Assembly: GCA_900299345.1 (NCBI GenBank)
Contig: OMJM01000031.1
Coordinates: forward strand, 14,788-78,787
DNA from: a bacterium
Lineage (GTDB): Bacteria; Fibrobacterota; Fibrobacteria; UBA11236
Length of the DNA: 64,000 nt
Direction: 5' to 3'
Shown here: positions 1 to 64,000 of the stretch, piece by piece
Layout of the letters: every line of letters begins with the position of its first letter
How positions within the stretch are numbered: the first letter of the stretch is position 1
Position numbers and translations under genes: made by a program
The notes under the pieces: generated by a model
Seen by the model: only the letters and a program-made list of their open reading frames with translations
What the model was told of the DNA's origin: nothing
Database searches by the model: none

Positions 1-214
1 GCATTACCACACCTTGACGGGAGCGCTGAAACTTTTGGGTGGTGGATTTCTGATTGGATTCGGTACACGCTGGGCACGCGGTTGCACCTCCGGCCACGCC
101 ATCATGGGCTTGTCCAGCTTTCAAAAGCCGAGTTTGTACGCCGTACTATCCTTCTTCGGTGGTGGCCTGTTGGCAGCGGCTGTGGCAAAATTCCTGATCG
201 GAGGCGGGCCGTGA
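1..214 (+). CDS. YeeE/YedE family (DUF395) membrane protein, 5'-truncated at window edge
   Basis: Frame contains GCTSGH motif typical of YeeE/YedE sulfur-transport-type half proteins; hydrophobic Gly-rich TM segments; stop TGA 212-214 overlaps GTG start of next gene (GTGA). Confidence 0.6.
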
Positions 215-621
215 AACACCTCCGCTACCTGTTGCTGGGTGCTTACTTCGGAATTGTCCTGACGAAATCCGAAGTGACGACGTGGCACAAGATCCGGGCA
301 ATGTTCTACTTCCGAGAACCCGACCTTTATCTCATCATCGGGTTGGGTGTCGTCGTCGGTTCCATCTGCGTGTGGTTCGTCCGCCGCTCCAAACCGACCA
401 CGCCGTTCGGCGAGCCCGTGGTGGTACAACCCAAACCCATGCACAAGGGTGTTTTCTTCGGAAGCTTTCTGTTTGGAATCGGATGGTTTATCGCGGGGAC
501 CTGTCCCGGCCCGATTTACGCGCAACTGGGCGGCGGAGAATTCTTCGCCGTTTTCACGTTGATTGGAGCCATCATAGGAGCTTACGCCTTCGCGTTGCTT
601 AAACCCAAGCTTCCCGATTAG
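211..621 (+). CDS. YeeE/YedE family (DUF395) membrane protein, second half
   Basis: GTG start at 211 in frame with ORF 82..621; contains GTCPGP motif (CPG variant of the YeeE/YedE Cys motif); multiple TM helices; forms split pair with upstream gene. Confidence 0.6.
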
Positions 622-1148
622 TTCTTGTTTCGGCGAGTCAAGACGAAGACTGCGCCACCGATCAGCCCCAAAACCGCCACTGCAATCAACCCGTAGCCCG
701 CTCCAACCGGCCGTTTAAATACGGCCGTAAACACGATGGAGAACATCAGTACCGTGGCCGCTTCATTCCAAAGCCGCAACGATTTCGAAGACCATTTGAA
801 GACGCCACGGGCCAATTGTTTGCGGATACGACTGCAAATTCCGTGATAGCCGAAAAGCAAAAAGAGCAAGGCCAGTTTAACGTGGAACCACGGCTGAGTC
901 CAGGCATGAATCTGCCACATCAACCATAAACCAAACACGGTGGTTCCGATCAAGGCTGGATTGACGATGGCAAGCCATAGCCGCCGCTCCATCAAAGTGT
1001 ATTGGGGAATCAGCACGGCGCGTTCATGTTCTGGTTTTTCCAGCGCTTCAACGTGATAGATGAAGAGGCGCACGCTGTAGAACAAACCTGCGAACAGGCT
1101 GATGACGGAAACGAGATGAAGGGCCTTGGCCCAGGCGTAAGCATCCAT
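618..1148 (-). CDS. hemJ: HemJ-type protoporphyrinogen IX oxidase / CopD-like membrane protein
   Basis: N-terminus MDAYAWAKALHLVSVISLFAGLFYSVRLFIYH closely matches HemJ family N-terminal consensus (..KAFHIIAVV.WFAGLFYLPRLFVYH..); 4-5 TM helices, about 176 aa. Confidence 0.65.
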   Translation of the reverse strand: MDAYAWAKALHLVSVISLFAGLFYSVRLFIYHVEALEKPEHERAVLIPQYTLMERRLWLAIVNPALIGTTVFGLWLMWQIHAWTQPWFHVKLALLFLLFGYHGICSRIRKQLARGVFKWSSKSLRLWNEAATVLMFSIVFTAVFKRPVGAGYGLIAVAVLGLIGGAVFVLTRRNKN

Positions 1149-1151
1149 ATA

Positions 1152-1829
1152 TTATCCGATCAGACCCTTGACCTTGCGAGCCACGGCCTGTCCCAGTTTG
1201 AGATGTTCCCCCGCGTCGAAATGAATGCCGTCGAGTGGACTGGAGACGATCACTGTGGCGGTATCAAGGAAATCGCACCCCGCTTCTTTCGCGACAACCG
1301 CGTAATATTCCCCGAGCCGCAAGGATTTCGCTTCGGCTCCGGAGAACATCTCCAGATAATAACCTTTGAGCTTGGCCACAGGTGGTGGAGCCATGAGCAA
1401 AAGCGCCGGGGATTTTCCCTTGATTCCGGCGCCGCTGGAGTTGATCATTTTGACCAGCAACGCGGCACCTTTGGCCACATCCTGCGCCGTGACCCCGAAA
1501 CGAACCTTCAAATCGTTGACGCCCAGCATCAACACCACCATGTCCAACGGTTGATGACTCCAAAGACAGGGAAGCAGATAGTCTTTCCCATTCCGATATT
1601 CCTCAAAGGGATCATTCTGCACCGTGGTGCGTCCGTTCAGACCTTCTTCAATGACATCGTAACCCTCTCCAAGGGTTTTCGCGAGCACTCCAGTCCAGCG
1701 TGTGTCCTTGGGATAGCGTGTACCCATGCCGGGCGCAAAACCCCATGTGTTGGAATCACCGTAACAGAGGACGCGTTTCACGAAAGCCAAGATAATTCCT
1801 CGGCCCCCATTTCCTAAGTTTGCATTCAT
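1152..1829 (-). CDS. SGNH/GDSL-family hydrolase (lipase/arylesterase-like)
   Basis: VLCYGDSNTWG (GDSxx block I), LMLGVNDL block, C-terminal DxxH-like region; start chosen at MNANLG (ATG 1829-1827), alternative GTG start downstream possible. Confidence 0.7.
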   Translation of the reverse strand: MNANLGNGGRGIILAFVKRVLCYGDSNTWGFAPGMGTRYPKDTRWTGVLAKTLGEGYDVIEEGLNGRTTVQNDPFEEYRNGKDYLLPCLWSHQPLDMVVLMLGVNDLKVRFGVTAQDVAKGAALLVKMINSSGAGIKGKSPALLLMAPPPVAKLKGYYLEMFSGAEAKSLRLGEYYAVVAKEAGCDFLDTATVIVSSPLDGIHFDAGEHLKLGQAVARKVKGLIG

Positions 1830-3024
1830 GTCCGTTGATCCCAAAGCCTGGCAAACCCTGACGCGTGGAGTGGTGGAAATTCTCGGCGAAGAGGAACTGA
1901 AATCCAAACTCGCCAAAGGCAAACCGCTCAACATCAAACTCGGCGTGGATCCCACCGCCCCCGACATCCATCTCGGCTTCACCGTGGTCATGCGCAAGCT
2001 GCGCCAGTTCCAGGATTTGGGTCACCGCGTCATCCTCATCGTGGGCGATTATACGGCTACGGTCGGCGATCCCTCGGGGCGCAACAAGACGCGGCCCATT
2101 CTCAGCCACGCCGAAGTGCTGGCCAACGCCGAGACCTATAAGCAGCAGTTCTTCAAGATCGTAGATCCAAAGCGGACCACGGTGGTGTACAACGGTGATT
2201 GGTTTTCGAAAATGACTTTCACTGAGGTCACAAAACTGTTGGCGCAAATCACCGTGGCACAAATGCTCGAGCGCGAGGATTTCAAAAACCGCTACGAGAA
2301 CGGGCAGCCAATTTCGCTGCATGAGTTTCTCTACCCGCTGATGCAGGGGTACGACTCGGTGATGATCGACGCCGATGTGGAACTCGGAGGCACGGATCAG
2401 AAGTTCAACGTACTGCGCGGCCGCGAACTGCAACGTGCTCTGAACAAGGAGCCTCAGGTCGGAATGTTCCTGCCCATCCTGCTCGGCACCGACGGTCGCG
2501 AAAAGATGAGCAAGAGCCTCGGCAACACCATCGGTGTCAATGAGCCGCCGCAGGCCATGTACCACAAGCTGTATTCATTGCCCGACTCGCTGGTGGAGAG
2601 CTATTTCCAACTACTCACGAATCTTCCCATGGATTCCGTGCAAGCTCGATTGACCGATGTGAAATCCGGAAAACTCAATCCGAACATCGTGAAGGACGAA
2701 CTGGCGCGCAATATCGTGGCGCAATACCATGGAGCTGAAGCTGCGGAAAAAGCGGCGGAAGAGGAAAAGAAAATCCACTCCGGGGAAATTCTTCCCGATG
2801 ACATTCCTGTCCATCACGTCGCTGCCGGTGAACATTGGATCCCCACCTTGATGACGCAAGCCGGATTGGTGAAAAGCAACGGCGAAGGCCGACGCCTGAT
2901 CGAAAACGGTGGCGTATCCTTTGACGGCGAAAAAGTGACGGATCCCAAGGCCAATGTCCGGGTTTCGGGCGAGCATGTATTGAAATCTGGCAAGCGCGGT
3001 TTCGTCAAGATTCAGGCGATTTAG
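1828..3024 (+). CDS. tyrS: tyrosine--tRNA ligase (type with C-terminal S4 domain)
   Basis: HLG-type class I signature (PDIHLGF), KMSKSLGN motif, C-terminal S4-like RNA-binding region; 398 aa. Confidence 0.95.
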   Translation: MSVDPKAWQTLTRGVVEILGEEELKSKLAKGKPLNIKLGVDPTAPDIHLGFTVVMRKLRQFQDLGHRVILIVGDYTATVGDPSGRNKTRPILSHAEVLANAETYKQQFFKIVDPKRTTVVYNGDWFSKMTFTEVTKLLAQITVAQMLEREDFKNRYENGQPISLHEFLYPLMQGYDSVMIDADVELGGTDQKFNVLRGRELQRALNKEPQVGMFLPILLGTDGREKMSKSLGNTIGVNEPPQAMYHKLYSLPDSLVESYFQLLTNLPMDSVQARLTDVKSGKLNPNIVKDELARNIVAQYHGAEAAEKAAEEEKKIHSGEILPDDIPVHHVAAGEHWIPTLMTQAGLVKSNGEGRRLIENGGVSFDGEKVTDPKANVRVSGEHVLKSGKRGFVKIQAI

Positions 3025-3141
3025 CCGAAAATCCGCAATCAATCTGTAACTGTTCGAATATTTCGAATGGTTTTTTGAGAATCTTGTGGCCGTTATCGCC
3101 GGGATGCGTCATATTTGGGGCATACATACGGAGGTGGCCTT

Positions 3142-4611
3142 ATGAGAAGCATCTTCCTGTTTGTTGTCGCGTCAACGTTCATTCTGTCCAACGCCGCCAC
3201 TATCGGTGGCATTGTCGGTGCCCCAGCGCCCGGAACTCCGGTTGCTGGGGTAAAAGTTGTTCTCATCGACGGTAACAGCAGTGGTCCCCGCATCGACTCA
3301 ACCGTCAGCGACACTTTAGGTCAATACACTTTTTCAAACGTATCCACAGGTGCAAAGACAATACAAGCGGATAAATCCGGCTACAACAAAACTACGGTGC
3401 TAATATCCATCAATACTACGGGACAAGCGCTCATCCAAAACCTCAACATCACCATTAACAACAAAACATCCTCTTTTGTGGGGGTTGTTCGCCGTGCTTC
3501 AGATTCAACTCTGGTGGCTGGAGCCACGATAACCTTGACCGGCAATGCGGAAACCGGACGAAGCGTCACTACGGCTGCAAACGGCAGTTACCGGTTCGAC
3601 AGCGTGGGAACAGGGACGGGTTATACCGTAACCACTACGTTGACGGGCTACAACAATACCAGTGTGGGCGGCATTACCGCCACATGGAATGCAACTACGA
3701 CTATCGGCACGATGTACTTGACCCGCAATCTGGGTTCACTGTCGGGAATCATCCGACGTACCGACAGCACAACGATCCCGATTTCCGGGGCCAAGGTGGT
3801 TGTATTGCTCGGTTCCACGAAAGTGGACAGCGCCACTACAAACACGAACGGTCTGTACACTTTGATCCTGAACGCAGGAACTTACAACGTTCGAGTCAGC
3901 AAATCCGGGTTCAAAAGCAACCGCGGATTCCCGACTCGTGACACGACGAGTACGGTGATATTCAACAGCACGGTTACATTGAACATGAACCTCACTCCTG
4001 CCGCTTCCACAATTACGGGAACAATTACGAGCCGCAACACTACGAATACGGTGAGCGGTGCAAAAATCGTCTTACAGCGTCGCATGGGAAGCAATCCCGC
4101 TCCTGCCGGCAACAATACATGGTACAACCTCGATTCAACGGTCACCGGCGCCAATGGCGTTTATACTTTCACAAACCTGATTGCTGCGGGCCCCAATCCC
4201 GCTACTGCTGGGCAGTATCGGGTACTTGTCTCTTCGACTTCTGTTGCTTTCGTGTCATATCCCAATGGCACAACAGAAACCAATACCGACACGATGACCG
4301 TTGCCATCGGTGGAACGCGGATATTCGACGTGTCCGTGTGCCTCGGATTCGTCACTCCTGAGAACCCTAACCCCTGCCCTTCAGGAATACTGCCTAAAAG
4401 CATGGGGCAAGACTCCCGAAATATTCGCTTGATGCCTTACGGCAATAACTTGATCTTGAGCGTGAATCCTTCCACTTATTCTTATCAAATCTCCATCGTC
4501 GACCTGACCGGCGTCCAACGTCATACCGTCAACATCCCCGCCGGTGAAACACAGGCAGTGGTTCCGGCGATGTTCGCGCCGGAGAACGGGTATTTGCTTC
4601 TGCTGAAGTAG
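3142..4611 (+). CDS. secreted protein with repeated carboxypeptidase-regulatory-like (CarboxypepD_reg) beta-sandwich domains and T9SS-type C-terminal sorting domain
   Basis: GGAGGTG RBS 6 nt upstream of ATG 3142; signal peptide MRSIFLFVVASTFILSNAA; >=4 repeats of pattern ..G.KVVL.....TD..G.YtF..v..G.Y.v...; C-terminus NNLILSVNPSTYSYQISIVDLTGVQRHTVNIPAGETQ..LLLLK resembles Por-secretion tail. Confidence 0.65.
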   Translation: MRSIFLFVVASTFILSNAATIGGIVGAPAPGTPVAGVKVVLIDGNSSGPRIDSTVSDTLGQYTFSNVSTGAKTIQADKSGYNKTTVLISINTTGQALIQNLNITINNKTSSFVGVVRRASDSTLVAGATITLTGNAETGRSVTTAANGSYRFDSVGTGTGYTVTTTLTGYNNTSVGGITATWNATTTIGTMYLTRNLGSLSGIIRRTDSTTIPISGAKVVVLLGSTKVDSATTNTNGLYTLILNAGTYNVRVSKSGFKSNRGFPTRDTTSTVIFNSTVTLNMNLTPAASTITGTITSRNTTNTVSGAKIVLQRRMGSNPAPAGNNTWYNLDSTVTGANGVYTFTNLIAAGPNPATAGQYRVLVSSTSVAFVSYPNGTTETNTDTMTVAIGGTRIFDVSVCLGFVTPENPNPCPSGILPKSMGQDSRNIRLMPYGNNLILSVNPSTYSYQISIVDLTGVQRHTVNIPAGETQAVVPAMFAPENGYLLLLK

Positions 4612-4652
4612 CCCAAAACAAAAAGTCCCGATGCCTTTCGACACCGGGACTT
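4611..4652 (-). terminator. putative rho-independent terminator for the Gfo/Idh/MocA gene
   Basis: 8-bp stem AAGTCCCG/CGGGACTT (4623-4630 / 4645-4652) with 14-nt loop; on the minus strand it is followed by TTTGTTTTGGGC. Confidence 0.4.
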
Positions 4653-4672
4653 CAAGATTCCGACAATCCAGA

Positions 4673-5803
4673 CTACTTCGACATCGCCCAATCGGGCATG
4701 CGCAAAATCTCTCCGCCCTTCAGGGCCGAATCGTGTGCCAAGATTCCCGTGCAGGTGATATTGGCCGACTGCACCGCATTCGGGAACGGCTGGCGGTCTT
4801 TCGCCAGTGCATCCAGGAACTCATGGCACAGATGGGGATGTGAACCACCGTGGCCGCCACCTTGGGCGAAGGACAGATGGGAATGTTCATCGTCGTACAC
4901 GCCCTTGGTGGTGAAACCTTGGATCTCCGCAGGCAGACGATGCGCAAAGTCGGGGCACACCACCTTCGAGGGAATCTCCGGCTCCGGCTTCTTGGCGGTA
5001 TGCACCACCAGCGGTTCGTTCTCGACCAGCGGCCATTCCACACCCTGCTTGTCACCGTACACGTCAATGCTCTCGCGGTACTGGCGCGCCACGTCGAACA
5101 GCGAGCGAATCACGCGTGCCGAAAGATCCGAATTGCGGAACTTCAGGTGCGCAGTCTCCACCGCGAAAGGCGACTTGTAAATGGGGATCATTTCCGCGCG
5201 GATGGTGCCCGATCCGAAGCAGGATACGAATTCCACGTCTGCGCCAGCGAGGCCGACCATGGGGCCGACGCAGTGCGTCGCGTACCACATTGGCGGCAGG
5301 CCGGGCCAGTATCCGGGCCATCCGTCCATGTCCTGCTGATGGCTGGCCTGCAGATATTGCAGCTTGCCCAGTTCGCCTTTGTCCAGTTTTTCCTTCATGT
5401 ACAGATACTCGCGGGAATACACGACGGTTTCCATCATCATGTATTTCAAACCGGTCTGCTTCACGAGATCCACAATCTGCTTGCACTCGTCGAGACTCGT
5501 CGCCATGGGCACGGTGCAGGCTACATTCTTGCCAGCCTTCAACGCCTTGATCGACATCCAGCCGTGATCGGGAATGGGACTGTTGATATGCACGAAGTCC
5601 ACATTCGGATCCTTCAGCACGTCATCGAAGTTTGCATAGCGTTTTTCCACACCGAAGGCGTCCGCAATTTCCTTCATCTTCGCTTCATTGCGTTGGCACA
5701 CGGCGTACATGTTGGCAAGGGGATGACGCTTGTAAATCGGAATGAACTCGGCACCGAAACCGAGTCCTACGATGGCGACGTTGTATTTCTTCTGCTGGGC
5801 CAT
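4673..5803 (-). CDS. Gfo/Idh/MocA family NAD(P)-dependent oxidoreductase
   Basis: N-terminal Rossmann motif KYNVAIVGLGFGAEF, EKP-like region, typical length 376 aa; family-level call only. Confidence 0.85.
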   Translation of the reverse strand: MAQQKKYNVAIVGLGFGAEFIPIYKRHPLANMYAVCQRNEAKMKEIADAFGVEKRYANFDDVLKDPNVDFVHINSPIPDHGWMSIKALKAGKNVACTVPMATSLDECKQIVDLVKQTGLKYMMMETVVYSREYLYMKEKLDKGELGKLQYLQASHQQDMDGWPGYWPGLPPMWYATHCVGPMVGLAGADVEFVSCFGSGTIRAEMIPIYKSPFAVETAHLKFRNSDLSARVIRSLFDVARQYRESIDVYGDKQGVEWPLVENEPLVVHTAKKPEPEIPSKVVCPDFAHRLPAEIQGFTTKGVYDDEHSHLSFAQGGGHGGSHPHLCHEFLDALAKDRQPFPNAVQSANITCTGILAHDSALKGGEILRMPDWAMSK

Positions 5804-6086
5804 AAAGGCGTTCCTTCCGATCTGGTAGTTTGGGGAAGTCTAAGCTGCTTTTTTACCCGAAATTCGTCAATTTTTAATTGAATCGGAAGCAAAACATGTC
5901 AAAAATATCCTAGAAATACGCGCCCCACTGAAAAATTCAAGAACGATAATCTACCAAAGCCCTCATTCAGCGAAATTCGCCAAGCGTGCTGGCGAAAAAC
6001 GTATTATATTCCCTTCACTTGACACCCTCCTTGCCAGCAAGGAACTACAAGTTTTGAATCACAGACGCAATCACGGGGGAGATCCA

Positions 6087-8390
6087 ATGCCGAGAAATTA
6101 TCACATGTTCAAAGTTTTAAGCCTTTCGCTGGTCGGACTTTTCGGGGCCGTCATGGCGACACCTCCTGTTCTTAAAACTGGAGCCTGCCCGACCTTCACG
6201 CGCAGTGCTCCAGCTTCTGGCGACAACTGGGGCCAGTTTCCTATCAAGCCGACAACTGCGTTCGTCACAGCCAACTGCTCTGGTGCAGCCTGTACGCAGC
6301 AAGATCCCCTCCCGACCAATCAATCGATCAACTGCATTCAGGTTCCCTCCGGTTTGAGAGCAGAACTGGTTGCTTCCGAGTTGACCCCGGGTCCCGCGCC
6401 CAGCTTGGGATACCTGATGTATATCTCTTTTGACGAGCGTGGCCGCGTCTGGGCCGCGGAGCCCCGCGATTACCCGGCCATTGCCAACGATCCGAATCCG
6501 ACCAACCGCATCACCGGCGGCAAGGGCCGCATCCTGATTCTTGAGGACACCGATGGCGACGGCTCTCTGGACAATTACAAGGTGTTCTATGACGGCCTCG
6601 TCATGCCCACCAGCCTTGAAGTCGTGAACGGCGGCGTTATTGCCACCGTCGAACCACTCGTGGTTTTCCTCCCAAAGAGCACGACCAATCCGGACACTGC
6701 AGGTGCGCCGATCACCTTGTTCTCCGGTATGGGCAGCACGGGCAATACTTGGGACACCCATGGTGGAACCAACAGCATTACTTCCGGACTCGACAACTGG
6801 TACTACGGCCACCTCGGGTATAACGGCGGGTGCAGCGTCAACGGTGTGACCTGCGCCACGGGCGGTGTCTGGCGCTTCCGACACACGGCCATCGGCAGCC
6901 TGACAACAACGTTCCAGGCCTTTTCCACCAGCGGCCCCGCAAATGCCCACGGCGTGGGTCAGATGGAAGATGGACAAATCTTCCAGTCCGGCGCCACCGG
7001 AACTCCGCATAACAACCACGCCATCCGCCGTGGCGTTGCAGCGGTGAACATTCAAGTCAACGGCACCTACTATCCCATCACCGGCGACCGGTATCTCTGG
7101 GAAGGCTCGACGGGTATGACGAATGGTCAGTTCACTTCGAATACCACTGCTTCTTCAGGCCACGATTTCTACACCGCACGCCTGCTGCCTCAGAAGTACT
7201 GGAACACCCGTTCCTTCGTATGTGAAGGTGCCAGCAAGTTGTGCAACCAGGACAGCATGGTGATCAATGGAAGCACTTGGACCGCCGCGCGCATGCCGGG
7301 CCCGGTTACCTCCAACATTTTTGCTTCCTCCGACGCATGGGTCGCTCCGATCAAAGTGCGCACCGGACCTGATGGCGGCCTCTGGGTTGTGGACTGGCAC
7401 AACTACCTGTTCCTTCACAACCCTGCCACGCCTGCGACCAATGCGGCGTGGAACAACGCGCTGCGTACCAAGACGCGCACCCGCCTGTATCGCATCGTTC
7501 CGGATGACGGCCATACCGATCCCGTCCTGAACCTGTCCAACGCCACCACGGCGCAGTTGGTGGCCACGTTGTATCACTCCAACTTCGTGTGGCGTATGCA
7601 GGCCCAACGTCTGTTGATCGGAAAGGGCTACACCGCCGAACTGGGCGATTCTTTGCAAAGCATCCTGACCAACCACAAGACCGTGGATGCGGTCGGCATT
7701 GATGGTGCCGTCATTCACGCAATTTGGACGTTGGAAGGCCTGAACCGTTTTGTTGTGGATTCCACCCGTTGGGCTCCCATTCTGAAAAGCCTTCTCCTCC
7801 ACCCTGCATGGGGTGTTCGTGAGAACGTGTTGAAGGCGATGCCTAGAACTGCAACATCGGCACAGGCCATCAGCGATCAGTGCGCAGCAGATGATCCTCA
7901 TGCCCATGTCCGTTTGCAGGCCTATGTCGCCTTGGCTGAAAGCCCTGCCGCCACATCCGGAGCCGTGCAAGGCCATTATCGTGCCACTGATACCTACTCC
8001 TCTTCAGCTTTCGATGCGGCAGGAGCATCCAAACTGGCTGCTGCCACGCCGGCCAATACGCGGCCTACAAGCTGCCCCGACATCCAATCGACTGTCGCGC
8101 TCAGTCACGGTTCGGATCTAAAGAACACACAAATGGCCAACCCAATGCGCTTTACCATGACGCGTAACGGCTTTGAATTGGATCATCCTTATGGTAAGCT
8201 GTCTTCTGGCGATTTGGTGGTGTATGACATCACCGGTAAGGCGGCTTTCCGCTCCAGCTACAACTCCGCCACAGAGGCGTGGTCGACGACCACTGCGAAG
8301 GGTCTGAACATGTCCGTTTACTTCTATTCGTTCCATGGAACGAATGGGGACAAGTTCGAAGGACGCCTGCTCACAAATCAAGAATTCTGA
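6087..8390 (+). CDS. secreted beta-propeller ('membrane-bound dehydrogenase domain'-like) protein with C-terminal HEAT-like repeats and T9SS-type C-terminal domain; paralog A
   Basis: GGGGGAG RBS before ATG 6087; signal peptide MFKVLSLSLVGLFGAVMA; motif GRILILEDTDGDGSLDNYKVFYDGLVMPTSL matches the DTDGDG block of TIGR02604-type propellers; HEAT-like helices (..AIWTLEGL..LLLHPAWGVRENVLKAM..HAHVRLQAYVALAE); C-terminal ..LVVYDITGKAAFRS..MSVYFYSF.. tail. Confidence 0.65.
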   Translation: MPRNYHMFKVLSLSLVGLFGAVMATPPVLKTGACPTFTRSAPASGDNWGQFPIKPTTAFVTANCSGAACTQQDPLPTNQSINCIQVPSGLRAELVASELTPGPAPSLGYLMYISFDERGRVWAAEPRDYPAIANDPNPTNRITGGKGRILILEDTDGDGSLDNYKVFYDGLVMPTSLEVVNGGVIATVEPLVVFLPKSTTNPDTAGAPITLFSGMGSTGNTWDTHGGTNSITSGLDNWYYGHLGYNGGCSVNGVTCATGGVWRFRHTAIGSLTTTFQAFSTSGPANAHGVGQMEDGQIFQSGATGTPHNNHAIRRGVAAVNIQVNGTYYPITGDRYLWEGSTGMTNGQFTSNTTASSGHDFYTARLLPQKYWNTRSFVCEGASKLCNQDSMVINGSTWTAARMPGPVTSNIFASSDAWVAPIKVRTGPDGGLWVVDWHNYLFLHNPATPATNAAWNNALRTKTRTRLYRIVPDDGHTDPVLNLSNATTAQLVATLYHSNFVWRMQAQRLLIGKGYTAELGDSLQSILTNHKTVDAVGIDGAVIHAIWTLEGLNRFVVDSTRWAPILKSLLLHPAWGVRENVLKAMPRTATSAQAISDQCAADDPHAHVRLQAYVALAESPAATSGAVQGHYRATDTYSSSAFDAAGASKLAAATPANTRPTSCPDIQSTVALSHGSDLKNTQMANPMRFTMTRNGFELDHPYGKLSSGDLVVYDITGKAAFRSSYNSATEAWSTTTAKGLNMSVYFYSFHGTNGDKFEGRLLTNQEF

Positions 8391-8413
8391 GACCCCACTT
8401 TTCCTAAGAAAAA

Positions 8414-8448
8414 GGCCTTCGGGGATTCCCCGGAGGCTTTTTTCTTTG
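8414..8448 (+). terminator. rho-independent terminator after paralog A
   Basis: 11-bp stem GCCTTCGGGGA/TCCCCGGAGGC (one G-U pair) with 1-nt loop followed by TTTTTTCTTTG. Confidence 0.65.
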
Positions 8449-8617
8449 ATAACGGAAAATTCAGGATTTCGAAGGTACTTGTAGAATTCTACCCCAAAAA
8501 CCATCACCCGACCTTATATTTGAAGGGCTCGGTTATCCTCCATCTACGTTTTTGGCCGCGATAATCAAGATTATTCCGAAAATTCGGGAAACAAAAATTT
8601 CTAAGGAGAGGGTGAAC

Positions 8618-11056
8618 ATGACTAAGACGATTTTTACGAAATGTTTGGCTGCAGCCTTGATGCTGTTTGCGGTGGCTTCAAGCCAGCCCATCGGCAAAAC
8701 CGGCGCGTGTCCGACTTTAACACGCAGCAATTCCTACATGGGAATCAACCTGGTTAACGGCACGCCGTCAGGCGAGGCGTACGCGTTTACCGGCAAAAGC
8801 TGGCAGGTGACCCCTCGCTCCTGGCAGACCTCTGCGGGACAGATTCAAGACCCCCTGACGCCTGCGCAGTCCGTGAATTGCGTTCAGGTACCTACCGGTC
8901 TGAAGGCGGAAATCATCGCCTCGGAATTGACGCCCGGCAATGGCGCTCCCATGGCCTATCCCATGAATTTCACCTTTGACGAACGCGGCCGCATGTGGGT
9001 TATTGAACCTCGGGATTATCCCTTCATCCATGACACGACCACAGGTTTTCCGACAAACACCTCGAACGGTATTGCTTCGAACCGTCTTGCGGGCAAGGGC
9101 CGCATCCTGATTTTCGAAGACGTCAACGGCGACGGTGCCATGGACAACTTCAAAGTGTTTTACACCGGCTTGGCGATGCCCACCAGCATTGAACTCGTAA
9201 AGAATGGTGTGATCGTCACGGTGCCCCCCAACATCTATATCATTCCCAACGCCAACGACGTGGCCGGTACACCGCAAATCGTCGTCTCGGGCATGGGATC
9301 CAGCAGCAACAACTACGATGCCCATGGTCAGACTAACAGCCTGACCTATGGTCTCGACAACTACGTCTATGGTCACGTGGGCTACAACGGTTGCGGTTCG
9401 CCCGTGGTCGGCTCGAACCCTGGGGTGACCTGCGGTGGCGGTAACATCTGGCGCTTCAAAGCCACCGCGATCGGATCCGATACCAATCAATTCCAGATCG
9501 TTTCCAACAATGGTCCCTCCAACTCCCACGGCATCGGCCAGATGGAAGATGGTCAATGGTTCAAATCCGGCGCCACCCTCTCCTCCCACTCCAACCATCA
9601 GGTTCGCTTCGGTCAGGGCGCCAATGACATCCGTACTTCCACGGGCAGTGGCACGACGGGTACCAATCGCTTCTTCTCTATGACTTCGGACCGCTGGCTG
9701 TGGGAAGGCAACAATGACAGTTTGAGTGGCGGCACATTTGCTCCGGGCGGCTATTTCTCCACGCAGACATCTGCTGTTTCGGGTCACGATTTCTACACCG
9801 CGCGACTCCTGCCGCAACAATACTGGAACCGCTTCGGGTTCGCTTGCGAGGGTGCCAGCGGCCTTTGCAATGAAGACAGTCTTTCAGAAAACGGAAGCAC
9901 TTGGCGGGCCAATCGTATGCTGCCGCCGGGACGCAATCCGAATATCTTCGCCTCCACGGACGCTTGGACTGCACCCCTCAAAGTCCGGACCGGCCCGGAT
10001 GGCGCCCTATATGTGTTGGACTGGTACAACTACCTGTTCCTTCACAACCCTGCGACTCCGGCCACGGATGCCGCTTGGCGTAACCCGCTGCGCGCCAAAT
10101 CCCGCGCCCGGTTCTATCGCATTTTGCCTGCGGATGGTCACACGGACGTGCTACTCAACCTGACGAATGCCACACCGGCTCAGCTCGTGTCTGTTTTCTG
10201 GAGCAGCAATTTCACGTGGCGTTTGATGGCCCAACGTCAGCTTTTGTGGAGGAATTACACCACAGTCGAAAAGGATTCCCTCCTCACGTTGCTTGAAAAC
10301 GTCCTTACTCAACATCGTTATCCTGACACGGTTGGAATCGATGGACCGGTGCTTCACTCCCTCTGGACCTTGCATGGTATGGGCGAATTCAAAACAAACC
10401 CCAACCGTTGGAATCCCATCCTGAAAAACCTGCTGTTACATCCGGCTTGGAGCGTGCGCCGCAACGTGGCGCTTGCCATGCCCCGCACGGCTGCTTCGGC
10501 TCAGGCCATCGTGGATCAATGCGCGGTCAACGATACGCATGCTCATGTGCGCGTGCAGATGCTGGATGCGCTGGCCGCCATGCCGGCACCGAGCGCACCC
10601 GCTCAAATGGTCGCGACCTACCATAATACAGACACCTATTCCACCGGAGCATTTACCAGCGCCGGCGCCAGCAAGGTTGTGGAAATCACCGGCACCACAC
10701 GCCCCACGTCTTGCGCCTCTTATACGGCTCTTAGTGCCCCCGATGCCGCCAAGCCCAATGTGCCGTCTGTGGGTGTCCGCTCAACCGGATCCCTCGAAGC
10801 CCGTAATCATTTGCGCTTCAGCTTGACCCACAATGGTTTCGAGCTCCAAACGCAGCACGGACAACTGCCCTCGGGTGAATTGGTGGTGTATGATCTGCGC
10901 GGCAGCGTGGCATTCCGCTCCACCTACAACTCAGCAACGGGTACTTGGTCCCAGAAGACCGCTTCGGGCCTGAACATGTCCGTCTATTTCTACTCCTTCC
11001 GCGGAGTGAATGGCGACAAGTTCGACGGACGCATTTTCACGAACGAGGAACTGTAA
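8618..11056 (+). CDS. secreted beta-propeller/HEAT-like protein with T9SS-type C-terminal domain; paralog B of 6087..8390
   Basis: GGAG RBS, ATG 8618; signal peptide MTKTIFTKCLAAALMLFAVASS; shares TGACPT, GKGRILIFEDVNGDGAMDNFKVFY, DWYNYLFLHNPATPAT, HEAT-like region and C-terminal ..LVVYDLRGSVAFRS..MSVYFYSF.. with paralog A. Confidence 0.65.
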   Translation: MTKTIFTKCLAAALMLFAVASSQPIGKTGACPTLTRSNSYMGINLVNGTPSGEAYAFTGKSWQVTPRSWQTSAGQIQDPLTPAQSVNCVQVPTGLKAEIIASELTPGNGAPMAYPMNFTFDERGRMWVIEPRDYPFIHDTTTGFPTNTSNGIASNRLAGKGRILIFEDVNGDGAMDNFKVFYTGLAMPTSIELVKNGVIVTVPPNIYIIPNANDVAGTPQIVVSGMGSSSNNYDAHGQTNSLTYGLDNYVYGHVGYNGCGSPVVGSNPGVTCGGGNIWRFKATAIGSDTNQFQIVSNNGPSNSHGIGQMEDGQWFKSGATLSSHSNHQVRFGQGANDIRTSTGSGTTGTNRFFSMTSDRWLWEGNNDSLSGGTFAPGGYFSTQTSAVSGHDFYTARLLPQQYWNRFGFACEGASGLCNEDSLSENGSTWRANRMLPPGRNPNIFASTDAWTAPLKVRTGPDGALYVLDWYNYLFLHNPATPATDAAWRNPLRAKSRARFYRILPADGHTDVLLNLTNATPAQLVSVFWSSNFTWRLMAQRQLLWRNYTTVEKDSLLTLLENVLTQHRYPDTVGIDGPVLHSLWTLHGMGEFKTNPNRWNPILKNLLLHPAWSVRRNVALAMPRTAASAQAIVDQCAVNDTHAHVRVQMLDALAAMPAPSAPAQMVATYHNTDTYSTGAFTSAGASKVVEITGTTRPTSCASYTALSAPDAAKPNVPSVGVRSTGSLEARNHLRFSLTHNGFELQTQHGQLPSGELVVYDLRGSVAFRSTYNSATGTWSQKTASGLNMSVYFYSFRGVNGDKFDGRIFTNEEL

Positions 11057-11077
11057 TCCCGAATCCCAGACTCTCAA

Positions 11078-11108
11078 AGCCTCCCGTGAAAGCGGGAGGC
11101 TTTTTTAT
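11078..11108 (+). terminator. rho-independent terminator after paralog B
   Basis: 9-bp stem AGCCTCCCG/CGGGAGGCT with 6-nt loop followed by TTTTTTATT. Confidence 0.7.
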
Positions 11109-11140
11109 TGGATGTATTTTTTGCCTTCAAGAGGACACAT

Positions 11141-11620
11141 ATGCTGCTCGAAAAAATCAACGCCGACTTGATCGCCACCATGAAGGATCGGGAGCCCTCC
11201 CGCAAGGAGGCCAATCAGGCCAAGGTGACGAGCTTGCGCACCTTGCTCGCGGAGGTCAAGACCTTCCAGGTGAACAACCGTCGGGATCCCTCGGATGAAG
11301 AAGTCTCCGCCATCCTCCAGAAAGGTATCAAGCAATTTAAGGAGACCTTGGACAAGGCCAAGGGACAGAATCAATCGGGCATTGTCCGTGAAGACATCGT
11401 GGCGCAAGAAAACGCCAAGATCGCTCTATACGAAGCCTATCTGCCCGCCCAAATGACACGCCCCGAAATCGAAGCCCTCGTGCGTGAAGCCATTGCACAA
11501 ACAGGAGCCTCATCACCCAGGGACATGGGAGCGGTCATGGGAGCCATCCGCCCCAAGACTCAGGGAAAAGCCGATGGAAAACTGGTCAGCGATATCGTAC
11601 GGGAACTGCTTCCCAAGTAA
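11141..11620 (+). CDS. GatB/YqeY domain-containing protein
   Basis: MLLEKINADLIATMKDRE...ALVREAI..GA...DMGAVMGAI..KTQGKADGKLVSDIV pattern characteristic of YqeY/GatB-like proteins; about 160 aa. Confidence 0.8.
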   Translation: MLLEKINADLIATMKDREPSRKEANQAKVTSLRTLLAEVKTFQVNNRRDPSDEEVSAILQKGIKQFKETLDKAKGQNQSGIVREDIVAQENAKIALYEAYLPAQMTRPEIEALVREAIAQTGASSPRDMGAVMGAIRPKTQGKADGKLVSDIVRELLPK

Positions 11621-11806
11621 ATGGCCGACATCATCTGCTACTGCTTCAACGTCGAAAAACAGCGCATCACCGCAGCCATTGAAAACGGCTGCCGGACCGT
11701 GCCGGAGATCCGGGAATTACTCGGCGTGACCGGCAATTGCGCCACCTGCCAGCCCGACATCGAAGCCCTGCTGAATTTTTACGGGCGATTTCCAAAAACC
11801 AGTTAG
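11621..11806 (+). CDS. BFD-like [2Fe-2S]-binding domain protein
   Basis: 61 aa, Cys at ICYCF and CATC spaced as in bacterioferritin-associated ferredoxin/BFD-like domains; ATG directly follows TAA of upstream gene (translational coupling). Confidence 0.65.
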   Translation: MADIICYCFNVEKQRITAAIENGCRTVPEIRELLGVTGNCATCQPDIEALLNFYGRFPKTS

Positions 11807-12918
11807 ACTCTGTCCGGTTCCACGCGCAACACTGCAGCCTTGCCCAATAACCGGGTAAACACCAGGGTCGCGGAATTGGAGCCTTTGGGCTTCAATTTTT
11901 TACGCCATGTTTCGGGATCGATATCCAATCCGCGTTTCTTGATCTCCAGGATTCCAATCTCACCGGAGAGGATTTCGTTCCTCAACGCGCGTTCGTCCAA
12001 AGTAAGGGCTTTCAACACGCGGTAACGTTTAAGCAATGGCGAGACAATTCTTTTATTGCCGCTCAGATAAGCAATCCGGCCGTCCAGCTGCCACAATCCC
12101 GTTTGCTGCGCGAGGACGCCGAACAGGTGAGCGCGCACCACGCATTTGACCGGTTCATAGAACCATTCCCCCAGATCCTCAACGCGGCCGAAACTATCCG
12201 GGAGATCGCAGGCCTGCGCTTCAATTGCAACCGCAGCAGGCATTTCCACGGCACGTACCCACCCCTGACGGCCAAAGGAACCTGTGCGCACTGTCAGCTC
12301 CAGGCACTCATCCTCATCGCCGAGGTATTCCATCTCTCCCACTTCCGACAAGGCGTCCGGAATTTTCGCGCCCGGCCCCAGCTTGACCGCGCAATTGCCG
12401 TAATGCTCCACGATATCCTGAAGCGCATCCCATCCGGGCTCGGGTTCGGTGTCAAAGTCCCGATCTTTCGCAAGCGACACTAAAGCACGTCGGGCCGGAT
12501 CGATAAAAATCCCATCCACCTTTGTTTGCAACCGGGTCACATCGGCTTGAATAGCAACCGCCTTCCGGAATAGAGCGGTGTTATGGCGATAGGCCCTCAA
12601 TGCATCCACATCCCGATCCACTCCAAACACGGCTATCTGTTGCGGAAGATGGAGCGAATCCCCCCCCACCCCGCAGCAAAGATCCGCAACAGTGCGCAAG
12701 CCTTCGGGAAGACGTCCCGCTTTGTATCTCGCGAGCGGTTCGGAGGTCATCTGTTGCATGCCCAGTGGCGTAAGCAGCATCTCACGGGCGCGGCTGTGTT
12801 TGCGCAGCGCCTTGAAACGCAAAGCGCGCTGCTCCAGCAACGCCGTGCGCTGGAACACCGACAAGGTCTTCATCCATGGCGACGAAGACAGGGCCAAATC
12901 GTCGCGCTCATCCTGCAT
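11803..12918 (-). CDS. class I SAM-dependent methyltransferase with C-terminal THUMP-like region (putative RNA methyltransferase)
   Basis: SAM motif I VADLCCGVGGDSL, motif FGVDRD, post-I IFIDPARR; start taken at MQDERDD (12918) so as not to overlap divergent acpS; substrate unknown. Confidence 0.6.
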   Translation of the reverse strand: MQDERDDLALSSSPWMKTLSVFQRTALLEQRALRFKALRKHSRAREMLLTPLGMQQMTSEPLARYKAGRLPEGLRTVADLCCGVGGDSLHLPQQIAVFGVDRDVDALRAYRHNTALFRKAVAIQADVTRLQTKVDGIFIDPARRALVSLAKDRDFDTEPEPGWDALQDIVEHYGNCAVKLGPGAKIPDALSEVGEMEYLGDEDECLELTVRTGSFGRQGWVRAVEMPAAVAIEAQACDLPDSFGRVEDLGEWFYEPVKCVVRAHLFGVLAQQTGLWQLDGRIAYLSGNKRIVSPLLKRYRVLKALTLDERALRNEILSGEIGILEIKKRGLDIDPETWRKKLKPKGSNSATLVFTRLLGKAAVLRVEPDRV

Positions 12919-12976
12919 GACATTGTGCAACAACTCCGCGCCTTGCGACGAGGTTAAAAACGCTAACTTTGACGGG

Positions 12977-13348
12977 ATGATCATCGGCATCGGCACGGAT
13001 ATCGCACTTGTGGCAAGAATAAGAAAGTTGAGCGCGGCTGCCGTATCGCGATTACTCACCGAAAAAGAACTGGCTTACTGCAAGCGTTATACGGATCCCC
13101 ACGTGCGCATCACGGGAAGATTCGCCGCGAAAGAAGCCGTGCTCAAAGCTCTGGGCACAGGCTTGAGCGGAGGAATCTCATGGCGTCAAATCGAAATTCT
13201 TCCCGACGCAAAGGGTGCGCCCAAGGCATCATTCAAGGGCGAAATAAAACGTCGTTTGCGCGAGATGAATGCAACCCGTTGTCATATCTCGATTTCACAT
13301 CAGGGCGCGTATGCGGCGGCTTTTGCCGTTCTCGAAAACAAATTTTAA
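12977..13348 (+). CDS. acpS: holo-[acyl-carrier-protein] synthase
   Basis: MIIGIGTDIALVARI N-terminus, FAAKEAVLKALG and ISISH motifs typical of AcpS; 124 aa. Confidence 0.85.
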   Translation: MIIGIGTDIALVARIRKLSAAAVSRLLTEKELAYCKRYTDPHVRITGRFAAKEAVLKALGTGLSGGISWRQIEILPDAKGAPKASFKGEIKRRLREMNATRCHISISHQGAYAAAFAVLENKF

Positions 13349-13450
13349 ACGCTTGACATTGGCCCGCCATCGTAATATGTTCAAGATAGAGGCCGCGCCG
13401 AAATCCGTTTTCATCGCCGGCGCGGTATATACCCGCAACGGAGGCCTGAC

Positions 13451-13834
13451 ATGAAGCCGCTCTACGTCAAATGCCCGCAATGCAAGGAATCCAGCGAATT
13501 AATGCTGGATTCCGAAGCGCATATGATCGTGTTGCACTGCCCGTCCTGCAACGCGGCACTCATGTACTACTACGGCAAGACCTTCGCCATCGACGAGGGT
13601 GAAATGGACAAGATTCAGGGCAACGCCCAAATGACCACGGTGCGCGGCATCCTCAAAAATTCCTCGCGGGAGCCGGGGAAAAGCGCCGCCGTCGTCCGCA
13701 GGACGGAGGTTCAAGCCTCGCATCGGGCCGGTGCACCCGTTCGCGAAAAACCGTTTGCCGAAGACGATATCACCAACCTGAAGATTGACCTGGCACTCGC
13801 CAAGGACGTCAACGACTTCATTCAGGGGATGTAA
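13451..13834 (+). CDS. hypothetical zinc-ribbon protein
   Basis: CPQC...HCPSC pair (CxxC-X19-CxxC) at N-terminus; strong GGAGG RBS 7 nt upstream; no recognisable family. Confidence 0.5.
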   Translation: MKPLYVKCPQCKESSELMLDSEAHMIVLHCPSCNAALMYYYGKTFAIDEGEMDKIQGNAQMTTVRGILKNSSREPGKSAAVVRRTEVQASHRAGAPVREKPFAEDDITNLKIDLALAKDVNDFIQGM

Positions 13835-13843
13835 GACAGGGTT

Positions 13844-15637
13844 TCAAGCGTCGGCAAGGTGGCATGCCACCTTGCCTTTTTTTATGTCCCGTAGCGGGGG
13901 CAATACCGTTTCGCACTCCGCATGATGATTTCGAAGATATAACGGGCAGCGGTTTCGAAACGGACACCCTGTTTGCAGGCGCACCGGTTCCACATCGGGA
14001 AATTCAGCGCAAATACCCCTCAATTTTTCGTCATCCAGGGACGGGACCGAAGCCAACAGTAATCGGGTGTAAGGATGCCTCGCCCGTTCCACAGTGAAAT
14101 CTTCGGCAGGCGCCTCCTCAATTAAACGCCCCATGTACATCACGCCAATGCGATGCGCCAGCAACTTGACCAAGGCAAGATTGTGGGAAATGAAGAGATA
14201 CGTCAATCCCATTTTCTCCTGAAACTCCCGAAGGAGCTCCAATATCTGGGCCTGGATGGCGAGGTCGAGGCTGGCCACCGGTTCATCGCAGACCAACACC
14301 TTGGGCCGGGTGATGAGCGCACGCGCAATGGTGACACGTTGCTTTTCCCCGGAACTCAGATTGGACGGATATCTCTTCGCATGCACGGGATCAAGATGAA
14401 CCTGTTCCAGAACTTTTGAAATCCGCTCTTGGACTTCCGCAGGACTGCGGACATCTTCCCGTTCAAGCGCTTCACGAAGAGTGGCCTCCACTGTCATGCC
14501 CGCATTGAGCACGGCCTCCGGATGCTGGAACAACATCCGGATTGCGCGGCGCAACTCCCGAATCCTGGACTTCCCGGATTTCAGCCAGTTCTCACCCCGA
14601 TACAATACCTCTCCGCCATCCACGCCCTGCAAAGCCATCATGGAAAGCGCCAAAGTGGATTTTCCGGAACCGCTCTCCCCCACCACCGCGTAAGTCTCTC
14701 CTGCTCTGAGGAACAGCGAGACCTCATCGAGCGCTTCGAACGATTTTCCCGCCAAACCAAAACGCTTGCGGAGACCTTTTGCTTCCACCAAGGTTTCGGG
14801 AGTGGCCGCACCGACCAAAGCTTTTCTCTCCCCGCTTGCAAAATAAGCAAAGGCCTGGATCAAAGATTGCGTATATGGATGCTTTGAATGGTGAAGAACC
14901 TCTGCTGTCTCACCCTGCTCGACGATGTCGCCGCGGTGCATGACATAAACGCGGGAACAGGTTTCCTGAATCACCCCAATATCGTGGGATATGAGGATGA
15001 TGGACAGCCCGTGCTTGTCACGCAATCGCTTGAAAAGCTCCAACAGCTTGGCCTGCGTGGTCACATCCAGCGCGGTGGAAGGCTCATCAGCCACCAAAAG
15101 TTTGGGCTTCGCGGAGAGCGCCATGGCGATCATCACCCGCTGGGCCATACCACCGCTGATCTGATGGGGAAACACATCCCAAAGCTGTTCGGTGTCCACC
15201 AACCCGACATCACGGAGCAACTCCAATCCTTTGTTGCGGATTTCGGCTTCGCTTCCGGAACTCCCGCCACGGAGAAGCGCTTCCCGCATGTGCTCTCCGA
15301 TTCGGAAGAATGGATCGAGCGCCGCACGCGGCTCCTGGAAAATGACGGCGATATCGCGGCCTCGCAGTTCGGCCATAAGACTGGAACCTTGCGATAGCAG
15401 GGGTTTGCCTTGGAAAAAAGCTTTCCCTTCCCGCACGCCGGGTTTGCCCCGTAAAAGGCCGAGCAACCCCATCATCAAGGTCGTTTTTCCGCTACCCGAT
15501 TGACCGATAATACCGATGATTTCCCCGGATTCCACGCGCAACGAAGCCTTGTTCACCGCATGAAGAAGCCCGTTGTCCGTCTCGAACGAGATCGACAGGC
15601 CGCTGACTTCGAGCAGGGGAACTTCACCGGCCTTCAC
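13844..15637 (-). CDS. ABC transporter ATP-binding protein, fused tandem NBDs (DppD/DppF-like peptide/nickel importer ATPase)
   Basis: Two Walker A (GQSGSGKTT, GESGSGKST), two ABC signatures (LSGGMAQRV, LSSGEKQRV), two Walker B/D-loops; C-terminal oligopeptide-transporter-type extension. Confidence 0.9.
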   Translation of the reverse strand: MKAGEVPLLEVSGLSISFETDNGLLHAVNKASLRVESGEIIGIIGQSGSGKTTLMMGLLGLLRGKPGVREGKAFFQGKPLLSQGSSLMAELRGRDIAVIFQEPRAALDPFFRIGEHMREALLRGGSSGSEAEIRNKGLELLRDVGLVDTEQLWDVFPHQISGGMAQRVMIAMALSAKPKLLVADEPSTALDVTTQAKLLELFKRLRDKHGLSIILISHDIGVIQETCSRVYVMHRGDIVEQGETAEVLHHSKHPYTQSLIQAFAYFASGERKALVGAATPETLVEAKGLRKRFGLAGKSFEALDEVSLFLRAGETYAVVGESGSGKSTLALSMMALQGVDGGEVLYRGENWLKSGKSRIRELRRAIRMLFQHPEAVLNAGMTVEATLREALEREDVRSPAEVQERISKVLEQVHLDPVHAKRYPSNLSSGEKQRVTIARALITRPKVLVCDEPVASLDLAIQAQILELLREFQEKMGLTYLFISHNLALVKLLAHRIGVMYMGRLIEEAPAEDFTVERARHPYTRLLLASVPSLDDEKLRGICAEFPDVEPVRLQTGCPFRNRCPLYLRNHHAECETVLPPLRDIKKGKVACHLADA

Positions 15638-16658
15638 GATGCGCCAACCTTGCGTTCAATCCGTCACCGAGATAAAAGAAACCCAGAATGGCCAGCACAA
15701 TGGCCGCGGCAGGGAAAAAGGTGATCCAGTATTGCCCGCTGAAAAATGTCAGCCGGCTTCCCTCGATGATGTTGCCCCAGGAAACTTCCGGTGGCCGCGT
15801 TCCAAACTGGAGATAACTCAGCGTCGTCTCCACGAGGATGGATTCCGCCATGATCAGCGAAAACTGGACAAAGAACACCGCACGGTTCTGGTACCAGAAC
15901 AGATGTCGTGTCAAAATCCGGAAGTCGCCGAGGCCGCCTTCCTTGGCCGCAAGGATAAAGCCCATTTTGGACAACGCACGTACCCGCGTGGCGATCAACT
16001 CAGACACGCGGGGGATCAACGTGACTCCCAGCACCGCCATGGTCAGGTACACGTTCGGCTCTAACGCGCAGATCACCACCAGAATCAGCACCATGCGGGG
16101 CATGGAAAGCAAGGTGCCATTGAACACCTGCGCGAAGAGCCGCCAGCGCCCGTCGTAATATCCCGCAAGCAAACCCAGCCATACTCCGACTCCCAGGGCC
16201 ACGGCACAAGCCACCAATCCCGGCAGGAAACAATTGCGCGCACCGGCCACCAACAGGGCGGTCATGTCACGTCCGTTTTTATCGGTACCAAGAACATGGC
16301 CGTGAGCCGTCAAAAGACTCGCATCCGGAACCTGGGCCTTTGTTCCATCATCGAGAGCTCCCAGGATATCTTCATCCGCGGTAACCGAAGATCCACCCGC
16401 CGACCCGTTGCCTTGCAGCAAGAGTTTACGCCCCGCTTCGGTGGTGGTCAGGTGCATCAGCCAATTAGAGGAGGGTGGGACAAGTTGGTGTTCAAAATCC
16501 ATTTCATCTGATTTGAACCGGGTCCAAAAATTACCTGACACCGCCGTCAAGACAAGGAACACCACAATGGCCCCACCGGTGAGCATTCTCCAGCCGCCAG
16601 GTTTGCGCAGAAAAACCAACAAACTCATCTTCAACGCCTCAGGCGCGGGTCGATCCAC
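15624..16658 (-). CDS. ABC transporter permease (DppC/OppC-like)
   Basis: BPD_transp_1-type membrane protein, 6 TM segments, EAA-like loop; 14-nt overlap with ATPase gene. Confidence 0.85.
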   Translation of the reverse strand: MDRPAPEALKMSLLVFLRKPGGWRMLTGGAIVVFLVLTAVSGNFWTRFKSDEMDFEHQLVPPSSNWLMHLTTTEAGRKLLLQGNGSAGGSSVTADEDILGALDDGTKAQVPDASLLTAHGHVLGTDKNGRDMTALLVAGARNCFLPGLVACAVALGVGVWLGLLAGYYDGRWRLFAQVFNGTLLSMPRMVLILVVICALEPNVYLTMAVLGVTLIPRVSELIATRVRALSKMGFILAAKEGGLGDFRILTRHLFWYQNRAVFFVQFSLIMAESILVETTLSYLQFGTRPPEVSWGNIIEGSRLTFFSGQYWITFFPAAAIVLAILGFFYLGDGLNARLAHREGR

Positions 16659-17542
16659 GCGGAGAGCAGTTCATTTACCAGCATCAGAAAACGGACAATG
16701 ACCGCCATGAGGAGTGTAATCCCGAGGATCACGGGAAAATCCCGCTTGAGGGTGGCCTCCCATGACAACCAACCCAGCCCGTGGAAATTGAAGATGCGCT
16801 CAACCACAACGAGGCCGCCGAGCAGGACCGCGACATTCGTCACCGCGATGTTGAAAATCGGGGGGATCATGGATCGCAGGAAATGCGGCCACAGCCGGAC
16901 ACCACGTGCGCGCGCCGCCTTCATGAACATGGCACCGTCCACCTGGCGCGCCTCCAGCGAAATGAAGCGCACCAGTTCTCCGAGAGCGCCGTTGCCGATC
17001 GCCAGAATGCAGACTGGCAGCAGATAATAGGCGGCCCATGCGACAAGGTTAAATGGCCCTTCCGGAGGTGCGGTGATATACACCTTGAAAACACCGAAGG
17101 CCACGGCCAGTACAATGTATCCCAGCACAAAGGTCGGCGTGGAAGAAACGGCGTACATCACCGCACTCAGCATTTTCCCGGCACGCGAAGCGGGTCGCAG
17201 ACCCAGATACATGCCGGCGGGAATTGCCAACAGCAACGCCAGTAAAAGCGAACCGAAGGTCAGGAACAGCGTGGTGGGCGCGTAATCGCGAAGCAATGCG
17301 GCGACAGGTGTTCCATCCGAAAGCGAAATTCCGAAATCGAAGCGCAGACAATGGCCCAACCAGAGGAAATACTGGACAGGCAGTGGACGGTCGAGATAAA
17401 GGGATCGGGCGGTTTCCGGGGAAAGATTGTGGATCTCGGCGATGTCTCCCGGTGTAAGATGTACTACACCAAAAATGACCGCAGAGACCAGCAGCAAAGA
17501 ACCGGCAAACAGCGCCGCGCCGCGAAGAAAATTACGCAGCAA
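16631..17542 (-). CDS. ABC transporter permease (DppB/OppB-like)
   Basis: N-terminal MLRNFLRGAALFAGSLLLVSAVIFGVVHLTPGD typical of DppB/OppB; overlaps downstream permease by 28 nt. Confidence 0.85.
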   Translation of the reverse strand: MLRNFLRGAALFAGSLLLVSAVIFGVVHLTPGDIAEIHNLSPETARSLYLDRPLPVQYFLWLGHCLRFDFGISLSDGTPVAALLRDYAPTTLFLTFGSLLLALLLAIPAGMYLGLRPASRAGKMLSAVMYAVSSTPTFVLGYIVLAVAFGVFKVYITAPPEGPFNLVAWAAYYLLPVCILAIGNGALGELVRFISLEARQVDGAMFMKAARARGVRLWPHFLRSMIPPIFNIAVTNVAVLLGGLVVVERIFNFHGLGWLSWEATLKRDFPVILGITLLMAVIVRFLMLVNELLSAWIDPRLRR

Positions 17543-17548
17543 CCGTGT

Positions 17549-17965
17549 TCACTGGCTGGACTTGAGGATTTTCTCGCCAGGCCCCGCGCCGGTCTCCAAA
17601 GGTCCGTTGCCTTCCAACACGGCATCCTTGGCTTCCATTTCGCGACTCATACGCACGATCACGTCCTTGTTGCTGCCTTTCTTGGGCTTGAAACCGCGGA
17701 CATAACCGGTATTTCCCTCGCGATCCTCGGCAATCAGGGTGTACTCGTTGTCGGGAATGATTTCGCCGGAAAGCTTGTAAGAACCGTCTTTGTCCACGCG
17801 CGTGGCGGAAGTTTTGGGCGCCGTGTAAACCTTCACCTCTGCATTGGTCAGTGCGGAGCCGTCGGGACGAACCACGCGCCCGCTGATGGAGGTGGCGCAA
17901 CCCGTCACCATTGCTGAAACCGAAGCGACTAAAACAAAGGCGGGGAATCGCAAAGTCTTGGTCAT
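17549..17965 (-). CDS. small lipoprotein with carboxypeptidase-regulatory-like domain
   Basis: Signal peptide with lipobox VTGC; GRVVRPDGSALTNAEVKVY..DKDGSYKL matches CarboxypepD_reg pattern; embedded between SBP and permease genes (3-6 nt spacers). Confidence 0.55.
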   Translation of the reverse strand: MTKTLRFPAFVLVASVSAMVTGCATSISGRVVRPDGSALTNAEVKVYTAPKTSATRVDKDGSYKLSGEIIPDNEYTLIAEDREGNTGYVRGFKPKKGSNKDVIVRMSREMEAKDAVLEGNGPLETGAGPGEKILKSSQ

Positions 17966-17968
17966 GGG

Positions 17969-19630
17969 TTAATTCCTTTCGTCGCCGGAGATGAACCATT
18001 CGTTCACGAAGGTGAAGAAGCGGTAAGGGTGAACTATCACTTTCTGGACCTTGTTGGCGATGGCGGCATTCTTCTCCAGCGTCCAGAGGAAAGTGTAGGG
18101 GCTTTCCTCGGCGAGAATCTCATGCAATTGGTAGTTCAGGCGACGGCGCACCTCGTGATTGATGGTCCGCGAAAATACATCCAGCAGGCTGTCCACCTTT
18201 GGATTCTTGTAAGAGATAAAATTGTCCCCGAATGGCGGCTTGCTGTTGGCTGAATGGAACAGTGAAGAGATATCCGAGGAATTATCGAAAAGCCATTCCG
18301 CGAATACAATGTCGAAGTCATGCTTGCCCTTGACCTCTTCCTTCCACTTCTGATACTCGCGCTGCTCAATTTCAATGTCAATGCCAACGGCCTTGAGATA
18401 GTGCTTGAACCGAAGGCATACCGACAAACCGCCCTCATTGCCGCTGTAAATTGGGATCTTCAGTCTGAACTTAAGCGGCTTGCCCTTGTAGTCCAGAACC
18501 TTGTCGCCATCATTATCGCGAATGCCCGCCTTTTCCAGCAACTGCTTCGCCTTGACCGGATCATAAGGCTTGACCGGAACGTCGGGATTATAGCCCCAAG
18601 ATGCCGGGGAGAACGGACCGGAGATCAATTCACCTTTGCCGAAATAAATGTCCTCCAGCATCTTGGCACGATCCAGCGCAAGCGTAAACGCCTGACGGAC
18701 TTCCTTGATGTTGAGAACGGGATTGTCGCAGTTGTAGCCAAAAAAGGCGAAGGCCAGCGAGTTGTAAGGAATCACCTGGAATTTTCCGGCATTGGCGATC
18801 TCCGCAACCTTTCCGGGTGGAACCTCCACGACCAGATCTGCAGCATTCAACAGCAGGCTCTGCATCAACAGTGTCACTTCTGGTTGGTAAACCATCTTGA
18901 TGTCGGAAATGTTGGCGGACCCGCCATAGTGATCCTTGAAGGCGGACAGCATCACATCGTGATTCTTGCTCTCCCGATCGAACTTGTAATATCCTGTTCC
19001 AATGGGATTCTTGCTGAACTTGTCGAACTTCGAAAGTGCCGTCTTGCCTTCGAAGGCATGCTCCGGGAGGATCTTGAAGAGGAAACGACGTTCCGGTTCA
19101 GCCACGCTGGAGGCGAAATCGAACGTGATGACATTGTCACCGCGCACGGTGACACTCTTGATGACGGACAGCGCCTGGCGGGTTTCGGGGCGTACATCGG
19201 ACATCTGATCCATGATGGCGTCGTAAGTGAATTTGACGTCGCTGGCGGTGAACGGCACGCCATCGTGCCACTTCACGTCCTTGCGCAGATAAAAGGTGAT
19301 GCGCTGGTTGCCGTTGAAAGTGTTCCACTTCTCGGCAAGCCGCCCCTTGACTTCACCCTTGTAATCAATGAACACCAGCGACTCGAACAGGAGCTCGGAA
19401 AGACGCAGGGAGGTTTCATTATCAGACGTGGTGATGGGATTGTACGTGTCGGGAAGAATCGGCTCGGCGTAGGTGAGCTGACCGCCGCGTGGAGCGGCCC
19501 ACGACTGCCACGCCAGCAAGGTCGAGGCGGCCATCGCCACCGCAACGCGTGATATGCGCCGGGATTGTGGTGCTGCAAAGTTCATGTCTCGTCCGCCTTC
19601 CCTTTTCTGGGTTTTAACACTGAATCTCAT
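17969..19630 (-). CDS. ABC transporter substrate-binding protein, family 5 (DppA/OppA-like)
   Basis: 553 aa, signal peptide, SBP_bac_5-like sequence throughout; ATG 19630 overlaps TGA of upstream TPR gene (ATGA); alternative start MNFAAP at 19585. Confidence 0.85.
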   Translation of the reverse strand: MRFSVKTQKREGGRDMNFAAPQSRRISRVAVAMAASTLLAWQSWAAPRGGQLTYAEPILPDTYNPITTSDNETSLRLSELLFESLVFIDYKGEVKGRLAEKWNTFNGNQRITFYLRKDVKWHDGVPFTASDVKFTYDAIMDQMSDVRPETRQALSVIKSVTVRGDNVITFDFASSVAEPERRFLFKILPEHAFEGKTALSKFDKFSKNPIGTGYYKFDRESKNHDVMLSAFKDHYGGSANISDIKMVYQPEVTLLMQSLLLNAADLVVEVPPGKVAEIANAGKFQVIPYNSLAFAFFGYNCDNPVLNIKEVRQAFTLALDRAKMLEDIYFGKGELISGPFSPASWGYNPDVPVKPYDPVKAKQLLEKAGIRDNDGDKVLDYKGKPLKFRLKIPIYSGNEGGLSVCLRFKHYLKAVGIDIEIEQREYQKWKEEVKGKHDFDIVFAEWLFDNSSDISSLFHSANSKPPFGDNFISYKNPKVDSLLDVFSRTINHEVRRRLNYQLHEILAEESPYTFLWTLEKNAAIANKVQKVIVHPYRFFTFVNEWFISGDERN

Positions 19631-21045
19631 CCGCCCTTGCGAAAAATTTTCTGTGACTCATAGTTGCGTGCCTGCGACGCTGAAACCCCCTGCATGGCAT
19701 AATGGATCTGCCGGCACGCCGGAATCTCCTTCTGCAAATGGTACAGGGTTTCGACAATCTCCTCGTAGCGCATCTTGCTGGTCAAAAAAATGGCGTGGGC
19801 GTAATCCACCATGTATTCGGGATCAATTTCATCGATCCGGTTGCGAAACTCGATTTTGTATCCCTTGGCGTATTCCTGAAGCGCGGCATCATTCTGCCCC
19901 GAGGCGAGCAGCAAGGCGGCGAAAATGCGGAAATAACTCGCTCCATCCTTGTCCTTCAGGGCCTGCGATGCCAGCTTGAGCCCTTTTTGAAAATCAATGG
20001 CAAGAAAGTAATAACTCTCTGCGATTTCTCTCAAAATAACGGGATTTTTCTCATCTTTTGCCGCCCCTTCCAAAAGAGGTCGCGCTTCGGAAAGCTTGCC
20101 TTGTTTCCCCAAAATCCGGGCGCGCAACAGCCTGCCTTCAGTGTCGTTAGGCTGCCCCAGATATTGCAAGGCGTCTGCGTATTGACCCCGCCAGAGACAG
20201 GTTTCCGACAGGCTCGACGGAGTTTCGAATTTACGGGCCAATTCCGGAAACCTCTTTTCCTCTTTCAGTAATTGCATCTGCCGCCACTGGGACAAGGCGA
20301 AATAACCACGCTGCAATGTTTCCAGAAGAAAGGGATCATAAAAGTCTATCTGGGTGTTTTTACCCGGATCTTGAATCGTTTCAGGATCGCCGGCATCGTG
20401 CAGCACCGCCTGTAAGGCCGCGTACGTTTCATTGACGAGAGGAATCGTTGAGCGCGACAGAATGGACAATCGGCATCGGCGTGCACGGGGGGAATAGGCT
20501 TTCAATCCCGCCGGAATGCCTGAAGGCTCTCCCCCAGATAGATCCAGCACCTGCCACTGCGCAGCATTGGATTTGGGTTGCAGTGCGGGGTTGGCGCTTT
20601 TTTTCTTTCGGGCCGTCGCATAACCGAGAAAAACATCATTCTCTTCGGGAACCTTGTCTCCACCGAGCTTTCGGGCCTTTTCAAAACAGACAATGGCACT
20701 GTCCCAACGACCCCCCTGGTAATGAAGTTGTCCTAGATAGTACAGCGATAATGCCGACTTCTGTTCCGCCAGAATCCCTTTGTAGTATGTGCTCGCCACC
20801 GCGGAGGAAAAAGGCTGCAGACGGGAATAAAGCCGCCCGAGTTGATGATAAGACATCGACAATCCCTTGAGGGACCGCACGCCTTTCTCATCCAGGACAG
20901 CACCATGTACTTCTTTTTCCCATATGGCGGCTGCAGCCTCGTAGCGATGACGCCGGAACAAATCGACTGGATCCTCACCAGCACCCGCAAGCGCTGGAAG
21001 TGACATCAGGCAGAACAACACCAACAAGAAATTATCGCGTCGCAT
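19627..21045 (-). CDS. secreted tetratricopeptide-repeat protein
   Basis: Signal peptide MRRDNFLLVLFCLMSLPALAGA; multiple TPR-like helical pairs (..AIDFQKGLKLASQAL.., ..YYLGQLHYQGGRWDSAI..). Confidence 0.65.
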   Translation of the reverse strand: MRRDNFLLVLFCLMSLPALAGAGEDPVDLFRRHRYEAAAAIWEKEVHGAVLDEKGVRSLKGLSMSYHQLGRLYSRLQPFSSAVASTYYKGILAEQKSALSLYYLGQLHYQGGRWDSAIVCFEKARKLGGDKVPEENDVFLGYATARKKKSANPALQPKSNAAQWQVLDLSGGEPSGIPAGLKAYSPRARRCRLSILSRSTIPLVNETYAALQAVLHDAGDPETIQDPGKNTQIDFYDPFLLETLQRGYFALSQWRQMQLLKEEKRFPELARKFETPSSLSETCLWRGQYADALQYLGQPNDTEGRLLRARILGKQGKLSEARPLLEGAAKDEKNPVILREIAESYYFLAIDFQKGLKLASQALKDKDGASYFRIFAALLLASGQNDAALQEYAKGYKIEFRNRIDEIDPEYMVDYAHAIFLTSKMRYEEIVETLYHLQKEIPACRQIHYAMQGVSASQARNYESQKIFRKGG

Positions 21046-22345
21046 CCGGCACCGCTCCACGGAACAGGTCGTAGTCTTCCGCCGATGTCTTGCGGCCATT
21101 CAGGCGCACATCGTCGCCAATCAATACAGATGCGAAGATCTTATAATCCGCGTCCGACTCCCCCGCAAACACCACAACCGGATCGTTGGGGAGACAATCC
21201 ACATCCCGATGAATGCTTGAGGAGGTGCTTACCGTGGAGCGAAGATAGGTCGAATCATAAAGCCACTTCTGAAGGTTGACGACCTCGAGGGGGTTAAACC
21301 GCACCGATTCGCGTTTGGGGTAAATCAAAGCGCGGGAACCGGGAAGCCACGCCGGTCCTCCGTAAGAGTTGGGGTAGACGTTCTCCGCAATCTTCGGTCC
21401 GTTGCCTTGAAGATCCGCAACTTCAACAAGATGCGCAGCCGAGTCAATCTTCAACTGCATCACGCCCAAATCCACCACGCGATCGTTGAGATCATTGGAA
21501 ATCTGGTAGGCCAGAAAATGTCCGTCGAAGGACCAGGATGGATGACTCTTGTTGTTGGGTACCTGATTGTTGAAAATGGAGATCTTTCGATCCAATTTGA
21601 AATCCATAAGCGCAATAGTGAACAGCCCGCGCTTGCGCGAACCGCTGGTGCGCATCGTGAAGGCGAGAAATCTTCCATCCGGCGAAAATGCGGGCAACAT
21701 CTCCTCACCGGGTGAATTGGTCAAGCGCTGAAAGGCACCACGCGGTTCCTGCTTCAACGGTTTGCCGTAAAAATCCAAGACACCCGGAACCAGGTAAAGA
21801 TCCCCTCCTCCGGAGCGTGCAGACACGAATACAAGCCCGTTGCCATCGGGTGTCCAGCGGGGAGAGTCATCCACTTCCGGATCGTAGGTGAGACGCGTGT
21901 AGGTCGCGCAGCCGACACAGCCAAGGTAAATGTCGTGATTGTTCACGCCTCCCGCACTGACGAAAGCGAAATACTGCTTGCCATCGTGCAACACAGGACA
22001 CCACTCCAACTCATCTTCGTAACCCTTGAAAAAATTGTCCTGCTCCTCGTCTTCTGCATTGACATCTTCAATTTGGGTGGAAGTGCGCCGCGGTGTGATC
22101 TGTTCCAATCCCTTGTCGCGCGCATCGTAGAGCCACAACTGGCGATTGTCGCGCACCTGACGGACGAAGGCCACATAATTCAGCCGATTGGGACATATCT
22201 TGGGGTGAAACAATTGGCCGCTGATTTTGGGATTATCGCTGGAAACGACCACCACTGTTTTCTGAACGTAAATGGTGCGTTGTGCCATCACCGTCGGCGA
22301 TGTCACAACCAGCAACCACAAAATGATCAGACGGACAAAACGCAC
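21032..22345 (-). CDS. TolB-like periplasmic beta-propeller protein (PD40/WD40-like repeats)
   Basis: Signal peptide MRFVRLIILWLLVVTSPTVMA; repeated PD40 motifs (DDSPRWTPDGNGLVFVS, PAFSPDGRFLAFT, HPSWSFDGHFLAY). Confidence 0.8.
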   Translation of the reverse strand: MRFVRLIILWLLVVTSPTVMAQRTIYVQKTVVVVSSDNPKISGQLFHPKICPNRLNYVAFVRQVRDNRQLWLYDARDKGLEQITPRRTSTQIEDVNAEDEEQDNFFKGYEDELEWCPVLHDGKQYFAFVSAGGVNNHDIYLGCVGCATYTRLTYDPEVDDSPRWTPDGNGLVFVSARSGGGDLYLVPGVLDFYGKPLKQEPRGAFQRLTNSPGEEMLPAFSPDGRFLAFTMRTSGSRKRGLFTIALMDFKLDRKISIFNNQVPNNKSHPSWSFDGHFLAYQISNDLNDRVVDLGVMQLKIDSAAHLVEVADLQGNGPKIAENVYPNSYGGPAWLPGSRALIYPKRESVRFNPLEVVNLQKWLYDSTYLRSTVSTSSSIHRDVDCLPNDPVVVFAGESDADYKIFASVLIGDDVRLNGRKTSAEDYDLFRGAVPDATR

Positions 22346-22368
22346 CGCCGTCCTCCCCCGCTCTGGAG

Positions 22369-23634
22369 TTACATCGCCGATAGGCTCTTAAGGTAGTCGT
22401 CGGCGCGACGGTTCTCGGCACGGTACTTGGCATTCTTGCCGAACCAAGTCTGGTAATCCTTCCAGCGCATCACGGCCTGTTGCTGGTAATACGCCTGTTT
22501 GTCGGCATCACTGGAGGTTTTATACATGCGCGTCCATGCCAGCGCCCAGAAATATTTCGTGCGCTGCATCACATCGTCGTACAGAGAGGGATCGATATAA
22601 CCTTGATCGCGGATCACAGCTTCGAAGGCCTTGTTGGCCTTGAAGTACTGTTTCAGCTCCACATAGCAAATGCCCAGATTCATGTTGGCCAAGGGGTAGT
22701 ACTTCTCGTATTCCGTCACGGTGAGAAACGCCTTGAGCGCGTCCGAGGCCCGATCAGAATGAAGCAAGGAGAGTCCGAGGATGAAATTTCCCTCCACGTA
22801 CTGATCGCGTACCGGATTGCCGCGTTGTTTGGTCGAGGGCTTGGGAAGCTGCGCCAGCAACTGACTGGCGTTCGCGTAATCCTGTTTTTGATAGGCGTCC
22901 ATTCCCTTCTTGAAAGCATCTGAGGCTACGGGCGAGGCCGCCGCAGCTTCTCCCGGAGCTTCCGCCGCCTTGGGCAACGAATTCATGGCCAGCTTGCTCT
23001 CATCCGAAAGCGAAGTGTTTTCCGGCATGGGTTGATCTTCCATCGTGAAATTTTTCGCGGGAGAAGAAGGAGCCACAGGAACAGGCGCGGGTGCCGGTGT
23101 TGGAGCTGCCGGAGCCACGGGCTTGGCTTCAACAGGTTTGGGAGTGGCGGCAACGGGTTGTGGAGGAGGAACAACCACCTTGGGTTCCGGTTCCGGAGCT
23201 GGCGCCACAGGAGCGGGCGTTTCGGGCGTGACAGGCTTGGAAGCAACGGGTTTTGGAGCTTCCACAGGTTGAACAGGTTTCGGAGCGGGAGCCGCGGCAA
23301 CGGGTTCCGGTTTGGCCTTAACGGGCTTTGACTCTTCGGGTGTCGCTGCCATGGTTGTTTGTGGCTTTGCAGCCGCTGGTGCCGAAGGATTTGCAATCGG
23401 TTTGGCGGGGGCCTCCGCAACCGTGGTTTCAGGAGATGCCGAAGCGGGTGGTGCCGCCGGCGCAGCCTCTGTCGTCGTATCCGGCATGGCAGCCGTTTCC
23501 GGGGCTTTGCCTCCGCTGCGTGATTTCCAGATCAACAAGCCAATGAGAAGAACCGCCAGGATCACCAACCAGAGGACGAGTTTCCCCTTTCCTTTGGGTT
23601 GTTCAAGCTGGATTTGTGTCGAGTCGTTCATGGT
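22369..23634 (-). CDS. membrane-anchored protein: N-terminal TM, long Pro/Ala/Lys-rich linker, C-terminal TPR-like domain (TolA/CpoB/TonB-like architecture)
   Basis: Start at MNDST (23634); TM LVLWLVILAVLLIGLLIW; about 200 aa of PAP/PKP/PVA repeats; C-terminal helical TPR-like region; no clear TonB C-terminal motif. Confidence 0.55.
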   Translation of the reverse strand, partial: TMNDSTQIQLEQPKGKGKLVLWLVILAVLLIGLLIWKSRSGGKAPETAAMPDTTTEAAPAAPPASASPETTVAEAPAKPIANPSAPAAAKPQTTMAATPEESKPVKAKPEPVAAAPAPKPVQPVEAPKPVASKPVTPETPAPVAPAPEPEPKVVVPPPQPVAATPKPVEAKPVAPAAPTPAPAPVPVAPSSPAKNFTMEDQPMPENTSLSDESKLAMNSLPKAAEAPGEAAAASPVASDAFKKGMDAYQKQDYANASQLLAQLPKPSTKQRGNPVRDQYVEGNFILGLSLLHSDRASDALKAFLTVTEYEKYYPLANMNLGICYVELKQYFKANKAFEAVIRDQGYIDPSLYDDVMQRTKYFWALAWTRMYKTSSDADKQAYYQQQAVMRWKDYQTWFGKNAKYRAENRRADDYLKSLSAM

Positions 23635-23645
23635 TGTTCCTTGTT

Positions 23646-24716
23646 TTATTTCTTGAGCCCTTCCACCCACAATATCATCAAACCTCCGCCCACGCACAGC
23701 ACACCAAGCGAAATCCAAAGGGGCAGATTGGTCCGGCCGCCGGAAGATGCGGATTTTAACGTCGAAACCACCGGATGTCTCGCATCTTCTTTGGCTCTTT
23801 CCCGTTCCTTGCCTTCCAGTTCTGAAAAGAAAGCTTGCTCGTACTCCAGTACCTTGTCAAAACCGGGAGAAGGTTTGGGAGGAAATTCCAGTACCGCCGC
23901 TTTTTTCTGTATGTCGTACATGGCGAGACGGGAGGAATAATTCCCTCCTTCGCGGGAAACGCGCACGTAAATGACTCCGGAGACATCCAACCGTTCCCCC
24001 AATCCAATCATGTTCTGAGGAGAAGGAGGCATCGAATACTTATTGATGCCCAGCGCCGAGAGCAACTCGGATAGCTCCGAAGCACTGATGGGCTGATAGC
24101 GTACCAACCCATTGACATGGGTGATGACCTGTTCCGAAAAAACCCGCGCTGGATAGGCATTTTCGCTGACGTCTATCAAAGCGAGACTTCGGCGCTGGCC
24201 CGCTGGTTGCAACAGCAACTTTTCTTTTTTCGCAGAGCGAACAAGACCATCCACCACACCCGTCCATGCACTGACTCCGCCTGGAACTGCGCCGGAAACT
24301 TCTCCGACCCAATTCCATGCAATGCGTCCCTCCGGGACGTAGAGCAGTTTGAGTGTCACTGCATAACGCATGTTTTCAATGGGCGAATAAGTCCCATACA
24401 GAACGAATCCGGCCTGCAAATAGCCTCCCGCATCAAAGCTGCATTGGGGATTGTTGCAGGTTTGATTTGCCGGAACACCGAACTCCGCAAGCTTCTTCAC
24501 CATTTCAGCCTTCGGAACAATCTTGAATCCGCCGTGCTCGACGAGGTTTTGTCTCAGGTTTTCGGAAGGTTCGGAGACGGTTTGATTGCCTCCCAATTCC
24601 ACCAAATCCAGAACTGCCATCGAGTTTGAAAAAATGTCCTGATTGGCGGGTAGTGCCCTGCCGAGGGAGTAGGCGATGAATCCGAGAAACACTCCCGCAG
24701 TGGGACGGAAAATCAT
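23646..24716 (-). CDS. hypothetical envelope protein with two tandem TolB-N/LpoB/CsgG-like alpha-beta domains and C-terminal TM anchor
   Basis: Internal repeat: MAVLDLVELGG...GGYLQAGFVLYGTY....YAVTLKLLYVPEGRIAW vs LALIDVSENAY...LDVSGVIYVRVS....LAMYDIQ; C-terminal TM LPLWISLGVLCVGGGLMILWV; family assignment tentative. Confidence 0.4.
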   Translation of the reverse strand: MIFRPTAGVFLGFIAYSLGRALPANQDIFSNSMAVLDLVELGGNQTVSEPSENLRQNLVEHGGFKIVPKAEMVKKLAEFGVPANQTCNNPQCSFDAGGYLQAGFVLYGTYSPIENMRYAVTLKLLYVPEGRIAWNWVGEVSGAVPGGVSAWTGVVDGLVRSAKKEKLLLQPAGQRRSLALIDVSENAYPARVFSEQVITHVNGLVRYQPISASELSELLSALGINKYSMPPSPQNMIGLGERLDVSGVIYVRVSREGGNYSSRLAMYDIQKKAAVLEFPPKPSPGFDKVLEYEQAFFSELEGKERERAKEDARHPVVSTLKSASSGGRTNLPLWISLGVLCVGGGLMILWVEGLKK

Positions 24717-24824
24717 GGTGAAGAAAGCGAGCCCTCTTTTTCTTCAGCAAAGTAACAATCTCCCCCATTATGGCCGGAATTCCCTGTAAAAACACATCTG
24801 GATTGCTACCATTGCCCCCTGCGC

Positions 24825-24899
24825 GGCGACATACCCAAGTGGTAAGGGAGAGCTCTGCAAAAGCTTCATTCAGCGGTTCGAATCCGCTTGTCGCCTCCA
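24825..24899 (+). tRNA. tRNA-Cys (anticodon GCA)
   Basis: Cloverleaf by eye: acceptor GGCGACA/TGTCGCC, D-arm CCCA-AGTGGTA-AGGG, anticodon stem GAGCT/AGCTT with loop CTGCAAA (GCA), variable CATTC, T-arm AGCGG-TTCGAAT-CCGCT, discriminator T + CCA; 75 nt; lies on the opposite strand inside a 194-nt gap of the minus-strand gene array. Confidence 0.8.
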
Positions 24900-24910
24900 C
24901 TTCCCCGTCT

Positions 24911-25492
24911 TTATTCCCCCTTGAGATCGACAAAAAGTTCCGCTGTTTTCTCCCCGAAAATCATAACGTTATATTCCTTGCTACGCTTCCCATCCACGAT
25001 GCGTATCGCCCGGGATCCCGACCGAATGTTATTGATGGTCAAGGGCGCCCCTTGGGTACTCCCCACATCCAAGCTGTCGATGTAAACGATGCAATTGCAT
25101 TTGATGGGATCCGTGGTGATCTTCAGGCTGCCGTATGGCATCACCAAACCTTTTTCAATGACCGTTGTCGAATCGGGCCAAATATTGACCCTTTGCCGGA
25201 TTAACTCTTCGCCGTTGAGAATCACCGTCAGCGTGTGCCTTCCCGTTTGGAAAGGCGTGTCAATGGGAGTTACCCCCAGATTTTCTCCCCCGAGATACGC
25301 CGTGGCGTTAGGTGGATTGGTGGCGATGTGGATTCTTCCTTGTTTCCCTCGTGGTGGAACAGAATCTCCATCCTGGGCAAGAACAACAACCAACGCCAAT
25401 CCGGATATGAACAACATCTTCCGAACCCAGCGACCAACGGGCATTCCCACGGGAACCTCCTTTGCCGGTATGCTTCTTCCTTTAATATGCAC
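24911..25492 (-). CDS. secreted PEGA-domain protein (two PEGA-like domains)
   Basis: Signal/TM MLFISGLALVVVLA; IHIATNPPNATAYLGGENLGVTPI and LKITTDPIKCNCIVYIDSLDVGST match the PEGA pattern (..s.P.gA.v.ldG...G.TP..). Confidence 0.6.
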   Translation of the reverse strand: MHIKGRSIPAKEVPVGMPVGRWVRKMLFISGLALVVVLAQDGDSVPPRGKQGRIHIATNPPNATAYLGGENLGVTPIDTPFQTGRHTLTVILNGEELIRQRVNIWPDSTTVIEKGLVMPYGSLKITTDPIKCNCIVYIDSLDVGSTQGAPLTINNIRSGSRAIRIVDGKRSKEYNVMIFGEKTAELFVDLKGE

Positions 25493-25501
25493 TGAAATCG
25501 A

Positions 25502-27370
25502 TTAAAAAGCCTGGCTCAGATCAAGAATAAATCTCTGTTGTGAGACATTTCTCGGGTCCCATGCGTAATCGATGCGGATATTGAACAATGAAAGAAAGAT
25601 GTAGCGCAGACCGGCTCCCACCGCCCTTCCCTGTCCAACCGGTGTAAGTTGTTGTCCCACCTCCCACACATTGCCATAGTCCGCAAAGGGTACCAGCTGC
25701 AAACCCAAAAAATATCGGAACGCGCCTTCCGATGAAACCCAGGAAGGCTGAAAAGGCTGAAATCGCAACTCGGCAGATGCCAGAAAGTAGGCTGGCTCAA
25801 TGTCATTGGAACAGATGGTATCGACGATTTCGGGACATACCGCACGCCAATCCTCACTGCGGATGCTGCGCGGTCCCCCTTGGAAAAATCGTTCCGAATT
25901 AATGCTCCCTTTCCCAAAAAAACGTCCACCGTCAAGCCGCAATGCCAGCACAAGCCAATGTCCCGCGGGAATGTATGCTGCATTCTCAGCTTCCAACCAG
26001 TTATGGCGGTTTCCAAAAAGGGAGAAGTGCCCGTTGTCAAGAATGGGGCCACCATTGCCCCATGTCAATGCCGTGCGCGTACCGCGCGCTGGATTCACAG
26101 CGTCATCGAGCTGTTCCATAAAAACCGAGTTGATGTAATTCTGTGTGAAATCCCGCTGACGTCCCGAATCCGCCTGCGTACTCTTGCCCACAAACTCGGT
26201 GCCACTGACGACGCGCAACCACGGAAGCAATTGCCGTGAAAGCTTGCTCTCATTGAACACCTCGAAGTTTCCATGGAACCATCCGCGGTTCAGGACAAGA
26301 TCTTGATCCTGAAACCAGTTGACGGTGAAGTTATTGTCGAAACGCACCGAGGTTCCAAAAAGCAGCGGAGCGCCGTAACCGAGAAACAGGGATTGCTTGC
26401 GTTGCGCCACTGTCAGGGTCACATGTCCTTCCTGCAAATGCCCACCCATATTGGCGTGCGACCATCCCGTAGAACCTCCCCATCCGTAGAGGTTTTCCCA
26501 AAAGGCGGAAAGTTCGATATCTCCCGGCTGCTTCTCTTCCGCGTTCAGCAGAAGGGCACTTCTTTGCCCCGAATCCATGGAGCTGTCACGAACTCGCACG
26601 AAATTGAAGGCGCGAGTGGATTTGAGTTTCCGCTCGAATGTATTGATATCCTTCAACGAAAGCGTGTCTCCACGCCGCAACGAAAAAAGACTCCGCATCA
26701 ATGCAGGGGATGTTTTTCCGGTCGACACACCGAGGCTGTCGCCCTCGCGCAACACGTGCAACATCAAGGTGTCAAAGACCAGGGCGGATCCCGGCTCCAC
26801 GCGAAAGGCCACGTCCACCGCCTTGTGCGCGGTATCATAAAAAAGCGATTCGGCCGCCTGCGCCTTGAGGAATCCGTGATCGCCATAGAACTTGAGCAAA
26901 TCGCGCCGGTCCTTGTACAACAAGGTCTTGTCGAATGGCTTGGAGGAACGGACGCGAAGATCAGTGATTTCATAGACTGGGTAGCTCCCTTGCGGCAGGC
27001 GTACCACCACAGAGTCAAAATGGTAGCGCTCCCCTTCTTCAATGCGCACCTGCACGACGGGATGTTTCCATTGGAGCGTATCCCCGCGCGGCGGGTGAAT
27101 GGAAACCCGTACGTCGAAATATCCTTCGTCGTGATAGGCCTCTCCCAAAAGGAAGGCCGCATCCTGCGCCCAAAAATCCCAGTCCTGATCCTGCCAGTCT
27201 GCAGTCTGATCCGGAGGTTCGATGAGGGACTCAACGCGACGTTCGCTGAACACATCCGCACCCGTGATGTGAAATACGGGATTGTTCGGCGCAGCACGGA
27301 CAGCACAAAGTGCGCAAAACAAAAATGCGGGGAACAGCAAGGTCCGGAATCGCAAAGCCTTCACCACCAA
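25502..27370 (-). CDS. Omp85-family outer-membrane protein (BamA/TamA-like; POTRA + D15 surface-antigen barrel)
   Basis: Signal peptide; C-terminal barrel with ..AVGAGLRYIFLSLFNIRIDYAWD....FILDLSQAF ending in aromatic Phe as in Omp85 barrels; start overlaps stop of TamB-like gene by 10 nt. Confidence 0.8.
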   Translation of the reverse strand: MVVKALRFRTLLFPAFLFCALCAVRAAPNNPVFHITGADVFSERRVESLIEPPDQTADWQDQDWDFWAQDAAFLLGEAYHDEGYFDVRVSIHPPRGDTLQWKHPVVQVRIEEGERYHFDSVVVRLPQGSYPVYEITDLRVRSSKPFDKTLLYKDRRDLLKFYGDHGFLKAQAAESLFYDTAHKAVDVAFRVEPGSALVFDTLMLHVLREGDSLGVSTGKTSPALMRSLFSLRRGDTLSLKDINTFERKLKSTRAFNFVRVRDSSMDSGQRSALLLNAEEKQPGDIELSAFWENLYGWGGSTGWSHANMGGHLQEGHVTLTVAQRKQSLFLGYGAPLLFGTSVRFDNNFTVNWFQDQDLVLNRGWFHGNFEVFNESKLSRQLLPWLRVVSGTEFVGKSTQADSGRQRDFTQNYINSVFMEQLDDAVNPARGTRTALTWGNGGPILDNGHFSLFGNRHNWLEAENAAYIPAGHWLVLALRLDGGRFFGKGSINSERFFQGGPRSIRSEDWRAVCPEIVDTICSNDIEPAYFLASAELRFQPFQPSWVSSEGAFRYFLGLQLVPFADYGNVWEVGQQLTPVGQGRAVGAGLRYIFLSLFNIRIDYAWDPRNVSQQRFILDLSQAF

Positions 27371-30300
27371 TTCCAGAATCTATAGTGATAGCGCAGGCCC
27401 ACCTGCTGTCGGACCTGACGCTCTTCTTCTACGTCGAGGTGATCGGGCGGGCGTGTTTCGACCGAAGCTTCAACCGTCCAGCGATCCTTGATTTTTTCGC
27501 GGGAGGCGCTATCGCTGACCAGTTCCTCCAACGGTGGACGATATTCAATACCGAGCTTTCCTTCCCACGGATTGGCAAGTTTTCTTTCGGGATAGTACCC
27601 GGCGCGGCCCTTGAGGCTCACGCGGTACTTCTCCTTTGTTTGAACTTCCACCGAGTAAGGCTCATAAGTGCTGCTGCTGTCTCCACCTCCTACGTGAGCA
27701 CCCAGTCCGCTCACCTGCGTGGATTGAATGAAACCGCCGGACACCGCCTTGATCCCCTGGCTTGAAAACTGACTCACCGTGGCGTCGATCAGGGCCGCCT
27801 TCACGTCGCCCTGTACGGAGGTGGCGCAGCCCTGCTTTGCCCAACTGATCACCACAGTGGGAGACACGGGTTGCGAAGTGGTACCCACAGTTTTTCCGCA
27901 GTCGGTGTCATAACTGAAATTCATCTCACGAAGTTCGCCGTTAAGCTTGATGTAAATGGGACACGTGCTGCGGGTATTCGGTTGGCAGTCGACAAGCACC
28001 TTCTTTTCTCCCTCCGCGTAGATCGTGCCCTCGTCCAGAGTGGCATTATCCCACTTGACTTCAAAGTCCCGCAAGTCATACACCTGACCCGAAAGGCCAA
28101 TTTCACCGCGTAATCCCGAAACCTTGCCGTTGAAGAGCGTATAGGGATAAACCCCCTTGATGTGGAGGTCGCCCAAAAAATTCAGGCGTAACACATCCGT
28201 GTCTACCCGGTTGTTGGAACCGATGGCTTCCACATCCACGTCAAGTTCCCAGGGTTTGGACCGATGAGCAGATCCACCACCCCCTTTGGAACGCTTAAAG
28301 ACATTGAGATAGCCCACCACCTCTTTGAAACCCACCCGGCGTTGAAAAAAGAAATCGCGTGCTCGAGTTCGTAACAGTAGTTTGGGAACTTCCACGGCAT
28401 CGGCAGGAGGTATGGACATCGCGAATATCAAGCCATCGAACCCACTTTGCATCTGCGAGCCGGAAACCGGCATCTGGAAAGTGCCAGACGCCACGCGTGC
28501 GTTGAGATTGAACGTTGTACCGGCCGTCCAATCAAGATGACCCGTAACTCCCCGGCCATGAATCTTCTGTCCTTGAGGAAGCGCCAGTCGCAATTCGTCA
28601 CCTTCAAACTGAAAGTTGACCGACACGGGAGCTTCTAAACGTGCCCGCAATTCCCCGGTGAGGCTTCCACCCTGTGAATTACGGATACGGAGGTTCCTCG
28701 AAGTCAATACACCCCGTTCAAGCGTCAGCCCGCCATCCACGCGTTGCGTGTCCAAAGCCGAAATATACAGCAGGCTCAATGTGCGCGATGAAAAAGCCGT
28801 CCCTTCCCAGATGTTTCCGGAAAGCGGCATTGACAAATCCCCTTGCAGGTTCACAGCATCCAGAAATCCGGCTTCACCGCCGAGCTTCGCGCGGCCCGCG
28901 GCTTTCAAATTGCCACGGAGCATTGTCCAGTTTTCAAATGCCCCGGCAAAATCAACGGTCAGCGGCCCGCTCCGCGCACCGATTGTAAGACGCGGACGTT
29001 CCGTTCCCAAGCCCAGCAGCACTGCGTCCAAGGTATCAGCCAACAATGGATGTTTCGTCGATGTGCTCGACGCCGAAATAAGCAGGGAGTCTCCCCGGCC
29101 ATTGAGTGAAACGTCGGAGACCTGCAGAATTCCCTCCAAAGCCGGAACTTGTAAATCTCTGGCCTTCAGATTACCAAGCCATCCGTTGGACGCATCGTAC
29201 TGGATATTGCCGTTCAGCGTCCCGTTCACGGGTACATGACCATCCGCCGAGGCCTTTGCCAACTCCAAAACTTCACCAATCTGAAGCTCGTCAGCATGCA
29301 GACGCCACGACTTCACGGAACCGGGATGCAAATGAGACAGTCCCGCCAATGAGCGTCCTTCCAAACTTATCTCTGCCCCTCCCGACAAACTCGCAGCTCC
29401 GGAGTGCAATTCGCCGTTGAAGATTTTCATTCTCTCGCGATCCCAGGAAAATTCAGCGCGCCCTTTCAGTGACTTTCCCTCGTAGGCAAACACCGCGCTC
29501 AAGTCTGATGCGCCGCCGCCTGAAACGGGATTCCATGCAAAGTGTCCATCGACTTCCGGATGAAACCGGGAAAGCCTGTGGAGAGGTCGATAAGGGAAAT
29601 AACCCGCCTGTAAATTTTCGGCGTCCACCTCGATCGAATCAGGAACCTGCATTCTGAACCGGACACGGCCGAATTCAGCATGTGACAGATCGAATGCGAG
29701 CTTCGGACCCTTAAATCCAGGATAACGCGCCCAGATCACATGGCCTGACCCCTGGAACACCTGTCCATCGTGATAGATGCGGCTCGAACGCAAGAAGTAC
29801 CCGGCCGAATCGATATTGATGTCCTGTACCAGTTCCACGCTGTCCGCTACGGCCCCATAAGCCCTGGTGTTGCGCAGCCGGGACACCACATGCACGTTGT
29901 TCTTTTCCCAGACCCCTTCGATTTTTCCGGAATGAAAAGCCACATTGGTATCCGTCCAAATCACAGCCCAGCGTTCGCCCGGTGACACATCGCCTGAAAA
30001 TTCCAGACGCTTGGCATGTTCACCGTTCCAGCGAAGCTCGACCCGCGAACTATCGGACGAAACAACATTTGCCTCGGCAATCAGACCCTGTTCGAGACGC
30101 AGGCTCGGGATTTCAAATTCGATGGGCAATTCGTGGGTGCCGACACGCCAGTAAACCCCCTTGGTGCGCATGGCAAGCAACGCTCCGTACTTTTTCCAGT
30201 CGGGCTTTACAAGCCATTCTGGAGGGTGCCTCCATTGGCCTTCAAGATGAAGCTGCTGGCGCAGACTACCCTGGCCCGAAAGGCGCACTTCGCCTCCGAT

Positions 30301-31173
30301 GGAATCGCACACGAGTTTCAAGTGCCACAGCGCGGACTCCAAAATATGGAACGAATCCGTATGAGCCGTGAAAGCCAATGAAAACTTTTCACGCTTCCAA
30401 TCAATCTTGCCGCCGACTTTTACACCGGTAATTTCAGGCGCATTCCGCAGCCATTTTGCTGGAAGCCAGCGACGCGGGCTGCCGAGGGCGACATACAGAG
30501 AATCTTGTCCATGAGGCAAAAATTTGTTCTCGTGTTCGCCGACGACTTCAACGCTGTCGCCGGCATGCGATGCCTGAAGACGGTAATGCACGCTCTTTCC
30601 GTACCATCGAACCGCCAGCGTCAGATCCGCCTCCAGGGGCGGCAAGGCCGAATCTGCAAACACCCCTCTCACATGAAAACGGCCGTTCAATCCCCATGGA
30701 CCCGAACTGCTCCATCGTGCTCTTTCCACAGATATTGCGGGCAATGATTCTGGGACGACATTCAATATGCGCCATTCGACGGATACCGGAAGCGGAAACC
30801 GGAGGGCCGGGAACTCCGTGACGGGTTTACCCGTTTTAGGGCGCGGGACAACACGCACGTTTGCGGAATCAAGAACCACGTGGATTTCCGCGGGCCGCGA
30901 TCCGAAGTGAACCCACCCCAAGAGATGCACGGAGGCTTTCGATAGAAACACTTTTTCATAGGGTGACTCGGCAGCCCCGGAATCCACTTCAACGGCCAGC
31001 AACGGGGAAATATGTACGCCGTGAAACTGGAGTTTCCACTCACCCACTTGCCGTTCGGTAGCCAGCACATGCTCGGCCGCCTTGGCAAGCAAAAAAACCG
31101 CAACGGGAGTCCCTATCAGGATCAGTGCGAGACCGATCCAGACCATGCGGAACATCCTGTGGAATAACACCAT
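27361..31173 (-). CDS. tamB: TamB-like translocation-and-assembly-module protein (AsmA-like/DUF490 family), 1270 aa
   Basis: N-terminal TM anchor MVWIGLALILIGTPVAVFLLA, very long beta-rich periplasmic body, C-terminal region ..SVETRPPDHLDVEEERQVRQQVGLRYHYRFW typical of the TamB C-terminal DUF490 domain; genomic coupling to Omp85 gene. Confidence 0.7.
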   Translation of the reverse strand: MVLFHRMFRMVWIGLALILIGTPVAVFLLAKAAEHVLATERQVGEWKLQFHGVHISPLLAVEVDSGAAESPYEKVFLSKASVHLLGWVHFGSRPAEIHVVLDSANVRVVPRPKTGKPVTEFPALRFPLPVSVEWRILNVVPESLPAISVERARWSSSGPWGLNGRFHVRGVFADSALPPLEADLTLAVRWYGKSVHYRLQASHAGDSVEVVGEHENKFLPHGQDSLYVALGSPRRWLPAKWLRNAPEITGVKVGGKIDWKREKFSLAFTAHTDSFHILESALWHLKLVCDSIGGEVRLSGQGSLRQQLHLEGQWRHPPEWLVKPDWKKYGALLAMRTKGVYWRVGTHELPIEFEIPSLRLEQGLIAEANVVSSDSSRVELRWNGEHAKRLEFSGDVSPGERWAVIWTDTNVAFHSGKIEGVWEKNNVHVVSRLRNTRAYGAVADSVELVQDINIDSAGYFLRSSRIYHDGQVFQGSGHVIWARYPGFKGPKLAFDLSHAEFGRVRFRMQVPDSIEVDAENLQAGYFPYRPLHRLSRFHPEVDGHFAWNPVSGGGASDLSAVFAYEGKSLKGRAEFSWDRERMKIFNGELHSGAASLSGGAEISLEGRSLAGLSHLHPGSVKSWRLHADELQIGEVLELAKASADGHVPVNGTLNGNIQYDASNGWLGNLKARDLQVPALEGILQVSDVSLNGRGDSLLISASSTSTKHPLLADTLDAVLLGLGTERPRLTIGARSGPLTVDFAGAFENWTMLRGNLKAAGRAKLGGEAGFLDAVNLQGDLSMPLSGNIWEGTAFSSRTLSLLYISALDTQRVDGGLTLERGVLTSRNLRIRNSQGGSLTGELRARLEAPVSVNFQFEGDELRLALPQGQKIHGRGVTGHLDWTAGTTFNLNARVASGTFQMPVSGSQMQSGFDGLIFAMSIPPADAVEVPKLLLRTRARDFFFQRRVGFKEVVGYLNVFKRSKGGGGSAHRSKPWELDVDVEAIGSNNRVDTDVLRLNFLGDLHIKGVYPYTLFNGKVSGLRGEIGLSGQVYDLRDFEVKWDNATLDEGTIYAEGEKKVLVDCQPNTRSTCPIYIKLNGELREMNFSYDTDCGKTVGTTSQPVSPTVVISWAKQGCATSVQGDVKAALIDATVSQFSSQGIKAVSGGFIQSTQVSGLGAHVGGGDSSSTYEPYSVEVQTKEKYRVSLKGRAGYYPERKLANPWEGKLGIEYRPPLEELVSDSASREKIKDRWTVEASVETRPPDHLDVEEERQVRQQVGLRYHYRFWNWW

Positions 31174-31332
31174 CTACCCGCGCTGCCCTGTTCGCTAAAA
31201 ACCTCAAATTACTTAAGTGGCGAAGTCCCCGTACTGTATCCATGCTGTGGGCGCGTGTCTGGAATGGCTTTTTATGCTAATTTAAAGCACCCTCACAATC
31301 CAAAAGTTGTTACGCACAAAAAGGCAAACCTT

Positions 31333-33810
31333 ATGAAGAAACGCTTGCTTCTGCTCCCCATGTTCGTCGCGGTGGCTGCCTGTAATGGAGGCTTGGGCGA
31401 CAAAGGTCACATGATCGCCCGCATCGATGGAAAGCCCTTCACGGAAGAAGAACTGGATTTGCGGTTGAACACGCTCAGCGATGAACAGCGCGAGGCAATT
31501 CTTGCCAATCCGGAAGAAAAGCGCAACAACTTCGAAAACATCCTGCGCACCCGCCTCTATGCCTTGGCGGGACAACGGGGGGATTTCGCAAATGTGGACT
31601 CCCTCAAGCGGCGTCTCGCGCTGATCGATCAGCGCGTGATGACGCAGTATTATTTCGACGCTTATATCAACGAAAATGGCGGCCAGTCCCGCAAGGATCT
31701 GGAAACCTATTACCGTGCCAACCCCTCAAAATTCACTGGCGACTCCGGCAAGGTTCTTCCTTTTTCAAAAGTGTCCGCACGCGTGGCGGATTCCCTGCTA
31801 TTGTCGCACGCCAACATTGACTCGTTTTATCAGGCCAGTCGTAACATATACGTGGAAAGAGCCAACTGTCTCGTTTCCATCATCCAGACGTCAAAATTGA
31901 AAGACGCCCAAGCCGCTGTGAAGGCCATTCAAGGAGGAATGTCTTTCGGAGATGCCGCTGCCAAATTCTCCACCCACGCCACCAAGATCAGCCAGGGCAA
32001 ATTGGGGAAAGTCGTCAAGGGTGAAGGCAATTACGACATCGGTTCCACCGTCACGGTGGACAGCCTGTTGTTCAATCCCGAAACACGGCTGAAGGAAGGT
32101 CAGGTTTCCGGGCCAATCCGCAAGGATTCTGCCACATTCGTGCTGGTCCGCTCTGATTCTCTCCAGGAGGAAAGATTGCCTCCTCTGGCAAGCGTCGGCG
32201 TGCGCGTGCTGAGCGACTATGTCCGCACTTACAAGGAGCAACTCAGCCAAAATGCGATGGCTGCTCTCAAGGCAAAATACAAGGCGAAAACGGTCTCCCC
32301 CTACAAGAATCCGAGCGAAGCGGACATCAAATCCTACTACGAACAAAACCAGAGCGACTATGAAAGCCCGGAAACGTTTGAGCTTTACCACATCGAAATC
32401 TCAAACAAGGACAAGGTGGCGAAATCGTTCAAGTCCGTGAAGGATTTGAACGGCTTCAAGGCTCTGGCGGCAAAGTTTTCCGAGAATAAGATGACCAAAG
32501 CCCAGAGCGGATACTTGGGGGTAATTAAACGTGACTTCTGCTTACCCTACGGAGTAGGCATGTTGCCGGAACTTTTCACGGCTCTGGACACGATTCGCGA
32601 AGGCAAAATCAGCACGCCGGTGGAAAGCCCCGACACCCAGAAATGGCATTTCTTCTGGCTGGTCAAAAAGGAACCTCGCAAGGTCAAAACCTTGGAACGC
32701 GTCCACGCGTTGGTCATGTCCGACATGGCCGTCAACAGATTGGCCCAGATCAAGCCCACCGATACTCTGGCAGTCTATGGCGACGGCAAGGTCCTGCGCG
32801 AAAGTGATGTGATTTTCTTGAAGGACGAAATCCCCCCGCAGATGCGCGAACGTTACACGCGGGACAATCTCGTGGAATATCTCCTTACTTGGAGACTCGC
32901 CACAGATGAAGCCATGGCGCTTGGTTTGACCGATGAAAAACGCCTTATCGCACTGCGCCTTCAAAATGAGGATGGCTACTGGAGCCGCCTATATCAAGAC
33001 TCAATCATGACGAGATCCTACGAAGAGGACAGCGCCGCACTCGCAAAACTTTACAAGGAAAAACGCGGACTGTTTACCAAGGACAGCGCCGACAACGACT
33101 GGCATCGATACTCGCACGACATTGCGGGTTATCTGATGCTGACCCCGCAAGATTTCAATATCGAATACTACACCAACCCGGAACGTTACCGCCGCGATAC
33201 GGTCCTCCCTGCGCTTTCGTCGGTCATGTTCGAAGTGTTCCAGAACCTTAAGTCTGCCGCATTCCAGCGCCTGGATGAAAAAATCCTCAAAACCCTCAAA
33301 ACCCGGTTTGACGTGCAGATCGTAGATGGAAGCCTGAACCAACCCTCACTTGAGCCAGTGGGTGAAACCTACAAGAAGGCGCAAAATCTGCACTACGATC
33401 GCAAATTGGATCAGGCCCTGGGCCTTTACGGCAAGCTCCGCGATCAATTCCCGGCACGCACGGGACTGCAAGACTCGGTCTGTTTCGGAATCGCACAGAT
33501 TTATATCGAACAGGAGCGCTACCAACAGGCCTTGGCGGAATACCGCAGGGTCAGCTACCTCTATCCGAACAGTGCGAACAATTACAAGGCGATGTTCATG
33601 GTTGGGTTCATCCAGTCCGAACATCTCAAGAATGATTCCGCCGCCGTGCAATCTTTTGAGAGCATGCTGGCAAAATATCCGAATACCGACCTATCCGACG
33701 ATGCGGATTGGATGATCCGGAACATCCGCAGTGGCGGGAAACTGATGCCTGTTCTGGAAGGCGATAGCGCTTCAACACCCGCAGATTCGACAAGTGGCAA
33801 GAAGAAATAA
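31333..33810 (+). CDS. lipoprotein peptidyl-prolyl isomerase/chaperone (SurA/PpiD-like) with C-terminal TPR-like domain
   Basis: Lipobox LLPMFVAVAAC; SurA-N-like region; parvulin-like segments (..KAIQGGMSFGDAAAKFS.., ..KALAAKFSENKMTKAQSGYLGVIKRDF..); C-terminal TPR-like helices (YKKAQNLHYDRKLDQALGLYGKLRDQFP..YIEQERYQQALAEYRRV). Confidence 0.7.
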   Translation: MKKRLLLLPMFVAVAACNGGLGDKGHMIARIDGKPFTEEELDLRLNTLSDEQREAILANPEEKRNNFENILRTRLYALAGQRGDFANVDSLKRRLALIDQRVMTQYYFDAYINENGGQSRKDLETYYRANPSKFTGDSGKVLPFSKVSARVADSLLLSHANIDSFYQASRNIYVERANCLVSIIQTSKLKDAQAAVKAIQGGMSFGDAAAKFSTHATKISQGKLGKVVKGEGNYDIGSTVTVDSLLFNPETRLKEGQVSGPIRKDSATFVLVRSDSLQEERLPPLASVGVRVLSDYVRTYKEQLSQNAMAALKAKYKAKTVSPYKNPSEADIKSYYEQNQSDYESPETFELYHIEISNKDKVAKSFKSVKDLNGFKALAAKFSENKMTKAQSGYLGVIKRDFCLPYGVGMLPELFTALDTIREGKISTPVESPDTQKWHFFWLVKKEPRKVKTLERVHALVMSDMAVNRLAQIKPTDTLAVYGDGKVLRESDVIFLKDEIPPQMRERYTRDNLVEYLLTWRLATDEAMALGLTDEKRLIALRLQNEDGYWSRLYQDSIMTRSYEEDSAALAKLYKEKRGLFTKDSADNDWHRYSHDIAGYLMLTPQDFNIEYYTNPERYRRDTVLPALSSVMFEVFQNLKSAAFQRLDEKILKTLKTRFDVQIVDGSLNQPSLEPVGETYKKAQNLHYDRKLDQALGLYGKLRDQFPARTGLQDSVCFGIAQIYIEQERYQQALAEYRRVSYLYPNSANNYKAMFMVGFIQSEHLKNDSAAVQSFESMLAKYPNTDLSDDADWMIRNIRSGGKLMPVLEGDSASTPADSTSGKKK

Positions 33811-33862
33811 AACCTTTTTTTAGATTGGTGGATGTGGAAACTGCTGTTAGCACGAGGTACTT

Positions 33863-35281
33863 ATGAACCCACTTTTACAACGTTCTTTGCTTAAAAAACT
33901 CGGGTTTGCAGCGGTTGGGGTCACGTTGGGCGTTTTGCTGCTCAACAGTTGCGACGACATCGGATATAGCCCTTACGCACCGGTCATCACCTACAAGAAG
34001 GTGGCCATTTCTGCCTTCAAAAACACGGCCATTCTTCCCGATTACGTGGTGGCTTCGGGTGACGGGGTGATCGACGGGTATTCCGTCAGCCCTGCCCTTC
34101 CGACGGGTCTGACATTGGATGCAAAAACCGGCACCATCTCGGGCACTCCTACCGCCGGAACCCCCTGTCAGAACTACGTCGTCTCCGCATCTGGCCCCAG
34201 TGGCCACGATACGTCAACCGTAACGATCTGTGTGAGTGACAGCGCGAACACCTATCGTGTCAACAAAGGCCCTTTCCCGCCCTTCATTACTTACAAACGG
34301 CTTTCGATTGAGGCCGTTAAAAACAAGACTATTCGTTCGGATACTGTGATCGATACTACTGGCGGCGCCATTACCAGTTATTCAGTTACTCCCGCACTGC
34401 CGGCGGGCCTGGCCTTGAACACCGCCAACGGCGTCATTTCCGGAAAACCCACCACCACGGATACTGCAGCGCGCCTCTACACGATTACCGCAACCGGCCC
34501 CAGTGGCACGGGTGACGCCCACATAGGAATTTGTATTGCCCCCGACAGCCTGCATCCTTGCGTTGCCGATGTGCGTCCGCCCTCCGTCTATTATAACGAA
34601 AGCTTCATCTGGACGACTCCTGGAGTGGCGCTTGTACCCGACAGCGCCAACTCGTTCGCAGGACGGATTACCAAGTTTACCGTGTCTCCCGCATTGCCGG
34701 CAGGCATCAGCCTGGATTCCGTCAAAGGCATCATTTCCGGAACCCCGACGGCTACTGTCACGGCGCGTGATTACCACGTTCTGGTGACCGGACCATTCGG
34801 CATTGACTCGTCACAAATCATCTATATCGCTGTTTTCGACAACAATATTCCGCAAGCCCTGTTGAAAAAAGGAAAGGCGCGTTTCAGCGGTGTTTGTTCC
34901 GGCTGTCACGGTCAATTAGGTTTGGGTGCACCGCCTGATGTTCATCCGGGTCGTGGCGCCACTCCGCCACTGGCGCATTCCGACTTCCTGATGGCCAATC
35001 GCCATCGTCCCATCCGCATCCAAATGATGGGACTTCCCAATGCCATCGACTCCTTCGCGCCCATTATCGTGGCCGGTGACACATATGATTCTCACATGCC
35101 CTCCGTCGGAGGAAATGATTCAGACATTGCCTCTGTACTGACCTTCGTCCGAGCCATGTTCAATGGAGCCACGGATTATATAAGCGTCAGTGAAGTGGCT
35201 CATGTCCGTGACAGCGTGGCCGCATTGGATTGTGATCGCGATGGCCAGCGTGACGGTTGCGGTATCGACACGACGCACTAG
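33863..35281 (+). CDS. lipoprotein with four He_PIG (putative Ig) repeats fused to a C-terminal mono-heme cytochrome c domain
   Basis: Lipobox LLLNSC; four repeats of ..Y(S/T)V(S/T)PALPaGL.LD...G.ISGTPT.. (He_PIG signature); single CSGCH heme-binding motif followed by HMPSV (possible Met ligand). Confidence 0.7.
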   Translation: MNPLLQRSLLKKLGFAAVGVTLGVLLLNSCDDIGYSPYAPVITYKKVAISAFKNTAILPDYVVASGDGVIDGYSVSPALPTGLTLDAKTGTISGTPTAGTPCQNYVVSASGPSGHDTSTVTICVSDSANTYRVNKGPFPPFITYKRLSIEAVKNKTIRSDTVIDTTGGAITSYSVTPALPAGLALNTANGVISGKPTTTDTAARLYTITATGPSGTGDAHIGICIAPDSLHPCVADVRPPSVYYNESFIWTTPGVALVPDSANSFAGRITKFTVSPALPAGISLDSVKGIISGTPTATVTARDYHVLVTGPFGIDSSQIIYIAVFDNNIPQALLKKGKARFSGVCSGCHGQLGLGAPPDVHPGRGATPPLAHSDFLMANRHRPIRIQMMGLPNAIDSFAPIIVAGDTYDSHMPSVGGNDSDIASVLTFVRAMFNGATDYISVSEVAHVRDSVAALDCDRDGQRDGCGIDTTH

Positions 35282-35294
35282 CATTCAGAATGCA

Positions 35295-35321
35295 AAAGCC
35301 AGACCGAATCGATCTGGCTTT
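35295..35321. terminator. hairpin usable as bidirectional terminator (lipoprotein gene on + / tRNA-Gly on -)
   Basis: 9-bp stem AAAGCCAGA/TCTGGCTTT with 9-nt loop, T/A runs on both sides. Confidence 0.4.
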
Positions 35322-35397
35322 TGGAGCGGATTATCGGACTCGAACCGACGACCATCTGCATGGGAAGCAGAAGCTCTACCAACTGAGCTAAATCCGC
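35322..35397 (-). tRNA. tRNA-Gly (anticodon CCC)
   Basis: Reverse complement folds as GCGGATT-TA-GCTC-AGTTGGTA-GAGC-T-TCTGC-TTCCCAT-GCAGA-TGGTC-GTCGG-TTCGAGT-CCGAT-AATCCGC-T-CCA; 76 nt. Confidence 0.85.
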
Positions 35398-35440
35398 GTG
35401 GCGGCTTAATATAGAACAACCTGGAGAAGAGCAAAAACAC

Positions 35441-35881
35441 ATGCAAACAACTTTGGTCATCATCAAGCCCAACGGTGTGCAAGGCGGCATCATCGGTGAA
35501 ATTATTGCGCGTTACGAGAAGGCACGGCTTTCCATTGCCGCACTGAGAATACGAAACATCACCCGCGAGGAAGCCGATGGGTTTTACGCCGAGCATCGCG
35601 GCAAGGGTTTCTTCACGGAACTGGTCGATTTCATGACCTCAGGTCCGGTCGTGTTGCTCGCATTGCGCGGAGAGAAAGCCGTGGAAGCCGTGCGCCAGAT
35701 GAATGGCGCGACCAACCCCAAAAACGCACAGCCCGGCACCATCCGCTTCGACTTTGCTCCGAGCATGGGAGAAAACGTGGTGCACTCCTCGGATTCCCCC
35801 GAAAGCGCTGCGCGCGAAGTGGCGTACTGGTTCAAGGACAGCGAACTGGTGAATTACCCCGCTGCTTCTCACCTCCTGTAA
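35441..35881 (+). CDS. ndk: nucleoside-diphosphate kinase
   Basis: TLVIIKPNGV, NVVHSSDS (NxxHxSDS active-site His) motifs; 146 aa. Confidence 0.95.
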   Translation: MQTTLVIIKPNGVQGGIIGEIIARYEKARLSIAALRIRNITREEADGFYAEHRGKGFFTELVDFMTSGPVVLLALRGEKAVEAVRQMNGATNPKNAQPGTIRFDFAPSMGENVVHSSDSPESAAREVAYWFKDSELVNYPAASHLL

Positions 35882-35900
35882 TCTTTGAGGCGAAACCGCC

Positions 35901-36413
35901 ATGCTCCTCTCCTACCAAGGCCATCATCCCATCCTTGGCAGCGGAGTGTTTGTGGCGCACAATGCCGATCTGATCGGCCGCGTGACTCTCGGCGAAGACG
36001 CATCGATCTTCTTCCAATGCGTGTTGCGCGCCGACATCAACGCCATCGAAATCGGCGCCCGTACGAACATCCAGGATCACACCGTGGTTCACCTGGCAAG
36101 CGATATCCCGACTCTGGTTGGGGCGGACGTGAGCGTGGGACACCGCTGCATCCTGCATGCCTGCACAGTCGCGGATCGCGTGCTGGTGGGCATGGGGAGC
36201 ATCCTCATGGACAACGTCACCGTTGGAGAAGATTCCATCATCGGTGCAGGAAGCCTCCTACCCCGGGGAAAATCCTATCCACCAGGCTCGTTGATCGTCG
36301 GCAGCCCCGCCCGCGTGGTGCGGTCGTTGACTGATGAGGAAAAATCCGGCATTCTCGCACTGGCGAAGAAATACGTGGGCGTGAAGAATACCTATCTACA
36401 GTCCGCAGGATGA
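35901..36413 (+). CDS. gamma-carbonic-anhydrase-family / hexapeptide-repeat protein (YrdA/PaaY-like)
   Basis: Left-handed beta-helix hexapeptide repeats (IGARTNIQDHTVVH..VGADVSVGHRCILH..), typical 170-aa length. Confidence 0.85.
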   Translation: MLLSYQGHHPILGSGVFVAHNADLIGRVTLGEDASIFFQCVLRADINAIEIGARTNIQDHTVVHLASDIPTLVGADVSVGHRCILHACTVADRVLVGMGSILMDNVTVGEDSIIGAGSLLPRGKSYPPGSLIVGSPARVVRSLTDEEKSGILALAKKYVGVKNTYLQSAG

Positions 36414-37021
36414 AACGGCGCCTCGTTGCCATCGCGGCCAACCTGGCCTTTCTGGTTTTCATTGTTCTCGTTTCCGGCTGGATCATCAGCACCTACATGG
36501 AAGTAAAGGCGGTACCTGAAACCTTTGCGTCTCCAGACTCCATTCCCGTCATCGAAGCCGTGGTGGTACCAGGCGCCAGTGTTTACCGTTCTGGAAAACT
36601 TTCACCCGTGTTATTGCAGCGGATGGATGCCGCATTGGATCTGGCACGACGCCGACCCGGAGTCAAATTGGTGCTCTCAGGTCACGCCGTTCCGAAGGGA
36701 TACAGCGAAACTTCGGCGATGAGAGATCACGCGGTGGGAAAGGGATTCCCGCCACGAGACATCCTCATCGACGAAAATGGGCGAAGCACGTTTCTGACAT
36801 TGCTCAATTGCAAGAAAAAATTCGGGTTGCTCCGCGTGGCCATCGTCACTCAAGATTATCACCTCCCGCGCGCCCTCTATATCGCGCGACGACTGAAAAT
36901 GCGAGGATACGGACTGTCTCTCGCGACCCCTGAGAACGGCGGCTGGCTCGATCGGGAATGGTTCAGCCGTCTCAAAGATTTCATTCTGGTTCGTATCTTC
37001 AAGTTCTTCCACGCCAACTGA
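36410..37021 (+). CDS. SanA/YdcF-family (DUF218) membrane-anchored protein
   Basis: N-terminal TM then DUF218-like core (..EAVVVPGASVY..LVLSGH..VTQDYHLPRALYIA..); ATGA overlap with upstream gene. Confidence 0.7.
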   Translation: MKRRLVAIAANLAFLVFIVLVSGWIISTYMEVKAVPETFASPDSIPVIEAVVVPGASVYRSGKLSPVLLQRMDAALDLARRRPGVKLVLSGHAVPKGYSETSAMRDHAVGKGFPPRDILIDENGRSTFLTLLNCKKKFGLLRVAIVTQDYHLPRALYIARRLKMRGYGLSLATPENGGWLDREWFSRLKDFILVRIFKFFHAN

Positions 37022-37027
37022 GGTTCC

Positions 37028-37999
37028 ATGCTTGAACTGGCATTCCTCATCAATCCCATTTCCGGCGGCGGAGTGGGGAAACAGGTCTACCAAAGGCTGG
37101 GAGAAATCCTGGACAGTTTTGGCATGGATCGTGCGGCGTGGACGGCAGAACTCACCGATGTGCAACGCCTCTCGGAACAGACCGAGGAATTGCTGCTTCG
37201 GTCACAGACCTTGATTGCGGTGGGTGGCGACGGCACCATCGGCATGGTGTTGGACTGTGTGAGACGTTTGCGCCCCGCGACCGCCATCGGACTTATCCCG
37301 TTGGGAACCGGAAACGATCTTGGGCGGGCTTTGGGAATCTATCGCGTCTACAACGCAAAGGGATTGATCGCCTGCCTCAAACAATTGCTCAAAGCGCCCA
37401 GCCAACCTTTTGATTTGTGGGACGTCGGTGGAAAGGCGACACTCGTATCCTACCTCAGCGCCGGTCTCGACGCGGCGGTGCTCCGCGATTTCGATCGGGC
37501 CCGCAAAAAAGGAAGCATCCCGGGTGGCGCATTTGGCAACAAGCTTTATTACGCCCGCGCATTTTTCAGGCGTATGAACTACCAGTTACCGATCGGTTCC
37601 CGCGTGCGCATCGAAACTTCCGAAGGCTGGATGGAGCTTCCTTTGGAGGAACGCAGAGTGTTTCTGGCGGCCAATATCAACTCTTATGCGGCAGGAGCGC
37701 ACCCCTTTGCCGGTGGAAACTTTGATGATGGGGTGCTTGAAATCGCCGTATTCGCCTCCATCTGGAAATACGCCTTCGTCACACTCGGAGCGCGGGGATT
37801 TCCATTCCTAGGAAAGTGGATGCGCCGCAAATTACGGCGATATCACGCCAAAAACGTGGTTCTCTCGCTCCCTCCTGAGACCCCACTTCAGATTGACGGT
37901 GAGGATTTCACCGCCAAGACGGAATCTCCATTGACCGTATCCTTTGCCGCGCACGTGCGCCTGCTGGATTTGCGCTCCTCCTTCTACGCCCTTTTTTGA
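37028..37999 (+). CDS. diacylglycerol/lipid kinase catalytic-domain protein (DAGK_cat, YegS/BmrU-like)
   Basis: INPISGGG, LIAVGGDGT and LIPLGTGNDLGRALG motifs. Confidence 0.8.
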   Translation: MLELAFLINPISGGGVGKQVYQRLGEILDSFGMDRAAWTAELTDVQRLSEQTEELLLRSQTLIAVGGDGTIGMVLDCVRRLRPATAIGLIPLGTGNDLGRALGIYRVYNAKGLIACLKQLLKAPSQPFDLWDVGGKATLVSYLSAGLDAAVLRDFDRARKKGSIPGGAFGNKLYYARAFFRRMNYQLPIGSRVRIETSEGWMELPLEERRVFLAANINSYAAGAHPFAGGNFDDGVLEIAVFASIWKYAFVTLGARGFPFLGKWMRRKLRRYHAKNVVLSLPPETPLQIDGEDFTAKTESPLTVSFAAHVRLLDLRSSFYALF

Positions 38000-38028
38000 A
38001 TACGGGGGGTGTACATTTACCCACTCTT

Positions 38029-39054
38029 ATGAAACGTTTTCCCACACTCGCGTTCGCTGTACTTACACTCGGAATCTCCGCAGGATTCTCCGCTCCAGAC
38101 ACCCCCAAACCCAGTGATGCGGTGATTCAGGTGGGCAAGCAAATGATTCGGAAGGGGCAAATTGACAGCATCGTCGCCCTCCTCGAAAAGGCCCAGAGCG
38201 TATACGGAGAAATCACGGCATCAAAACGCGAGGAGATGCGGAAGCTCGTCTCTTCGAACCTCATCGGCCAAGAACTGCTGGAGCAGGAAGCGAAAGCCTT
38301 GCACGTCCAAGCCACCCCCGCCGAAGTGGATTCCGCCCTGAAACTTTTCAAAAAAAATTTTCCGGACGAAGCGAGTTTCAAAAAAACATTGAAAGACGCC
38401 GGAGACAACGAAACCAAGGTTAAAGTGAAATTATCACGGCAGATCCGCGCCGACAAGGTTCTGGCGACGCGTATCAAAAAACCCGAAATGCCTTCTGACA
38501 AGGAAATGAAAGATTTCTGGGACGAGCACAAAAAAGATTTTCCGATTAATGATTCTTTGCGTGCCCTACAAATCCTGCTCCTCACCGACGCCAAGACCCC
38601 GAAGGATGAGACCGACAAAAAATCGAAGACTTTGGAAATGGTGCGCAGTGAGATTCTCAAAGACAGCGCAAGGCCATCCGCCATGCTTCAGCGTTTCATG
38701 GCGGCGGCAGCCCAGATCGGCGAAGGCCCCGAAGCAAAAACCGGGGGCGACTTACAGCGTTTTCTTCCTTCGGACTTTAACGCAGAATTCCGCAAACAAT
38801 TGCAAACCCTCCGCGTGGGACAGCTTTCCCCTGTTTTCAAAACGCCGCTGGGCCTGCACCTTGTACTGCTGATTGAGAAATATGATGGGAAATACGACAG
38901 CTACAAACTGCAGGTTATCCAGAACTTGGTGAAGCAAAAGGCCATGATGGCAGGTGGTGAAATGCGACAGTTCCTGAAGGGCCTTGCCGCAAAGTACCCC
39001 GTCAAATACCTCAAACAGGGGTATCAAGACAGCTCAGAAGGCGGAATTTACTGA
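38029..39054 (+). CDS. secreted SurA/PrsA-like peptidyl-prolyl isomerase (parvulin-type)
   Basis: Signal peptide MKRFPTLAFAVLTLGISAGFSA; SurA-N-like helical region; parvulin core ..VGQLSPVFKTPLGLHLVLLIEK.. Confidence 0.7.
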   Translation: MKRFPTLAFAVLTLGISAGFSAPDTPKPSDAVIQVGKQMIRKGQIDSIVALLEKAQSVYGEITASKREEMRKLVSSNLIGQELLEQEAKALHVQATPAEVDSALKLFKKNFPDEASFKKTLKDAGDNETKVKVKLSRQIRADKVLATRIKKPEMPSDKEMKDFWDEHKKDFPINDSLRALQILLLTDAKTPKDETDKKSKTLEMVRSEILKDSARPSAMLQRFMAAAAQIGEGPEAKTGGDLQRFLPSDFNAEFRKQLQTLRVGQLSPVFKTPLGLHLVLLIEKYDGKYDSYKLQVIQNLVKQKAMMAGGEMRQFLKGLAAKYPVKYLKQGYQDSSEGGIY

Positions 39055-39137
39055 GAAATCCCGTTTTTCGCCTTTAAATTCAGCCCAGTCATTGGTACAT
39101 TTCTTCCGCTTTTTTCAACCCCAAGGGTGAGTTTATC

Positions 39138-39584
39138 ATGTATTCGGTCATTGCTTTCGGTGGATTCCAACACAAAGTCGTTCCCGGAGAACGCGTCAAG
39201 GTTTCAAAAATCGAGGCCGCCGTCGGCGACGTGGTCACGGTTTCTGATGTTCTCCTCTTCGCAAACGGAGATACCGTCAAAGTCGGGACTCCCAAGGTAT
39301 CCGAGGCTTTGGTCAAACTCGAAGTTTTGCAACACGACCGCGATGACAAGGTCATCATCTTCAAGCGCAAGCGTCGCAAGCGTTACCGCCTGACCAAGGG
39401 TCATCGCCAGCATTTCACCGAGGTCTTGGTGCGTGAAATCAGCTGCGGCCCAGACAAGAAGTCCGTGGATGAAAAAACAGCCCAGCGTTCGCGCGTGCGT
39501 GCACAAGCCCTTCAGCGGCAGAAAATTCAAGTCAAGAAGCCGACCCGCCGTGAAAAGGTGGCGGCTCAGTCCACGGAGAAATAG
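39138..39584 (+). CDS. rplU: 50S ribosomal protein L21 (with basic C-terminal extension)
   Basis: [38 protein letters not shown] matches bL21; immediately followed by rpmA. Confidence 0.9.
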
Positions 39585-39586
39585 AC

Positions 39587-39841
39587 ATGGCTCACAAAAA
39601 AGGCCTTGGAAGTACACGCAACGGTCGGGACTCGAATCCCAAATATCTCGGCGTCAAGAAATTCGGCGGCGAGAATGTGATCGCCGGCAACATCATCGTT
39701 CGCCAACGTGGCACCCAGTGGCATCCTGGTTTGAATGTCGGCATGGGCCGCGATCACACCCTGTTTGCCCTGACCGACGGCGTGGTCCGTTTCGAGACGG
39801 GTAAAAGTCCTAAGGTCAGCATTCATCCCGCCACAGCCTGA
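39587..39841 (+). CDS. rpmA: 50S ribosomal protein L27
   Basis: [39 protein letters not shown] matches bL27. Confidence 0.95.
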
Positions 39842-39858
39842 AAAGGCATCGGCTCCTG

Positions 39859-39882
39859 CGGTGGGTTACCTCCCGCCGTTTT
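39859..39882 (+). terminator. putative rho-independent terminator after rplU-rpmA
   Basis: 7-bp GC-rich stem CGGTGGG/CCCGCCG (one G-U) with 6-nt loop followed by TTTT. Confidence 0.4.
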
Positions 39883-39939
39883 CGTATATCATAGCGGTCC
39901 CATGTTTTTGGATGGGAATGGCTCGTTAACCGCATCCCT

Positions 39940-42528
39940 ATGAAGCGTTTCTGGCTTTTAGCGCTTTCCGGACTTTCTGTCCTGATTTTTTGGGGCTGTC
40001 CCACCTCGCCCAACACAAATAACTACGACTATCTGCGCTCGCCCATCACTTTCCGGGTCGACACACTGCCCGCTACGCATGCCTTCTGTTCGAGCTTGGA
40101 TACTCCTTTCCCAACGCCGGACAGTTGCCTGCACGCCAAGAAATACGCCCTCCGATGGGAGCGACCTGAGGATACGGCTGGATTTCTGGAATACAGGATT
40201 TATCTCGACACAACGCCTCCCAATGCAGGAAACAAATCGTGGAATGACGTCCGTCAAGACAGTTCGCTGGCCAGCGCCATCGTTCCCGGGTTGGGCGGCA
40301 CATTTGACAGCCTGATCTTTGTGTTCGGGAATACCAACTCTATGAAAAGCGCGCCCAGAAGCTCGAACCGAATCGTGTCTTTCGACACTACCGGGCGCAT
40401 CGATGGTCAAGGCAGACTCGTGTTCGCCATCGTGGCCGCGTATCAAGGACGTGCTGACGGGCCACCGCGGTATACGTGGGTCATCACCAACGATAAATTC
40501 GCCCCCTTTCCACTGCATCCTTTATACACACCGTACGACCATCGTGTGGAGATTAAATGGGCGCGACCGTTGGATCCCACCAGCTTTTTCAATCCGCTGG
40601 CCGATACCGGAATAATCCCTCACTATATCCTGCGAGTATTAAGGGGCGGAATCCTTAATGCCAGTACCTCCGCCCCCTTTCAGCCCATCGTGCATTTTGA
40701 AAATGGTGACAGCGATTGGTCGGATCGCGTACGAACGGATTCTTTCATGACTGAAAAAGGAGTGCCCGGACGCAGATACATCCTGCCAGACTCTCAACAC
40801 GTTTACAACTCAGCCGCCTATGACCCGCGTGACAGCCTCAAAGTCGTCTTGAGCGGCTTCATTCCGCAAGACACGTTGGATATCAGCTTGTGGGCCGTCG
40901 ATAATTCCGGGAACCTGACGCCCTCTGAAACCACACTGGTGAATCGTGTAATCCTCACCGACACCACGGAACCTGTCGCGCCTTTGCTCCGGTTATTGCA
41001 GGATAGCTTGTCCAGAAACCGCATCATTTACGGGTTCCAAGCAAGCCGAGATTTGGTTGAAAAAAACGGTTCAACCATTCCCGCAGACTCGCCCAACACA
41101 AACATCCGCGAATACAGGCTGACTCGCAAATTGATCTCCGGATCAGCAGGTGGTGTTCCCAGCAAGGATACGATCATTTCTGTGGACGCATCCAACCGGA
41201 AAGACACCCTATTCATAGATACTGTGCGATTTCTTCCACCGGGAGCGAACTACCGGATCTACGTGCAAGCAGTCGATTCAAGCGGGCATCTGTCCCAACG
41301 CGATTCGCTGGACGCCTCCACTGCGACAGTGGGCTTCCAAGGATCGGATTCCACCTGCCCCACAGGATTTGTCCCCATTCCTGGCGGGTCCTTTCTGCTC
41401 GGTGATACGGGGTCGATGGCGGACGCGGACGAAAAACAACCGAAGCAACGTTTCATCGGTTCCTTCTGCATCGAGAACTATGAACATCGCGACAGTGCGG
41501 GAAAATTCGAGACGCACGTGTCATGGCAGCAGGCCCAGGAGACCTGTGCGGAAATCTCTCCGGATGACAGCACGCATCTATGCACCGAAACTGAATGGGA
41601 ACGCGCCTGCGAAGGCCCGGATTCCCCACCCCTCCGCTTCGGCTTCCAGTCGGAAAATCCTGCCAATCCCAATGCCGTATTCAGCGTTTGCAATGTAGGC
41701 ACAGGCGATTCCGACATGGCCACGAATCAATCCCTGCGCAATCCCATCTGCCTGACCCGCGAAGGTGTATTCGACATGTCGGGAAATCTGGCGGAGTGGG
41801 TACTGGATCCTTATTCTTCCACCGCCTACAGCCAGACCAAGGATACTTTGATTCCCGGAGCACCTCTGGTCACCCAGACCCTCACCGGAACGCATGGATA
41901 TCGCGGAGGGTATTACCTGAATTCACATCAACCTTCCACCACGAAACTGAAGACGGCGCGTTGTTCCAACCGGGATTACCCGACACAAATCCGGCCCAAG
42001 TCCTACGCCGGATGTGTGGACTCAACCCAACCCTTGGTGGTGCTCCTCTACAACAACTCCCTGGCACCGCGCTGCCTGCCCATTCCAGACTCATTGCGCA
42101 ACAAGAAAATTGCCACTGTGTCTCCTTCACGGGACAGCACCAAAATCCTGTTCCTGGTGGAAGGCGTAACGCAACCTATCTCCTATACGCTTCCCTACAA
42201 TGCCGCATATAAATCCGGAAAGCCGCTCGACGCCAAACTCACTCCGCGAGCGCTGGCCGCTGTGGTGTTTGAGAACAGCCTGACGTCGGACATGCTGTCG
42301 GATACGCTTGATGCCACGGAAATGATCGATACCTCGCAATCCGCATTAACGGCAATCTTCAACCGTGAAATCGCCCCCCCTTGGTCCGTGCATCGCGAAA
42401 ACGGCCGCTACGCGATCAAATTCCTCTATGCATGGTCGACGCTCCATAATGTGCCCGCAGGCCGGCAATATTCCAATGCAGCCATCAGTTTCAGGTGTTG
42501 CAGCCGTCCCATCCCTCTGAGACCCTAA
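39940..42528 (+). CDS. large lipoprotein with C-terminal formylglycine-generating-enzyme (FGE/SUMF1)-like domain
   Basis: Lipobox LIFWGC; FGE-like blocks: GFVPIPGGSFLLGD, HVSWQQAQETCAE, TETEWERACEG, FDMSGNLAEWVLD, RGGYYLNS; N-terminal FN3/Ig-like regions. Confidence 0.65.
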   Translation: MKRFWLLALSGLSVLIFWGCPTSPNTNNYDYLRSPITFRVDTLPATHAFCSSLDTPFPTPDSCLHAKKYALRWERPEDTAGFLEYRIYLDTTPPNAGNKSWNDVRQDSSLASAIVPGLGGTFDSLIFVFGNTNSMKSAPRSSNRIVSFDTTGRIDGQGRLVFAIVAAYQGRADGPPRYTWVITNDKFAPFPLHPLYTPYDHRVEIKWARPLDPTSFFNPLADTGIIPHYILRVLRGGILNASTSAPFQPIVHFENGDSDWSDRVRTDSFMTEKGVPGRRYILPDSQHVYNSAAYDPRDSLKVVLSGFIPQDTLDISLWAVDNSGNLTPSETTLVNRVILTDTTEPVAPLLRLLQDSLSRNRIIYGFQASRDLVEKNGSTIPADSPNTNIREYRLTRKLISGSAGGVPSKDTIISVDASNRKDTLFIDTVRFLPPGANYRIYVQAVDSSGHLSQRDSLDASTATVGFQGSDSTCPTGFVPIPGGSFLLGDTGSMADADEKQPKQRFIGSFCIENYEHRDSAGKFETHVSWQQAQETCAEISPDDSTHLCTETEWERACEGPDSPPLRFGFQSENPANPNAVFSVCNVGTGDSDMATNQSLRNPICLTREGVFDMSGNLAEWVLDPYSSTAYSQTKDTLIPGAPLVTQTLTGTHGYRGGYYLNSHQPSTTKLKTARCSNRDYPTQIRPKSYAGCVDSTQPLVVLLYNNSLAPRCLPIPDSLRNKKIATVSPSRDSTKILFLVEGVTQPISYTLPYNAAYKSGKPLDAKLTPRALAAVVFENSLTSDMLSDTLDATEMIDTSQSALTAIFNREIAPPWSVHRENGRYAIKFLYAWSTLHNVPAGRQYSNAAISFRCCSRPIPLRP

Positions 42529-43643
42529 ACTTGCGCAACTTTCCAGATCTTGCGCGCCAGTGAACTGGTCAAAGAGCCTTCGATTTCCCCCATCGGTACC
42601 CATTGATGTGCTGAATTCCGGTTAGACGATATCTGCCTGGAACCCTGCAACACACGTATGACATAACGGTGATTCATGATGGAATGACGAATCACTTTCG
42701 TCTCTTTCAGTTTCTCCAAATCCTTGTCACGCTGAGCTTGTTCTTCCCCGAGATACAAGGGAAACATAAGGTGCCCCGCAAGGAAGGAACCTTGCGTACG
42801 CATTTCCATCAATACACGACCTCGATGCGCAATCACAACCGCCGCTCCATTGACGGCTTCTATGCGTGCACGTTGTTTGACGGGGGGCAGCAAATCCTGC
42901 CATTTATGTTTTCGCGCCCTGCAGTTCGAAGCGAACGGACACCGATGGCAGGATGGGTTTGCCGGAGTGCAAATCAGCGCTCCCAATTCCATGAGGCCTT
43001 CATTCACATCACCTGGATGTACACCCACTGCCCATGTACGGGCCAGATCCCAATAAAACTGATTTTGTTTCACGCCATCTTGCGGAATGAACCCCAACCC
43101 GAAAACACGGCTAAAGACCCGGATGACGTTTCCATCCACAATGGCTTCTGGGAGGTCTTGGGCCAACGAGGTAATGGCTCCCGCGGTGTACGGGCCAATG
43201 CCAGGCAATGCCTTCCACGCCTCCAAAGACACTGGATACCTGCCAGCTTTTACAATGGCTTGCGCCGCCCTCTGAAGATTCCGCGCGCGAGCATAGTATC
43301 CCAATCCGGCCCAAAAACGCAGAACCTCGGCTTCCGGTGCATTCGCGAGCTTGATGACATCTGGAAACCTTTCCATCCATTTTTCGAAGTAGGGAATCAC
43401 GGTGATCACCTGTGTCTGCTGCAACATGATCTCGGCGACCCATGCAGCATAGGGTGAACGTCGCAGACGCCTTCCCGGGGGGCGAAAAGAATCCACCGGC
43501 AAGGGAGGAACCCGCCATGGAAGCTCGCGCGCATGCTTGCGAAACCAACGCAGCAAGGACGGCCGCAATAATGGCATAAGCCGTCGCGCTTCGCGACTCA
43601 AGCGATGGCCTGTATCATCACGGAATTTCAACGGGATCATCAT
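42525..43643 (-). CDS. mutY: A/G-specific adenine DNA glycosylase
   Basis: HhH-GPD core (WAGLGYYARARNL, LPGIGPYTAGAI), [4Fe-4S] Cys cluster C..PANPSC..C..C, C-terminal NUDIX-like domain. Confidence 0.9.
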   Translation of the reverse strand: MMIPLKFRDDTGHRLSREARRLMPLLRPSLLRWFRKHARELPWRVPPLPVDSFRPPGRRLRRSPYAAWVAEIMLQQTQVITVIPYFEKWMERFPDVIKLANAPEAEVLRFWAGLGYYARARNLQRAAQAIVKAGRYPVSLEAWKALPGIGPYTAGAITSLAQDLPEAIVDGNVIRVFSRVFGLGFIPQDGVKQNQFYWDLARTWAVGVHPGDVNEGLMELGALICTPANPSCHRCPFASNCRARKHKWQDLLPPVKQRARIEAVNGAAVVIAHRGRVLMEMRTQGSFLAGHLMFPLYLGEEQAQRDKDLEKLKETKVIRHSIMNHRYVIRVLQGSRQISSNRNSAHQWVPMGEIEGSLTSSLARKIWKVAQV

Positions 43644-43706
43644 GACAAGATCAGGGAATCTATTATTGATCCATAAAGAAAGGAAACCCGTTTCCTGAAT
43701 CTGGTC

Positions 43707-44642
43707 ATGAAGTCATCCGTTTTCTCTCTTGCGCTTTTGCTGTTGAATGCGCTGATGTCATATGCGGACGGCGTCCGGCCTCTGCGTTTTGGCCCGTTCC
43801 TCCAGCAAAGTATCGCCTTTGAAGGCAGCCCCACGGGTTATGCCTATGTCCCACCCTCGGCCACCTACAATTTTCAGGCCGGGTGGATGGAACCCATTGG
43901 TTTTCTGCCCCGAGCCGTGTTTCACGGGGCCTACCTTGAAACCCAGGCTAATGCAACACTCTCGCCCTACCAATCCGATCTCGGGGTGATTATCAATTTC
44001 AAACCCATACGCTTTTTGGAAGGCGGCGTGGGTTACAATCGGTTGCTTTTCCCCTACACCTTGCTTGGATTTTCCTGGCCGGCCGGTGCGGGGAACGGAT
44101 GGGTTCCTTCTGTGGAACAATGGCGGACGACGCAAATTTCGAGCGGGCGAAAAAACGAAAGCGTCGGTGCAGACATTTTCACCTACCAGGCCAACTTTAC
44201 CATGGATGTGGGCAAAGTGCAGCTGCATGCAGGCGCTTTCAGGAGTCTTTGGGATGTGGACGTGCAGGATCGAGACGTTGTGCTGGAATACCGATCTGGA
44301 CTGTTGATTCAACGTCGGGACCGGATCAATTCGACCTACGCGCAGATGCTTTTGAAACTCGACCCCACCTCTGAATGGCTGGGGTTCAGGGCAAGTGGGT
44401 TTGAAATCCGCGATCAATACTGGTGGGTGACACATACTGGGTTGACTCAGAACATCGTGTCCGCAGTGTTGTCAGGCCTGCGGAGGGGACGCAACAACGA
44501 CCGGGCTTACCACGGTCTGGACATCCTGATCGGAGGTTGGACAGATCATCCCCAGTTCGAAGGCCACGAATGGTGGACACGACTTTACCTCAACCTGCGG
44601 TGGACTTGGAACATCCAGATCCTGCACCTGGGAGAGGATTAA
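43707..44642 (+). CDS. hypothetical secreted protein (possibly outer-membrane beta-rich)
   Basis: Signal peptide MKSSVFSLALLLLNALMSYA; Trp/Tyr/Gly-rich amphipathic strands; no family recognised. Confidence 0.4.
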   Translation: MKSSVFSLALLLLNALMSYADGVRPLRFGPFLQQSIAFEGSPTGYAYVPPSATYNFQAGWMEPIGFLPRAVFHGAYLETQANATLSPYQSDLGVIINFKPIRFLEGGVGYNRLLFPYTLLGFSWPAGAGNGWVPSVEQWRTTQISSGRKNESVGADIFTYQANFTMDVGKVQLHAGAFRSLWDVDVQDRDVVLEYRSGLLIQRRDRINSTYAQMLLKLDPTSEWLGFRASGFEIRDQYWWVTHTGLTQNIVSAVLSGLRRGRNNDRAYHGLDILIGGWTDHPQFEGHEWWTRLYLNLRWTWNIQILHLGED

Positions 44643-44645
44643 ACC

Positions 44646-45464
44646 TCAGTTAGCATTCGGGTCTTCCGAGCCTCCATCCGGGACTATTTCTCTTGGGGAG
44701 GCCTCCAACGTCATCTGTCTCGGAAGGCCACGCACAGGTACCCTCGTATTATCCAAATCCTTGGTACTAGAAGTCGCTTGGAACTCCCCGAGAGAAAGCC
44801 GGGCAGAAGACAGACTGTCGCTATCAAACACGTGAAACTCAACAGGCAAATAAGCCCCTCCACCTGTCTGACGATAGGTCGTAATCTCCAGCGATTTGAG
44901 CCTATTCCCACCGGGGCTGAAAAAAACCACACGGCGCAACAACACCGGCTTACGACGCAAAGAAACGTCAAGCGAACCATATCGCGAAACCGACTGTGGT
45001 TTGAGCTTCAACCTCATTTCGTAGGTGGAATCTGTATCTGGAAGCTTCTCACATGACTCGAATTCAAGCAGATAATCTGCCGGAAGCTTCATTAGATCCT
45101 CATAGGTCAACAGCGAGGCGAAGGCCGGCTTCTTTAGCGACCGCAACGGAATGCGATGTTGCCTTTTGCTGTTTGCGTCCGCCCACCATTGTTCCTGGCC
45201 GAAATTCCTGCTCCACCAGTCAAAAGCGTCGTCGCGACCCCTGAGGCGCATCTGCCGATCTCCGCTTAGATCGTCAAAGTTCAGGCGGCCCCGCAGAGAA
45301 TCCACACCATGTAAAAACGATTCACGAACAAACACGACATCCGCAGCGTAGCTTCCGCGGTACTGATTTTCAGAAGCCTGCTCCAGCAGTTTCAAAGTGG
45401 AATCCGTTTGAGACCGGGAAACGCCAAAACACAAGGCCAGAAAGGCGAAAAAATTTCGCGTCAT
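44646..45464 (-). CDS. hypothetical secreted protein (possibly LolA-like fold)
   Basis: Signal peptide MTRNFFAFLALCFGVS; no confident family assignment. Confidence 0.35.
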   Translation of the reverse strand: MTRNFFAFLALCFGVSRSQTDSTLKLLEQASENQYRGSYAADVVFVRESFLHGVDSLRGRLNFDDLSGDRQMRLRGRDDAFDWWSRNFGQEQWWADANSKRQHRIPLRSLKKPAFASLLTYEDLMKLPADYLLEFESCEKLPDTDSTYEMRLKLKPQSVSRYGSLDVSLRRKPVLLRRVVFFSPGGNRLKSLEITTYRQTGGGAYLPVEFHVFDSDSLSSARLSLGEFQATSSTKDLDNTRVPVRGLPRQMTLEASPREIVPDGGSEDPNAN

Positions 45465-45482
45465 TTCAAAGTGCCAAGATAG

Positions 45483-46730
45483 CTAGGGTGTTTTTAAGAC
45501 TACCGCTCGCGCCCGCCCGGTAGGGTGCAGCTGCGAAATCTTCCGCCCCTTCACATCAATCGGGGCCGTTCCATCGTCCAAAAGTTTTTTCAAAGCTGCT
45601 TTTCTAGTGGCGATGGAAACAGGAGGCTGCGTCGCACCCAAGGTAACCGCGGTAGCGCCGGATTTCTGGGTTTCATAACTCAACTTGGCCCAGTTGGCGG
45701 AACGAACCACATTGGAAAGCTGTGATTCATCGAGTACTCCCTGATAGTAGGCGTCGCCCGTGAAAAAGGAGCGACCCATGTAAGCGGTGCGGGCCACAAC
45801 TGCAAGCGCTGCGGTAAGGGTACCTGCCTGAGCCTGTACACCATTGTGATATACCACGGTCGACATGCCGTTCAACGTAACGAGATAATGATGCCATTGA
45901 TTCACGGTCAGCACGCCGGTGGCGGTGGTCATACCCAGCGAAGTTCCCCCGTTACGAAACTCCAGCGTCAAATTATTGGTGGTGCCATTGCGGAAAAGTT
46001 CAATATTCCCGTTGGCATTTGCGCCCGCGGCGGCTTCAAACAGTCGTGAATAGGCTCGATTGGCATCGGTGGGATAAGCCCAAACGGAATAGCTGAATCC
46101 GCTGCTGTAATCCATGTACCCTCCGCCCAACGTCAGGTGATCACTGGTGCTTCCCGCTGCGCCACCGCGCAAGGTATCCGCCAGACCAATAACTCCGGCC
46201 TTGGCGGCATAACCACCCGGAAAATTCACAGGCGTTGCAGCATTACCCCCCTGCACGGCATTGGGACGCGCAGCAGTTCCAGAAGCGTCCCCCATATGCC
46301 ACACACCTTGAAATCCATTGGCCGCAGAGAAAACCTGTCCGCCGTTGGAACTGTCACCCGCACCATTTTTTCCCCAGCACATCCGCAAGGTGGTGGTGCT
46401 GTTTCCCAACACAGTGTCCAGCAACACCCAGAATTCCGCGGCCTTGGCCGCGCTATCCCAGCGCTCGCGTTGATGGGGAAACCTTGATGTTCCATCTGCC
46501 GTGGTGAAGCGAATGTCAGCACCATTAATTGCCGCCAGCGAAAACACGTCAGCATTTAAGGGCGTGAGACGCACCAGCAAGGGAAATTTGCCGACACCCC
46601 CGGTGACATTTGCACCCGTAGAAGTTGTATTCACAGTGATCATCTTGTAATGCGACCATGTCCCATAATTCTCCTGCGCCCCGGCGGCGAAAGCACAGAC
46701 GAGCAGAAAACGGATCATCGACTGAATCAT
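45483..46730 (-). CDS. secreted DUF2341 + LamG (concanavalin-A-like lectin) domain protein
   Basis: Signal peptide; YGTWSHYKMITVNT...FPLLVRL...IRFTTADGTSRFPHQRERWD..AEFWVLL = DUF2341 signature; downstream LamG/Laminin_G_3-like region; paralogous to the N-terminus of 46743..49244. Confidence 0.6.
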   Translation of the reverse strand: MIQSMIRFLLVCAFAAGAQENYGTWSHYKMITVNTTSTGANVTGGVGKFPLLVRLTPLNADVFSLAAINGADIRFTTADGTSRFPHQRERWDSAAKAAEFWVLLDTVLGNSTTTLRMCWGKNGAGDSSNGGQVFSAANGFQGVWHMGDASGTAARPNAVQGGNAATPVNFPGGYAAKAGVIGLADTLRGGAAGSTSDHLTLGGGYMDYSSGFSYSVWAYPTDANRAYSRLFEAAAGANANGNIELFRNGTTNNLTLEFRNGGTSLGMTTATGVLTVNQWHHYLVTLNGMSTVVYHNGVQAQAGTLTAALAVVARTAYMGRSFFTGDAYYQGVLDESQLSNVVRSANWAKLSYETQKSGATAVTLGATQPPVSIATRKAALKKLLDDGTAPIDVKGRKISQLHPTGRARAVVLKTP

Positions 46731-46742
46731 GACAGGTAACCT

Positions 46743-49244
46743 TTAGAGTGACAGGATGATTTTGGACGCTGCAAGCACTTCGGGCTTCCCTGTGCCATCC
46801 GAAATCACCTGCACGAAGTAAACTCCCGGAACCGGGAAGCCACCCTCGGAATGACCATCCCACGACACCTGTGTCGCCCCACTTTTAACATGACGACTCC
46901 AGACCGAACGACCATGCACATTGAGCACGGAAACAAGAACCGGACCGATTCCATTTGGCAGACGGATGGTGATCGAAGAAAGCCCATTGATATCTATCCC
47001 ATGTAAATTGCGGATCTGCGCTTCTATTGAAGATGAGGATATCACCCAAAGCGTCAAAATCGCGGTCGTGGAACCCACTGCATTGGTCGCCGTGATAGTG
47101 AAATCCGAGTAAGACGGGGTGGATGCCGTGGGCGTTCCAGAAATAATTCCCGTCAAGGTATCGAATGCAAGACCCGCAGGCAATACGGGGGTGATACTCC
47201 ATCGCGTCACTGTTCCTGTCACCGTCGGAGTATTCGCGGCAATGGTCTGACCTTGCGTGTACGTGGCTGGATTGGCGTTATAAAACAGTCCTGATGGAGC
47301 GCCGTACACCGTAATGCTGATCGTGACGGTTGCGGAACCCGCCGCATTGGTGGCAGTGACTGTATAGGTTTTCGTGGCCACAGTAGATGTGGGTGTTCCA
47401 GAAATCACACCTGTAGTGGCATTGAGACTCAAGCCCGCCGGTAGTGCTGGGTTCACCGCATAGGTCGCCACAGTACCCGTCACAGTCGGGTTGTTGGCGG
47501 TGATCGCGATGCCGCGCGGGTAGTTCGCCGTGGGAGTGGAATAGGAAAGTCCCGTGGGAGGTGCCAACACCGTGATGTTTACAGTTGCTGTCGTGGAACC
47601 TGCAGAATTACCGGCAGTCACGATATAATTGGTCGCTGGTGAGACTGCCGTGGGCGTTCCCGAGATAACACCCGTCGAGGTGCTCATCGTCAATCCGGCG
47701 GGAAGCGCGGGGGAAATCGAATACGACGTCACCGTGCCCGTCACCGTAGGACTATTCGCAGTGATGGCCGTATTGAGACCATAAATCGCGGGAGATGACG
47801 AGTACGACAATCCCGTGGGTGCGACCAGGCTTCCGTTCACCGCTATGGATAGTTGCGCAGTGGCGGAACCTCCAGCGTTGGTGGCAGTAATCGTATACGT
47901 CGTGGCGGATGCCGTGGCTGTCGGTGTTCCGGAAATCACACCCGTCTGCGTGTCGAAGGACAATCCGGCGGAAAGCGCCGGAGAAATCGAATAGGATGCC
48001 ACGCTGCCGCTCACCCGAGGGGTGCTGGCTGGAATGGCATAACCCACCGTATACACAGCGGGATTGGGGGCATAAGAGAGATTGTAAGGTGCGATGGCTG
48101 CCGTGGCGCCCAAAAGCACAAAAGAGGAATCCGTGCGCTGAGTCTGATAGCTCAATTTGATCCAGTCCGCAGACTGCGCCCTGCCCGCAAGCTCCACTTC
48201 ATCCATTGTACCGTTGAAATACTGATCATAGGGGGCCGACGAATCCATCTTTCCAATCGTGAATGCATCGGGCCAGACTTGATCCAAAGATGTCATGCCG
48301 GTCGCCGAATTGGTGGCCCTTTGTGTGCCGTTGATGTATATGATTCTGGAATTCGCCGTGAGCGTGGCGGCCACATGGTACCACGTATTGTTCGTCGCGG
48401 TGACTGTGGAACTGAGCGTTGCATCGGCACCACCATCCAGGGAATAAAACAACGAAATAAGACCCGCATTGTTGGTCACCAAGGCATATTGACGATTCGA
48501 TCCGTTACTGTAGGTATACCGGCCGGCCATGCACTGGACGGGATTGGTATTGCTGGTATTGGTTCCGGTGCGACGCATCCAGAAGGAAAGCGTCACGCCA
48601 TCGGTGCTGTTCATGTCGAGTCCACCATTGACATTTGTGGCAGTGAGGTATTTTCCATTCAGACCCGTGGCACCCTGGCCCGAACCATTGGCAAGGTTGA
48701 CCGCCTTGCCAATCATTCCATCCACGGAAGCAGGGCTGTTCTGCCATTTCGCTTCGAGATTACTGGGAGTTGCATCCGCGGATGGCGTTGAACTTTCCCC
48801 CAAATGCCACACTGCACGGAATGAATTGTCCCTGTTGAAGACCGCCGTTCCGCTCGAACTGTCCGGGGCACCGGTCTTGGACCAATAAATCTGGAGAGTG
48901 GTCGTATCGTTCCCTTTGACGTTCGGAACACGCACCCAAAATTCCGCCAACTTATTGGTTACATCCCAACGCTCACGTTGATAGACCAGATGCGTGGTGC
49001 CTCGGGCAAAACGAATGTCGAATCCATTCGCAAGCGCCCCTGTAAAAATGTCATTGGCGTTTGTGGCGTTGAGACGCACAAGCACGGGAAAGTCCGTTTG
49101 GGCGTTGGTAACACGAGCTCCACCAGCCTGATTACGGGTATCGATGACGATGGGTTTGTAGTACCCCCATGTCGTATAATCTTCCGCAGACACCAACGTG
49201 GATAAGCCAACTAGAAAACCGAAAAAACAAGCTTTGATGGACAT
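46743..49244 (-). CDS. secreted DUF2341 + LamG + six He_PIG repeats + T9SS-type C-terminal domain protein
   Basis: DYTTWGYYKPIVIDT..FPVLVRL..IRFARGTTHLVYQRERWD..AEFWVRV (DUF2341); six repeats ..SYSISPAL.AGL.....TGVISGTPTA..; C-terminus ..GGFPVPGVYFVQVISDGTGKPEVLAASKIILSL. Confidence 0.65.
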   Translation of the reverse strand: MSIKACFFGFLVGLSTLVSAEDYTTWGYYKPIVIDTRNQAGGARVTNAQTDFPVLVRLNATNANDIFTGALANGFDIRFARGTTHLVYQRERWDVTNKLAEFWVRVPNVKGNDTTTLQIYWSKTGAPDSSSGTAVFNRDNSFRAVWHLGESSTPSADATPSNLEAKWQNSPASVDGMIGKAVNLANGSGQGATGLNGKYLTATNVNGGLDMNSTDGVTLSFWMRRTGTNTSNTNPVQCMAGRYTYSNGSNRQYALVTNNAGLISLFYSLDGGADATLSSTVTATNNTWYHVAATLTANSRIIYINGTQRATNSATGMTSLDQVWPDAFTIGKMDSSAPYDQYFNGTMDEVELAGRAQSADWIKLSYQTQRTDSSFVLLGATAAIAPYNLSYAPNPAVYTVGYAIPASTPRVSGSVASYSISPALSAGLSFDTQTGVISGTPTATASATTYTITATNAGGSATAQLSIAVNGSLVAPTGLSYSSSPAIYGLNTAITANSPTVTGTVTSYSISPALPAGLTMSTSTGVISGTPTAVSPATNYIVTAGNSAGSTTATVNITVLAPPTGLSYSTPTANYPRGIAITANNPTVTGTVATYAVNPALPAGLSLNATTGVISGTPTSTVATKTYTVTATNAAGSATVTISITVYGAPSGLFYNANPATYTQGQTIAANTPTVTGTVTRWSITPVLPAGLAFDTLTGIISGTPTASTPSYSDFTITATNAVGSTTAILTLWVISSSSIEAQIRNLHGIDINGLSSITIRLPNGIGPVLVSVLNVHGRSVWSRHVKSGATQVSWDGHSEGGFPVPGVYFVQVISDGTGKPEVLAASKIILSL

Positions 49245-49270
49245 CTTTATATCTCCGATTTTAATCTCAG

Positions 49271-49335
49271 GGGGCTAAAAAATACAAGAAAAAACAAAAA
49301 TAAGGGCCACTCCCGCACACGGCGAAAAGTGGCCC
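49271..49335 (-). terminator. rho-independent terminator downstream of recA
   Basis: Stem GGGCCACT/AGTGGCCC (49304-49311/49328-49335) followed on the minus strand by TTATTTTTGTTTTTTCTTGTATTTTTT. Confidence 0.6.
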
Positions 49336-49364
49336 CGCTCCCATCCGGAGATCGGTAATCTCAA

Positions 49365-50477
49365 TTATTCGGCAACGCGGATATCGCTCCAATCCTCATC
49401 CTGAGAAGCGGCTCCAGCGTGGGCTTGAGCCTTAACTTCATCGCGGCTGGTTTTCAAAGTCTGACGGACTTTGGCGTCGATTTCAGCCGCCAACTCCTTA
49501 TTCTCCTTGAGATAGTCGCGAGCGCGTTCACGCCCTTGGCCGATGCGTTCCTTCCCGTATGAAAACCATGTGCCTGATTTCTGGACGATTTCCAAATCCG
49601 TGGCCAGATCGAGCAGGCTGCCCTCCCGCGAGATTCCCGTTCCGTAGAGAATATCGAACTCGCATTGCTTGAACGGGGCCGCCAGCTTGTTCTTGACGAC
49701 TTTGACGCGCGTGCGGCTACCCACCGCTTCTTCACCCTCCTTGATGGATGCGACCTTGCGAATGTCGAGACGCACGGATGCATAGAACTTGAGCGCGTTA
49801 CCACCGGTGGTGGTTTCGGGGTTGCCGAACATCACGCCGATTTTCATGCGCAACTGGTTGATGAAAATAAGACAGCACTGGGAACGACTGACAATGCCCG
49901 TGAGCTTGCGCAAGGCTTGCGACATGAGACGAGCTTGAAGCCCCATGTGGGAATCCCCCATCTCGCCGTTAATTTCGGCCTGCGGAACTAGGGCCGCCAC
50001 CGAATCCACCACAATAATGTCCACAGCACCGCTGCGCACGAGAGTTTCGCAAATGTCGAGTGCCTGTTCGCCGGTGTCCGGCTGCGACACAAGCAGATTG
50101 TCGATGTCCACTCCAAGACGACGGGCATACAGCGCGTCAAAGGCGTGTTCGGCATCGATGAATGCGGCGATGCCCCCGGCCTTCTGAGCTTCGGCTACGG
50201 AATGCAGCGCCAGGGTCGTCTTTCCCGAGGATTCCGGTCCGTAGATTTCCACGATGCGCCCCTTGGGTAATCCACCCACGCCAAGCGCCATGTCGAGCTG
50301 AATACAACCTGTGCTGACGATGGGAACATCCAGGGTTTCTTGCGAACCCAAGGTCATGATCGAACCCTTTCCATGGGCCTTCTCGATCTGGGATACGGCG
50401 GTTTCCACCGCGCGCCGTTTGCTCGCGGTCTCTTCGGACTTTTGCTCGGACATCGGGGACGTTTTCTTCGCGCTCAT
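49365..50477 (-). CDS. recA: recombinase RecA
   Basis: GPESSGKTT Walker A, full-length RecA conservation (..[38 protein letters not shown]..); AAGGAG RBS. Confidence 0.97.
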
Positions 50478-50516
50478 GGCGGCACTCCTTTGAAATGGTG
50501 GAAATAATCTAATGAC

Positions 50517-50536
50517 TACTGCTCACTTGTGCAATG
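50517..50536. promoter_or_regulatory. candidate SOS (LexA-type) operator upstream of recA
   Basis: TACTGCTCACTTGTGCAATG: half-site TACTG conserved, second half weaker; 40-60 nt upstream of recA ATG; speculative. Confidence 0.25.
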
Positions 50537-50561
50537 CTTTTTTGAGTAGAAATAAATATTT

Positions 50562-51811
50562 TCATAACTCCTTTAAAATCAATAATCTAAGCCGATTTAA
50601 AGCCGAGTAGGCACTCTGCCATCGATTGGTTTTCCGATCACCGCGGAACACAAATTTTTGAACCTCAACACTTTTTTGCGATGCGACGGCGATATAAACC
50701 AGCCCTACGGGTTTTTCTTCCGAACCCCCATCAGGGCCCGCGATTCCGGTGATGGCAACAGCGTAATCCGTGTTGGAATTTTTCAAGCAGCCGCGTACCA
50801 TCGCCAATGCCACCGGCTCGGATACGGCTCCGTGTTGCTCCAATAATTCTTGCGGCACATTCAAAAGTCCATTTTTGGCCTCATAGGAATACGTGAGAAA
50901 ACCCTGACGGAACACGCTCGAGCTTCCCGGAATTTCCGTGAGCAAATATCCCAAAGCGCCGGATGTACACGACTCCGCCACGGACACAGTGCGATTGGAG
51001 TTCTTCAATAACCTGAACACCGTCTCCGTCAACGACGCTCCATTTCGCTCCACAATGCATTCGGCCGGAAACCGCTCCAGCATCTCTTCCCATGCTTGAT
51101 CGAGTCGGGTTTGCATGGCTTCTGCTTCGGCGCTATCTACGAAAGCCTCCAACGAAATCGTCACGCCGGGTTCGGACGGAAGCGAAGAGAAGCGAAACGG
51201 TTCCGGCGTCACGAACCCTTTGAGACATTCCCGTTGCCGGCTTTCGCTCAGACCGAATGTGACGACACGCTTGTGCAACAACACGGCATCACGCCGCAAC
51301 AGCAAGGGCCGGCAATGCTCATCGAACATGGTGCGAAACTCGTAAGGCACACCCGGGAAAGCAAAAATATTGATGCCGTTTTTTTCAACGCGGAAGCCGC
51401 AGGCTGTGCCCGCTGTGTTACGCAAAGGAATGGAACCACCCGGGATATGAAGTTGTTGGCGTTGCCCTTCGTTGATTTTATCCGCAGAAACACCCAGGCG
51501 CTCTGCGAGCCAAGCCTCGGCCTCCCGACTGAATTCCAAGGGCTGCCCAAGGAACTCCGCCACAGCTTCACGCGTGATGTCGTCCCGCGTGGGACCCAAT
51601 CCTCCCGTGAGGATCAGCATGCCACAGCGCGGAAGCACACCGGATTCGGACACGACGCTTCGCAATGTATGGCTGATGGCATCCGCATGATCCCCAATGG
51701 TCAGGTTGAAAGCCAGCTCGTGTCCCAACTCCGCAATCCATCCGGCCAGATCACGAGCATTGGTATTCAGAATCTTTCCAAGGAGTAATTCGTCGCCGAT
51801 ATTGATGAGAC
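50562..51811 (-). CDS. cinA: competence/damage-inducible protein CinA (MoCF-binding N-domain + CinA C-domain)
   Basis: Start at MRIGLINIGDELLLGKILNTNA (51811); C-terminal CinA-type deamidase-like domain; immediately upstream of recA as in many bacteria. Confidence 0.85.
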
Positions 51812-51868
51812 CGATGCGCATGCCATCACGAAATATAGGGAGATCCCCGGAAGTATCTTTCGATTCGG

Positions 51869-52828
51869 ATGCTTGCGCGCTTTTTCCTCCCGGTTCTGCT
51901 CCTGATTTCCATCGGCCTCTCCGCCGATCCTCGCCCGCCATCCGGCATCCCCGAAATCGACAGCTTGCCGCTGAACGACTGGAAAGCACAGAGCCATCCC
52001 CTGTCCACCTTCAAAGCGGTGTCCCTGTCCGCCGTGTTTCCCGGCGGCGGACAGTTCTACGGCGGCCATCCCGTGCGCGGAAGCTTTCTGGTCGGCCTCG
52101 AATCGGTGCTGTTCGGTTTATCCCTGTATACCTACCTCGTGGACCTCCCCCGTCTTGATCGCGTAACCAGCGATTATCTGGATTCCGCCAATTCGGCCTT
52201 TGATCGCATGATGCGCCTCACTCCGGATCAACGTGCCAGCAGTGTGGACAAATCCACCTTCGAAATTTCGATCCAACGTGCAAGGAACAACGCTTCATTG
52301 CGTTTGCAAAAAGCGGATCTCGCCAACTCGCAACTGGCATGGGCCATCGGATTGCATTTCTACGGCATGGCCGATGCGCTGGAAATCGCCCGGAAGAGCC
52401 AGAACCCCGATCCAAAATCCCGTTCCATCGAGAAGGCCATGTGGTGTGGTCTCGCCTTTCCTGGCGGTGCGCAACTCTACAACGAGCGCTACGGAAAATT
52501 CGGGATGTTGTGGATGGCGCTTGGCGCCAGCGCGGTGTCGGCTTGGTCGCGGCAAAATGTGGTCGAGTCGCTCAACCTGTCCATCGCCTCGGCCCGGGCT
52601 GAGGAAGGTACTGGAGGGATTGCGACGGACGTCGAGCAACTCGATGTGGACCGTACTCTCTACCGGAAGCGGAGGAACCAGTATTACTGGGGTATGGCCC
52701 TGCTTTACGTTTATGGGGTTCTGGACGGCATGGTGGATGCAGCTCTGTCGGACTTTGACAAACCCAACCGCTACGCCCTCGAGCCGGGTTCTACCCCCTT
52801 GTCGGCCGTAGCAGTAGTTCATTTCTGA
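51869..52828 (+). CDS. hypothetical membrane protein with two DUF5683-like motifs
   Basis: Signal/TM; repeated SAVFPGGGQFYGGHP and GLAFPGGAQLYNERYGK resembling the DUF5683 (..PGlGQiYN..) pattern. Confidence 0.45.
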   Translation: MLARFFLPVLLLISIGLSADPRPPSGIPEIDSLPLNDWKAQSHPLSTFKAVSLSAVFPGGGQFYGGHPVRGSFLVGLESVLFGLSLYTYLVDLPRLDRVTSDYLDSANSAFDRMMRLTPDQRASSVDKSTFEISIQRARNNASLRLQKADLANSQLAWAIGLHFYGMADALEIARKSQNPDPKSRSIEKAMWCGLAFPGGAQLYNERYGKFGMLWMALGASAVSAWSRQNVVESLNLSIASARAEEGTGGIATDVEQLDVDRTLYRKRRNQYYWGMALLYVYGVLDGMVDAALSDFDKPNRYALEPGSTPLSAVAVVHF

Positions 52829-52863
52829 AATTTCCACATTTTGGTTGAATTATGGACTTTATG

Positions 52864-52879
52864 CTGCACATAAAAGCAG
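52864..52879. promoter_or_regulatory. candidate SOS box (CTG-N10-CAG) immediately upstream of umuD
   Basis: TGCTGCACATAAAAGCAGTA matches about 14 of 20 positions of the E. coli-type LexA consensus TACTGTATATATATACAGTA, with CTG/CAG arms intact; 13 nt upstream of umuD ATG. Confidence 0.3.
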
Positions 52880-52891
52880 TATATTGGAAGT

Positions 52892-53269
52892 ATGTCCACA
52901 GCTGCCATCCGGGGCTTTGCCGCCATCGCAAACGACCACCTCGAGGCGCCGCTGGATATTTATCGCCTCTTGGTGAAGCATCCTGCAGCAACCTTCATCA
53001 TGCGAGCCAGCGGGCAGTCCATGAGCCCGGCGATTTGCAGCGGCGACCTGCTGTTGGTGGACAAATCGCTCACCGCGCGCGATGGCGACATCATCATCGC
53101 CTCGGTCAACGGAGAACTGATGGTCAAGCGTCTGTTCAAGCGCGAGGGCCTGCTCACCTTACTGCCGGAAAACCGTGAGTACTCCCCCATCGACGTGACT
53201 GCGGGTTTCGACTTCCAGATCTGGGGCGTGGTCACCTACATCATCCGCGACACGTGTACGCCATCGTAG
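52892..53269 (+). CDS. umuD: translesion-synthesis protein UmuD (S24 LexA-like peptidase)
   Basis: S24 catalytic Ser in ASGQSMSP and Lys in MVKRL; 125 aa; overlaps umuC start by 16 nt. Confidence 0.85.
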   Translation: MSTAAIRGFAAIANDHLEAPLDIYRLLVKHPAATFIMRASGQSMSPAICSGDLLLVDKSLTARDGDIIIASVNGELMVKRLFKREGLLTLLPENREYSPIDVTAGFDFQIWGVVTYIIRDTCTPS

Positions 53270-54507
53270 ACTGCAATAACTTCTTCGTCAGTTGCGAGCG
53301 TGTCTTCAATCCACGGCTGGAAGGCCGGCCCGTGGTGGTGCTTTCCAACAATGATGGCTGCGCGGTCTCGCGTTCCGATGAAGCCAAGGCACTGGGTGTT
53401 CCCATGGGCGCTCCGCGCTTCAAGTTCCGCGACCTCGAGAAACGTCACGGCATCGTGTGCCTGTCGTCCAATTTCGAATTGTACGCCGACATGTCGCGGC
53501 GGGTCATGTCCCTGTTCGATCAATGGTCCCCGGACGTGGAACCATACAGCATCGACGAGGCCTTTCTCTGGCTTCAAAATCCCTCGCGTGATTATCTCGA
53601 AAAAATCGCCCGGGAGATCCAGACAACGGTCAAACAGTGGACGGGAATTCCCGTGTCCGTGGGTGTCAGTACCACGAAGACGCTTTCCAAGGCTGCCAAT
53701 GACTTTGCCAAGCGCAACAAACTGGGAATCAAGATTCTGCCAATTGCAGAAGCGCCGGAAATGCTCTCCAGGCTGCACGCCAAGGATATCTGGGGCATCG
53801 GCCGCAAATTGACGGAATGGCTGGGTGAACGAGACATTCAGACGGCCCTGGAACTGAGCAACACCCCGGATCGCTGGATACGAAAACATCTCGGAGTCAC
53901 CGTGGAACGCACCGTGATGGAACTCCGGGGAATCCCCTGCATCCCCATGAACTGCCATCCCGGCGCACAGCGGAACATGGTGCATGCGCGCTCCTTCAGC
54001 CACCGGGTGGACTCCAAAGATGAACTCCGCACGGCCGTGGCCTATTACGCGGAACGCGTCGCGGCCAAACTGCGCCGGGAAAAATTGGCCGCGCAAGCCG
54101 CATGCGTTTTCCTGTCCACCGACTACCACAAGCCGCAGGACTCGCAGTATCACGGCTCGGAAACCTTGGCGTTTCAGGTGCCGACGAATTTCACCCCCGA
54201 GGTCGTGGAATACGCCCTGAAGGCGTTCGATCAAACCTTCCGTTCCGGCTTCCGCTATAAGAAAGCTGGAGTCATGATGCTGGAACTGGTCCCTCAGGGC
54301 GAGGTGCAGGGAGAACTTTTCGATAAGGTGGATCGTTTCAAAGCCAAAAAATTGATGTCCGCGTTGGATATTATGCAAGCGCGGCACGGCGAACGGGCTT
54401 TGCATTTCGCCATGGGAGGCGCGCAGGATGGCTGGCAATCGAAACGGGAATTCCGGACCCCGCGCTATACGACAAAATGGAACGAAATTCCGGTGGCACG
54501 CGCGTGA
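53254..54507 (+). CDS. umuC: Y-family DNA polymerase V catalytic subunit UmuC
   Basis: MYAIVDCNNFFVSCERVFNPRLEGRPVVVLSNNDGCAV N-terminus diagnostic of UmuC/DinB family; 417 aa. Confidence 0.9.
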   Translation: MYAIVDCNNFFVSCERVFNPRLEGRPVVVLSNNDGCAVSRSDEAKALGVPMGAPRFKFRDLEKRHGIVCLSSNFELYADMSRRVMSLFDQWSPDVEPYSIDEAFLWLQNPSRDYLEKIAREIQTTVKQWTGIPVSVGVSTTKTLSKAANDFAKRNKLGIKILPIAEAPEMLSRLHAKDIWGIGRKLTEWLGERDIQTALELSNTPDRWIRKHLGVTVERTVMELRGIPCIPMNCHPGAQRNMVHARSFSHRVDSKDELRTAVAYYAERVAAKLRREKLAAQAACVFLSTDYHKPQDSQYHGSETLAFQVPTNFTPEVVEYALKAFDQTFRSGFRYKKAGVMMLELVPQGEVQGELFDKVDRFKAKKLMSALDIMQARHGERALHFAMGGAQDGWQSKREFRTPRYTTKWNEIPVARA

Positions 54508-54555
54508 AAGGTGGTAGACTCCAGTTTCACGTTGAATTACCTTTACGGCCCCCGT

Positions 54556-54631
<76 letters not shown>

Positions 54632-54655
54632 TTTTGACCTTGATTTCCGAAACGA

Positions 54656-54690
54656 AAAAGCCGTTCCCAAAGGAACGGCTTTTTCGTTTT
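54656..54690. terminator. bidirectional rho-independent terminator between tRNA-Lys and convergent DUF1080 gene
   Basis: 8-bp stem GCCGTTCC/GGAACGGC with 4-nt loop flanked by A-run upstream and TTTTTCGTTTT downstream. Confidence 0.65.
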
Positions 54691-54703
54691 CTGTTTCGTG
54701 AGC

Positions 54704-55717
54704 CTAGTGCACGTACACCTTTTGCAACACGGTGTTTTTAGCGGAAGAAATCCGGACGATGAACATACCGGATTTCGCCAAGGCAAGGCGCTGCTCCGCG
54801 ACGGGACCGCCTTCCCCGCGCACAGAACGGATGGTTTTTCCGGACAGGTCCATGACCTCGACGGAGTATTTTCCCGGAACCGGCACGCGAATCAGCAATG
54901 AGTTTCGACCGCCTTCGACGGCATAGCGGGATTGCGATTGGAGGGCGCCATTGATGGCCGTGCCACCGCCAACGCCGTCCATGTTACGAATCTTGATGTT
55001 TTTGAACTGGGAAACCTTGACGGTTTCGTATTGAAGCGCGATAAGTCCAGGAGAGGTCGCAGCCACGTGCTGCGCGTTGGTCAGCTTGAGGGTGGTGCAG
55101 GTTATTCTCGTCGAGGGGCTCGCGAAGCCGTTGGGAAAATAGGACATGGTGATGGAGTCATTCACGATTTTGTAACTCAAATCCATGAAGTTGGTGGTGT
55201 TGAGATGGCACGAAGCAGGAGCGGTCGCCAAGGTCGTGTTCCCGCTATTGTAAACGTTACCGGTATATGTGGGGCCCAAATCGATTTGAGGGCCGAAAAC
55301 CCGGTATCCCTGACTCTGGCCTCCGCAAAGGTTGGTAATGGTTCCGCTACCGCAAAACCCACGCATGTTGAAACCGGAGTTACCGCTCGGACTACTCGTC
55401 ATACGCCAAGAGAAACGAAGCTCAATGTTCGCCTGTGTGGGAGATGCCTGAAACTTCCAAACAAGATTGGTCCATCCAGGATCTCCAGTGTGAGCCAGTC
55501 CATCGGTGGTTATCATGGCGCTGTCCGTGCCTGGATTGGCGATTCCCCAATTGGCGGTATGCGGCCAGAACTGGGTGGTGTCCAAAGTTCTCCTGTTCCA
55601 CAGGTCGTGGTACAAGGTGTCATTTTGCCAGATGGAATCCGGGATGGCGGAAAAAATCGAGGTGGCCCATACGAACGACACAAACAACGCTGAACCGAAA
55701 AGTCTTGTGGTTTTCAT
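54704..55717 (-). CDS. secreted DUF1080 (3-keto-disaccharide hydrolase-like, LamG fold) protein with T9SS-type C-terminal domain
   Basis: Signal peptide; NSGFNMRG..GYRVFGPQIDL and LQYETVKVSQFKNIKIRNM match DUF1080 blocks; C-terminal tail KYSVEVMDLSGKTIRSV...GMFIVRISSAKNTVLQKVYVH. Confidence 0.7.
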   Translation of the reverse strand: MKTTRLFGSALFVSFVWATSIFSAIPDSIWQNDTLYHDLWNRRTLDTTQFWPHTANWGIANPGTDSAMITTDGLAHTGDPGWTNLVWKFQASPTQANIELRFSWRMTSSPSGNSGFNMRGFCGSGTITNLCGGQSQGYRVFGPQIDLGPTYTGNVYNSGNTTLATAPASCHLNTTNFMDLSYKIVNDSITMSYFPNGFASPSTRITCTTLKLTNAQHVAATSPGLIALQYETVKVSQFKNIKIRNMDGVGGGTAINGALQSQSRYAVEGGRNSLLIRVPVPGKYSVEVMDLSGKTIRSVRGEGGPVAEQRLALAKSGMFIVRISSAKNTVLQKVYVH

Positions 55718-55743
55718 GAAATTCTCCCCGTTAAAAACGTCAA

Positions 55744-57156
55744 TTAAATGGCCACCTGAACGCGTAGCACGTAATACCAGGAGTCCTTCTGCAACATGAC
55801 ATCACCGTAGGACCTGTCAAAACGATTGGTAAACAACTGCATGATTTGCATGTGGTCACTGGATGCCTTGGCGGTGACGGAAAGTGATTTCCATAAGGAT
55901 TTAGTCGCAGTAACCGACCATCTAAAATCATCGCCGTCCACGGCGTCGCGAGCGGATAGGCCGAGGTTCGTATTCCCATCCAAATACGGAGCTGCCACGG
56001 GACCGGTGGTGCTATTCGCCACTTTGAAATCCGAATTCAGGTAGGGATTTTTCCAATATTCCCCTTCCACGCTCAACAGATCGAGCACGCCCCACGTCGG
56101 AATGTTCAATCCCAGCATGATCGGCATCCTCTCCATGGGTTTATCGTAGAATACGGGATAATTTTGCACTCCCAACATCGCCCATTCGCCGTAAAGTTTC
56201 AAGTCGACGGCATTTCCGAAAATAGGCTTGAAGTCGATGGAAAAACGGGTCATCAGCATCTGCCCCTTCAGCGAATAATAACCCAAGCCAGAGACTCCTG
56301 AGGGAAGCGCCTTGCTCGTGTCGTTCAACACCTGATACACGGAGTCGGCGATGGCGGAATCGGCGCCCGAGTAGTAACCGGGAATGGTGGTGTATTTTTT
56401 TCCGTTGGAATAGGTAAAATACGCGTTCAACGGTTCATTTTTATTGGTCTCCAGCTCCGATTGAACGGGGATCAGGCGAAACAGGTTGACTCCAGCCCCA
56501 AATTCAAGAACAGAATTGATCCGATAGCTTGTGATATACGCCAGGCTGAAATCCCCCAGCGGGAAGCTGGCGTTGGAGCTTATCAAAAAGAGGTCGTTCT
56601 TCCATTTCCCCCCTGCGGCGGTCTTGCTCAAAATACCGCCTAAAATATTGGCGTGTGCCGCGTTGACGACGTCAAACGGCGAGTTCAAAACAGTATTGGG
56701 ATAGGGAGTGGAACGGAAAAGATATTCCCCCAAATCTTTGGAATCCGGATTGTATTTGTAAGGAAGGGCGCCAAAGGTGATCTCGAGAGCCGGAGCTTTC
56801 ACATCGCCCCACTTGTAGGAACCCGAAGCCTGAACCATTGATACGGCGGGGAAAAGCTCGTTTTGAAAGGGATATGGAAACGTACCGGAATTGTGGGGAA
56901 GGGAGAAAACCGTGGCCCCCAAACCAAAAGTCAAATCGGTTCTCTCATTCAGAGTCGCGCCCCCGAAAACCCAGCCGGTGGGCCTTATCATAAACATGGG
57001 GGCAAAGGATTCCGTTGGCACAGAACTGATCGGCGAAAAAGTCTGAAACTGCTCCAAGGCGACGCCAGCACTAACAGGATGCACCACCACATCTGCGGGC
57101 GCTGGCAATACCGCAAGGGATGCCAGACCCAAAATGGTACTCAGGGCTTTTTTCAT
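55744..57156 (-). CDS. putative outer-membrane beta-barrel protein, tandem paralog 2
   Basis: Signal peptide MKKALSTILGLASLAVLPAPA; alternating amphipathic strands; C-terminus SWYYVLRVQVAI shared with the upstream paralog; ATG immediately follows the upstream TAG. Confidence 0.5.
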   Translation of the reverse strand: MKKALSTILGLASLAVLPAPADVVVHPVSAGVALEQFQTFSPISSVPTESFAPMFMIRPTGWVFGGATLNERTDLTFGLGATVFSLPHNSGTFPYPFQNELFPAVSMVQASGSYKWGDVKAPALEITFGALPYKYNPDSKDLGEYLFRSTPYPNTVLNSPFDVVNAAHANILGGILSKTAAGGKWKNDLFLISSNASFPLGDFSLAYITSYRINSVLEFGAGVNLFRLIPVQSELETNKNEPLNAYFTYSNGKKYTTIPGYYSGADSAIADSVYQVLNDTSKALPSGVSGLGYYSLKGQMLMTRFSIDFKPIFGNAVDLKLYGEWAMLGVQNYPVFYDKPMERMPIMLGLNIPTWGVLDLLSVEGEYWKNPYLNSDFKVANSTTGPVAAPYLDGNTNLGLSARDAVDGDDFRWSVTATKSLWKSLSVTAKASSDHMQIMQLFTNRFDRSYGDVMLQKDSWYYVLRVQVAI

Positions 57157-58458
57157 CTAGATGGCCACCTGCACGCGGAGCACATAGTACCAGGAACCCT
57201 TGCGAGACATCACGTCGCCATAAGACTTCGAAGGAAAGCCGCCCACATTGAATTCCATCATTTGCAAATGATCATTTGCCGCCTTGGCGGTCAACGAAAT
57301 TGTTTTGGCCAAAGAGCGGGTGGCCGAAACTGACCATCTCAAATCATCATCTTTCACAGCATCCGTCGGCTTCAAATCCAGCTGCTTGTAAGAGTTGGTA
57401 TAATCCAAGTTCGGCGTTCCAGAACCATTATTGATAATGCCCAGTGTGGAATTCAGATAGGGATTCTTCCAATATTCCATTTCCACGTTCAGCATGTCGA
57501 GCACCCCCCAGGTGGGGATGTTCAATCCAACCATCACGGGCAGCCTGTCCATCATCTTGTCGTAATAACGGGGAAAATTCTGGACGCCCAGCAGGGTTCC
57601 CTCCCCGTAGAGCTTCAGGTCTGTTCCAAGAACAGGCTTGAAGTCGAGAGAAAACCTCGCCATTATCATCTGCCCTTTCAGCGAATAATAGCCCGAGCTG
57701 TCAGGATAGCGGTTGGTATCAGCCTTCCACGTGGTGATTGACGGCTGAACGGGTATCAGACGAAAAAGATTGACTCCGGCACCCAACTCCAAAATCGGAC
57801 TGATCCGATAACTGGTCACATAAGCCAGGCTGAAATCGTACAAGGGGCTGGATTGGGTGGCGCTGGTGATCAACAGATCATTTTTCCAGCTTCCCCCAAA
57901 CATGTTTTTGCTCAACATCAAGGCCAGGATATTCGCCTGGGCCGAATTGACCAGATCGAAAGGTGAATTCAACACGGTGTTGGGATAGGGCGTGGAACGG
58001 AATAGGTATTCGCCCAGATTCTTTGCATCCGGATTGTACTTGTAGGGCATTTGCCCGAAGGTCAGCTTGAGCGCGGGCTCTTTCAAATCCCCCCACGTAT
58101 AGGAACCTGATGCCTGTACCAAGGCCACTGCCGGGAACAACTCAGTTTGGTAATTGGTGCTCCTCGGATATGAACCGCTGTCATGCGGCAGTGAAAAAGT
58201 GGTCGCTCCGATTCCCATGACGAGGGAGATTCTGTCGTTGATGGTGGCGCTTTCAAAAATCCACCCCGTGGGCCTCACCATGAGCAAGGGTTCGGCAGGA
58301 TGGGCCAAGTTCAAATAACTATTCGCATTGTAAAGCTGGAAAGCTTCCAGAGCCACTCCCGCATTCACGGGGTTTCGCACCACATCCGTCGAGGCGGCTG
58401 AAAACATGAGGAGCGGCAAACCGGAAAGGATCCACTTCATGCCAGACTTCATTTTCAC
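57157..58458 (-). CDS. putative outer-membrane beta-barrel protein, tandem paralog 1
   Basis: Signal peptide; collinear similarity to 55744..57156 (..RPTGW.F..AT.N.R..L..G.GAT.FSLPH.SG..P.. ; ..LFRSTPYPNTVLNSPFD.VN.A.ANIL..); same C-terminal SWYYVLRVQVAI. Confidence 0.5.
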   Translation of the reverse strand: MKMKSGMKWILSGLPLLMFSAASTDVVRNPVNAGVALEAFQLYNANSYLNLAHPAEPLLMVRPTGWIFESATINDRISLVMGIGATTFSLPHDSGSYPRSTNYQTELFPAVALVQASGSYTWGDLKEPALKLTFGQMPYKYNPDAKNLGEYLFRSTPYPNTVLNSPFDLVNSAQANILALMLSKNMFGGSWKNDLLITSATQSSPLYDFSLAYVTSYRISPILELGAGVNLFRLIPVQPSITTWKADTNRYPDSSGYYSLKGQMIMARFSLDFKPVLGTDLKLYGEGTLLGVQNFPRYYDKMMDRLPVMVGLNIPTWGVLDMLNVEMEYWKNPYLNSTLGIINNGSGTPNLDYTNSYKQLDLKPTDAVKDDDLRWSVSATRSLAKTISLTAKAANDHLQMMEFNVGGFPSKSYGDVMSRKGSWYYVLRVQVAI

Positions 58459-58474
58459 TCCTTATACCTTCGTT

Positions 58475-58521
58475 AAATCACGGAAAACACCATGAGAGAG
58501 AAACCTATCCTCCCTCATGGT
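58475..58521 (-). terminator. putative terminator/attenuator hairpin between the dehydrogenase gene and the barrel genes
   Basis: 12-bp stem ACCATGAGAGAG/CTCCCTCATGGT (one mismatch) with 9-nt loop, followed on the minus strand by GTTTTCC. Confidence 0.35.
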
Positions 58522-58537
58522 TCAGAAACGCCTCAAA

Positions 58538-60406
58538 TCAACGGGTAAACTTCGCCTGAAGAATTCCCTTTTCCAGATCACTGGGGACCTGTACGCTGGA
58601 TTCGTTGCCACGGTAAGACCAGACTTCCCTACCCTGCAGATTGTATAGCGTGACGCCGGAATATCCTTGAGGGATATTCACCATCGACCCGGGCATGGCG
58701 GAAACCATCAGCTTGCCTTGCTTGACGGAACGTCCTGTCTGCCAGATGCCTGTAGGCACGGGCACGACCTGCGAGCGCGGCGTGGCCAGCGGGGTCAGTT
58801 GGGCATGGGTGAGCATGAAAATGTCATGCCATTGAAAAGCACCACTGCTGCTCGACGACAACACAATGGGATACAGGTTGCCGTAAGAGTCCTCTGACCA
58901 AGTGGTGATTCCGTTGTGGTTTTGATCTCCACTGAAGGCGTAACTGGTGGGAAAATTCCCAACAAATACTGGAGCAACTCGATCGACCTTGGCTGCGAAA
59001 AAACGATTCCGCACGCCGTTTACGGCTCCATTGATATCGCTAATAATCATGTATCCATAAAACGGAGAGGAGACGTCCCCACGAATCACAGGGCTGATAT
59101 TTCCGACATTTGCAGACGAGTTCGCAGCAGAATTCGCAAGGTTATCGGTGGCTCCCGTGGCATGTCCGGTATACCACGCGGCGTTTTGAAAATTCGCGCA
59201 CGTGTAGGTTCCATTATAGGCAGTTCCTGTCACCGTACGAGTATACGGGGTGATGAAGCCCGCCGTGCCAGTGGTACCGATATTGGTGTTGGTCGATGTG
59301 TAACCTCCGCCCGCAGAGGTACTATCCAAATTGGCACCCACATGACAGGGACCTTCGATACCGGAGCTGTTGGCTCCCGCAGTTGAATTATCTCCGCCGT
59401 TATTCCAGCCATAGTTTCTGCCCGGAAGAATGTGGTTAATCTCTTCCCAACGGCTCTGTCCGGTTTCGGCGCCGTACAACTGGTTCGTTAAATAATTGAA
59501 AGACAACGAGTAGGTGTTGCGAAAACCGAAGGCATACACTTCCTTCCTGACGGCAGGATTGCTCACGTTGTACCAAGGATTATCGCTCGGGATCGTATAG
59601 ATTCCGCACGGAAGATTCGTGTTGGAAGGAGCCGTGTAGGCGGTGGCTCCACAAGCTCTCGCCGGATCCACTTGAGAAACATTGATGCGAAGGATCTTCC
59701 TGCCAGTGATGGTACTGTCCCAACTGGAAAGGTTGTATGCGTCAGTGGTGATGTACAGCATACCGTCGTTGCCGAAAACCATATTGCTGGAGCCATATCC
59801 TGTCCCATGAAAAAGGCGGATCATTTCAGTATCGCGTGCTACGCTCTTGAAATCGGCTGACATGATGTAACGATCCACGACCACAATGGCAGTGGGATTG
59901 TTGGGGCCATCGTTGTTTCCGCTGGGTGTCGTGCCCGCTCTGTATTGACTGGCAACAGGGTACTTGTTGTAAATGACATAGAAATAGTGGTTGGTTTTGA
60001 AATTCGGATCAAAACTGCCACCCAACGCTCCAAATTCCCAACCCTTCATCACCCATGTGTTGAAATCAGCCACCTGAGTGCGTGTGTACTTCTTGACAGT
60101 ACCGTAAGAGACGGTGGTGTCCACGGCAACACCCTGCGCGTTGGTGTCAGGATAAAGTGTCCACATGTAACCAAAGTACCCGACCACAAGGAAATGTTTG
60201 GGCTTTCCAGGAACTTCCCACATACCCACATAGGGCAGCTTGTCCTTCCTGAAGCTCAATCCTGCCTGGGTTGTGTCATAGATGGGGGTTACCGAAACGC
60301 CGGTGGGCAAGCTCTGTGCGGAAGACGTGGCCACGAGAATGGCGACTGCTGCGAAAAGCGACAAGGTAATGCGTTTACGAAATGCGGAGTCAAGAAAATT
60401 TTTCAT
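58538..60406 (-). CDS. secreted PQQ-dependent sugar dehydrogenase-like beta-propeller (soluble glucose/sorbosone dehydrogenase family) with T9SS-type C-terminal domain
   Basis: Start at MKNFLDS (60406) with signal peptide; GSDH-family blocks: HGTGYGSSNMVFGNDGMLYITTD, GRKILRIN, EVYAFGFRNTYSLSFN, GRNYGWN; C-terminal tail ..YSGVTLYNLQGREVWSYRG...GILQAKFTR. Confidence 0.65.
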   Translation of the reverse strand: MKNFLDSAFRKRITLSLFAAVAILVATSSAQSLPTGVSVTPIYDTTQAGLSFRKDKLPYVGMWEVPGKPKHFLVVGYFGYMWTLYPDTNAQGVAVDTTVSYGTVKKYTRTQVADFNTWVMKGWEFGALGGSFDPNFKTNHYFYVIYNKYPVASQYRAGTTPSGNNDGPNNPTAIVVVDRYIMSADFKSVARDTEMIRLFHGTGYGSSNMVFGNDGMLYITTDAYNLSSWDSTITGRKILRINVSQVDPARACGATAYTAPSNTNLPCGIYTIPSDNPWYNVSNPAVRKEVYAFGFRNTYSLSFNYLTNQLYGAETGQSRWEEINHILPGRNYGWNNGGDNSTAGANSSGIEGPCHVGANLDSTSAGGGYTSTNTNIGTTGTAGFITPYTRTVTGTAYNGTYTCANFQNAAWYTGHATGATDNLANSAANSSANVGNISPVIRGDVSSPFYGYMIISDINGAVNGVRNRFFAAKVDRVAPVFVGNFPTSYAFSGDQNHNGITTWSEDSYGNLYPIVLSSSSSGAFQWHDIFMLTHAQLTPLATPRSQVVPVPTGIWQTGRSVKQGKLMVSAMPGSMVNIPQGYSGVTLYNLQGREVWSYRGNESSVQVPSDLEKGILQAKFTR

Positions 60407-60656
60407 GCGCTCTCCTTTGAATTCTATGCAAGCCGGAAAAGAGTTTCGGCGTACAGCAATGTATTGTGGCTTTTGGTTCCCCGCTGGCAAAAAAAGACAA
60501 AGCGGGAAATCCCAAACACTAACGGGCCTTTAAAAAGATCCCGACATATTTGATTTGTTTGGGAGAATCCGAAGCACGCGTTCGATCGCGGAGGGAAAAT
60601 CGCTCGGGATAATGTCACAATGGCCGCGGATATTGGCCAAAAGTGACTTTTATCCT

Positions 60657-61766
60657 CTAGTATTTTTCCGTCAAAAATCTAGCGCGTAGTATTCCCTTTT
60701 CGACATCGACGGGAACGACGGCACGAACATCGGAACCCCGGAAAGACCACACAAGCCTGCCCCGAAGATTGTACAGCTGCAATCCGGAATACCCCTTGGG
60801 GATGTCTATCCACCGTTCACCCGACGCGTTCACCATCAACTCGCGGCCAGTCAGCTTCCGATTTCTCTCCTGATTCAAGAGCGCGACGGGCTTCCCGGTG
60901 GCTGAATCAAGAATTTGAATTTGGAAGTTGCGATAATAAATGACGGAGCCCTCGGATTGCAATCCAATGTTTCCACGGCTGTAAGCGACACGGGGTGTGG
61001 GATTGTTCGGATTGACCCGGGTCTGGAAATTCCACCCCTTCGTGCGGACAACACCGTTCAAGATGAAGGTTCCGCTGTCAGCACCGTACATATACGCCTC
61101 TCCCTGATTCCACTGGCCCAGAGGTTTTTCAGGGTTGGGGACAGTACTGTAAATGGTCCTGTTCCCCCACGGATTATCCGTCCATACGATTCCGGTAGGG
61201 CTGTATTTCCAGGCAACCGAATCCACCACCCGGGTGGTGATGTAAGGGCCCAGACTGGCGGCGGACCATAGGGTGAAAGGATCACCGCCGTCATTGCCGT
61301 CCCTTTTCATGTTGACTTCGATGGACTGAGGTCTGTTGTTGGTGGTGTTGTAGGACGAGGATAGCAACGAGGCGCTGTCGAGATTGATCAACAACCCGGC
61401 ATTCGCCGTCGCGGCAGTGCCCGTCGGCCACATGTACTGGACGCGGACGTGGTAATAGGAGTATTGACGGATCGTGCCGATGTAGCCGTTCGGCACACCG
61501 CTTCCACCGACCTTGATCGTCTTTCCAGTGTCCACCTGGAACATCGCGGTAGTTTGATTCGCAATGCGGACACGAGCAGAATCTTGGGCTATGGTAACCC
61601 GACCGTAACCCGCCTGTCCATTGGTGGTGGCTTTGGCGTAAACATAAAGACCGTTGAAATTGGTCCCGTTAAACAGGTTAGTCCATCCCGAATCCGCAGA
61701 AGTCTGAGCCAGAACAGCCTGACTCAGACCCAAACAATACAGCCCTGCCCTGAAAATCTTGCCCAT
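60657..61766 (-). CDS. secreted DUF1080 (3-keto-disaccharide hydrolase-like) protein with T9SS-type C-terminal domain
   Basis: Signal peptide MGKIFRAGLYCLGLSQAVLAQ; blocks GWTNLFNGTNFNGL, FILNGVVRTKGWNF, GNIGLQSEGSVIYYRNFQIQIL typical of DUF1080; C-terminal tail ..YSGLQLYNLRGRLVWSFRG...GILRARFLTEKY. Confidence 0.7.
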   Translation of the reverse strand: MGKIFRAGLYCLGLSQAVLAQTSADSGWTNLFNGTNFNGLYVYAKATTNGQAGYGRVTIAQDSARVRIANQTTAMFQVDTGKTIKVGGSGVPNGYIGTIRQYSYYHVRVQYMWPTGTAATANAGLLINLDSASLLSSSYNTTNNRPQSIEVNMKRDGNDGGDPFTLWSAASLGPYITTRVVDSVAWKYSPTGIVWTDNPWGNRTIYSTVPNPEKPLGQWNQGEAYMYGADSGTFILNGVVRTKGWNFQTRVNPNNPTPRVAYSRGNIGLQSEGSVIYYRNFQIQILDSATGKPVALLNQERNRKLTGRELMVNASGERWIDIPKGYSGLQLYNLRGRLVWSFRGSDVRAVVPVDVEKGILRARFLTEKY

Positions 61767-61772
61767 GTGGAT

Positions 61773-63722
61773 CTATCTCGTGGAGATCAAACGGGAATAC
61801 GTTTGGTTCCCCGCCTGAACCCTCACGACACTCATGCCAGATGAAAGTTCTGAAGGCTGGAACAGGATCTGCTCGCTTCCACGGCCCTGACGCGTGGCCC
61901 GCACTTCACCCTTGAGGTTGGTGACCCAGACCTTATAGGGCGCGTCCTGCGAAAGGATTAGATTCAAACGCACCATTCCTCCGGGAATCGCACTAAGCGT
62001 AAACGGATCCTTGCCCGCTGAAGTGCGATAATTTTCAATCGCAACTGCAGCCGAAGCCGGACCAAAGGCATTGAGTGTGTAAAAGGCTTCCGTGCCGTAA
62101 AGCGTTTCATTCGCATCGGTCTTCATGGCGTCAGTCCAACGGAAATAGTATTGCCAATGCGCCGTAAGCTGGCCGGCCGGGAAGGTCACAACCACCTTCT
62201 TGCGATCGGCCTGAACCGTCGCCGAAGTGACTTGAACAGTAGCCACGCTGCCTGTCGTGGCAGTGGACGTCGTGCTGGCCGCACCGATACGGCAGCAGCC
62301 ATAGTTTTCGGAAAGCCGATCCCACCATTTCTGGACCGCGATATTGGCAGTCACGTCGTTGCCAAGGCTGGTGGCCAAAGGCTTGGTGAATTCGAACTCG
62401 AAAGTGTTGGCGCCCGTGCTGCGCACGGCCAGCATTTCAAAAGGCGCTGCCGCGCCACTGACGCTGATGCGATCCAAGCCCACGCTGGTGTTTCGGGTCC
62501 AGCCGGCGGAGGTGGCTCCGTTCGCACCGCAGTAAAAATTGCCGTCGGGCCCGGTGACCAAGGCGAAACACGCATTCTTGCTGAATCCGCTCGGAGTCGA
62601 GGTTCCCCCGAACACGGTGTTCCGGGCGAACTGAAACACGGCACCCTGATATTCGCCGTCTGCGGTTTGCTCAACATAGGCGCGAACCATCACACCGGAT
62701 CCGGATTCTCCGTTGTCGGATTCCGCGATGAGAAGTTGACCGGCATAAACGCCGCTTTTGATTTCAACGAATTGGGCCGTCGATCGCTGCCACCCAATCG
62801 GACCCGCTCCGGAGGCGCTTGTATTCTTGAACGGGATGTTCAGCACGAAAGGCGTTGCGAGCGAAAACATGTCTTCCGGACTGGAATAGGGAAATTTGAC
62901 ATTGGTGGGATTCATTGCGCGCGATGTCGGCTGGAACATTGAAGGAGGATTCACGGGACGACCGTACCAACGCCCGGCCTTGGGGTTATACACCACACTC
63001 GAAGGCCGGTATCCCCCCTGGATTTCCGCCACCCAAGGCTGGCCGTAGACCATGGAGAAACCTCCGGGAACCCGCAGACCGCCGCTGAACACCTCGAGGG
63101 CGCCGTCGCTTCTGCGAACGCGCAGCACACCATTGTGGCGCCCGGCCGGAACAGGATCGATGGAAGTTCCCGAGCTGACGGTGGGATCGCCGAAGGCGGC
63201 ATAGAACCAGGTACCGTCGTACGGAAGCCCCATGGCATATTCTTTTGAGTTCACCGACTTGGTCCAGTCATAGGCGATGGCCCGGTACTCGTCGGCCGTG
63301 CCATCGTGATCGTTGTCGAGCAACAAGGTCACCTGATCCTTTTCCAGCACATAGATGGAATCGTTGACCACTTTCACACCCAGAGCTTCGACAAGCCCTG
63401 TGGCGAACTTGGTCACCGTGGCGGACTTGGGGTTGCTTCCCACGATTTCCTTGCTGACGATGAAAACTTCGTAAGGGTCCCGCCAGCTCGTCACCACGAG
63501 GCGGCCGTCGGACATGAAATCCATGCCGCCGATGGGGAAAGCCAGAGCCCCTCCCGTGGCTGGCCACGGGGTTCCAGCCGCTGCAGTGGTTCCGCTGCTG
63601 GGACGGATGTCTGTGACGGTATAGGAGGGATGGGCGCCTGCCACGGGCTGGCGGTCTCCGGCCCGTTGGGCGGAGGCAATGGAAATAAGAACGCAGGGGA
63701 TGAGGTATTTGATGAGTTTCAT
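61773..63722 (-). CDS. secreted beta-propeller protein ('membrane-bound dehydrogenase domain'-like) with T9SS-type C-terminal domain
   Basis: Signal peptide MKLIKYLIPCVLISIASAQ; MDFMSDGRLVVTSW and VTLLLDNDHDGTADEY blocks resembling the DxDGDG propeller family; C-terminal tail ..YKVWVTNLKGEVRATRQG....GMSVVRVQAGNQTYSRLIST. Confidence 0.5.
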   Translation of the reverse strand: MKLIKYLIPCVLISIASAQRAGDRQPVAGAHPSYTVTDIRPSSGTTAAAGTPWPATGGALAFPIGGMDFMSDGRLVVTSWRDPYEVFIVSKEIVGSNPKSATVTKFATGLVEALGVKVVNDSIYVLEKDQVTLLLDNDHDGTADEYRAIAYDWTKSVNSKEYAMGLPYDGTWFYAAFGDPTVSSGTSIDPVPAGRHNGVLRVRRSDGALEVFSGGLRVPGGFSMVYGQPWVAEIQGGYRPSSVVYNPKAGRWYGRPVNPPSMFQPTSRAMNPTNVKFPYSSPEDMFSLATPFVLNIPFKNTSASGAGPIGWQRSTAQFVEIKSGVYAGQLLIAESDNGESGSGVMVRAYVEQTADGEYQGAVFQFARNTVFGGTSTPSGFSKNACFALVTGPDGNFYCGANGATSAGWTRNTSVGLDRISVSGAAAPFEMLAVRSTGANTFEFEFTKPLATSLGNDVTANIAVQKWWDRLSENYGCCRIGAASTTSTATTGSVATVQVTSATVQADRKKVVVTFPAGQLTAHWQYYFRWTDAMKTDANETLYGTEAFYTLNAFGPASAAVAIENYRTSAGKDPFTLSAIPGGMVRLNLILSQDAPYKVWVTNLKGEVRATRQGRGSEQILFQPSELSSGMSVVRVQAGNQTYSRLISTR

Positions 63723-63732
63723 AGCATCTCCC

Positions 63733-63999
63733 TTAGAATGAACCGTTCACGACGGTTTGACCGTTGGCGGTTTGAACAAGTGCCCCACTTTGAATCGTCG
63801 CGGATCCCGAAGTGACCGACCATGCAGAAGCATTGCTGCCTCCCAGATGTTCCAGACGCACCGAATAACCAGCTGGGATTCCCGCGAAGGTGAAGGTGCG
63901 GATGAGATGATTTCCGGAAGGCTGATTGGAGAATTCCGGATTCTCAGACACGGTGATTTCGCTGTTGTTGGGAAGAATCAGACTGTATTTCAAAGTCAT
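63733..63999 (-). CDS. C-terminal fragment of a gene running off the window edge (hypothetical secreted protein)
   Basis: Open frame continues to window end; Ser/Thr/Gly/Asn-rich beta-type sequence; no family recognised. Confidence 0.35.
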   Translation of the reverse strand: MTLKYSLILPNNSEITVSENPEFSNQPSGNHLIRTFTFAGIPAGYSVRLEHLGGSNASAWSVTSGSATIQSGALVQTANGQTVVNGSF

Positions 64000-64000
64000 G

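Follow-up and report, generated by a model that had tools for sequence, protein, structure and literature searches.

Tandem cytochrome-less DUF7133 propeller proteins of a Fibrobacterota genome: a conserved motif best explains their 37-nt near-identical stretch, and the C-terminal tails carry the mosaic signal

The adjacent propeller genes A and B of the window (the whole 64,000-nt stretch of DNA analysed) are anciently diverged tandem paralogues from different old clades, and encode a cytochrome-less variant of a family that is already known but uncharacterised. The 37-nt stretch in which they are near-identical is better accounted for by a conserved motif encoded in preferred codons than by a recent gene-copying event, and the genuine mosaic signal of the pair lies elsewhere, in the C-terminal tails. 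The explanation favoured here combines ancient paralogues, an exported redox propeller with a separate electron acceptor, a shared pathway with the neighbouring Gfo/Idh/MocA oxidoreductase (GFO), a constrained 37-mer and concertedly evolving tails; taken as a whole, it is given slightly better than an even chance of being correct. The features concerned are:

4673..5803, minus strand: Gfo/Idh/MocA oxidoreductase (PF01408 at E 1.4e-23)
5804..6086, no strand: divergent intergenic region, 283 nt, GC 0.431
6087..8390, plus strand: paralogue A, public gene call P0001, 767 aa
6177..6194, plus strand: TGACPT box of A, with C28 and R33 invariant in alignment A1
6318..7505, plus strand: beta-propeller of A (DUF7133 / TIGR02604), PF23500 over residues 89-484
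7390..7426, plus strand: 37-nt stretch of A, coding for (V)DWHNYLFLHNPA late in the propeller
7548..8021, plus strand: HEAT/ARM-like helical repeats of A, model helices at residues 482-639
8145..8387, plus strand: C-terminal seven-stranded beta-sandwich tail of A, T9SS CTD-like, with sub-cutoff CHU_C and Por_Secre_tail matches
8414..8448, plus strand: intrinsic terminator of A, hairpin of dG -32.9 kcal/mol, then a T-run
8618..11056, plus strand: paralogue B, architecture as in A, 812 aa
10017..10053, plus strand: 37-nt stretch of B, coding for (L)DWYNYLFLHNPA
10811..11053, plus strand: C-terminal beta-sandwich tail of B, grouping with A-clade tails in the phylogeny
11076..11103, plus strand: intrinsic terminator of B, 12-bp stem (7 GC pairs) followed by a T-run, dG -24.3
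33863..35281, plus strand: He_PIG/cytochrome c lipoprotein (three He_PIG domains, C-terminal CSGCH)

The first-pass annotation had described two adjacent proteins of 778 and 834 aa with a common architecture, which the open reading frames and domains confirm. These lengths are counted from TTG codons (A, 6054-8390; B, 8552-11056), with the public ATG starts at 6087 and 8618 giving 767 and 812 aa respectively, and B is identical to P0014, an 812-aa NCBI 'Fibrobacteres bacterium' MAG protein. Both genes were said to have their own terminator, and both hairpins listed above are true ones. The GFO gene is indeed divergent from A across a 283-nt AT-richer gap (43.1% GC vs about 57% in the genes), which presumably holds the promoters of both; this region gave no Rfam family and no sigma-70 consensus site in a scan.

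Profile searches place A and B in family PF23500 (DUF7133, E about 1e-67), and their TIGR02604 scores (133.1 and 140.7 bits) exceed the cutoff of 122.2, which upholds the proposed resemblance to 'membrane-bound dehydrogenase domain' proteins. The succession of propeller and HEAT-like region was borne out by the AlphaFold model of A (pLDDT 84.8, pTM 0.82) and by Foldseek, the order being Sec-type signal peptide, Cys-containing cap, propeller, HEAT-like helices, linker and beta-sandwich tail. As an isolated segment the HEAT region of A matched HEAT_2 (E 6e-4) and HEAT (E 2e-3), neither of which reaches the Pfam cutoff. The TGACPT box is present in both proteins on alignment and by sequence, has the consensus KTGxCPTLTRY in alignment A1 and is modelled in A with a pLDDT of about 92; its Cys and the Arg five residues downstream are invariant in the family. 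The DTDGDG-type block takes the forms EDTDGDG and EDVNGDG.

In the predicted model the propeller has the fold type of soluble PQQ glucose dehydrogenases. The best Foldseek PDB matches of the A propeller were 2ISM (E 2e-8), 3DAS and 8RE0, all six-bladed PQQ sugar dehydrogenases (E 2e-8 to 2e-7, TMt 0.49-0.63, probability 1.0), at an identity of only 11-14%; sequence searches gave no link to PQQ dehydrogenases, with no PDB entry matched even by the family profile and no match to Pfam GSDH. Cytochrome-less Fibrobacterota copies and cytochrome-bearing PVC copies have a polar core in common, consisting of E109, FDERGRxW, D165/D169/D173, D234-x-H236, D247, R274, N297, H322, D427, D447 and R477/R480. 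Fold matches also included HHIP (3HO4, 7PGM) and BtuG-type lipoproteins (8OKV, 8BAI, 8P97), as would be expected if A and B served not as enzymes but as receptors or binding proteins at the cell surface, using a propeller scaffold in the manner of HHIP or of BtuG, which binds vitamin B12. This is considered very improbable: these matches are weaker than those to sugar dehydrogenases, and both the many Asp, His, Arg and Asn residues invariant across phyla and the electron carriers fused in relatives point to catalysis.

The substantial overall divergence reported for the two proteins holds on pairwise alignment (53-56% aa identity), with 53% identity by BLASTP and 56% aa / 59% nt identity in a global codon alignment. 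B falls outside the A clade, whose bootstrap support is 100%. The copies are flanked by tyrS and yqeY in loci L001, L004 and L087, and locus L086 is cut off after its pair.

Against this background, A and B match at 36 of 37 nucleotides, the lone mismatch being non-synonymous (His in A, Tyr in B). The stretch is exactly as first quoted, with its single mismatch, but lies at 7390-7426 in A and not at about 7386. It codes for the clade-invariant motif DW[H/Y]NYLFLHNP. Two codon-resampling nulls gave P=0.0002 and 0.0036, which speaks for gene conversion or template switching between the tandem paralogues over a very short patch (28-37 nt), a reading that is nevertheless judged unlikely. The stretch was chosen post hoc as the best one, and in the empirical control, gene pairs taken from different genomes, a match of at least 36/37 anywhere in the gene was reached by 4.7% of pairs (9/193), or 8.8% in the 52-60% aa identity band, and the best window fell at the motif in 31%. 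The corresponding fraction of within-genome pairs, 2/6 (Fisher P=0.037), favours exchange, although codon usage common to genes of one genome confounds this comparison; so does the finding that 36/37 at exactly this site occurred in only 2/317 between-genome pairs (0.6%). The Leu codon CTT, found in A and B and in 0/24 other genes, is likewise suggestive of a patch but is the sole synonymous state private to the window pair. Also in favour of a patch, a 41-nt exact run in the L086 tandem pair includes a derived Glu, and the part of the genes that holds the 37-mer is the most similar portion of A vs B (81% nt identity) and thus the likeliest place for exchange. However, the His/Tyr difference inside the stretch tracks orthology, so it has not been homogenised, the five codons just 3' encode the same residues with a different third base in every case, and the two codons upstream differ too. 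An A+B grouping received 0-7% bootstrap in residues 420-470, a tract so short that it gives little power.

The 37-nt match thus sits in the upper tail of the family's range, and inside it. Of the two explanations put forward originally, gene conversion is not upheld and 'strong codon-level constraint' is favoured by these data: a conversion reading is not needed because the motif is invariant and written in nearly the same codons elsewhere, matches arise between genomes, synonymous sites in the flanks have diverged completely and the two genes belong to separate old clades. The stretch would then reflect constraint on a propeller motif encoded mostly by family-preferred C-ending codons, and not a recent conversion tract.

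The tails evolve in concert within genomes (label-permutation P=0.0006). In its derived N-M-S-VYFY state and in the rare codons TAT, GGA, GTG and AAT the B tail agrees with A-clade genes, and in the tail phylogeny it falls with A-clade tails, apart from the whole-gene relatives of B; bootstrap support for the group {B, A, L001_776, L001_774} is 62-75% in the tail vs 0% in the body. Concerted evolution at the 3' end thus makes the sorting tails of one genome more similar than expected from the enzyme bodies.

A 'sorting tail' had been proposed for both proteins; a tail is present and is plausibly of T9SS type, but the T9SS models score below threshold (for A, CHU_C E 0.024 and Por_Secre_tail E 0.042; weak in both proteins). 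It is possible, though doubtful, that A and B are periplasmic and that the beta-sandwich is a family-specific Ig-like binding or docking module and not itself a secretion signal. In line with this, all T9SS scores are sub-cutoff, the tail HMM matched only DUF7133 proteins among 1,713 ORFs, and comparing its profile with tails of putative cargo proteins encoded nearby gave weak similarity. The fold search with the tail returned no match at E<=0.001, and its best match was a generic Ig-like DUF3244 domain, followed by many FN3 domains. Set against these points, T9SS tail models rank first for both proteins, whereas the other weak matches (DUF4886, Coa3_cc) differ between A and B, and the T9SS substrate CTDs 8GL8_D and 8GL6_D, at rank 5-6, had the highest target-normalised TM score (TMt 0.65-0.66). 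The tail-only model of A has seven strands with pLDDT above 85, a disordered linker precedes the tail, 1-5 residues separate the end of the tail from the C-terminus in 27/27 proteins matched by its HMM, and concerted evolution within genomes fits a tag matched to the host's own secretion machinery. The ThuA neighbour in L001 matches Por_Secre_tail at E 2e-4, and the presence of T9SS CTDs in Fibrobacter has been suggested (PMC6851124). Cell-surface export of A and B via a T9SS-like tail is the probable reading.

This tail occupies the position that cytochrome c takes in relatives from PVC phyla and a cupredoxin in those from Acidobacteriota. A C-terminal CxxCH is found in 44/59 complete PVC-type ORFs vs 0/26 Fibrobacterota copies; for A and B themselves, the reported lack of a cytochrome module was confirmed, with no CxxCH in either or in any of these 26 copies. 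The C-terminal end is Cytochrom_C in L029 and TIGR02603 in L036, while L021, L025 and L026 are ThuA-DUF7133-HEAT-cupredoxin fusions. Some close relatives in Fibrobacteria, P0021 and P0059, bear the NCBI name 'PVC-type heme-binding CxxCH protein', a motif that none of the 26 readable Fibrobacterota copies contains despite that name. The cytochrome c or cupredoxin carried by relatives at the tail position speaks for a redox enzyme, and the role proposed for the propeller is redox chemistry on a sugar-like compound outside the cytoplasm. The same propeller-HEAT core ends in a one-electron carrier in other phyla, whereas in Fibrobacterota a tail most like a T9SS sorting domain has replaced it; from this replacement it follows that A and B are probably surface-exported and would have to use a separate acceptor.

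No member of the DUF7133/TIGR02604 family has demonstrated redox activity, and the sole biochemical report on a member claims lactose hydrolysis by Lac161_ORF7 (PMC5342196). A and B might then be surface-displayed non-redox carbohydrate-active enzymes, such as glycoside hydrolases, with loss of the carrier marking changed chemistry. Purified Lac161_ORF7 (TIGR02604, HEAT_2 and cytochrome c) is reported to cleave lactose with a Km of 1.8 mM (PMC5342196), planctomycete homologues have been handled as putative glycoside hydrolases (PMC5352709), Fibrobacterota are polysaccharide degraders with T9SS-type tails on surface enzymes (PMC6851124), and A and B lack a carrier domain. This reading is nonetheless judged improbable. 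The polar core is the same with or without the carrier, which argues for one chemistry, and two unrelated one-electron carriers at the same fusion position are hard to reconcile with hydrolysis. The Lac161_ORF7 report relies on one glucose-release assay with protein from E. coli BL21 and gives similar kinetics for a GGDEF protein (PMC5342196), so that carry-over of host LacZ is, in our view, not excluded. Moreover, no CAZy family was traced to ORF7; GH165, described as a five-bladed propeller, matches ORF10.

The GFO is a conserved cytoplasmic partner of the propeller genes: it has no signal peptide, all copies beginning at the Rossmann fold, and a homologue adjoins the propeller gene in 7/9 Acidobacteriota and 4/20 Fibrobacterota loci, an adjacency conserved across two phyla and not incidental. 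The window protein shares 83% identity with its counterpart in L001 and 57.6% with that in Acidobacteriota L021, and the same divergent layout recurs in L021, L024 and L026. No defined equivalog matched the window protein, for which the match was confined to the N-terminal Rossmann region. A and B would work in one pathway with this oxidoreductase, and since it is cytoplasmic and they are exported, the coupling could be only via a pathway.

The stand-alone cytochrome lipoprotein noted earlier at 33863 was verified (LNSC lipobox, three He_PIG domains, CSGCH) and is the only window ORF of at least 150 aa with CxxCH. Its mono-haem domain is a generic class I cytochrome, not of TIGR02603 type, and shares 43% identity with a small cytochrome c lipoprotein whose gene immediately follows the propeller genes in L004 and L009. 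On this similarity it is a possible electron acceptor of A and B, weakly linked to a pair that lies 23 kb away and that no cytochrome gene adjoins in the window.

Among known systems, the rhizobial thuEFGKAB locus encodes the ThuA/ThuB disaccharide 3-dehydrogenase, formed by the Gfo/Idh/MocA oxidoreductase ThuB and a ThuA-domain protein, and is without a propeller component. Gfo/Idh/MocA and ThuA both recur around or fused to DUF7133, although no ThuA gene lies near A and B in the window. The best fold match to the propeller is to sGDH and Asd/Adh (2ISM, 3DAS, 8RE0), which are extracytoplasmic sugar oxidoreductases; at 11-14% identity there is no detectable sequence relationship, and sGDH lacks the HEAT region and the sorting tail. 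Like T9SS CTDs (type A TIGR04183/PF18962, type B PF13585), the tail is about 80 aa, seven-stranded, C-terminal and placed after a linker, with the 'vvYDlrG' and 'vYFY' motifs in common and a TMt of 0.65-0.66 to the RemA and RemZ CTDs (8GL6, 8GL8). It differs from them in its sub-cutoff scores and in a sequence type that, among the loci examined, is confined to the DUF7133 family. PVC-type 'membrane-bound dehydrogenase' proteins (TIGR02604, HEAT and TIGR02603/cytochrome c; Lac161_ORF7, AGW45552) have the same propeller family, HEAT-like region and polar core as A and B at only 25-35% identity, but A and B are without CxxCH, cytochrome or ThuA and have the roughly 80-aa T9SS CTD-like tail in the place of the cytochrome. 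The closest proteins outside Fibrobacterota are the Acidobacteriota (Vicinamibacterales) fusions L021, L025 and L026 (31-34% identity), which differ in their N-terminal ThuA and C-terminal plastocyanin/azurin-type copper domain and, like A and B, are without cytochrome and have the same GFO subfamily adjacent, often divergently.

Genes A and B are tandem propeller-HEAT genes of the DUF7133/TIGR02604 family, and lie beside a Gfo/Idh/MocA oxidoreductase gene (GFO) in the following arrangement.

4673–5803, minus strand: Gfo/Idh/MocA gene
6054–8390, plus strand: gene A, open reading frame (public gene calls start at ATG 6087)
8552–11056, plus strand: gene B, open reading frame (public gene calls start at ATG 8618)

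The first-pass annotation had likened both products to the 'membrane-bound dehydrogenase domain' proteins of planctomycetes and Verrucomicrobia, and profile searches agree. PF23500 (DUF7133, gathering cutoff 27) matched A with 229.2 bits and B with 227.2 bits (E about 1e-67 for both), covering profile positions 2–384 of 385, and NCBIfam TIGR02604 (Piru_Ver_Nterm) matched with 133.1 and 140.7 bits respectively, above its curated cutoff of 122.2; HEAT profile matches were weak in both. By pairwise alignment A and B share 53–56% protein identity and 59% DNA identity, and a 'Fibrobacteres bacterium' MAG at NCBI encodes a protein identical to B. The haem-binding motif CxxCH, which had not been seen in either protein at first reading, was absent from A, B and 24 other Fibrobacterota copies (26/26 without it), and Pfam and NCBIfam profile searches returned no cytochrome family for A or B. 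The two proteins do not have the full PVC-type haem-binding CxxCH architecture. Two family members from Fibrobacteria (P0021 and P0059) are named 'PVC-type heme-binding CxxCH protein' by NCBI, the product name of TIGR02604, presumably because of a match to that model. Judged from the 26 CxxCH-less copies, this name is likely a systematic misnomer for the clade.

The intergenic region between GFO and A (5804–6086) is 283 nt long with 43% GC, and an Rfam scan of the intergenic regions gave nothing real. The terminator proposed behind each of A and B is a genuine hairpin followed by a T-run. The two share GGAGGCTTTTTT(C/A)TT(T/G)GAT at 17/19 nt (8432–8450 and 11095–11113), a likeness confined to the 3' stem half and the T-run. 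Because the 5' stem halves differ, this similarity is no evidence of conversion beyond the stop codon, and it probably reflects convergence on a GC stem and T-run rather than common descent. Upstream, in the interval from tyrS to the GFO gene, 3115–4611 (plus strand) encodes a secreted protein of 498 aa that contains four CarboxypepD_reg-like repeats; its C-terminal 103 aa match no sorting-domain model, and it is missing at the equivalent position in four loci with family genes in other genomes (L001, L004, L086 and L087).

A and B share a near-identical DNA stretch of 37 nt (the 37-mer), for which gene conversion or strong codon-level constraint had been suggested. The stretch is real, with 36/37 positions identical between 7390–7426 in A and 10017–10053 in B, and its sole mismatch changes His to Tyr in the encoded peptide DW[H/Y]NYLFLHNPA. 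When the protein alignment was held fixed and synonymous codons redrawn from each gene's own usage, at least 36/37 matches arose in 0.02% of simulations (P = 0.0002), and when the observed codon pairs were shuffled among same-residue positions the figure was 0.36% (P about 0.004). Taken alone, these values speak for a micro-conversion of 28–37 nt between A and B. Such nulls ignore position-specific preferred codons at invariant residues, so a control was performed with 26 family genes from 20 Fibrobacterota loci, conversion being impossible between different genomes. At least 36/37 was reached somewhere in the gene by 4.7% of 193 between-genome pairs of similar divergence and by 8.8% of those in the 52–60% identity band. 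The best window fell at the 37-mer motif in 31% of between-genome pairs, and at the exact 37-nt site 36/37 was reached by 2/317 (0.6%). By this control the codon-resampling nulls are too liberal to serve as proof of conversion, and were rejected because the invariant motifs of the family carry position-specific codon preferences.

The codons of the motif are near-identical across the clade (GAC TGG TAC AAC TAC CTG/C TTC CTG/C CAC AAC CCN), and in the propeller alignment its NYLFLHNP portion is specific to the Fibrobacterota clade. A Leu CTT is the only synonymous state within the 37-mer that is private to the A/B pair. With a single private state, and between-genome pairs reaching the same identity, the 37-mer can be explained without gene conversion, most simply as an invariant motif conserved at the codon level. 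Micro-conversion gains something from within-genome pairs, 2/6 of which reach at least 36/37 against 9/193 between genomes (P = 0.037), and from a 41-nt run, including a derived Glu, common to the tandem pair at L086. Against it, the five codons directly 3' of the 37-mer encode the same residues in A and B and differ at every third position, the His/Tyr difference follows orthology, and a local tree of residues 420–470 grouped A with B in 0–7% of bootstraps, albeit with low power for a tract of at most 37 nt. We consider micro-conversion at the 37-mer unlikely, and codon-level conservation is preferred. As an example of method, the 37-mer shows that near-identity over a short run in two paralogues, however striking, should be checked against gene pairs of different genomes before it is ascribed to conversion. 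The exact run in the L086 pair (L086:7397–12403) extends across RLLPEKYWNRFAF at alignment columns 672–685 (window-equivalent about 7176–7220), and contains a Glu found in that pair alone together with the rare Leu CTT; among candidates for a genuine short conversion patch it ranks above the 37-mer of the window.

The order tyrS, propeller copies, yqeY and THUMP-like gene recurs in L001, L004 and L087, and L086 starts in the same way (tyrS, propeller pair), its sequence ending after the pair. Over the gene body, as opposed to the last ~80 residues (the tail), A forms a clade with L001_776, L001_774 and L003_781 (each named by locus and length in residues) with 100% bootstrap. B lies outside this A clade and is closest to L086_800 (63% identity). 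Since A and B belong to separate clades, their duplication predates these lineages. A 44-nt exact run at 10970–11013 of B, shared with the tail of the non-orthologous L001_776 of a different genome and including the non-preferred codons TAT, GGA and AAT, led to an analysis of mosaicism in the tails. The B tail has in common with the A-clade genes a derived N-M-S-VYFY state, where the other clades all have Pro, and the rare codons TAT, GGA, GTG and AAT. The group of B, A, L001_776 and L001_774 received 62–75% bootstrap in the tail versus 0% in the body. Across all genomes, within-genome tails were more alike than their bodies predict (mean residual +0.077, label-permutation P = 0.0006), the tail residual being positive in 9/9 same-contig pairs and +0.20 for A/B. 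These results give moderate support to concerted evolution at the 3' end of the paralogues, which may represent conversion or co-adaptation to the secretion machinery of the host. For the tails conversion is plausible, and the rare codons common to B and the A-clade genes favour at least one old exchange.

The GFO protein contains a PF01408 Rossmann domain (84.3 bits, cutoff 24) and a C-terminal domain that scored 21.4 bits, below its cutoff of 27; no NCBIfam equivalog was reached, and the best PDB match, glucose-fructose oxidoreductase, covers the N-terminal 160 aa only. It is 83% identical to the L001 copy and 57.6% identical to the neighbours of propeller genes in Acidobacteriota. The GFO gene is upstream of and divergent from the propeller gene in L021, L024 and L026, as in the window, and directly downstream in L020, L022, L027 and L028, adjoining it in 7/9 Acidobacteriota and 4/20 Fibrobacterota loci. 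All GFO copies begin at the Rossmann fold and no Sec or Tat signal was found in any, which places the enzyme in the cytoplasm and its tie to the exported propeller in a pathway rather than physical contact. A specific cytoplasmic Gfo/Idh/MocA enzyme thus travels with cytochrome-less propeller forms across two phyla. Elsewhere in the window, 55744–57156 and 57157–58458 (minus strand) encode two tandem paralogues, each with a signal peptide, that match no Pfam family, end in ...SWYYVLRVQVAI and are homologous (E 1e-44 to 1e-56) to two genes between the GFO and ThuA genes in L001. They may be outer-membrane proteins of the same functional module, relocated here about 47 kb away.

Among complete PVC-type ORFs, CxxCH is present in 44/59, some 800 residues C-terminal to the propeller motif; L036 ends in TIGR02603 (124.6 bits) and L029 in Cytochrom_C. 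Outside Fibrobacterota, the nearest relatives come from Vicinamibacterales and other Acidobacteriota and are ThuA-DUF7133-HEAT fusions with a C-terminal plastocyanin/azurin-type copper domain, which takes the place of cytochrome c in the Acidobacteriota loci L021, L025 and L026. No description of the ThuA-DUF7133-HEAT-copper architecture was found in the searchable literature. An alignment of the propellers of 24 Fibrobacterota, 45 cytochrome-bearing and 21 other cytochrome-less genes revealed a common polar core of FDERGRxW, the EDTDGDG loop, D234-x-H236, R274, N297, H322, D427, D447 and R477/R480. The propeller-HEAT core is followed by an interchangeable module, which may be cytochrome c, a cupredoxin or a tail of secretion type, and the catalytic-looking core is constant throughout. 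The occurrence of two unrelated one-electron carriers in the same position on an unchanged core is the strongest available argument that the propeller would be a redox enzyme. Together with the travelling GFO partner, the interchangeable module and constant core make this redox hypothesis directly testable in a compact two-gene module. The family variant P0109 (1059 aa), whose propeller precedes FlgD_ig, He_PIG and fn3 domains, is a further case of C-terminal module swapping.

A stand-alone cytochrome lipoprotein had been noted at 33863, and is present as described: a He_PIG lipoprotein with a C-terminal mono-haem cytochrome c, 23 kb from the A/B pair. Its haem domain is 43% identical to that of a small cytochrome c lipoprotein whose gene immediately follows the propeller genes in L004 and L009, the 2 of about 17 Fibrobacterota loci in which a separate cytochrome gene adjoins them. 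All three cytochromes are generic class I and touch TIGR02603 around the haem motif only (E 0.016–0.05). Given this generic class and the rarity of adjacency, the idea that they represent the cytochrome module split off as a separate gene was set aside as speculation, and the 33863 protein is at most a candidate electron acceptor. In L004 (1–8326) and L086 (1–4822) the tyrS-propeller pair adjoins a cluster that encodes a cbb3-type oxidase and multiple cytochromes c (with FixO/COX1, FixS and DsbD_2), which puts these propeller genes in a respiratory neighbourhood. L009, L013 and L073 (contigs CAZKRC01 and CAZBIC01) are titled 'uncultured Bifidobacterium sp.' yet contain Fibrobacterota- or PVC-type DUF7133 genes, and this label is almost certainly wrong.

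The DUF7133/TIGR02604 family is very abundant in Planctomycetota, Verrucomicrobiota, Acidobacteriota and Fibrobacterota, and its sole biochemical claim, a beta-galactosidase activity, conflicts with the domain logic. In the only experimental paper found on the family (PMC5342196), Lac161_ORF7 was reported to hydrolyse lactose on the basis of released glucose, with protein made in E. coli BL21. Three 'novel beta-galactosidases', one of them a 7TMR-DISM/GGDEF protein, were all obtained from E. coli BL21 with Km values of 1.8–3.2 mM, near the value that the paper quotes for E. coli LacZ (2.0 mM). Host beta-galactosidase may have been carried over in that study, and the activity assigned to the TIGR02604 protein Lac161_ORF7 deserves re-testing. 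Identity of the family with CAZy GH165 was rejected; the five-bladed propeller described for GH165 fits Lac161_ORF10 and not ORF7, and GH165 appears to derive from ORF10. In another study (PMC5352709) homologues were handled as an unclassified putative glycosidase group.

In place of a carrier, A and B end in a tail whose top weak matches, all under cutoff, are two type IX secretion system (T9SS) sorting-domain models: CHU_C (PF13585, cutoff 27) with 15.2 bits for A and 15.1 for B (E 0.024–0.025), and Por_Secre_tail (PF18962, cutoff 23) with 13.8 and 13.7 bits (E 0.042–0.046). By curated score the tails fall short of the known T9SS C-terminal domains (CTDs; type A, TIGR04183/PF18962; type B, PF13585), yet in shape they agree with them, as seven-stranded beta-sandwiches of ~70–90 aa at the extreme C-terminus. 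Seven strands are seen in both the full-length model and the confident tail-only model, and the tail domain ends 1–5 residues before the stop codon in 27/27 proteins matched by a tail HMM. A fold search with the tail gave no match at E<=0.001; the T9SS substrate CTDs 8GL8_D and 8GL6_D, from SprA translocon complexes, ranked 5–6 (E 0.04–0.05) with the highest target-normalised TM score (0.65–0.66). The ThuA neighbour in L001 has a near-threshold Por_Secre_tail match, and enzymes of Fibrobacter succinogenes have been proposed to carry T9SS-type tails (PMC6851124). No T9SS component was found among ~26 ORFs of the 64-kb window scanned against Pfam. The tail as a tag common to other cargo was rejected, the tail HMM matching family members alone among 1,713 ORFs and hhalign of the tail against the tails of neighbouring proteins giving weak results. 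Export of A and B by a T9SS is likely but unproven.

A joint reading, to which we give little credence, is that in Fibrobacterota a periplasmic respiratory dehydrogenase with a fused carrier became two carrier-less enzymes displayed on the cell surface by a T9SS. These would oxidise carbohydrate outside the cell and hand the electrons to a cytochrome on a separate surface lipoprotein, for instance the 33863 protein, or might instead have switched to non-redox glycan chemistry, and gene conversion at the 3' end would keep their sorting tails matched within each genome. If true, this would add a new class to the surface carbohydrate-active enzymes of fibre-degrading bacteria.

New here are a Fibrobacterota branch, without cytochrome and with a secretion-type tail, of a large uncharacterised family, its conserved oxidoreductase partner, and the carrier-swap argument that the propeller would have a redox function. 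The AlphaFold model of A (pLDDT 84.8, pTM 0.82) consists of a propeller at ~residues 84–466, helical repeats at 482–639, a disordered linker and the seven-stranded sandwich at 683–756. At the sequence level neither A nor B matched Pfam GSDH at E<=0.1, and a PDB sequence search with A alone or with a 26-sequence profile gave no match at E<=10. The model nevertheless resembles the soluble PQQ glucose/aldose dehydrogenases (sGDH) in fold, these being first in a Foldseek search of the PDB (2ISM, E 2e-8; 3DAS; 8RE0), with E values of 2e-8 to 2e-7 and TMt of 0.49–0.63, followed by HHIP, lactonases and BtuG-type propellers. The propeller of A is thus outside the sGDH family by sequence, yet its model has the six-bladed sGDH-type fold, the number of blades being taken from the PDB matches.

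Follow-up and report, generated by a model that had tools for sequence, protein, structure and literature searches.

A tamB-omp85-PEGA operon of Fibrobacteria encoding a proposed outer-membrane module

Which envelope function is encoded where a tamB-like gene runs into a gene of the Omp85 family and a gene for a PEGA-domain protein follows? The question is raised by a locus of a Fibrobacteria MAG, within a sequence of 64,000 nucleotides that was analysed as a whole and is called the window here. On the minus strand the order is tamB-like gene, overlapping Omp85 gene and two-PEGA-domain gene, and a gene for a lipoprotein with a PPIase region and a TPR tail departs divergently from the other side of the tamB start. 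All four genes lie where the first-pass annotation had placed them (Table 1). We propose, with a probability of roughly 0.55, that the unit is a TAM-like trans-envelope module to which the PEGA protein belongs as a periplasmic accessory peculiar to this lineage, and that this module works alongside a classical BamA-Skp system.

Genes and borders of the operon

The tamB-like, omp85 and PEGA genes form one real three-gene operon, which encodes a membrane-spanning TamB bridge, its Omp85 partner in the outer membrane and a small secreted PEGA protein. This unit lies between a divergent promoter region and a convergent tRNA-Cys gene.

Table 1. Features of the operon and its borders; positions are counted from the first nucleotide of the window
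Feature	Position	Strand	Description
tamB-like gene	27361..31173	-	1270 aa; N-terminal membrane anchor, C-terminal DUF490/TamB domain; Pfam PF04357
Omp85-family gene	25502..27370	-	622 aa; signal peptide, 3 POTRA, 16-strand barrel; AlphaFold2 (AF2) model
PEGA gene	24911..25450 (longest ORF to 25492)	-	179 aa from GTG 25450; Pfam PEGA, AF2 model
Convergent tRNA-Cys(GCA)	24825..24899	+	ARAGORN and Rfam; marks 3' end of the three-gene unit
Divergent intergenic region, tamB / PPIase-TPR	31174..31332		contains 11-nt motif ATGCTAATTTA; six-locus alignment
PPIase-TPR lipoprotein gene, divergent	31333..33810	+	825 aa; Pfam Rotamase_2 and YfiO

The product of the first gene had been called TamB-like with an N-terminal transmembrane anchor, and the profile search bears this out. 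Pfam PF04357 (TamB) matches residues 828-1266 with 44.3 bits (cut-off 22.4, E 1.9e-11), the match spans profile positions 3-381 of 381, and a hydrophobic N-terminal segment, MFRMVWIGLALILIGTPVAVFLLA, is read straight from the translation at residues ~10-32. The protein combines the features of TamB/AsmA-like proteins, namely a DUF490 domain, an N-terminal anchor, a length of about 1200-1300 aa and an adjoining Omp85 gene. In all related loci the tamB ortholog immediately precedes the Omp85 gene. In the window the pair overlaps by 4-10 nt, and its spacing in relatives is comparably tight. An overlap had been reported before with a size of 10 nt; the overlap itself stands, while its size is 10 nt if omp85 starts at TTG 27370, 7 nt with GTG 27367 and 4 nt with GTG 27364, the last of which gives a classic GTGA overlap with tamB.

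For the PEGA gene, the GTG at 25450 is most likely the start. It is preceded at 5 nt by the Shine-Dalgarno site AAGGAGG, the ENA gene call of 179 aa is 100% identical to the resulting protein, and the ortholog alignment supports the same start. This start leaves 51 nt between omp85 and the PEGA gene, in place of the 9 nt given by the first-pass annotation.

On the other side of the operon, the intergenic region holds an invariant 11-nt motif at 31274-31284 (plus strand), which precedes the PPIase ATG by 49 nt. This motif occurs once in the window versus 0.01 times expected, and a six-locus alignment of the region shows no conservation apart from the motif and the surroundings of the start codon. 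A sigma-70 scan gave nothing above chance. The gene that starts behind it encodes a protein with the lipoprotein signal MKKRLLLLPMFVAVAAC and the lipobox VAAC. Pfam finds Rotamase_2 with 87.9 bits and YfiO with 26.7 bits (cut-off 25); NCBIfam BamD TIGR03302 reaches 46.8 bits, below its cut-off of 81.4, and against the PDB a profile of the TPR tail scores 30.5 bits for CpoB, level with 29.2 bits for BamD/YfiO. Judged by these profiles, the lipoprotein appears to join a SurA/PpiD-like parvulin PPIase region to a C-terminal BamD/CpoB-like TPR domain. The gene lies upstream and divergent in type-1 loci (those orthologous to the window) wherever upstream sequence exists, so that the earlier description of a divergent SurA/PpiD-like lipoprotein with a TPR tail can be kept: its domains are real and it is linked to the module in relatives.

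Fold and family of the Omp85 protein

The POTRA domains of the Omp85 protein, left uncounted in the first-pass annotation, number three in the AF2 model (mean pLDDT 87.6). They cover residues of about 32-111, 117-192 and 198-279 and are followed by a barrel of 16 strands (residues 283-620); Pfam POTRA matches with 40.1 bits, above cut-off. Three POTRA domains on a 16-strand Omp85 barrel are the architecture of TamA and fall short of the five POTRA domains of BamA. All top 50 structural matches of the model in Foldseek are BamA or TamA, which are also the best matches. The NCBIfam profiles place the protein in none of the named families: BamA TIGR03303 gives 81 bits versus a cut-off of 297.15, TamA NF047950 20.8 versus 625, and TamL NF052279 34.5 versus 400. 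A conserved lipobox, which would mark a TamL lipoprotein, was not found in 38 members of the Omp85 family. Searched against the PDB, the family profile scores 101 bits for POTRA3-5 of BamA, the only part of BamA to which it aligns, and 61 bits for TamA. Thus the protein is an Omp85 of the insertase type, and its sequence appears nearer to BamA than to TamA. We also considered a two-partner secretion transporter of the TpsB/FhaC type and rejected it: the protein has three POTRA domains and not two, its sole N-terminal helix is the signal peptide where a plug helix would be expected, the structural matches are BamA and TamA, and the PEGA protein has no TPS domain in Pfam or NCBIfam.

The affinity to BamA raises the possibility that the Omp85 protein is the principal BamA of the lineage and that it forms, together with the SurA/BamD-like lipoprotein, TamB and the PEGA protein, a reduced BAM core with three POTRA domains, comparable to the single BamA plus TamB of Spirochaetes. 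The profile scores given above would fit, as would the joining of a SurA-like PPIase to a YfiO/BamD-like TPR in the adjacent lipoprotein, and JGI annotates these Omp85 proteins as BamA. However, the BamA equivalog score is far under its cut-off and only three POTRA domains are present, the TPR tail fits CpoB as well as BamD, and each genome carries 2-3 paralogous Omp85 genes coupled to tamB. The bamA-skp-lpx context is absent as well, no skp or lpx gene having been found near the Omp85 gene within the window. Liu et al. 2025 infer a Bacteroidota-like BAM complex for those other FCB phyla in which BamG and BamH occur, Fibrobacterota among them (PMC12611786). In F. succinogenes the OMP85 gene FSU_2654 adjoins the OmpH/Skp gene FSU_2655 (PMC6851124), and because that species has a separate Omp85 gene beside skp, we read the unit as TAM-like and not as the housekeeping BAM. 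A reduced BAM core is therefore unlikely. F. succinogenes, from which alone the evidence for a classical BamA comes, belongs to a different order from the MAG lineage.

Conservation and role of the PEGA protein

The first-pass annotation had described the third gene as encoding a secreted protein with two PEGA domains, and this description holds. Pfam PEGA PF08308 matches two stretches of the protein with 56.5 bits (cut-off 20.8), and the AF2 model (pLDDT 88.3) consists of two beta-sandwiches. The ortholog alignment shows a Sec signal peptide, the invariant motif VPPRGxxG at the mature N-terminus and no lipobox. Since the model contains no barrel and the C-terminus (...VDLKGE) lacks an aromatic end residue, the protein has no obvious beta-signal. 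It is a small, soluble, Sec-exported tandem beta-sandwich. A structural search with the PEGA fold returned generic Ig-like matches, none of them informative, and the role of the protein is therefore read from synteny and conservation.

The PEGA gene is, by comparative synteny, more than an incidental neighbour. It lies directly downstream of the Omp85 gene in 23/27 informative type-1 loci. Even a distant member of the Fibrobacterales, with 25-28% identity in Omp85, keeps the series TamB→Omp85→PEGA, followed by different genes. A PEGA HMM run over about 1.3 Mb of related loci gave no matches other than the PEGA gene beside the type-1 pair. In orthologous loci the identity to the proteins of the window is 41-67% for PEGA, 32-67% for Omp85 and 24-51% for TamB, and by this measure the PEGA protein is at least as well conserved as its two partners. 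Among the related loci scanned, 15 have the same convergent tRNA-Cys gene behind the PEGA gene. In one subclade (L010, L011, L015, L016) the TamB-Omp85 pair and the PPIase gene are kept, the PEGA gene is absent and the tRNA-Cys gene directly follows omp85; the PEGA gene must therefore be dispensable there or have been relocated. Related genomes carry one or two further TamB-Omp85 pairs without a PEGA gene: 20 assemblies contain the window-type pair plus a paralogous pair, and one assembly contains three pairs.

These data bear on two further explanations. The PEGA protein could be a periplasmic protein that is functionally unrelated to TamB-Omp85 and is held in its place by operon inertia within one class. 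It has neither a functional annotation nor an informative structural match, 50-150 nt lie between its gene and omp85, with no overlap, and one subclade has lost the gene but kept the TamB-Omp85 pair. Yet the adjacency persists in the Fibrobacterales relative, where all other neighbours have changed, the related loci scanned show no copy of the gene beside the paralogous pairs or at any other site, and with the convergent tRNA-Cys gene behind it the PEGA gene ends the tamB-omp85 unit. Mere inertia is quite improbable. That the PEGA protein is instead a dedicated cargo, as the first-pass annotation had suggested, gained no positive support and is very doubtful. In this reading it would be a surface protein or resemble S-layer proteins, and TamB-Omp85 would export or display it like a two-partner or TAM substrate. 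The Pfam family description likens PEGA domains to S-layer (surface) proteins, VPPRGxxG behind the signal peptide might be a recognition tag and the gene strictly accompanies a single one of the paralogous pairs. But the protein is barrel-free, ends without an aromatic residue and shows no TPS domain in Pfam or NCBIfam, its Omp85 neighbour differs from two-partner-secretion transporters, and one subclade retains the machine without PEGA. The PEGA protein also changes at most as fast as the machine proteins, an unusual trait in a cargo exposed at the surface. We consider a periplasmic accessory that fills the slot of Skp the most likely role of the PEGA protein.

Proposed function and known systems

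In the TAM-like module that we propose, the TamB/AsmA-like protein would be anchored in the inner membrane and span the periplasm, and the Omp85 protein, whose gene is translationally coupled to tamB, would act as the outer-membrane dock for the C-terminal domain of TamB, on the model of TamA-TamB and Borrelia BamA-TamB. PMC11361582 describes binding of the Borrelia TamB C-terminal domain to the POTRA domains of BamA, and in PMC12800296 TamAB is assigned phospholipid transport and OMP insertion. The module may serve outer-membrane biogenesis by delivering phospholipids and/or assembling some of the beta-barrel proteins, most likely beside a classical BamA-Skp system and not in place of it. The small PEGA protein would be its lineage-specific periplasmic accessory, the PEGA gene taking the operon slot held by skp in TamB/BamA/Skp clusters or by the gene for a SurA-N-like protein in Nitrospirota. 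The neighbouring SurA-like/BamD-CpoB-like lipoprotein is a probable helper.

The order tamB before omp85 had been regarded as a notable inversion. It is the usual order outside Proteobacteria, and the only new element of the operon is its conserved PEGA partner. Spirochaetes, Negativicutes and "many other bacterial phyla" are known from the literature to have a TamB/BamA/Skp arrangement (Heinz 2015, PMC4494059; Antunes 2016, PMC5007114), and we found tamB→omp85 also in Nitrospirota loci and in the nearest outgroup Omp85s of ~900-950 aa. With the TamB/BamA/Skp cluster of Spirochaetes, Negativicutes/Halanaerobiales and others, the operon shares tamB, an omp85 gene with a BamA-like sequence and a small exported periplasmic protein. 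Selkrig 2012 is reportedly among the sources for this cluster. Those clusters have a single canonical BamA with five POTRA domains as their Omp85 protein, and skp in third place. The operon described here instead encodes one of several paralogous Omp85 proteins, with three POTRA domains, and ends with a gene for a PEGA beta-sandwich protein that has no relationship to Skp.

Closest in Omp85 sequence outside the family are the TamB→Omp85→SurA-N-like clusters of Nitrospirota and related MAGs, which have the same order and likewise a small exported third protein. They differ in about 350 extra N-terminal residues of Omp85 (more POTRA domains) and in a third gene that is SurA-N-like or TPR/peptidase, not PEGA. 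Proteobacterial TamA-TamB resembles the unit in that an inner-membrane TamB/DUF490 protein is encoded beside its own dedicated Omp85, which has three POTRA domains and a 16-strand barrel, and probably also in its coexistence with a separate BamA. In contrast to that system, in which tamA lies upstream of tamB, tamB precedes omp85 here and in all relatives, the Omp85 protein is no ortholog of TamA and has a sequence closer to that of BamA, a third gene belongs to the operon and 2-3 paralogous pairs occur per genome. TamL-TamB of Bacteroidota/Chlorobiota also stems from the FCB superphylum and pairs TamB with a partner from the Omp85 family. TamL, however, is a lipoprotein encoded upstream of tamB, whereas the members of the window family have ordinary signal peptides.

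The presence of several TamB/AsmA-like bridges per genome recalls TamB, YhdP and YdbH of E. coli, which are redundant in phospholipid transport. This analogy suggests that the Fibrobacteria paralogs could be partly redundant trans-envelope lipid conduits, each of them, unlike those of E. coli, having its own Omp85 partner.

The three-gene unit and its boundaries

On the minus strand, three consecutive open reading frames encode a TamB-like protein, an Omp85 protein and a small PEGA protein, and a gene for a PPIase-TPR lipoprotein runs divergently from them. All four genes of the first-pass annotation are real and their parts had been correctly identified, as judged from the reading frames and Pfam matches; only the start codons need minor correction. 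The 1270-aa protein begins with a hydrophobic anchor and matches the TamB profile above the cut-off over the full profile length, in agreement with its earlier description. The stop codon of tamB is spanned by the TTG-GTG-GTG that opens the omp85 frame (…TGG TGG TGA), so that the genes overlap by 10, 7 or 4 nt depending on the start codon; the proposed overlap thus stands, whereas its size of 10 nt is only one of three values. Translational coupling of tamB and omp85 is likely. The PEGA gene indeed directly follows omp85, but at a distance of 51 nt instead of the 9 nt assumed before, since the most probable start codon is GTG 25450, which lies five bases 3' of AAGGAGG. An identical sequence was called independently as a gene in ENA, and the ortholog alignment likewise supports the resulting 179-aa product.

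Features of the window discussed in the text
Feature	Position	Strand	Evidence or remark
TamB-like protein (1270 aa)	27361-31173	-	Pfam TamB/DUF490 (PF04357), residues 828-1266, 44.3 bits (cut-off 22.4)
Omp85 protein (622 aa)	25502-27370	-	Pfam POTRA, 40.1 bits
PEGA small protein (193 aa, longest ORF)	24911-25492	-	Pfam PEGA, two stretches, 56.5 bits
tRNA-Cys(GCA)	24825-24899	opposite, convergent	11 nt beyond the PEGA stop codon
Divergent lipoprotein	31333-33810	+	Pfam parvulin-type PPIase domains, TPR, YfiO 26.7 bits (cut-off 25)
Motif ATGCTAATTTA	31274-31284	+	49 nt 5' of the PPIase-TPR start codon
Conserved block 3' of tRNA-Cys	13844-24716	-	
He_PIG protein (472 aa)	33863-35281	+	three He_PIG Ig-like domains, weak C-terminal cytochrome c motif (CSGCH)
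tRNA-Gly(CCC)	35322-35397	-	
DAGK/YegS-type lipid kinase and second SurA-like PPIase	37028-39054	+	PPIase: SurA_N_3 and Rotamase
LolA-like protein	44646-45464	-	
Tandem pair of large paralogs (778 and 834 aa)	6054-11056	+	DUF7133, weak HEAT-repeat matches

The convergent tRNA-Cys gene also lies 3' of the PEGA gene in 15 of the related loci scanned, so that the unit comprises exactly three genes. Scans for sigma-70 promoters (2 found, 4.1 expected) and intrinsic terminators (12 found, 10.0 expected) stayed at chance level, and Rfam identified three tRNAs and nothing else in the window. Assembly GCA_003455335.1 encodes the exact Omp85 protein of the window, and the relatives are annotated as Fibrobacteria or Fibrobacterota MAGs.

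Conservation of the trio and its relatives

A scan of 185,579 species-representative genomes yielded 80 loci, in which ORFs were called and searched with the window proteins and a PEGA HMM. Clustering of the Omp85 sequences separated orthologs of the window locus (type 1, n = 28) from paralogous pairs of TamB followed by Omp85 (type 2, n = 25, and the rarer type 3). Type-1 loci share an array in which the PPIase-TPR gene is transcribed divergently from tamB. On the tamB side, tamB, omp85, the PEGA gene and the convergent tRNA-Cys are followed by genes for a 356-aa protein, two TPR proteins flanking a TolB-like beta-propeller, and an Opp-type ABC transporter. In the window, the 356-aa protein is weakly LpoB-like, the PD40 beta-propeller reaches 79 bits against TIGR02800 (below cut-off) and the transporter comprises SBP_bac_5, a permease and a fused ATPase.

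The PEGA gene lies directly 3' of omp85 in 23 of the 27 type-1 loci that extend at least 700 bp beyond omp85. The four exceptions (L010, L011, L015 and L016) form one subclade with an Omp85 identity of 51-54%, to which L012-L014, too short to judge, also belong. In this subclade the genes for PPIase-TPR, TamB and Omp85 are kept, as is the tRNA-Cys, which directly follows omp85; the whole downstream block is absent and a THUMP-type methyltransferase gene is found there instead. Short ORFs after omp85 in this subclade were considered as divergent PEGA genes and rejected: they have no PEGA HMM match even at E ≤ 10, overlap the conserved tRNA-Cys and resemble non-coding translations. Throughout the scanned loci, the PEGA HMM matched no gene other than the one after type-1 omp85. 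Identities to the window proteins are 41-67% for PEGA, 32-67% for Omp85 and 24-51% for TamB, so that the constraint on PEGA is at least equal to that on its neighbours.

When 1.84 billion representative proteins were searched exhaustively with the profile, the family of 570-680-aa Omp85 proteins reached down to ~235 bits. A distant member comes from a cluster named 'Fibrobacterales bacterium', on whose contig a TamB-domain gene overlaps the Omp85 gene (608 aa) and a PEGA ortholog (141 bits against the PEGA HMM, N-terminal motif IPERGGTG) follows in the same order. The genes after this trio are unrelated to those of type-1 loci. Thus, conservation extends to the trio rather than to the larger block, and the PEGA gene is no incidental neighbour, as its recurrence in type-1 loci and on the Fibrobacterales contig indicates. 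A widened profile homolog search returned the same protein set, without entries from Fibrobacter succinogenes.

The upstream genes of type-2 and type-3 pairs exceed the Pfam TamB threshold, and these loci contain neither a PEGA nor a PPIase gene. Types 1 and 2 occur together in 20 assemblies, for example at two distant positions of the OY970309.1 chromosome, and one assembly carries three pairs. Paralogous Omp85s of loci L030-L064 (e.g. L057 on OY970309.1, L046 on CANKII01 and L063 on CAYNXV01) are 33-41% identical to the window protein. In nine of the 25 type-2 loci (L006, L042, L045, L046, L048, L049, L060, L061 and L064), omp85 is directly followed by a gene for a YihY/BrkB-family inner-membrane protein of ~300 aa, which may be a different third partner of that paralog.

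The order tamB-omp85 had been considered noteworthy because it reverses the canonical tamA-tamB order. However, a 'reversed order of TamB-BamA' was already described in Spirochaetes by Heinz et al. in 2015 (PMC4494059), TamB/BamA/Skp synteny is likewise published by Antunes et al. (PMC5007114), and the outgroup loci share the order, so that no novelty resides there. The next-best matches to the Omp85 family are Omp85s of ~900-950 aa, and the two examined on their contigs each have a TamB gene directly upstream. Nitrospirota loci encode TamB, Omp85 (~890-940 aa) and a SurA-N-like protein of 175-190 aa in this order; their TamB measures 1309-1310 aa in nine loci and scored 175 bits against PF04357 in the one tested (L077). 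A 756-aa Omp85 match lies in a classical bamA-skp-lpxC context without TamB. The window order is therefore the common non-proteobacterial one, in which a small chaperone-like protein of the periplasm usually takes the third slot. The Nitrospirota outgroup comprises L075-L085; in two further loci, L090 and L091, tamB also directly precedes omp85 and the third gene encodes a TPR/Peptidase_MA_2 protein.

Identity of the Omp85 protein

The AlphaFold2 model of the Omp85 protein (38 homologs used, mean pLDDT 87.6) shows three beta-alpha-alpha-beta-beta POTRA units (residues ~32-111, 117-192 and 198-279) and sixteen barrel strands (residues 283-620). In a Foldseek search of the PDB, chains of BamA and of TamA scored similarly. 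Single-sequence PDB searches gave no match for Omp85 or TamB and only chance-level matches for PEGA; the PDB sequence matches of Omp85 came from the family profile, which aligned with Neisseria BamA at 101 bits, over POTRA3-5 and the first strands of the barrel, and with the best TamA match at 61 bits. All NCBIfam scores were below the cut-offs, namely 81 bits for BamA (cut-off 297), 34.5 bits for TamL (400) and 20.8 bits for TamA (625). An identity as TamL was ruled out because the family has ordinary signal peptides without a lipobox. In architecture the protein thus corresponds to TamA, yet it is neither a TamA or TamL ortholog nor a canonical BamA with five POTRA domains. Its conserved loop-6 motif (residues ~498-520) is GGPRSIRS, with S505 nearly invariant in the family, and not the usual (V/I)RG(Y/F), while the Fibrobacterales relative keeps RSVRGY. 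C512 and C520 are also nearly invariant and suggest a putative loop disulfide.

The unit could alternatively be the BAM core of its lineage. Neither a second Omp85 nor a classical bamA gene occurs in the window or in the retrieved Fibrobacteria loci, the stretches that this search covers. However, F. succinogenes S85 has a separate OMP85-family gene, FSU_2654, next to the OmpH/Skp gene FSU_2655 in a proteomics list (PMC6851124), and Liu et al. (2025) identify FSU_2654 as the BamA of F. succinogenes and infer a Bacteroidota-like BAM complex for the other FCB phyla in which BamG and BamH are present, Fibrobacterota among them (PMC12611786). Together with the three POTRA domains, the BamA score below the cut-off and the several TamB-coupled Omp85 paralogs per genome, this makes a BAM core unlikely and favours a TAM-like accessory module over a housekeeping BAM.

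The PEGA protein and the divergent lipoprotein

The PEGA family alignment shows a Sec-type signal peptide without conserved cysteine, a mature N-terminus with an invariant VPPRGxxG and two PEGA domains. In the AlphaFold2 model (pLDDT 88.3) the first ~36 residues are disordered and followed by two beta-sandwiches. The model contains no barrel, the C-terminus (...VDLKGE) lacks an aromatic end residue, and a fold search returned nothing beyond generic matches of Ig-like, pilin-like and CBM-like type, without functional lead. Due to these features and a conservation at least equal to that of the machine genes, the suggestion that the protein is a dedicated cargo is not supported. As it appears soluble, well conserved, periplasmic and encoded at the operon end, the role of an accessory or chaperone-like subunit would fit better.

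The divergent protein was rightly described as a SurA/PpiD-like lipoprotein with a TPR tail. Its start at ATG 31333, backed by the intergenic alignment, yields a lipoprotein signal peptide (…VAVAAC), and the PPIase region is similar to PpiD, SurA and PrsA by NCBIfam models and in weak PDB matches. The profile of the TPR tail scored 30.5 bits with CpoB and nearly the same, 29.2 bits, with BamD/YfiO, so that 'BamD-like' is only suggestive. Wherever upstream sequence exists, the PPIase-TPR gene is tied to type-1 tamB, either directly or across an inserted STAS/anti-sigma cassette. In L002, L004 and L005 the cassette has four genes, which encode two STAS proteins, a HATPase of the anti-sigma type and a short 'Bac_export_2' protein resembling FlhB. 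Within the divergent spacer, which is otherwise unalignable, the 11-nt motif ATGCTAATTTA is invariant in six loci; we take it to resemble the Bacteroidota-type -7 promoter element TAnnTTTG.

TamB-type bridges and their Omp85 partners hold a central place in current research on the delivery of lipids and beta-barrel proteins to the outer membrane. To our knowledge, nearly all mechanistic data on them come from Proteobacteria and Borrelia. New here are a Fibrobacteria-specific family of TamB-coupled Omp85s with three POTRA domains in two to three copies per genome, which would be a candidate for an origin independent of TamA and TamL, a conserved PEGA protein that takes the Skp slot next to one Omp85 copy, and the linked SurA-like/TPR lipoprotein. 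A description of a TamB-Omp85-PEGA unit was not found in the literature searched. We tentatively propose, with a probability of about 0.3, that an ancestral TamB/BamA/Skp unit was split in Fibrobacteria into two to three trans-envelope bridges in parallel, with a separate three-POTRA Omp85 dock for each TamB paralog, and that the type-1 bridge gained a periplasmic tandem-PEGA subunit, which would bind via its invariant N-terminal VPPRGxxG tail in Skp's place alongside a SurA-BamD/CpoB fusion lipoprotein. In that case, no beta-sandwich accessory subunit would have been described for a TAM-type machine before PEGA. If PEGA is a subunit, the unit offers a testable example of an exchange of accessory factors (Skp, SurA-N-like, PEGA) between phyla in TAM/BAM-type machines, and F. 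succinogenes is a culturable relative in which its role could be tested.

Further genes were observed around the unit. In the closest relatives (L001 and L007) the He_PIG gene likewise adjoins the PPIase gene, and the position of the tRNA-Gly beyond these two genes is kept in several related loci. Envelope-biogenesis genes lie nearby: the second, shorter SurA-like PPIase gene begins within the lipid kinase gene, and a LolA-like gene is found further on.

Follow-up and report, generated by a model that had tools for sequence, protein, structure and literature searches.

A gene in which Ig-like repeats precede a single CxxCH motif raises the question of whether it encodes a genuine cytochrome c held away from a membrane and, if so, from which enzymes this cytochrome would accept electrons. 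The gene lies in a 64 kb stretch of DNA (64,000 nucleotides, referred to as the window) from an uncultured Fibrobacterota bacterium. Its parts and 3' flank are the following.

33863..35281, + strand: complete gene, a single ORF of 472 aa plus stop, coding for a signal peptide with a lipobox-like end, three He_PIG Ig-like domains and a class I cytochrome c
33863..33952, + strand: signal peptide with lipobox-like LNSC, then DDIGYSPY after Cys30 (read from the sequence)
33971..34246, + strand: He_PIG Ig-like domain 1, aa 37-128 (PF05345; AF2 beta-sandwich; motif YSVSPALPTGLTL at aa 73)
34271..34552, + strand: He_PIG Ig-like domain 2, aa 137-230 (PF05345; AF2; motif at aa 173)
34565..34846, + strand: He_PIG Ig-like domain 3, aa 235-328 (PF05345; AF2; motif at aa 272)
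34847..35227, + strand: class I monoheme cytochrome c of the Thermus c552 / RpNiR type, aa 329-455 (phmmer, AF2, Foldseek)
34895..34909, + strand: heme-attachment motif CSGCH, aa 345-349 (C345, C348, H349), invariant in both alignments
35096..35098, + strand: Met412 of YDSHMPSV, predicted to bind the heme as sixth (distal) ligand (column M88 of the 50-sequence alignment, invariant)
35228..35278, + strand: C-terminal tail of 17 aa with the Cys pair C457 and C466 (alignment, sequence)
35294..35322, no strand assigned: perfect 10-bp hairpin AAAAGCCAGA / TCTGGCTTTT, terminator-like (read from the sequence)

The gene starts with an ATG preceded by GAGG and is one uninterrupted frame, in agreement with a preliminary description of the window; a misjoined frame is ruled out since a single ORF spans the whole interval. 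The hairpin is placed between its stop codon and a convergent tRNA-Gly(CCC) gene; the terminator scan, which asks for a T-run, did not call it. The promoter/terminator scan gave no signal above shuffles.

The C-terminal domain is a genuine class I monoheme cytochrome c, by homology, by its structural model and by its invariant C, C, H and M residues. An exhaustive phmmer search retrieved 796 relatives of the domain at E<=1e-3, and phmmer against the PDB matched the cytochrome c domain of the R. pickettii Cu-nitrite reductase (E 2.8e-10, aa 332-451). The two cysteines, the histidine and the methionine are invariant across 50 wider relatives; CxxCH and the distal Met are also kept among family members that are about 50% identical, and Met412 aligns with the Met of YDSVMP in the RpNiR domain. 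The single CSGCH site and the Met of the HMPSV segment, both singled out in the preliminary description, are thereby confirmed. The AF2 model computed from a 50-sequence domain alignment has a pLDDT of 88.8 and a pTM of 0.84; this alignment was needed, the cytochrome region reaching a pLDDT of about 30 in the whole-protein model made from 10 sequences. With Foldseek, the model superposes on the R. pickettii domain with an rmsd of 1.4 A over 121 columns and on Thermus cytochrome c552 (1C52) with an rmsd of 1.9 A over 125 columns at 29% identity, so that structure prediction also returns a cytochrome c fold. Profile matching gave a divided outcome: He_PIG was recovered by Pfam as first described, whereas on the whole protein neither cytochrome c profile reached its gathering score (PF13442, 18.3 vs 27; PF00034, 17.5 vs 21.3). 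On the isolated domain PF00034 scored 21.3 vs 21.3 and PF13442 21.7 vs 27; PF13442 is matched by 47 of 50 phmmer relatives at E<=1e-3. Covalent heme loading and His349/Met412 ligation are predicted from these features. Among named cytochrome types, cytochrome cL/MoxG (TIGR03872) was rejected at 16.4 bits vs a cutoff of 147.8, the match covering the heme-motif region only (aa 331-353), as were the PVC-type heme-binding domain TIGR02603 (no match at E<=1) and ActE, the ACIII monoheme subunit (phmmer E 0.32-0.97; Foldseek E 0.06-0.3, TM 0.40-0.47).

The stalk that precedes this domain is made of three He_PIG repeats and not of four as previously stated. PF05345 matches the protein in 3 stretches (99.3 bits, E 1.7e-28; gathering threshold 24 bits), the repeat motif occurs three times and the AF2 model contains three beta-sandwiches (40-125, 140-226 and 240-324) with a pLDDT of about 80-90. 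A fourth Ig repeat is ruled out by all three counts; about 300 aa separate Cys30 from the cytochrome and a fourth Ig domain therefore cannot fit. The count was likewise lowered for the DUF2341 protein at 46743-49244, to which six He_PIG repeats had been attributed and which has four. Cadherin, titin and Ig tandem arrays head the Foldseek matches of the Ig array (E 1e-13).

The N-terminus is that of a probable lipoprotein. Cys30, D32, G34, S36 and P37 are invariant in 10/10 family members of the family alignment, and the acidic residues right after the cysteine read CDD or CND in the family, which we take to resemble the Bacteroidota lipoprotein export signal. Compared with the lipobox consensus [LVI][ASTVI][GAS]C, L-N-S-C fits at -3 and -1, with a non-canonical Asn at -2; in the relatives, the residues up to the cysteine are VSC, SSC, LSC, NSC, ISC, SNC and LNC. 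The LLLNSC lipobox initially proposed is thus upheld as regards the signal peptide and an invariant Cys30 (10/10) but is not a canonical motif. Cys30 is the predicted lipidated residue and the protein is probably lipid-anchored. The original picture of Ig repeats and a cytochrome on a lipobox anchor holds for the plan of anchor, stalk and monoheme His/Met domain and fails for the number of repeats.

The same fusion of He_PIG and cytochrome c was recovered in a small family, 10 members of which were aligned, carrying either two or three Ig modules. Two-Ig members (P0004, P0008, P0020, P0021, P0024 and P0025) miss the module corresponding to domain 2, and the alignment with three-Ig members displays a clean gap of exactly one module. 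The cytochrome domain is 50-60% identical to the query within the family, at least as much as the Ig domains in most members. Scans of genome contigs gave, among the matches listed (L001-L080), only generic He_PIG proteins and no family member with a cytochrome; in metagenomes, 4 query sequences led to a single true family locus (L089), alongside NirK-like fusions. The NJ tree of the family is star-like and does not cleanly separate the context types, nor does it tell whether the two are orthologues or paralogues with different partners. No account of this He_PIG-cytochrome c fusion was found in the literature; the family is uncharacterised and is a variant of a known design rather than a new kind of system.

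Gene neighbourhoods fall into different contexts. In the window, the gene directly follows the gene below, whose stop codon is 52 nt from its ATG.

31255..33810, + strand: conserved upstream neighbour, a lipoprotein with PpiC rotamase domains and a BamD/YfiO-like TPR domain (Pfam, NCBIfam)

This PpiC/TPR adjacency is retained in L081, L086, L087 and L112-L115. The PpiC/TPR gene precedes the family gene at four loci, window included, amid outer-membrane-biogenesis genes; the conserved neighbours in the window form a housekeeping block (TamB, Omp85, PpiC/TPR, NDK, SurA). At 6/10 family loci (L085, the P0020 contig, L088, L089, L111 and L110), the gene is adjoined by a heme-less GSDH propeller gene, five of these being directly upstream on the same strand and one divergent. 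The adjacent GSDHs score 54-66 bits with PF07995 and have no CxxCH. In the type-B loci, the cytochrome gene lies between a GSDH gene (at 7792-9834 in L085; tail at 22.6 bits vs 23) and a BNR-like propeller gene (21.6 bits, PF18962); in L089 these two flanking genes are 128 and 19 nt away.

The window itself encodes propellers, two TIGR02604/DUF7133 proteins, one GSDH (58538-60490) and one weak DUF7133, located 23-28 kb from the cytochrome gene. None contains CxxCH, which bears out their earlier description as heme-less; the only credible CxxCH among the real ORFs of the 64 kb is the CSGCH of the gene under study. TIGR02604 ('PVC-type heme-binding CxxCH protein') accepts the window DUF7133 proteins even though they lack CxxCH, a different tail standing at the position of the heme domain of P0208. 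Solved PQQ glucose/aldose dehydrogenases are distantly related to the window GSDH and to the GSDHs adjacent to family genes; orthology between the window GSDH and those of the type-B loci is unsupported, as the tail alone aligns. Relatives of the cytochrome domain are found fused in cis to such propellers, as DUF7133 + cytochrome c (P0208), cytochrome c + GSDH (P0220) and DUF7133 + cytochrome c + 3keto-disac_hyd (P0255). Furthermore, the independent protein P0054, with 8 He_PIG and a cytochrome c, is encoded by a gene that overlaps by 4 bp an MxaJ-like gene within a PQQ-ADH operon and occupies the cytochrome cL slot there. The propeller tails are T9SS-like, mostly below threshold (13-22.6 bits vs a cutoff of 23), TIGR04183 being the sole or best match for 8/10 tails tested; the cytochrome protein has no TIGR04183 match at E<=1. 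Such tails would put the propellers outside the outer membrane, and a periplasmic cytochrome might therefore never meet them. The earlier suggestion that the protein is the electron acceptor of heme-less propellers is thus favored, though indirectly, by the adjacent GSDHs, the cis fusions, P0054 and the single credible CxxCH of the window, and disfavored by the housekeeping neighbours, by the distance in the window and by the T9SS-like tails.

The function that we judge somewhat probable is that of a Sec-exported, probably lipid-anchored electron carrier whose stalk-held heme serves the heme-less GSDH/DUF7133 propellers. The protein would be exported by Sec and acylated at Cys30. Three He_PIG Ig domains would form a semi-rigid stalk, about 10 nm long if other Ig arrays are a guide, and keep the distal His349/Met412 monoheme domain above a membrane. 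The heme domain would accept single electrons from propellers of the PQQ-sugar-dehydrogenase type (GSDH / DUF7133) and hand them on to a membrane-bound or copper-containing acceptor, its reach being set by a stalk of 2 or 3 modules. The membrane face and the identities of donor and acceptor are proposed, and the PQQ dependence of the propellers is putative. Besides the distance in the window, the T9SS-like tails and the star-like NJ tree, several points weigh against this mechanism. In the window and three other lineages no dehydrogenase gene is next to the gene; domains fused to NirK-type multicopper proteins are just as closely related to the cytochrome domain; the lipobox is non-canonical; and the full protein scores below threshold with the Pfam cytochrome models.

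The protein could instead be a tethered respiratory cytochrome c for copper enzymes, unrelated to the propellers. It would then carry electrons from a quinol-oxidising complex to a NirK-type nitrite reductase, an N2O reductase or a heme-copper oxidase, in the manner of the membrane-bound cytochrome cy and of the lipoprotein cytochromes used where soluble carriers are absent. Its closest solved relatives, the Cu-nitrite reductase cytochrome domain and Thermus c552, a donor to terminal oxidases, point in this direction, as do two relatives fused to multicopper-oxidase-type domains (P0178, P0207). A Cu P-type ATPase gene directly downstream in L086 and L087, a SCO1/SenC gene close by on the P0020 contig and a NarM-like gene with a small cytochrome c gene within L085 are also consistent with it, and some uncultured Fibrobacterota (UBA5070) have been described as lignocellulose degraders that denitrify (bioRxiv 10.1101/2024.07.11.603112). 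However, copper genes occur at 3/10 loci only, and no nirK, nosZ, oxidase or bc/ACIII gene was found in the window or about ten family loci. We regard this function as rather unlikely; it is compatible with a carrier for the propellers, because one protein could serve both, passing electrons from dehydrogenases to acceptors of this kind.

An improbable location is the cell surface: flipped across the outer membrane to its outer leaflet, as are Bacteroidota surface lipoproteins, the protein would there form an extracellular redox module with T9SS-secreted GSDH/DUF7133. T9SS-CTD-like tails on both flanking genes in type-B loci, the TIGR04183 preference of the propeller tails, the CDD / CND residues, presumably akin to the Bacteroidota export signal, and the position of the gene amid outer-membrane-biogenesis genes agree with it. 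Against it, all CTD matches except one are under the curated cutoff and there is no sign of an onward path for electrons through the outer membrane; moreover, we know of no documented export of a folded holo-cytochrome lipoprotein to the surface in Fibrobacterota. It is similarly doubtful that this surface cytochrome and secreted, heme-less, AA12-like GSDH/DUF7133 proteins make up an extracellular sugar-oxidising module of lignocellulose-degrading Fibrobacterota. If true, it would be a bacterial, trans-acting counterpart of the fungal cytochrome-linked PQQ pyranose dehydrogenase, in which the Ig stalk sets the outer membrane-to-enzyme distance. Finally, He_PIG is typical of adhesins and surface proteins in the match list and the Pfam cytochrome profiles are sub-threshold, as would be expected if the protein, rather than carrying electrons, were an adhesin or displayed at the surface, with a cytochrome-like domain that takes up heme or a ligand in sensing or scavenging or else is a decayed remnant. 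This is very improbable given the invariance of CxxCH and the distal Met in the family and 50 wider relatives, a cytochrome domain conserved at least as well as the Ig domains in most members, and a confident fold model that superposes on functional cytochromes.

Several known systems resemble parts of the proposed electron carrier for the propellers. Its best match, the cytochrome domain of R. pickettii RpNiR (3ZIY) and its Pseudoalteromonas equivalent (2ZOO) (E 2.8e-10, 36% identity, rmsd 1.4 A), shares with the query the motifs CxxCH, PPLA-SDFL, RI-L-GL and YDS-MP. In RpNiR-type three-domain heme-Cu nitrite reductases, this domain is a tethered one-heme electron-transfer module (PMC6278305, PMC13324648). 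It is tethered there to a cupredoxin enzyme, whereas the query has an Ig stalk, a putative lipid anchor and no copper-binding domain. Thermus c552 (1C52) has the same variant of the class I fold with monoheme His/Met ligation but is a soluble, periplasmic protein of 131 aa, with neither the Ig domains nor the predicted anchor of the query. Membrane-tethered monoheme cytochromes c include Rhodobacter cytochrome cy, the Bacillus lipoprotein c551, ActE and Neisseria c5. Like the query they combine a class I heme domain with an N-terminal anchor and a spacer; the spacer in these proteins is a TM helix or a short, flexible linker of low complexity, in contrast with 2-3 folded He_PIG Ig domains. ActE-type chains match the query weakly (E 0.3-1), a relatedness that is not significant. 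With cytochrome cL / XoxG (MxaG) the likeness lies in the proposed role of a dedicated c-type acceptor of PQQ-type propellers. PVC-type 'membrane-bound dehydrogenase' proteins (TIGR02604 + TIGR02603) have their cytochrome in cis, and DUF7133 + cytochrome c fusions share the query's cytochrome type; the query is outside both the cytochrome cL and TIGR02603 families and its locus has no dehydrogenase gene. In the lignocellulose degrader Coprinopsis cinerea, the AA12 PQQ pyranose dehydrogenase is an extracellular GSDH-fold propeller with an AA8 cytochrome domain. The pair of GSDH and He_PIG-cytochrome c genes may be viewed as a conceptual analogue, with the difference that the fungal cytochrome is b-type and in cis while that of the query is c-type and predicted on a separate lipoprotein.

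Fermentative degradation of fibre is what cultured Fibrobacterota are known for; a conserved, probably anchored cytochrome of the c type suggests that uncultured members of the phylum carry out redox reactions in the periplasm or at the surface. In Planctomycetes and Verrucomicrobia, DUF7133/TIGR02604 and GSDH propellers carry their own heme domain; for the large class of 'orphan' propellers of these types the heme domain may come in trans on an Ig stalk, a hypothesis directly testable with recombinant proteins. Folded Ig modules would be an uncommon and experimentally tractable design for a length-defined spacer of an electron carrier, with two or three modules here and eight in the unrelated PQQ-ADH operon, and Ig-spaced carriers would offer a route to studying distance control in interprotein electron transfer. 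The protein encoded in the window is present in identical form on 20 public contigs, GCA_003455335.1 among them, and is recorded from a Fibrobacterota MAG as HAO98484.1.

The C-terminus of the protein encoded at 33863..35281 can be assigned to the His/Met class I cytochromes c, of the c552 or RpNiR (Ralstonia pickettii three-domain copper nitrite reductase) type. Pfam, the check proposed in the preliminary description, falls short when taken alone: the whole protein scores 18.3 against a threshold of 27 for PF13442 and 17.5 against 21.3 for PF00034, and the isolated domain is at best borderline (21.3 against 21.3). With phmmer against PDB sequences, residues 332-451 match the RpNiR cytochrome c domain (E 2.8e-10), CSGCH aligning with CSVCH and YDSHMP with YDSVMP. 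An exhaustive phmmer search of 1.84 billion representatives returned 796 relatives of the domain (E<=1e-3). In an alignment of 50 of them, PF13442 recognises 47 and PF00034 recognises 44, and the only invariant positions are C345, C348, H349, M412, three glycines and one proline, so that the single CSGCH site and the downstream Met of HMPSV noticed earlier are both conserved. The structure predicted from this alignment (pLDDT 88.8, pTM 0.84) fits the RpNiR domain with an rmsd of 1.4 A and 36% identity, and Thermus cytochrome c552 with an rmsd of 1.9 A. Class I membership is thus borderline by Pfam threshold and apparent from fold, CxxCH and Met; together with the PDB match and the relatives, these establish a bona fide cytochrome. 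Profiles of NCBIfam, PDB phmmer and structure comparison led to the rejection of cytochrome cL, TIGR02603 and ActE membership. In the six frames of the 64 kb, CxxCH occurs twice, here and in a 36-codon antisense ORF.

The gene is an uninterrupted + strand ORF of 472 codons whose ATG is preceded by GAGG, which rules out a misjoined frame. Four He_PIG repeats had been announced and three were found: Pfam reports three stretches (99.3 bits, E 1.7e-28), the repeat motif occurs exactly three times, at aa 73 (YSVSPALPTGLTL), 173 (YSVTPALPAGLAL) and 272 (FTVSPALPAGISL), each time followed by GxISGxP, and AlphaFold gives three confident beta-sandwiches (aa 40-125, 140-226 and 240-324, pLDDT about 80-90). 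A fourth module is excluded since only ~300 residues separate Cys30 from the cytochrome. In structure, the tandem Ig domains are most like the arrays of cadherin, titin and Ig proteins. The signal peptide ends in LLLNSC; no substitution of Cys30, D32, G34, S36 or P37 occurs among ten members of the family. The proposed lipid anchor is supported to that extent; the Asn at lipobox position -2 being non-canonical, lipidation of Cys30 is probable rather than proven.

The same fusion was found in about ten relatives (45-60% identity), which have in common a lipobox Cys preceding (N/D)D.G.SPY, a stalk of two or three He_PIG modules and the cytochrome domain; a C-terminal Cys pair is usually present as well. 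Members with two Ig domains lack exactly one module in the alignment, and identity to the query is 50-60% in the cytochrome domain and 37-61% in the Ig domains, a pattern consistent with a functional head carried by a spacer of variable length. An identical protein is present on 20 public contigs (GCA_003455335.1 among them), HAO98484.1, encoded in a 'Fibrobacteres bacterium' MAG, falls into the same 90% cluster, and one source labels it 'mono/diheme cytochrome c family protein'. At least three architectures combine He_PIG and cytochrome c: this family, the group of protein P0054, and cyt c-He_PIG-fn3 proteins (P0194, P0196). Such combinations appear rare yet recurrent, and no paper describing them was found in the literature searched.

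The family loci fall into two context types.
Type A: this window and the loci of three relatives (P0004/L081, P0010/L086, P0003/L087)
Type B: the loci of P0025/L085, P0020, P0002/L088, P0024/L111 and P0008/L110, and locus L089
In type A, a gene for a PpiC rotamase and BamD-like TPR lipoprotein lies 17-65 nt upstream of the cytochrome gene; beyond it, divergent on the opposite strand, are TamB and Omp85. Genes for NDK, a hexapeptide transferase, DUF218, DAG kinase, SurA and L21/L27 come next. In the window copy (31255-33810, + strand, 851 aa), one lipoprotein combines two rotamase regions of PpiC type with a BamD/YfiO-like TPR domain, a chaperone architecture that looks unusual; its gene keeps its place before the cytochrome gene and is divergent from the TamB-Omp85 pair. 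Two of the type-A loci, L086 and L087, have an insertion immediately behind the cytochrome gene, a Cu P-type ATPase whose N-terminal domains are YHS/HMBD. The L086 orthologue is frameshifted into 396 aa and a 79-aa ORF; the assembly is from nanopore reads, and the split probably reflects an error in it. The stretches concerned are L086 10001-11396 and 11481-13787 and L087 1725-2678. In type B, the cytochrome gene adjoins a propeller of the GSDH (PQQ-type sugar dehydrogenase-like) family (600-680 aa, PF07995 54-66 bits, without CxxCH), and in most cases a BNR-like propeller, MoaA and MoeA come after the cytochrome gene; individual loci also hold SCO1, a NarM-like gene or a small cytochrome c. 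A BNR/Ycf48-like propeller with WTG.QLVAVG..G.ILTSPDG..W repeats and a CTD-like tail is conserved as the next gene downstream of type-B cytochrome genes (L089 3205-4404; L085 11315-12457; L088 2032-2679) and weakly matches Bacteroidota BamI in NCBIfam. The NJ tree is star-like, with type B mostly clustered and type A in two parts, and therefore does not tell moved orthologues from paralogues.

The heme-less dehydrogenase-type propellers of the preliminary description are real by family profiles; they are listed here with two 3-keto-disaccharide hydrolases of the window, and all six proteins lack CxxCH.
6054-8390, + strand: DUF7133 propeller, TIGR02604 133 bits (cutoff 122), in tandem with the next
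8552-11056, + strand: DUF7133 propeller, TIGR02604 141 bits (cutoff 122)
54704-55717, - strand: 3-keto-disaccharide hydrolase
58538-60490, - strand: GSDH, 68.6 bits, distantly related to PQQ glucose dehydrogenases of known structure
60657-61766, - strand: 3-keto-disaccharide hydrolase
61773-63722, - strand: weak DUF7133 match
The TIGR02604 model is named 'PVC-type heme-binding CxxCH protein'; the tandem pair nonetheless has no such motif. The four - strand genes form a cluster of secreted sugar-oxidation-type proteins without heme motifs, and the motif is likewise absent from the window's GFO/IDH/MocA oxidoreductase. Sugar-oxidising systems of the DUF1080/3-keto-glycoside type are assigned to the periplasm in the literature (PMC9007349).

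Comparison connects such enzymes with a cytochrome of the query type along three independent lines. The type-B neighbourhoods are the first. Relatives of the domain are also fused in cis to the same enzyme families (P0208, DUF7133 and cyt c; P0255, DUF7133, cyt c and 3keto-disac_hyd; P0220, cyt c and GSDH), and where P0208 has its heme domain the window DUF7133 protein bears a different tail. Lastly, P0054 (753 aa) joins eight He_PIG modules to a small, different cytochrome c, and its gene overlaps by 4 bp an MxaJ-like (SBP_bac_3) gene in an apparent PQQ alcohol dehydrogenase operon (L116 5235-10262, and L117). Going by mxaFJGI/xoxFGJ, this is the position expected for cytochrome cL, and P0054 is a convergent case unrelated to the query family. 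The proposal that the cytochrome accepts electrons from the propellers is supported indirectly by these comparisons. Against it, the window itself offers only co-residence at 23-28 kb.

We consider it somewhat probable that a monoheme cytochrome held by a lipid anchor on an Ig stalk would take electrons from heme-less PQQ-type propellers and hand them onward. It may work like the tethered cytochromes cy, lipoprotein c551, ActE and the RpNiR domain, from which it differs in that its tether consists of folded He_PIG modules. Fusions of query-type cytochromes to NirK-like multicopper domains are just as frequent, which counts against a propeller partnership. A respiratory carrier for copper enzymes, a role compatible with donation by propellers, is suggested by the affinity to RpNiR and c552 and by Cu-ATPase and SCO1 among family neighbours, and is considered less likely. 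A non-redox role is contradicted by the invariant heme ligands and seems highly improbable.

Location bears on the same question. For eight of ten C-terminal tails examined (about 80 aa each, from window propellers and from GSDH and BNR proteins of type-B loci), NCBIfam gives the T9SS type-A sorting domain (TIGR04183) as only or best match, above cutoff in 54704-55717 alone (31.2 bits). The L085 GSDH tail reaches 22.6 against 23, two others of the - strand cluster are sub-threshold, and 60657-61766 has no match. The beta-sandwich tails of 6054-8390 and 8552-11056 have this domain as sole NCBIfam match, sub-threshold at 13.5 bits. None was found by NCBIfam on the cytochrome protein. If the propellers are T9SS cargo, they are located outside the outer membrane. 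There are three alternatives: the cytochrome is itself a surface lipoprotein, it does not come into contact with the propellers, or the tails do not serve in sorting. Acidic residues after the Cys and the outer-membrane-biogenesis gene neighbourhood may hint at the first, and a cell-surface cytochrome working with T9SS cargo is judged unlikely.

Heme is synthesised by the organism itself, as shown by a protoporphyrinogen oxidase of HemJ type (UPF0093, E 3.9e-41; 618-1148, - strand); the window contains no cytochrome c maturation genes. A perfect 10-bp hairpin (35294-35322) right after the query stop reaches the 3' end of tRNA-Gly(CCC) (35322-35397), a gene convergent with the query, and resembles a terminator common to both. 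Signal peptides and a common C-terminus (...SWYYVLRVQVAI) are found in two tandem - strand paralogues (55744-57156 and 57157-58458; 470 and 433 aa), for which Pfam and NCBIfam give no match. Instead of the six He_PIG repeats reported, the DUF2341 and Laminin_G_3 protein at 46743-49244 (- strand) carries four, with GxISGTP at aa 434, 524, 611 and 698; it has a T9SS-CTD-like tail (20 bits, cutoff 23) and adjoins a shorter DUF2341 and Laminin_G_3 paralogue (45483-46730).
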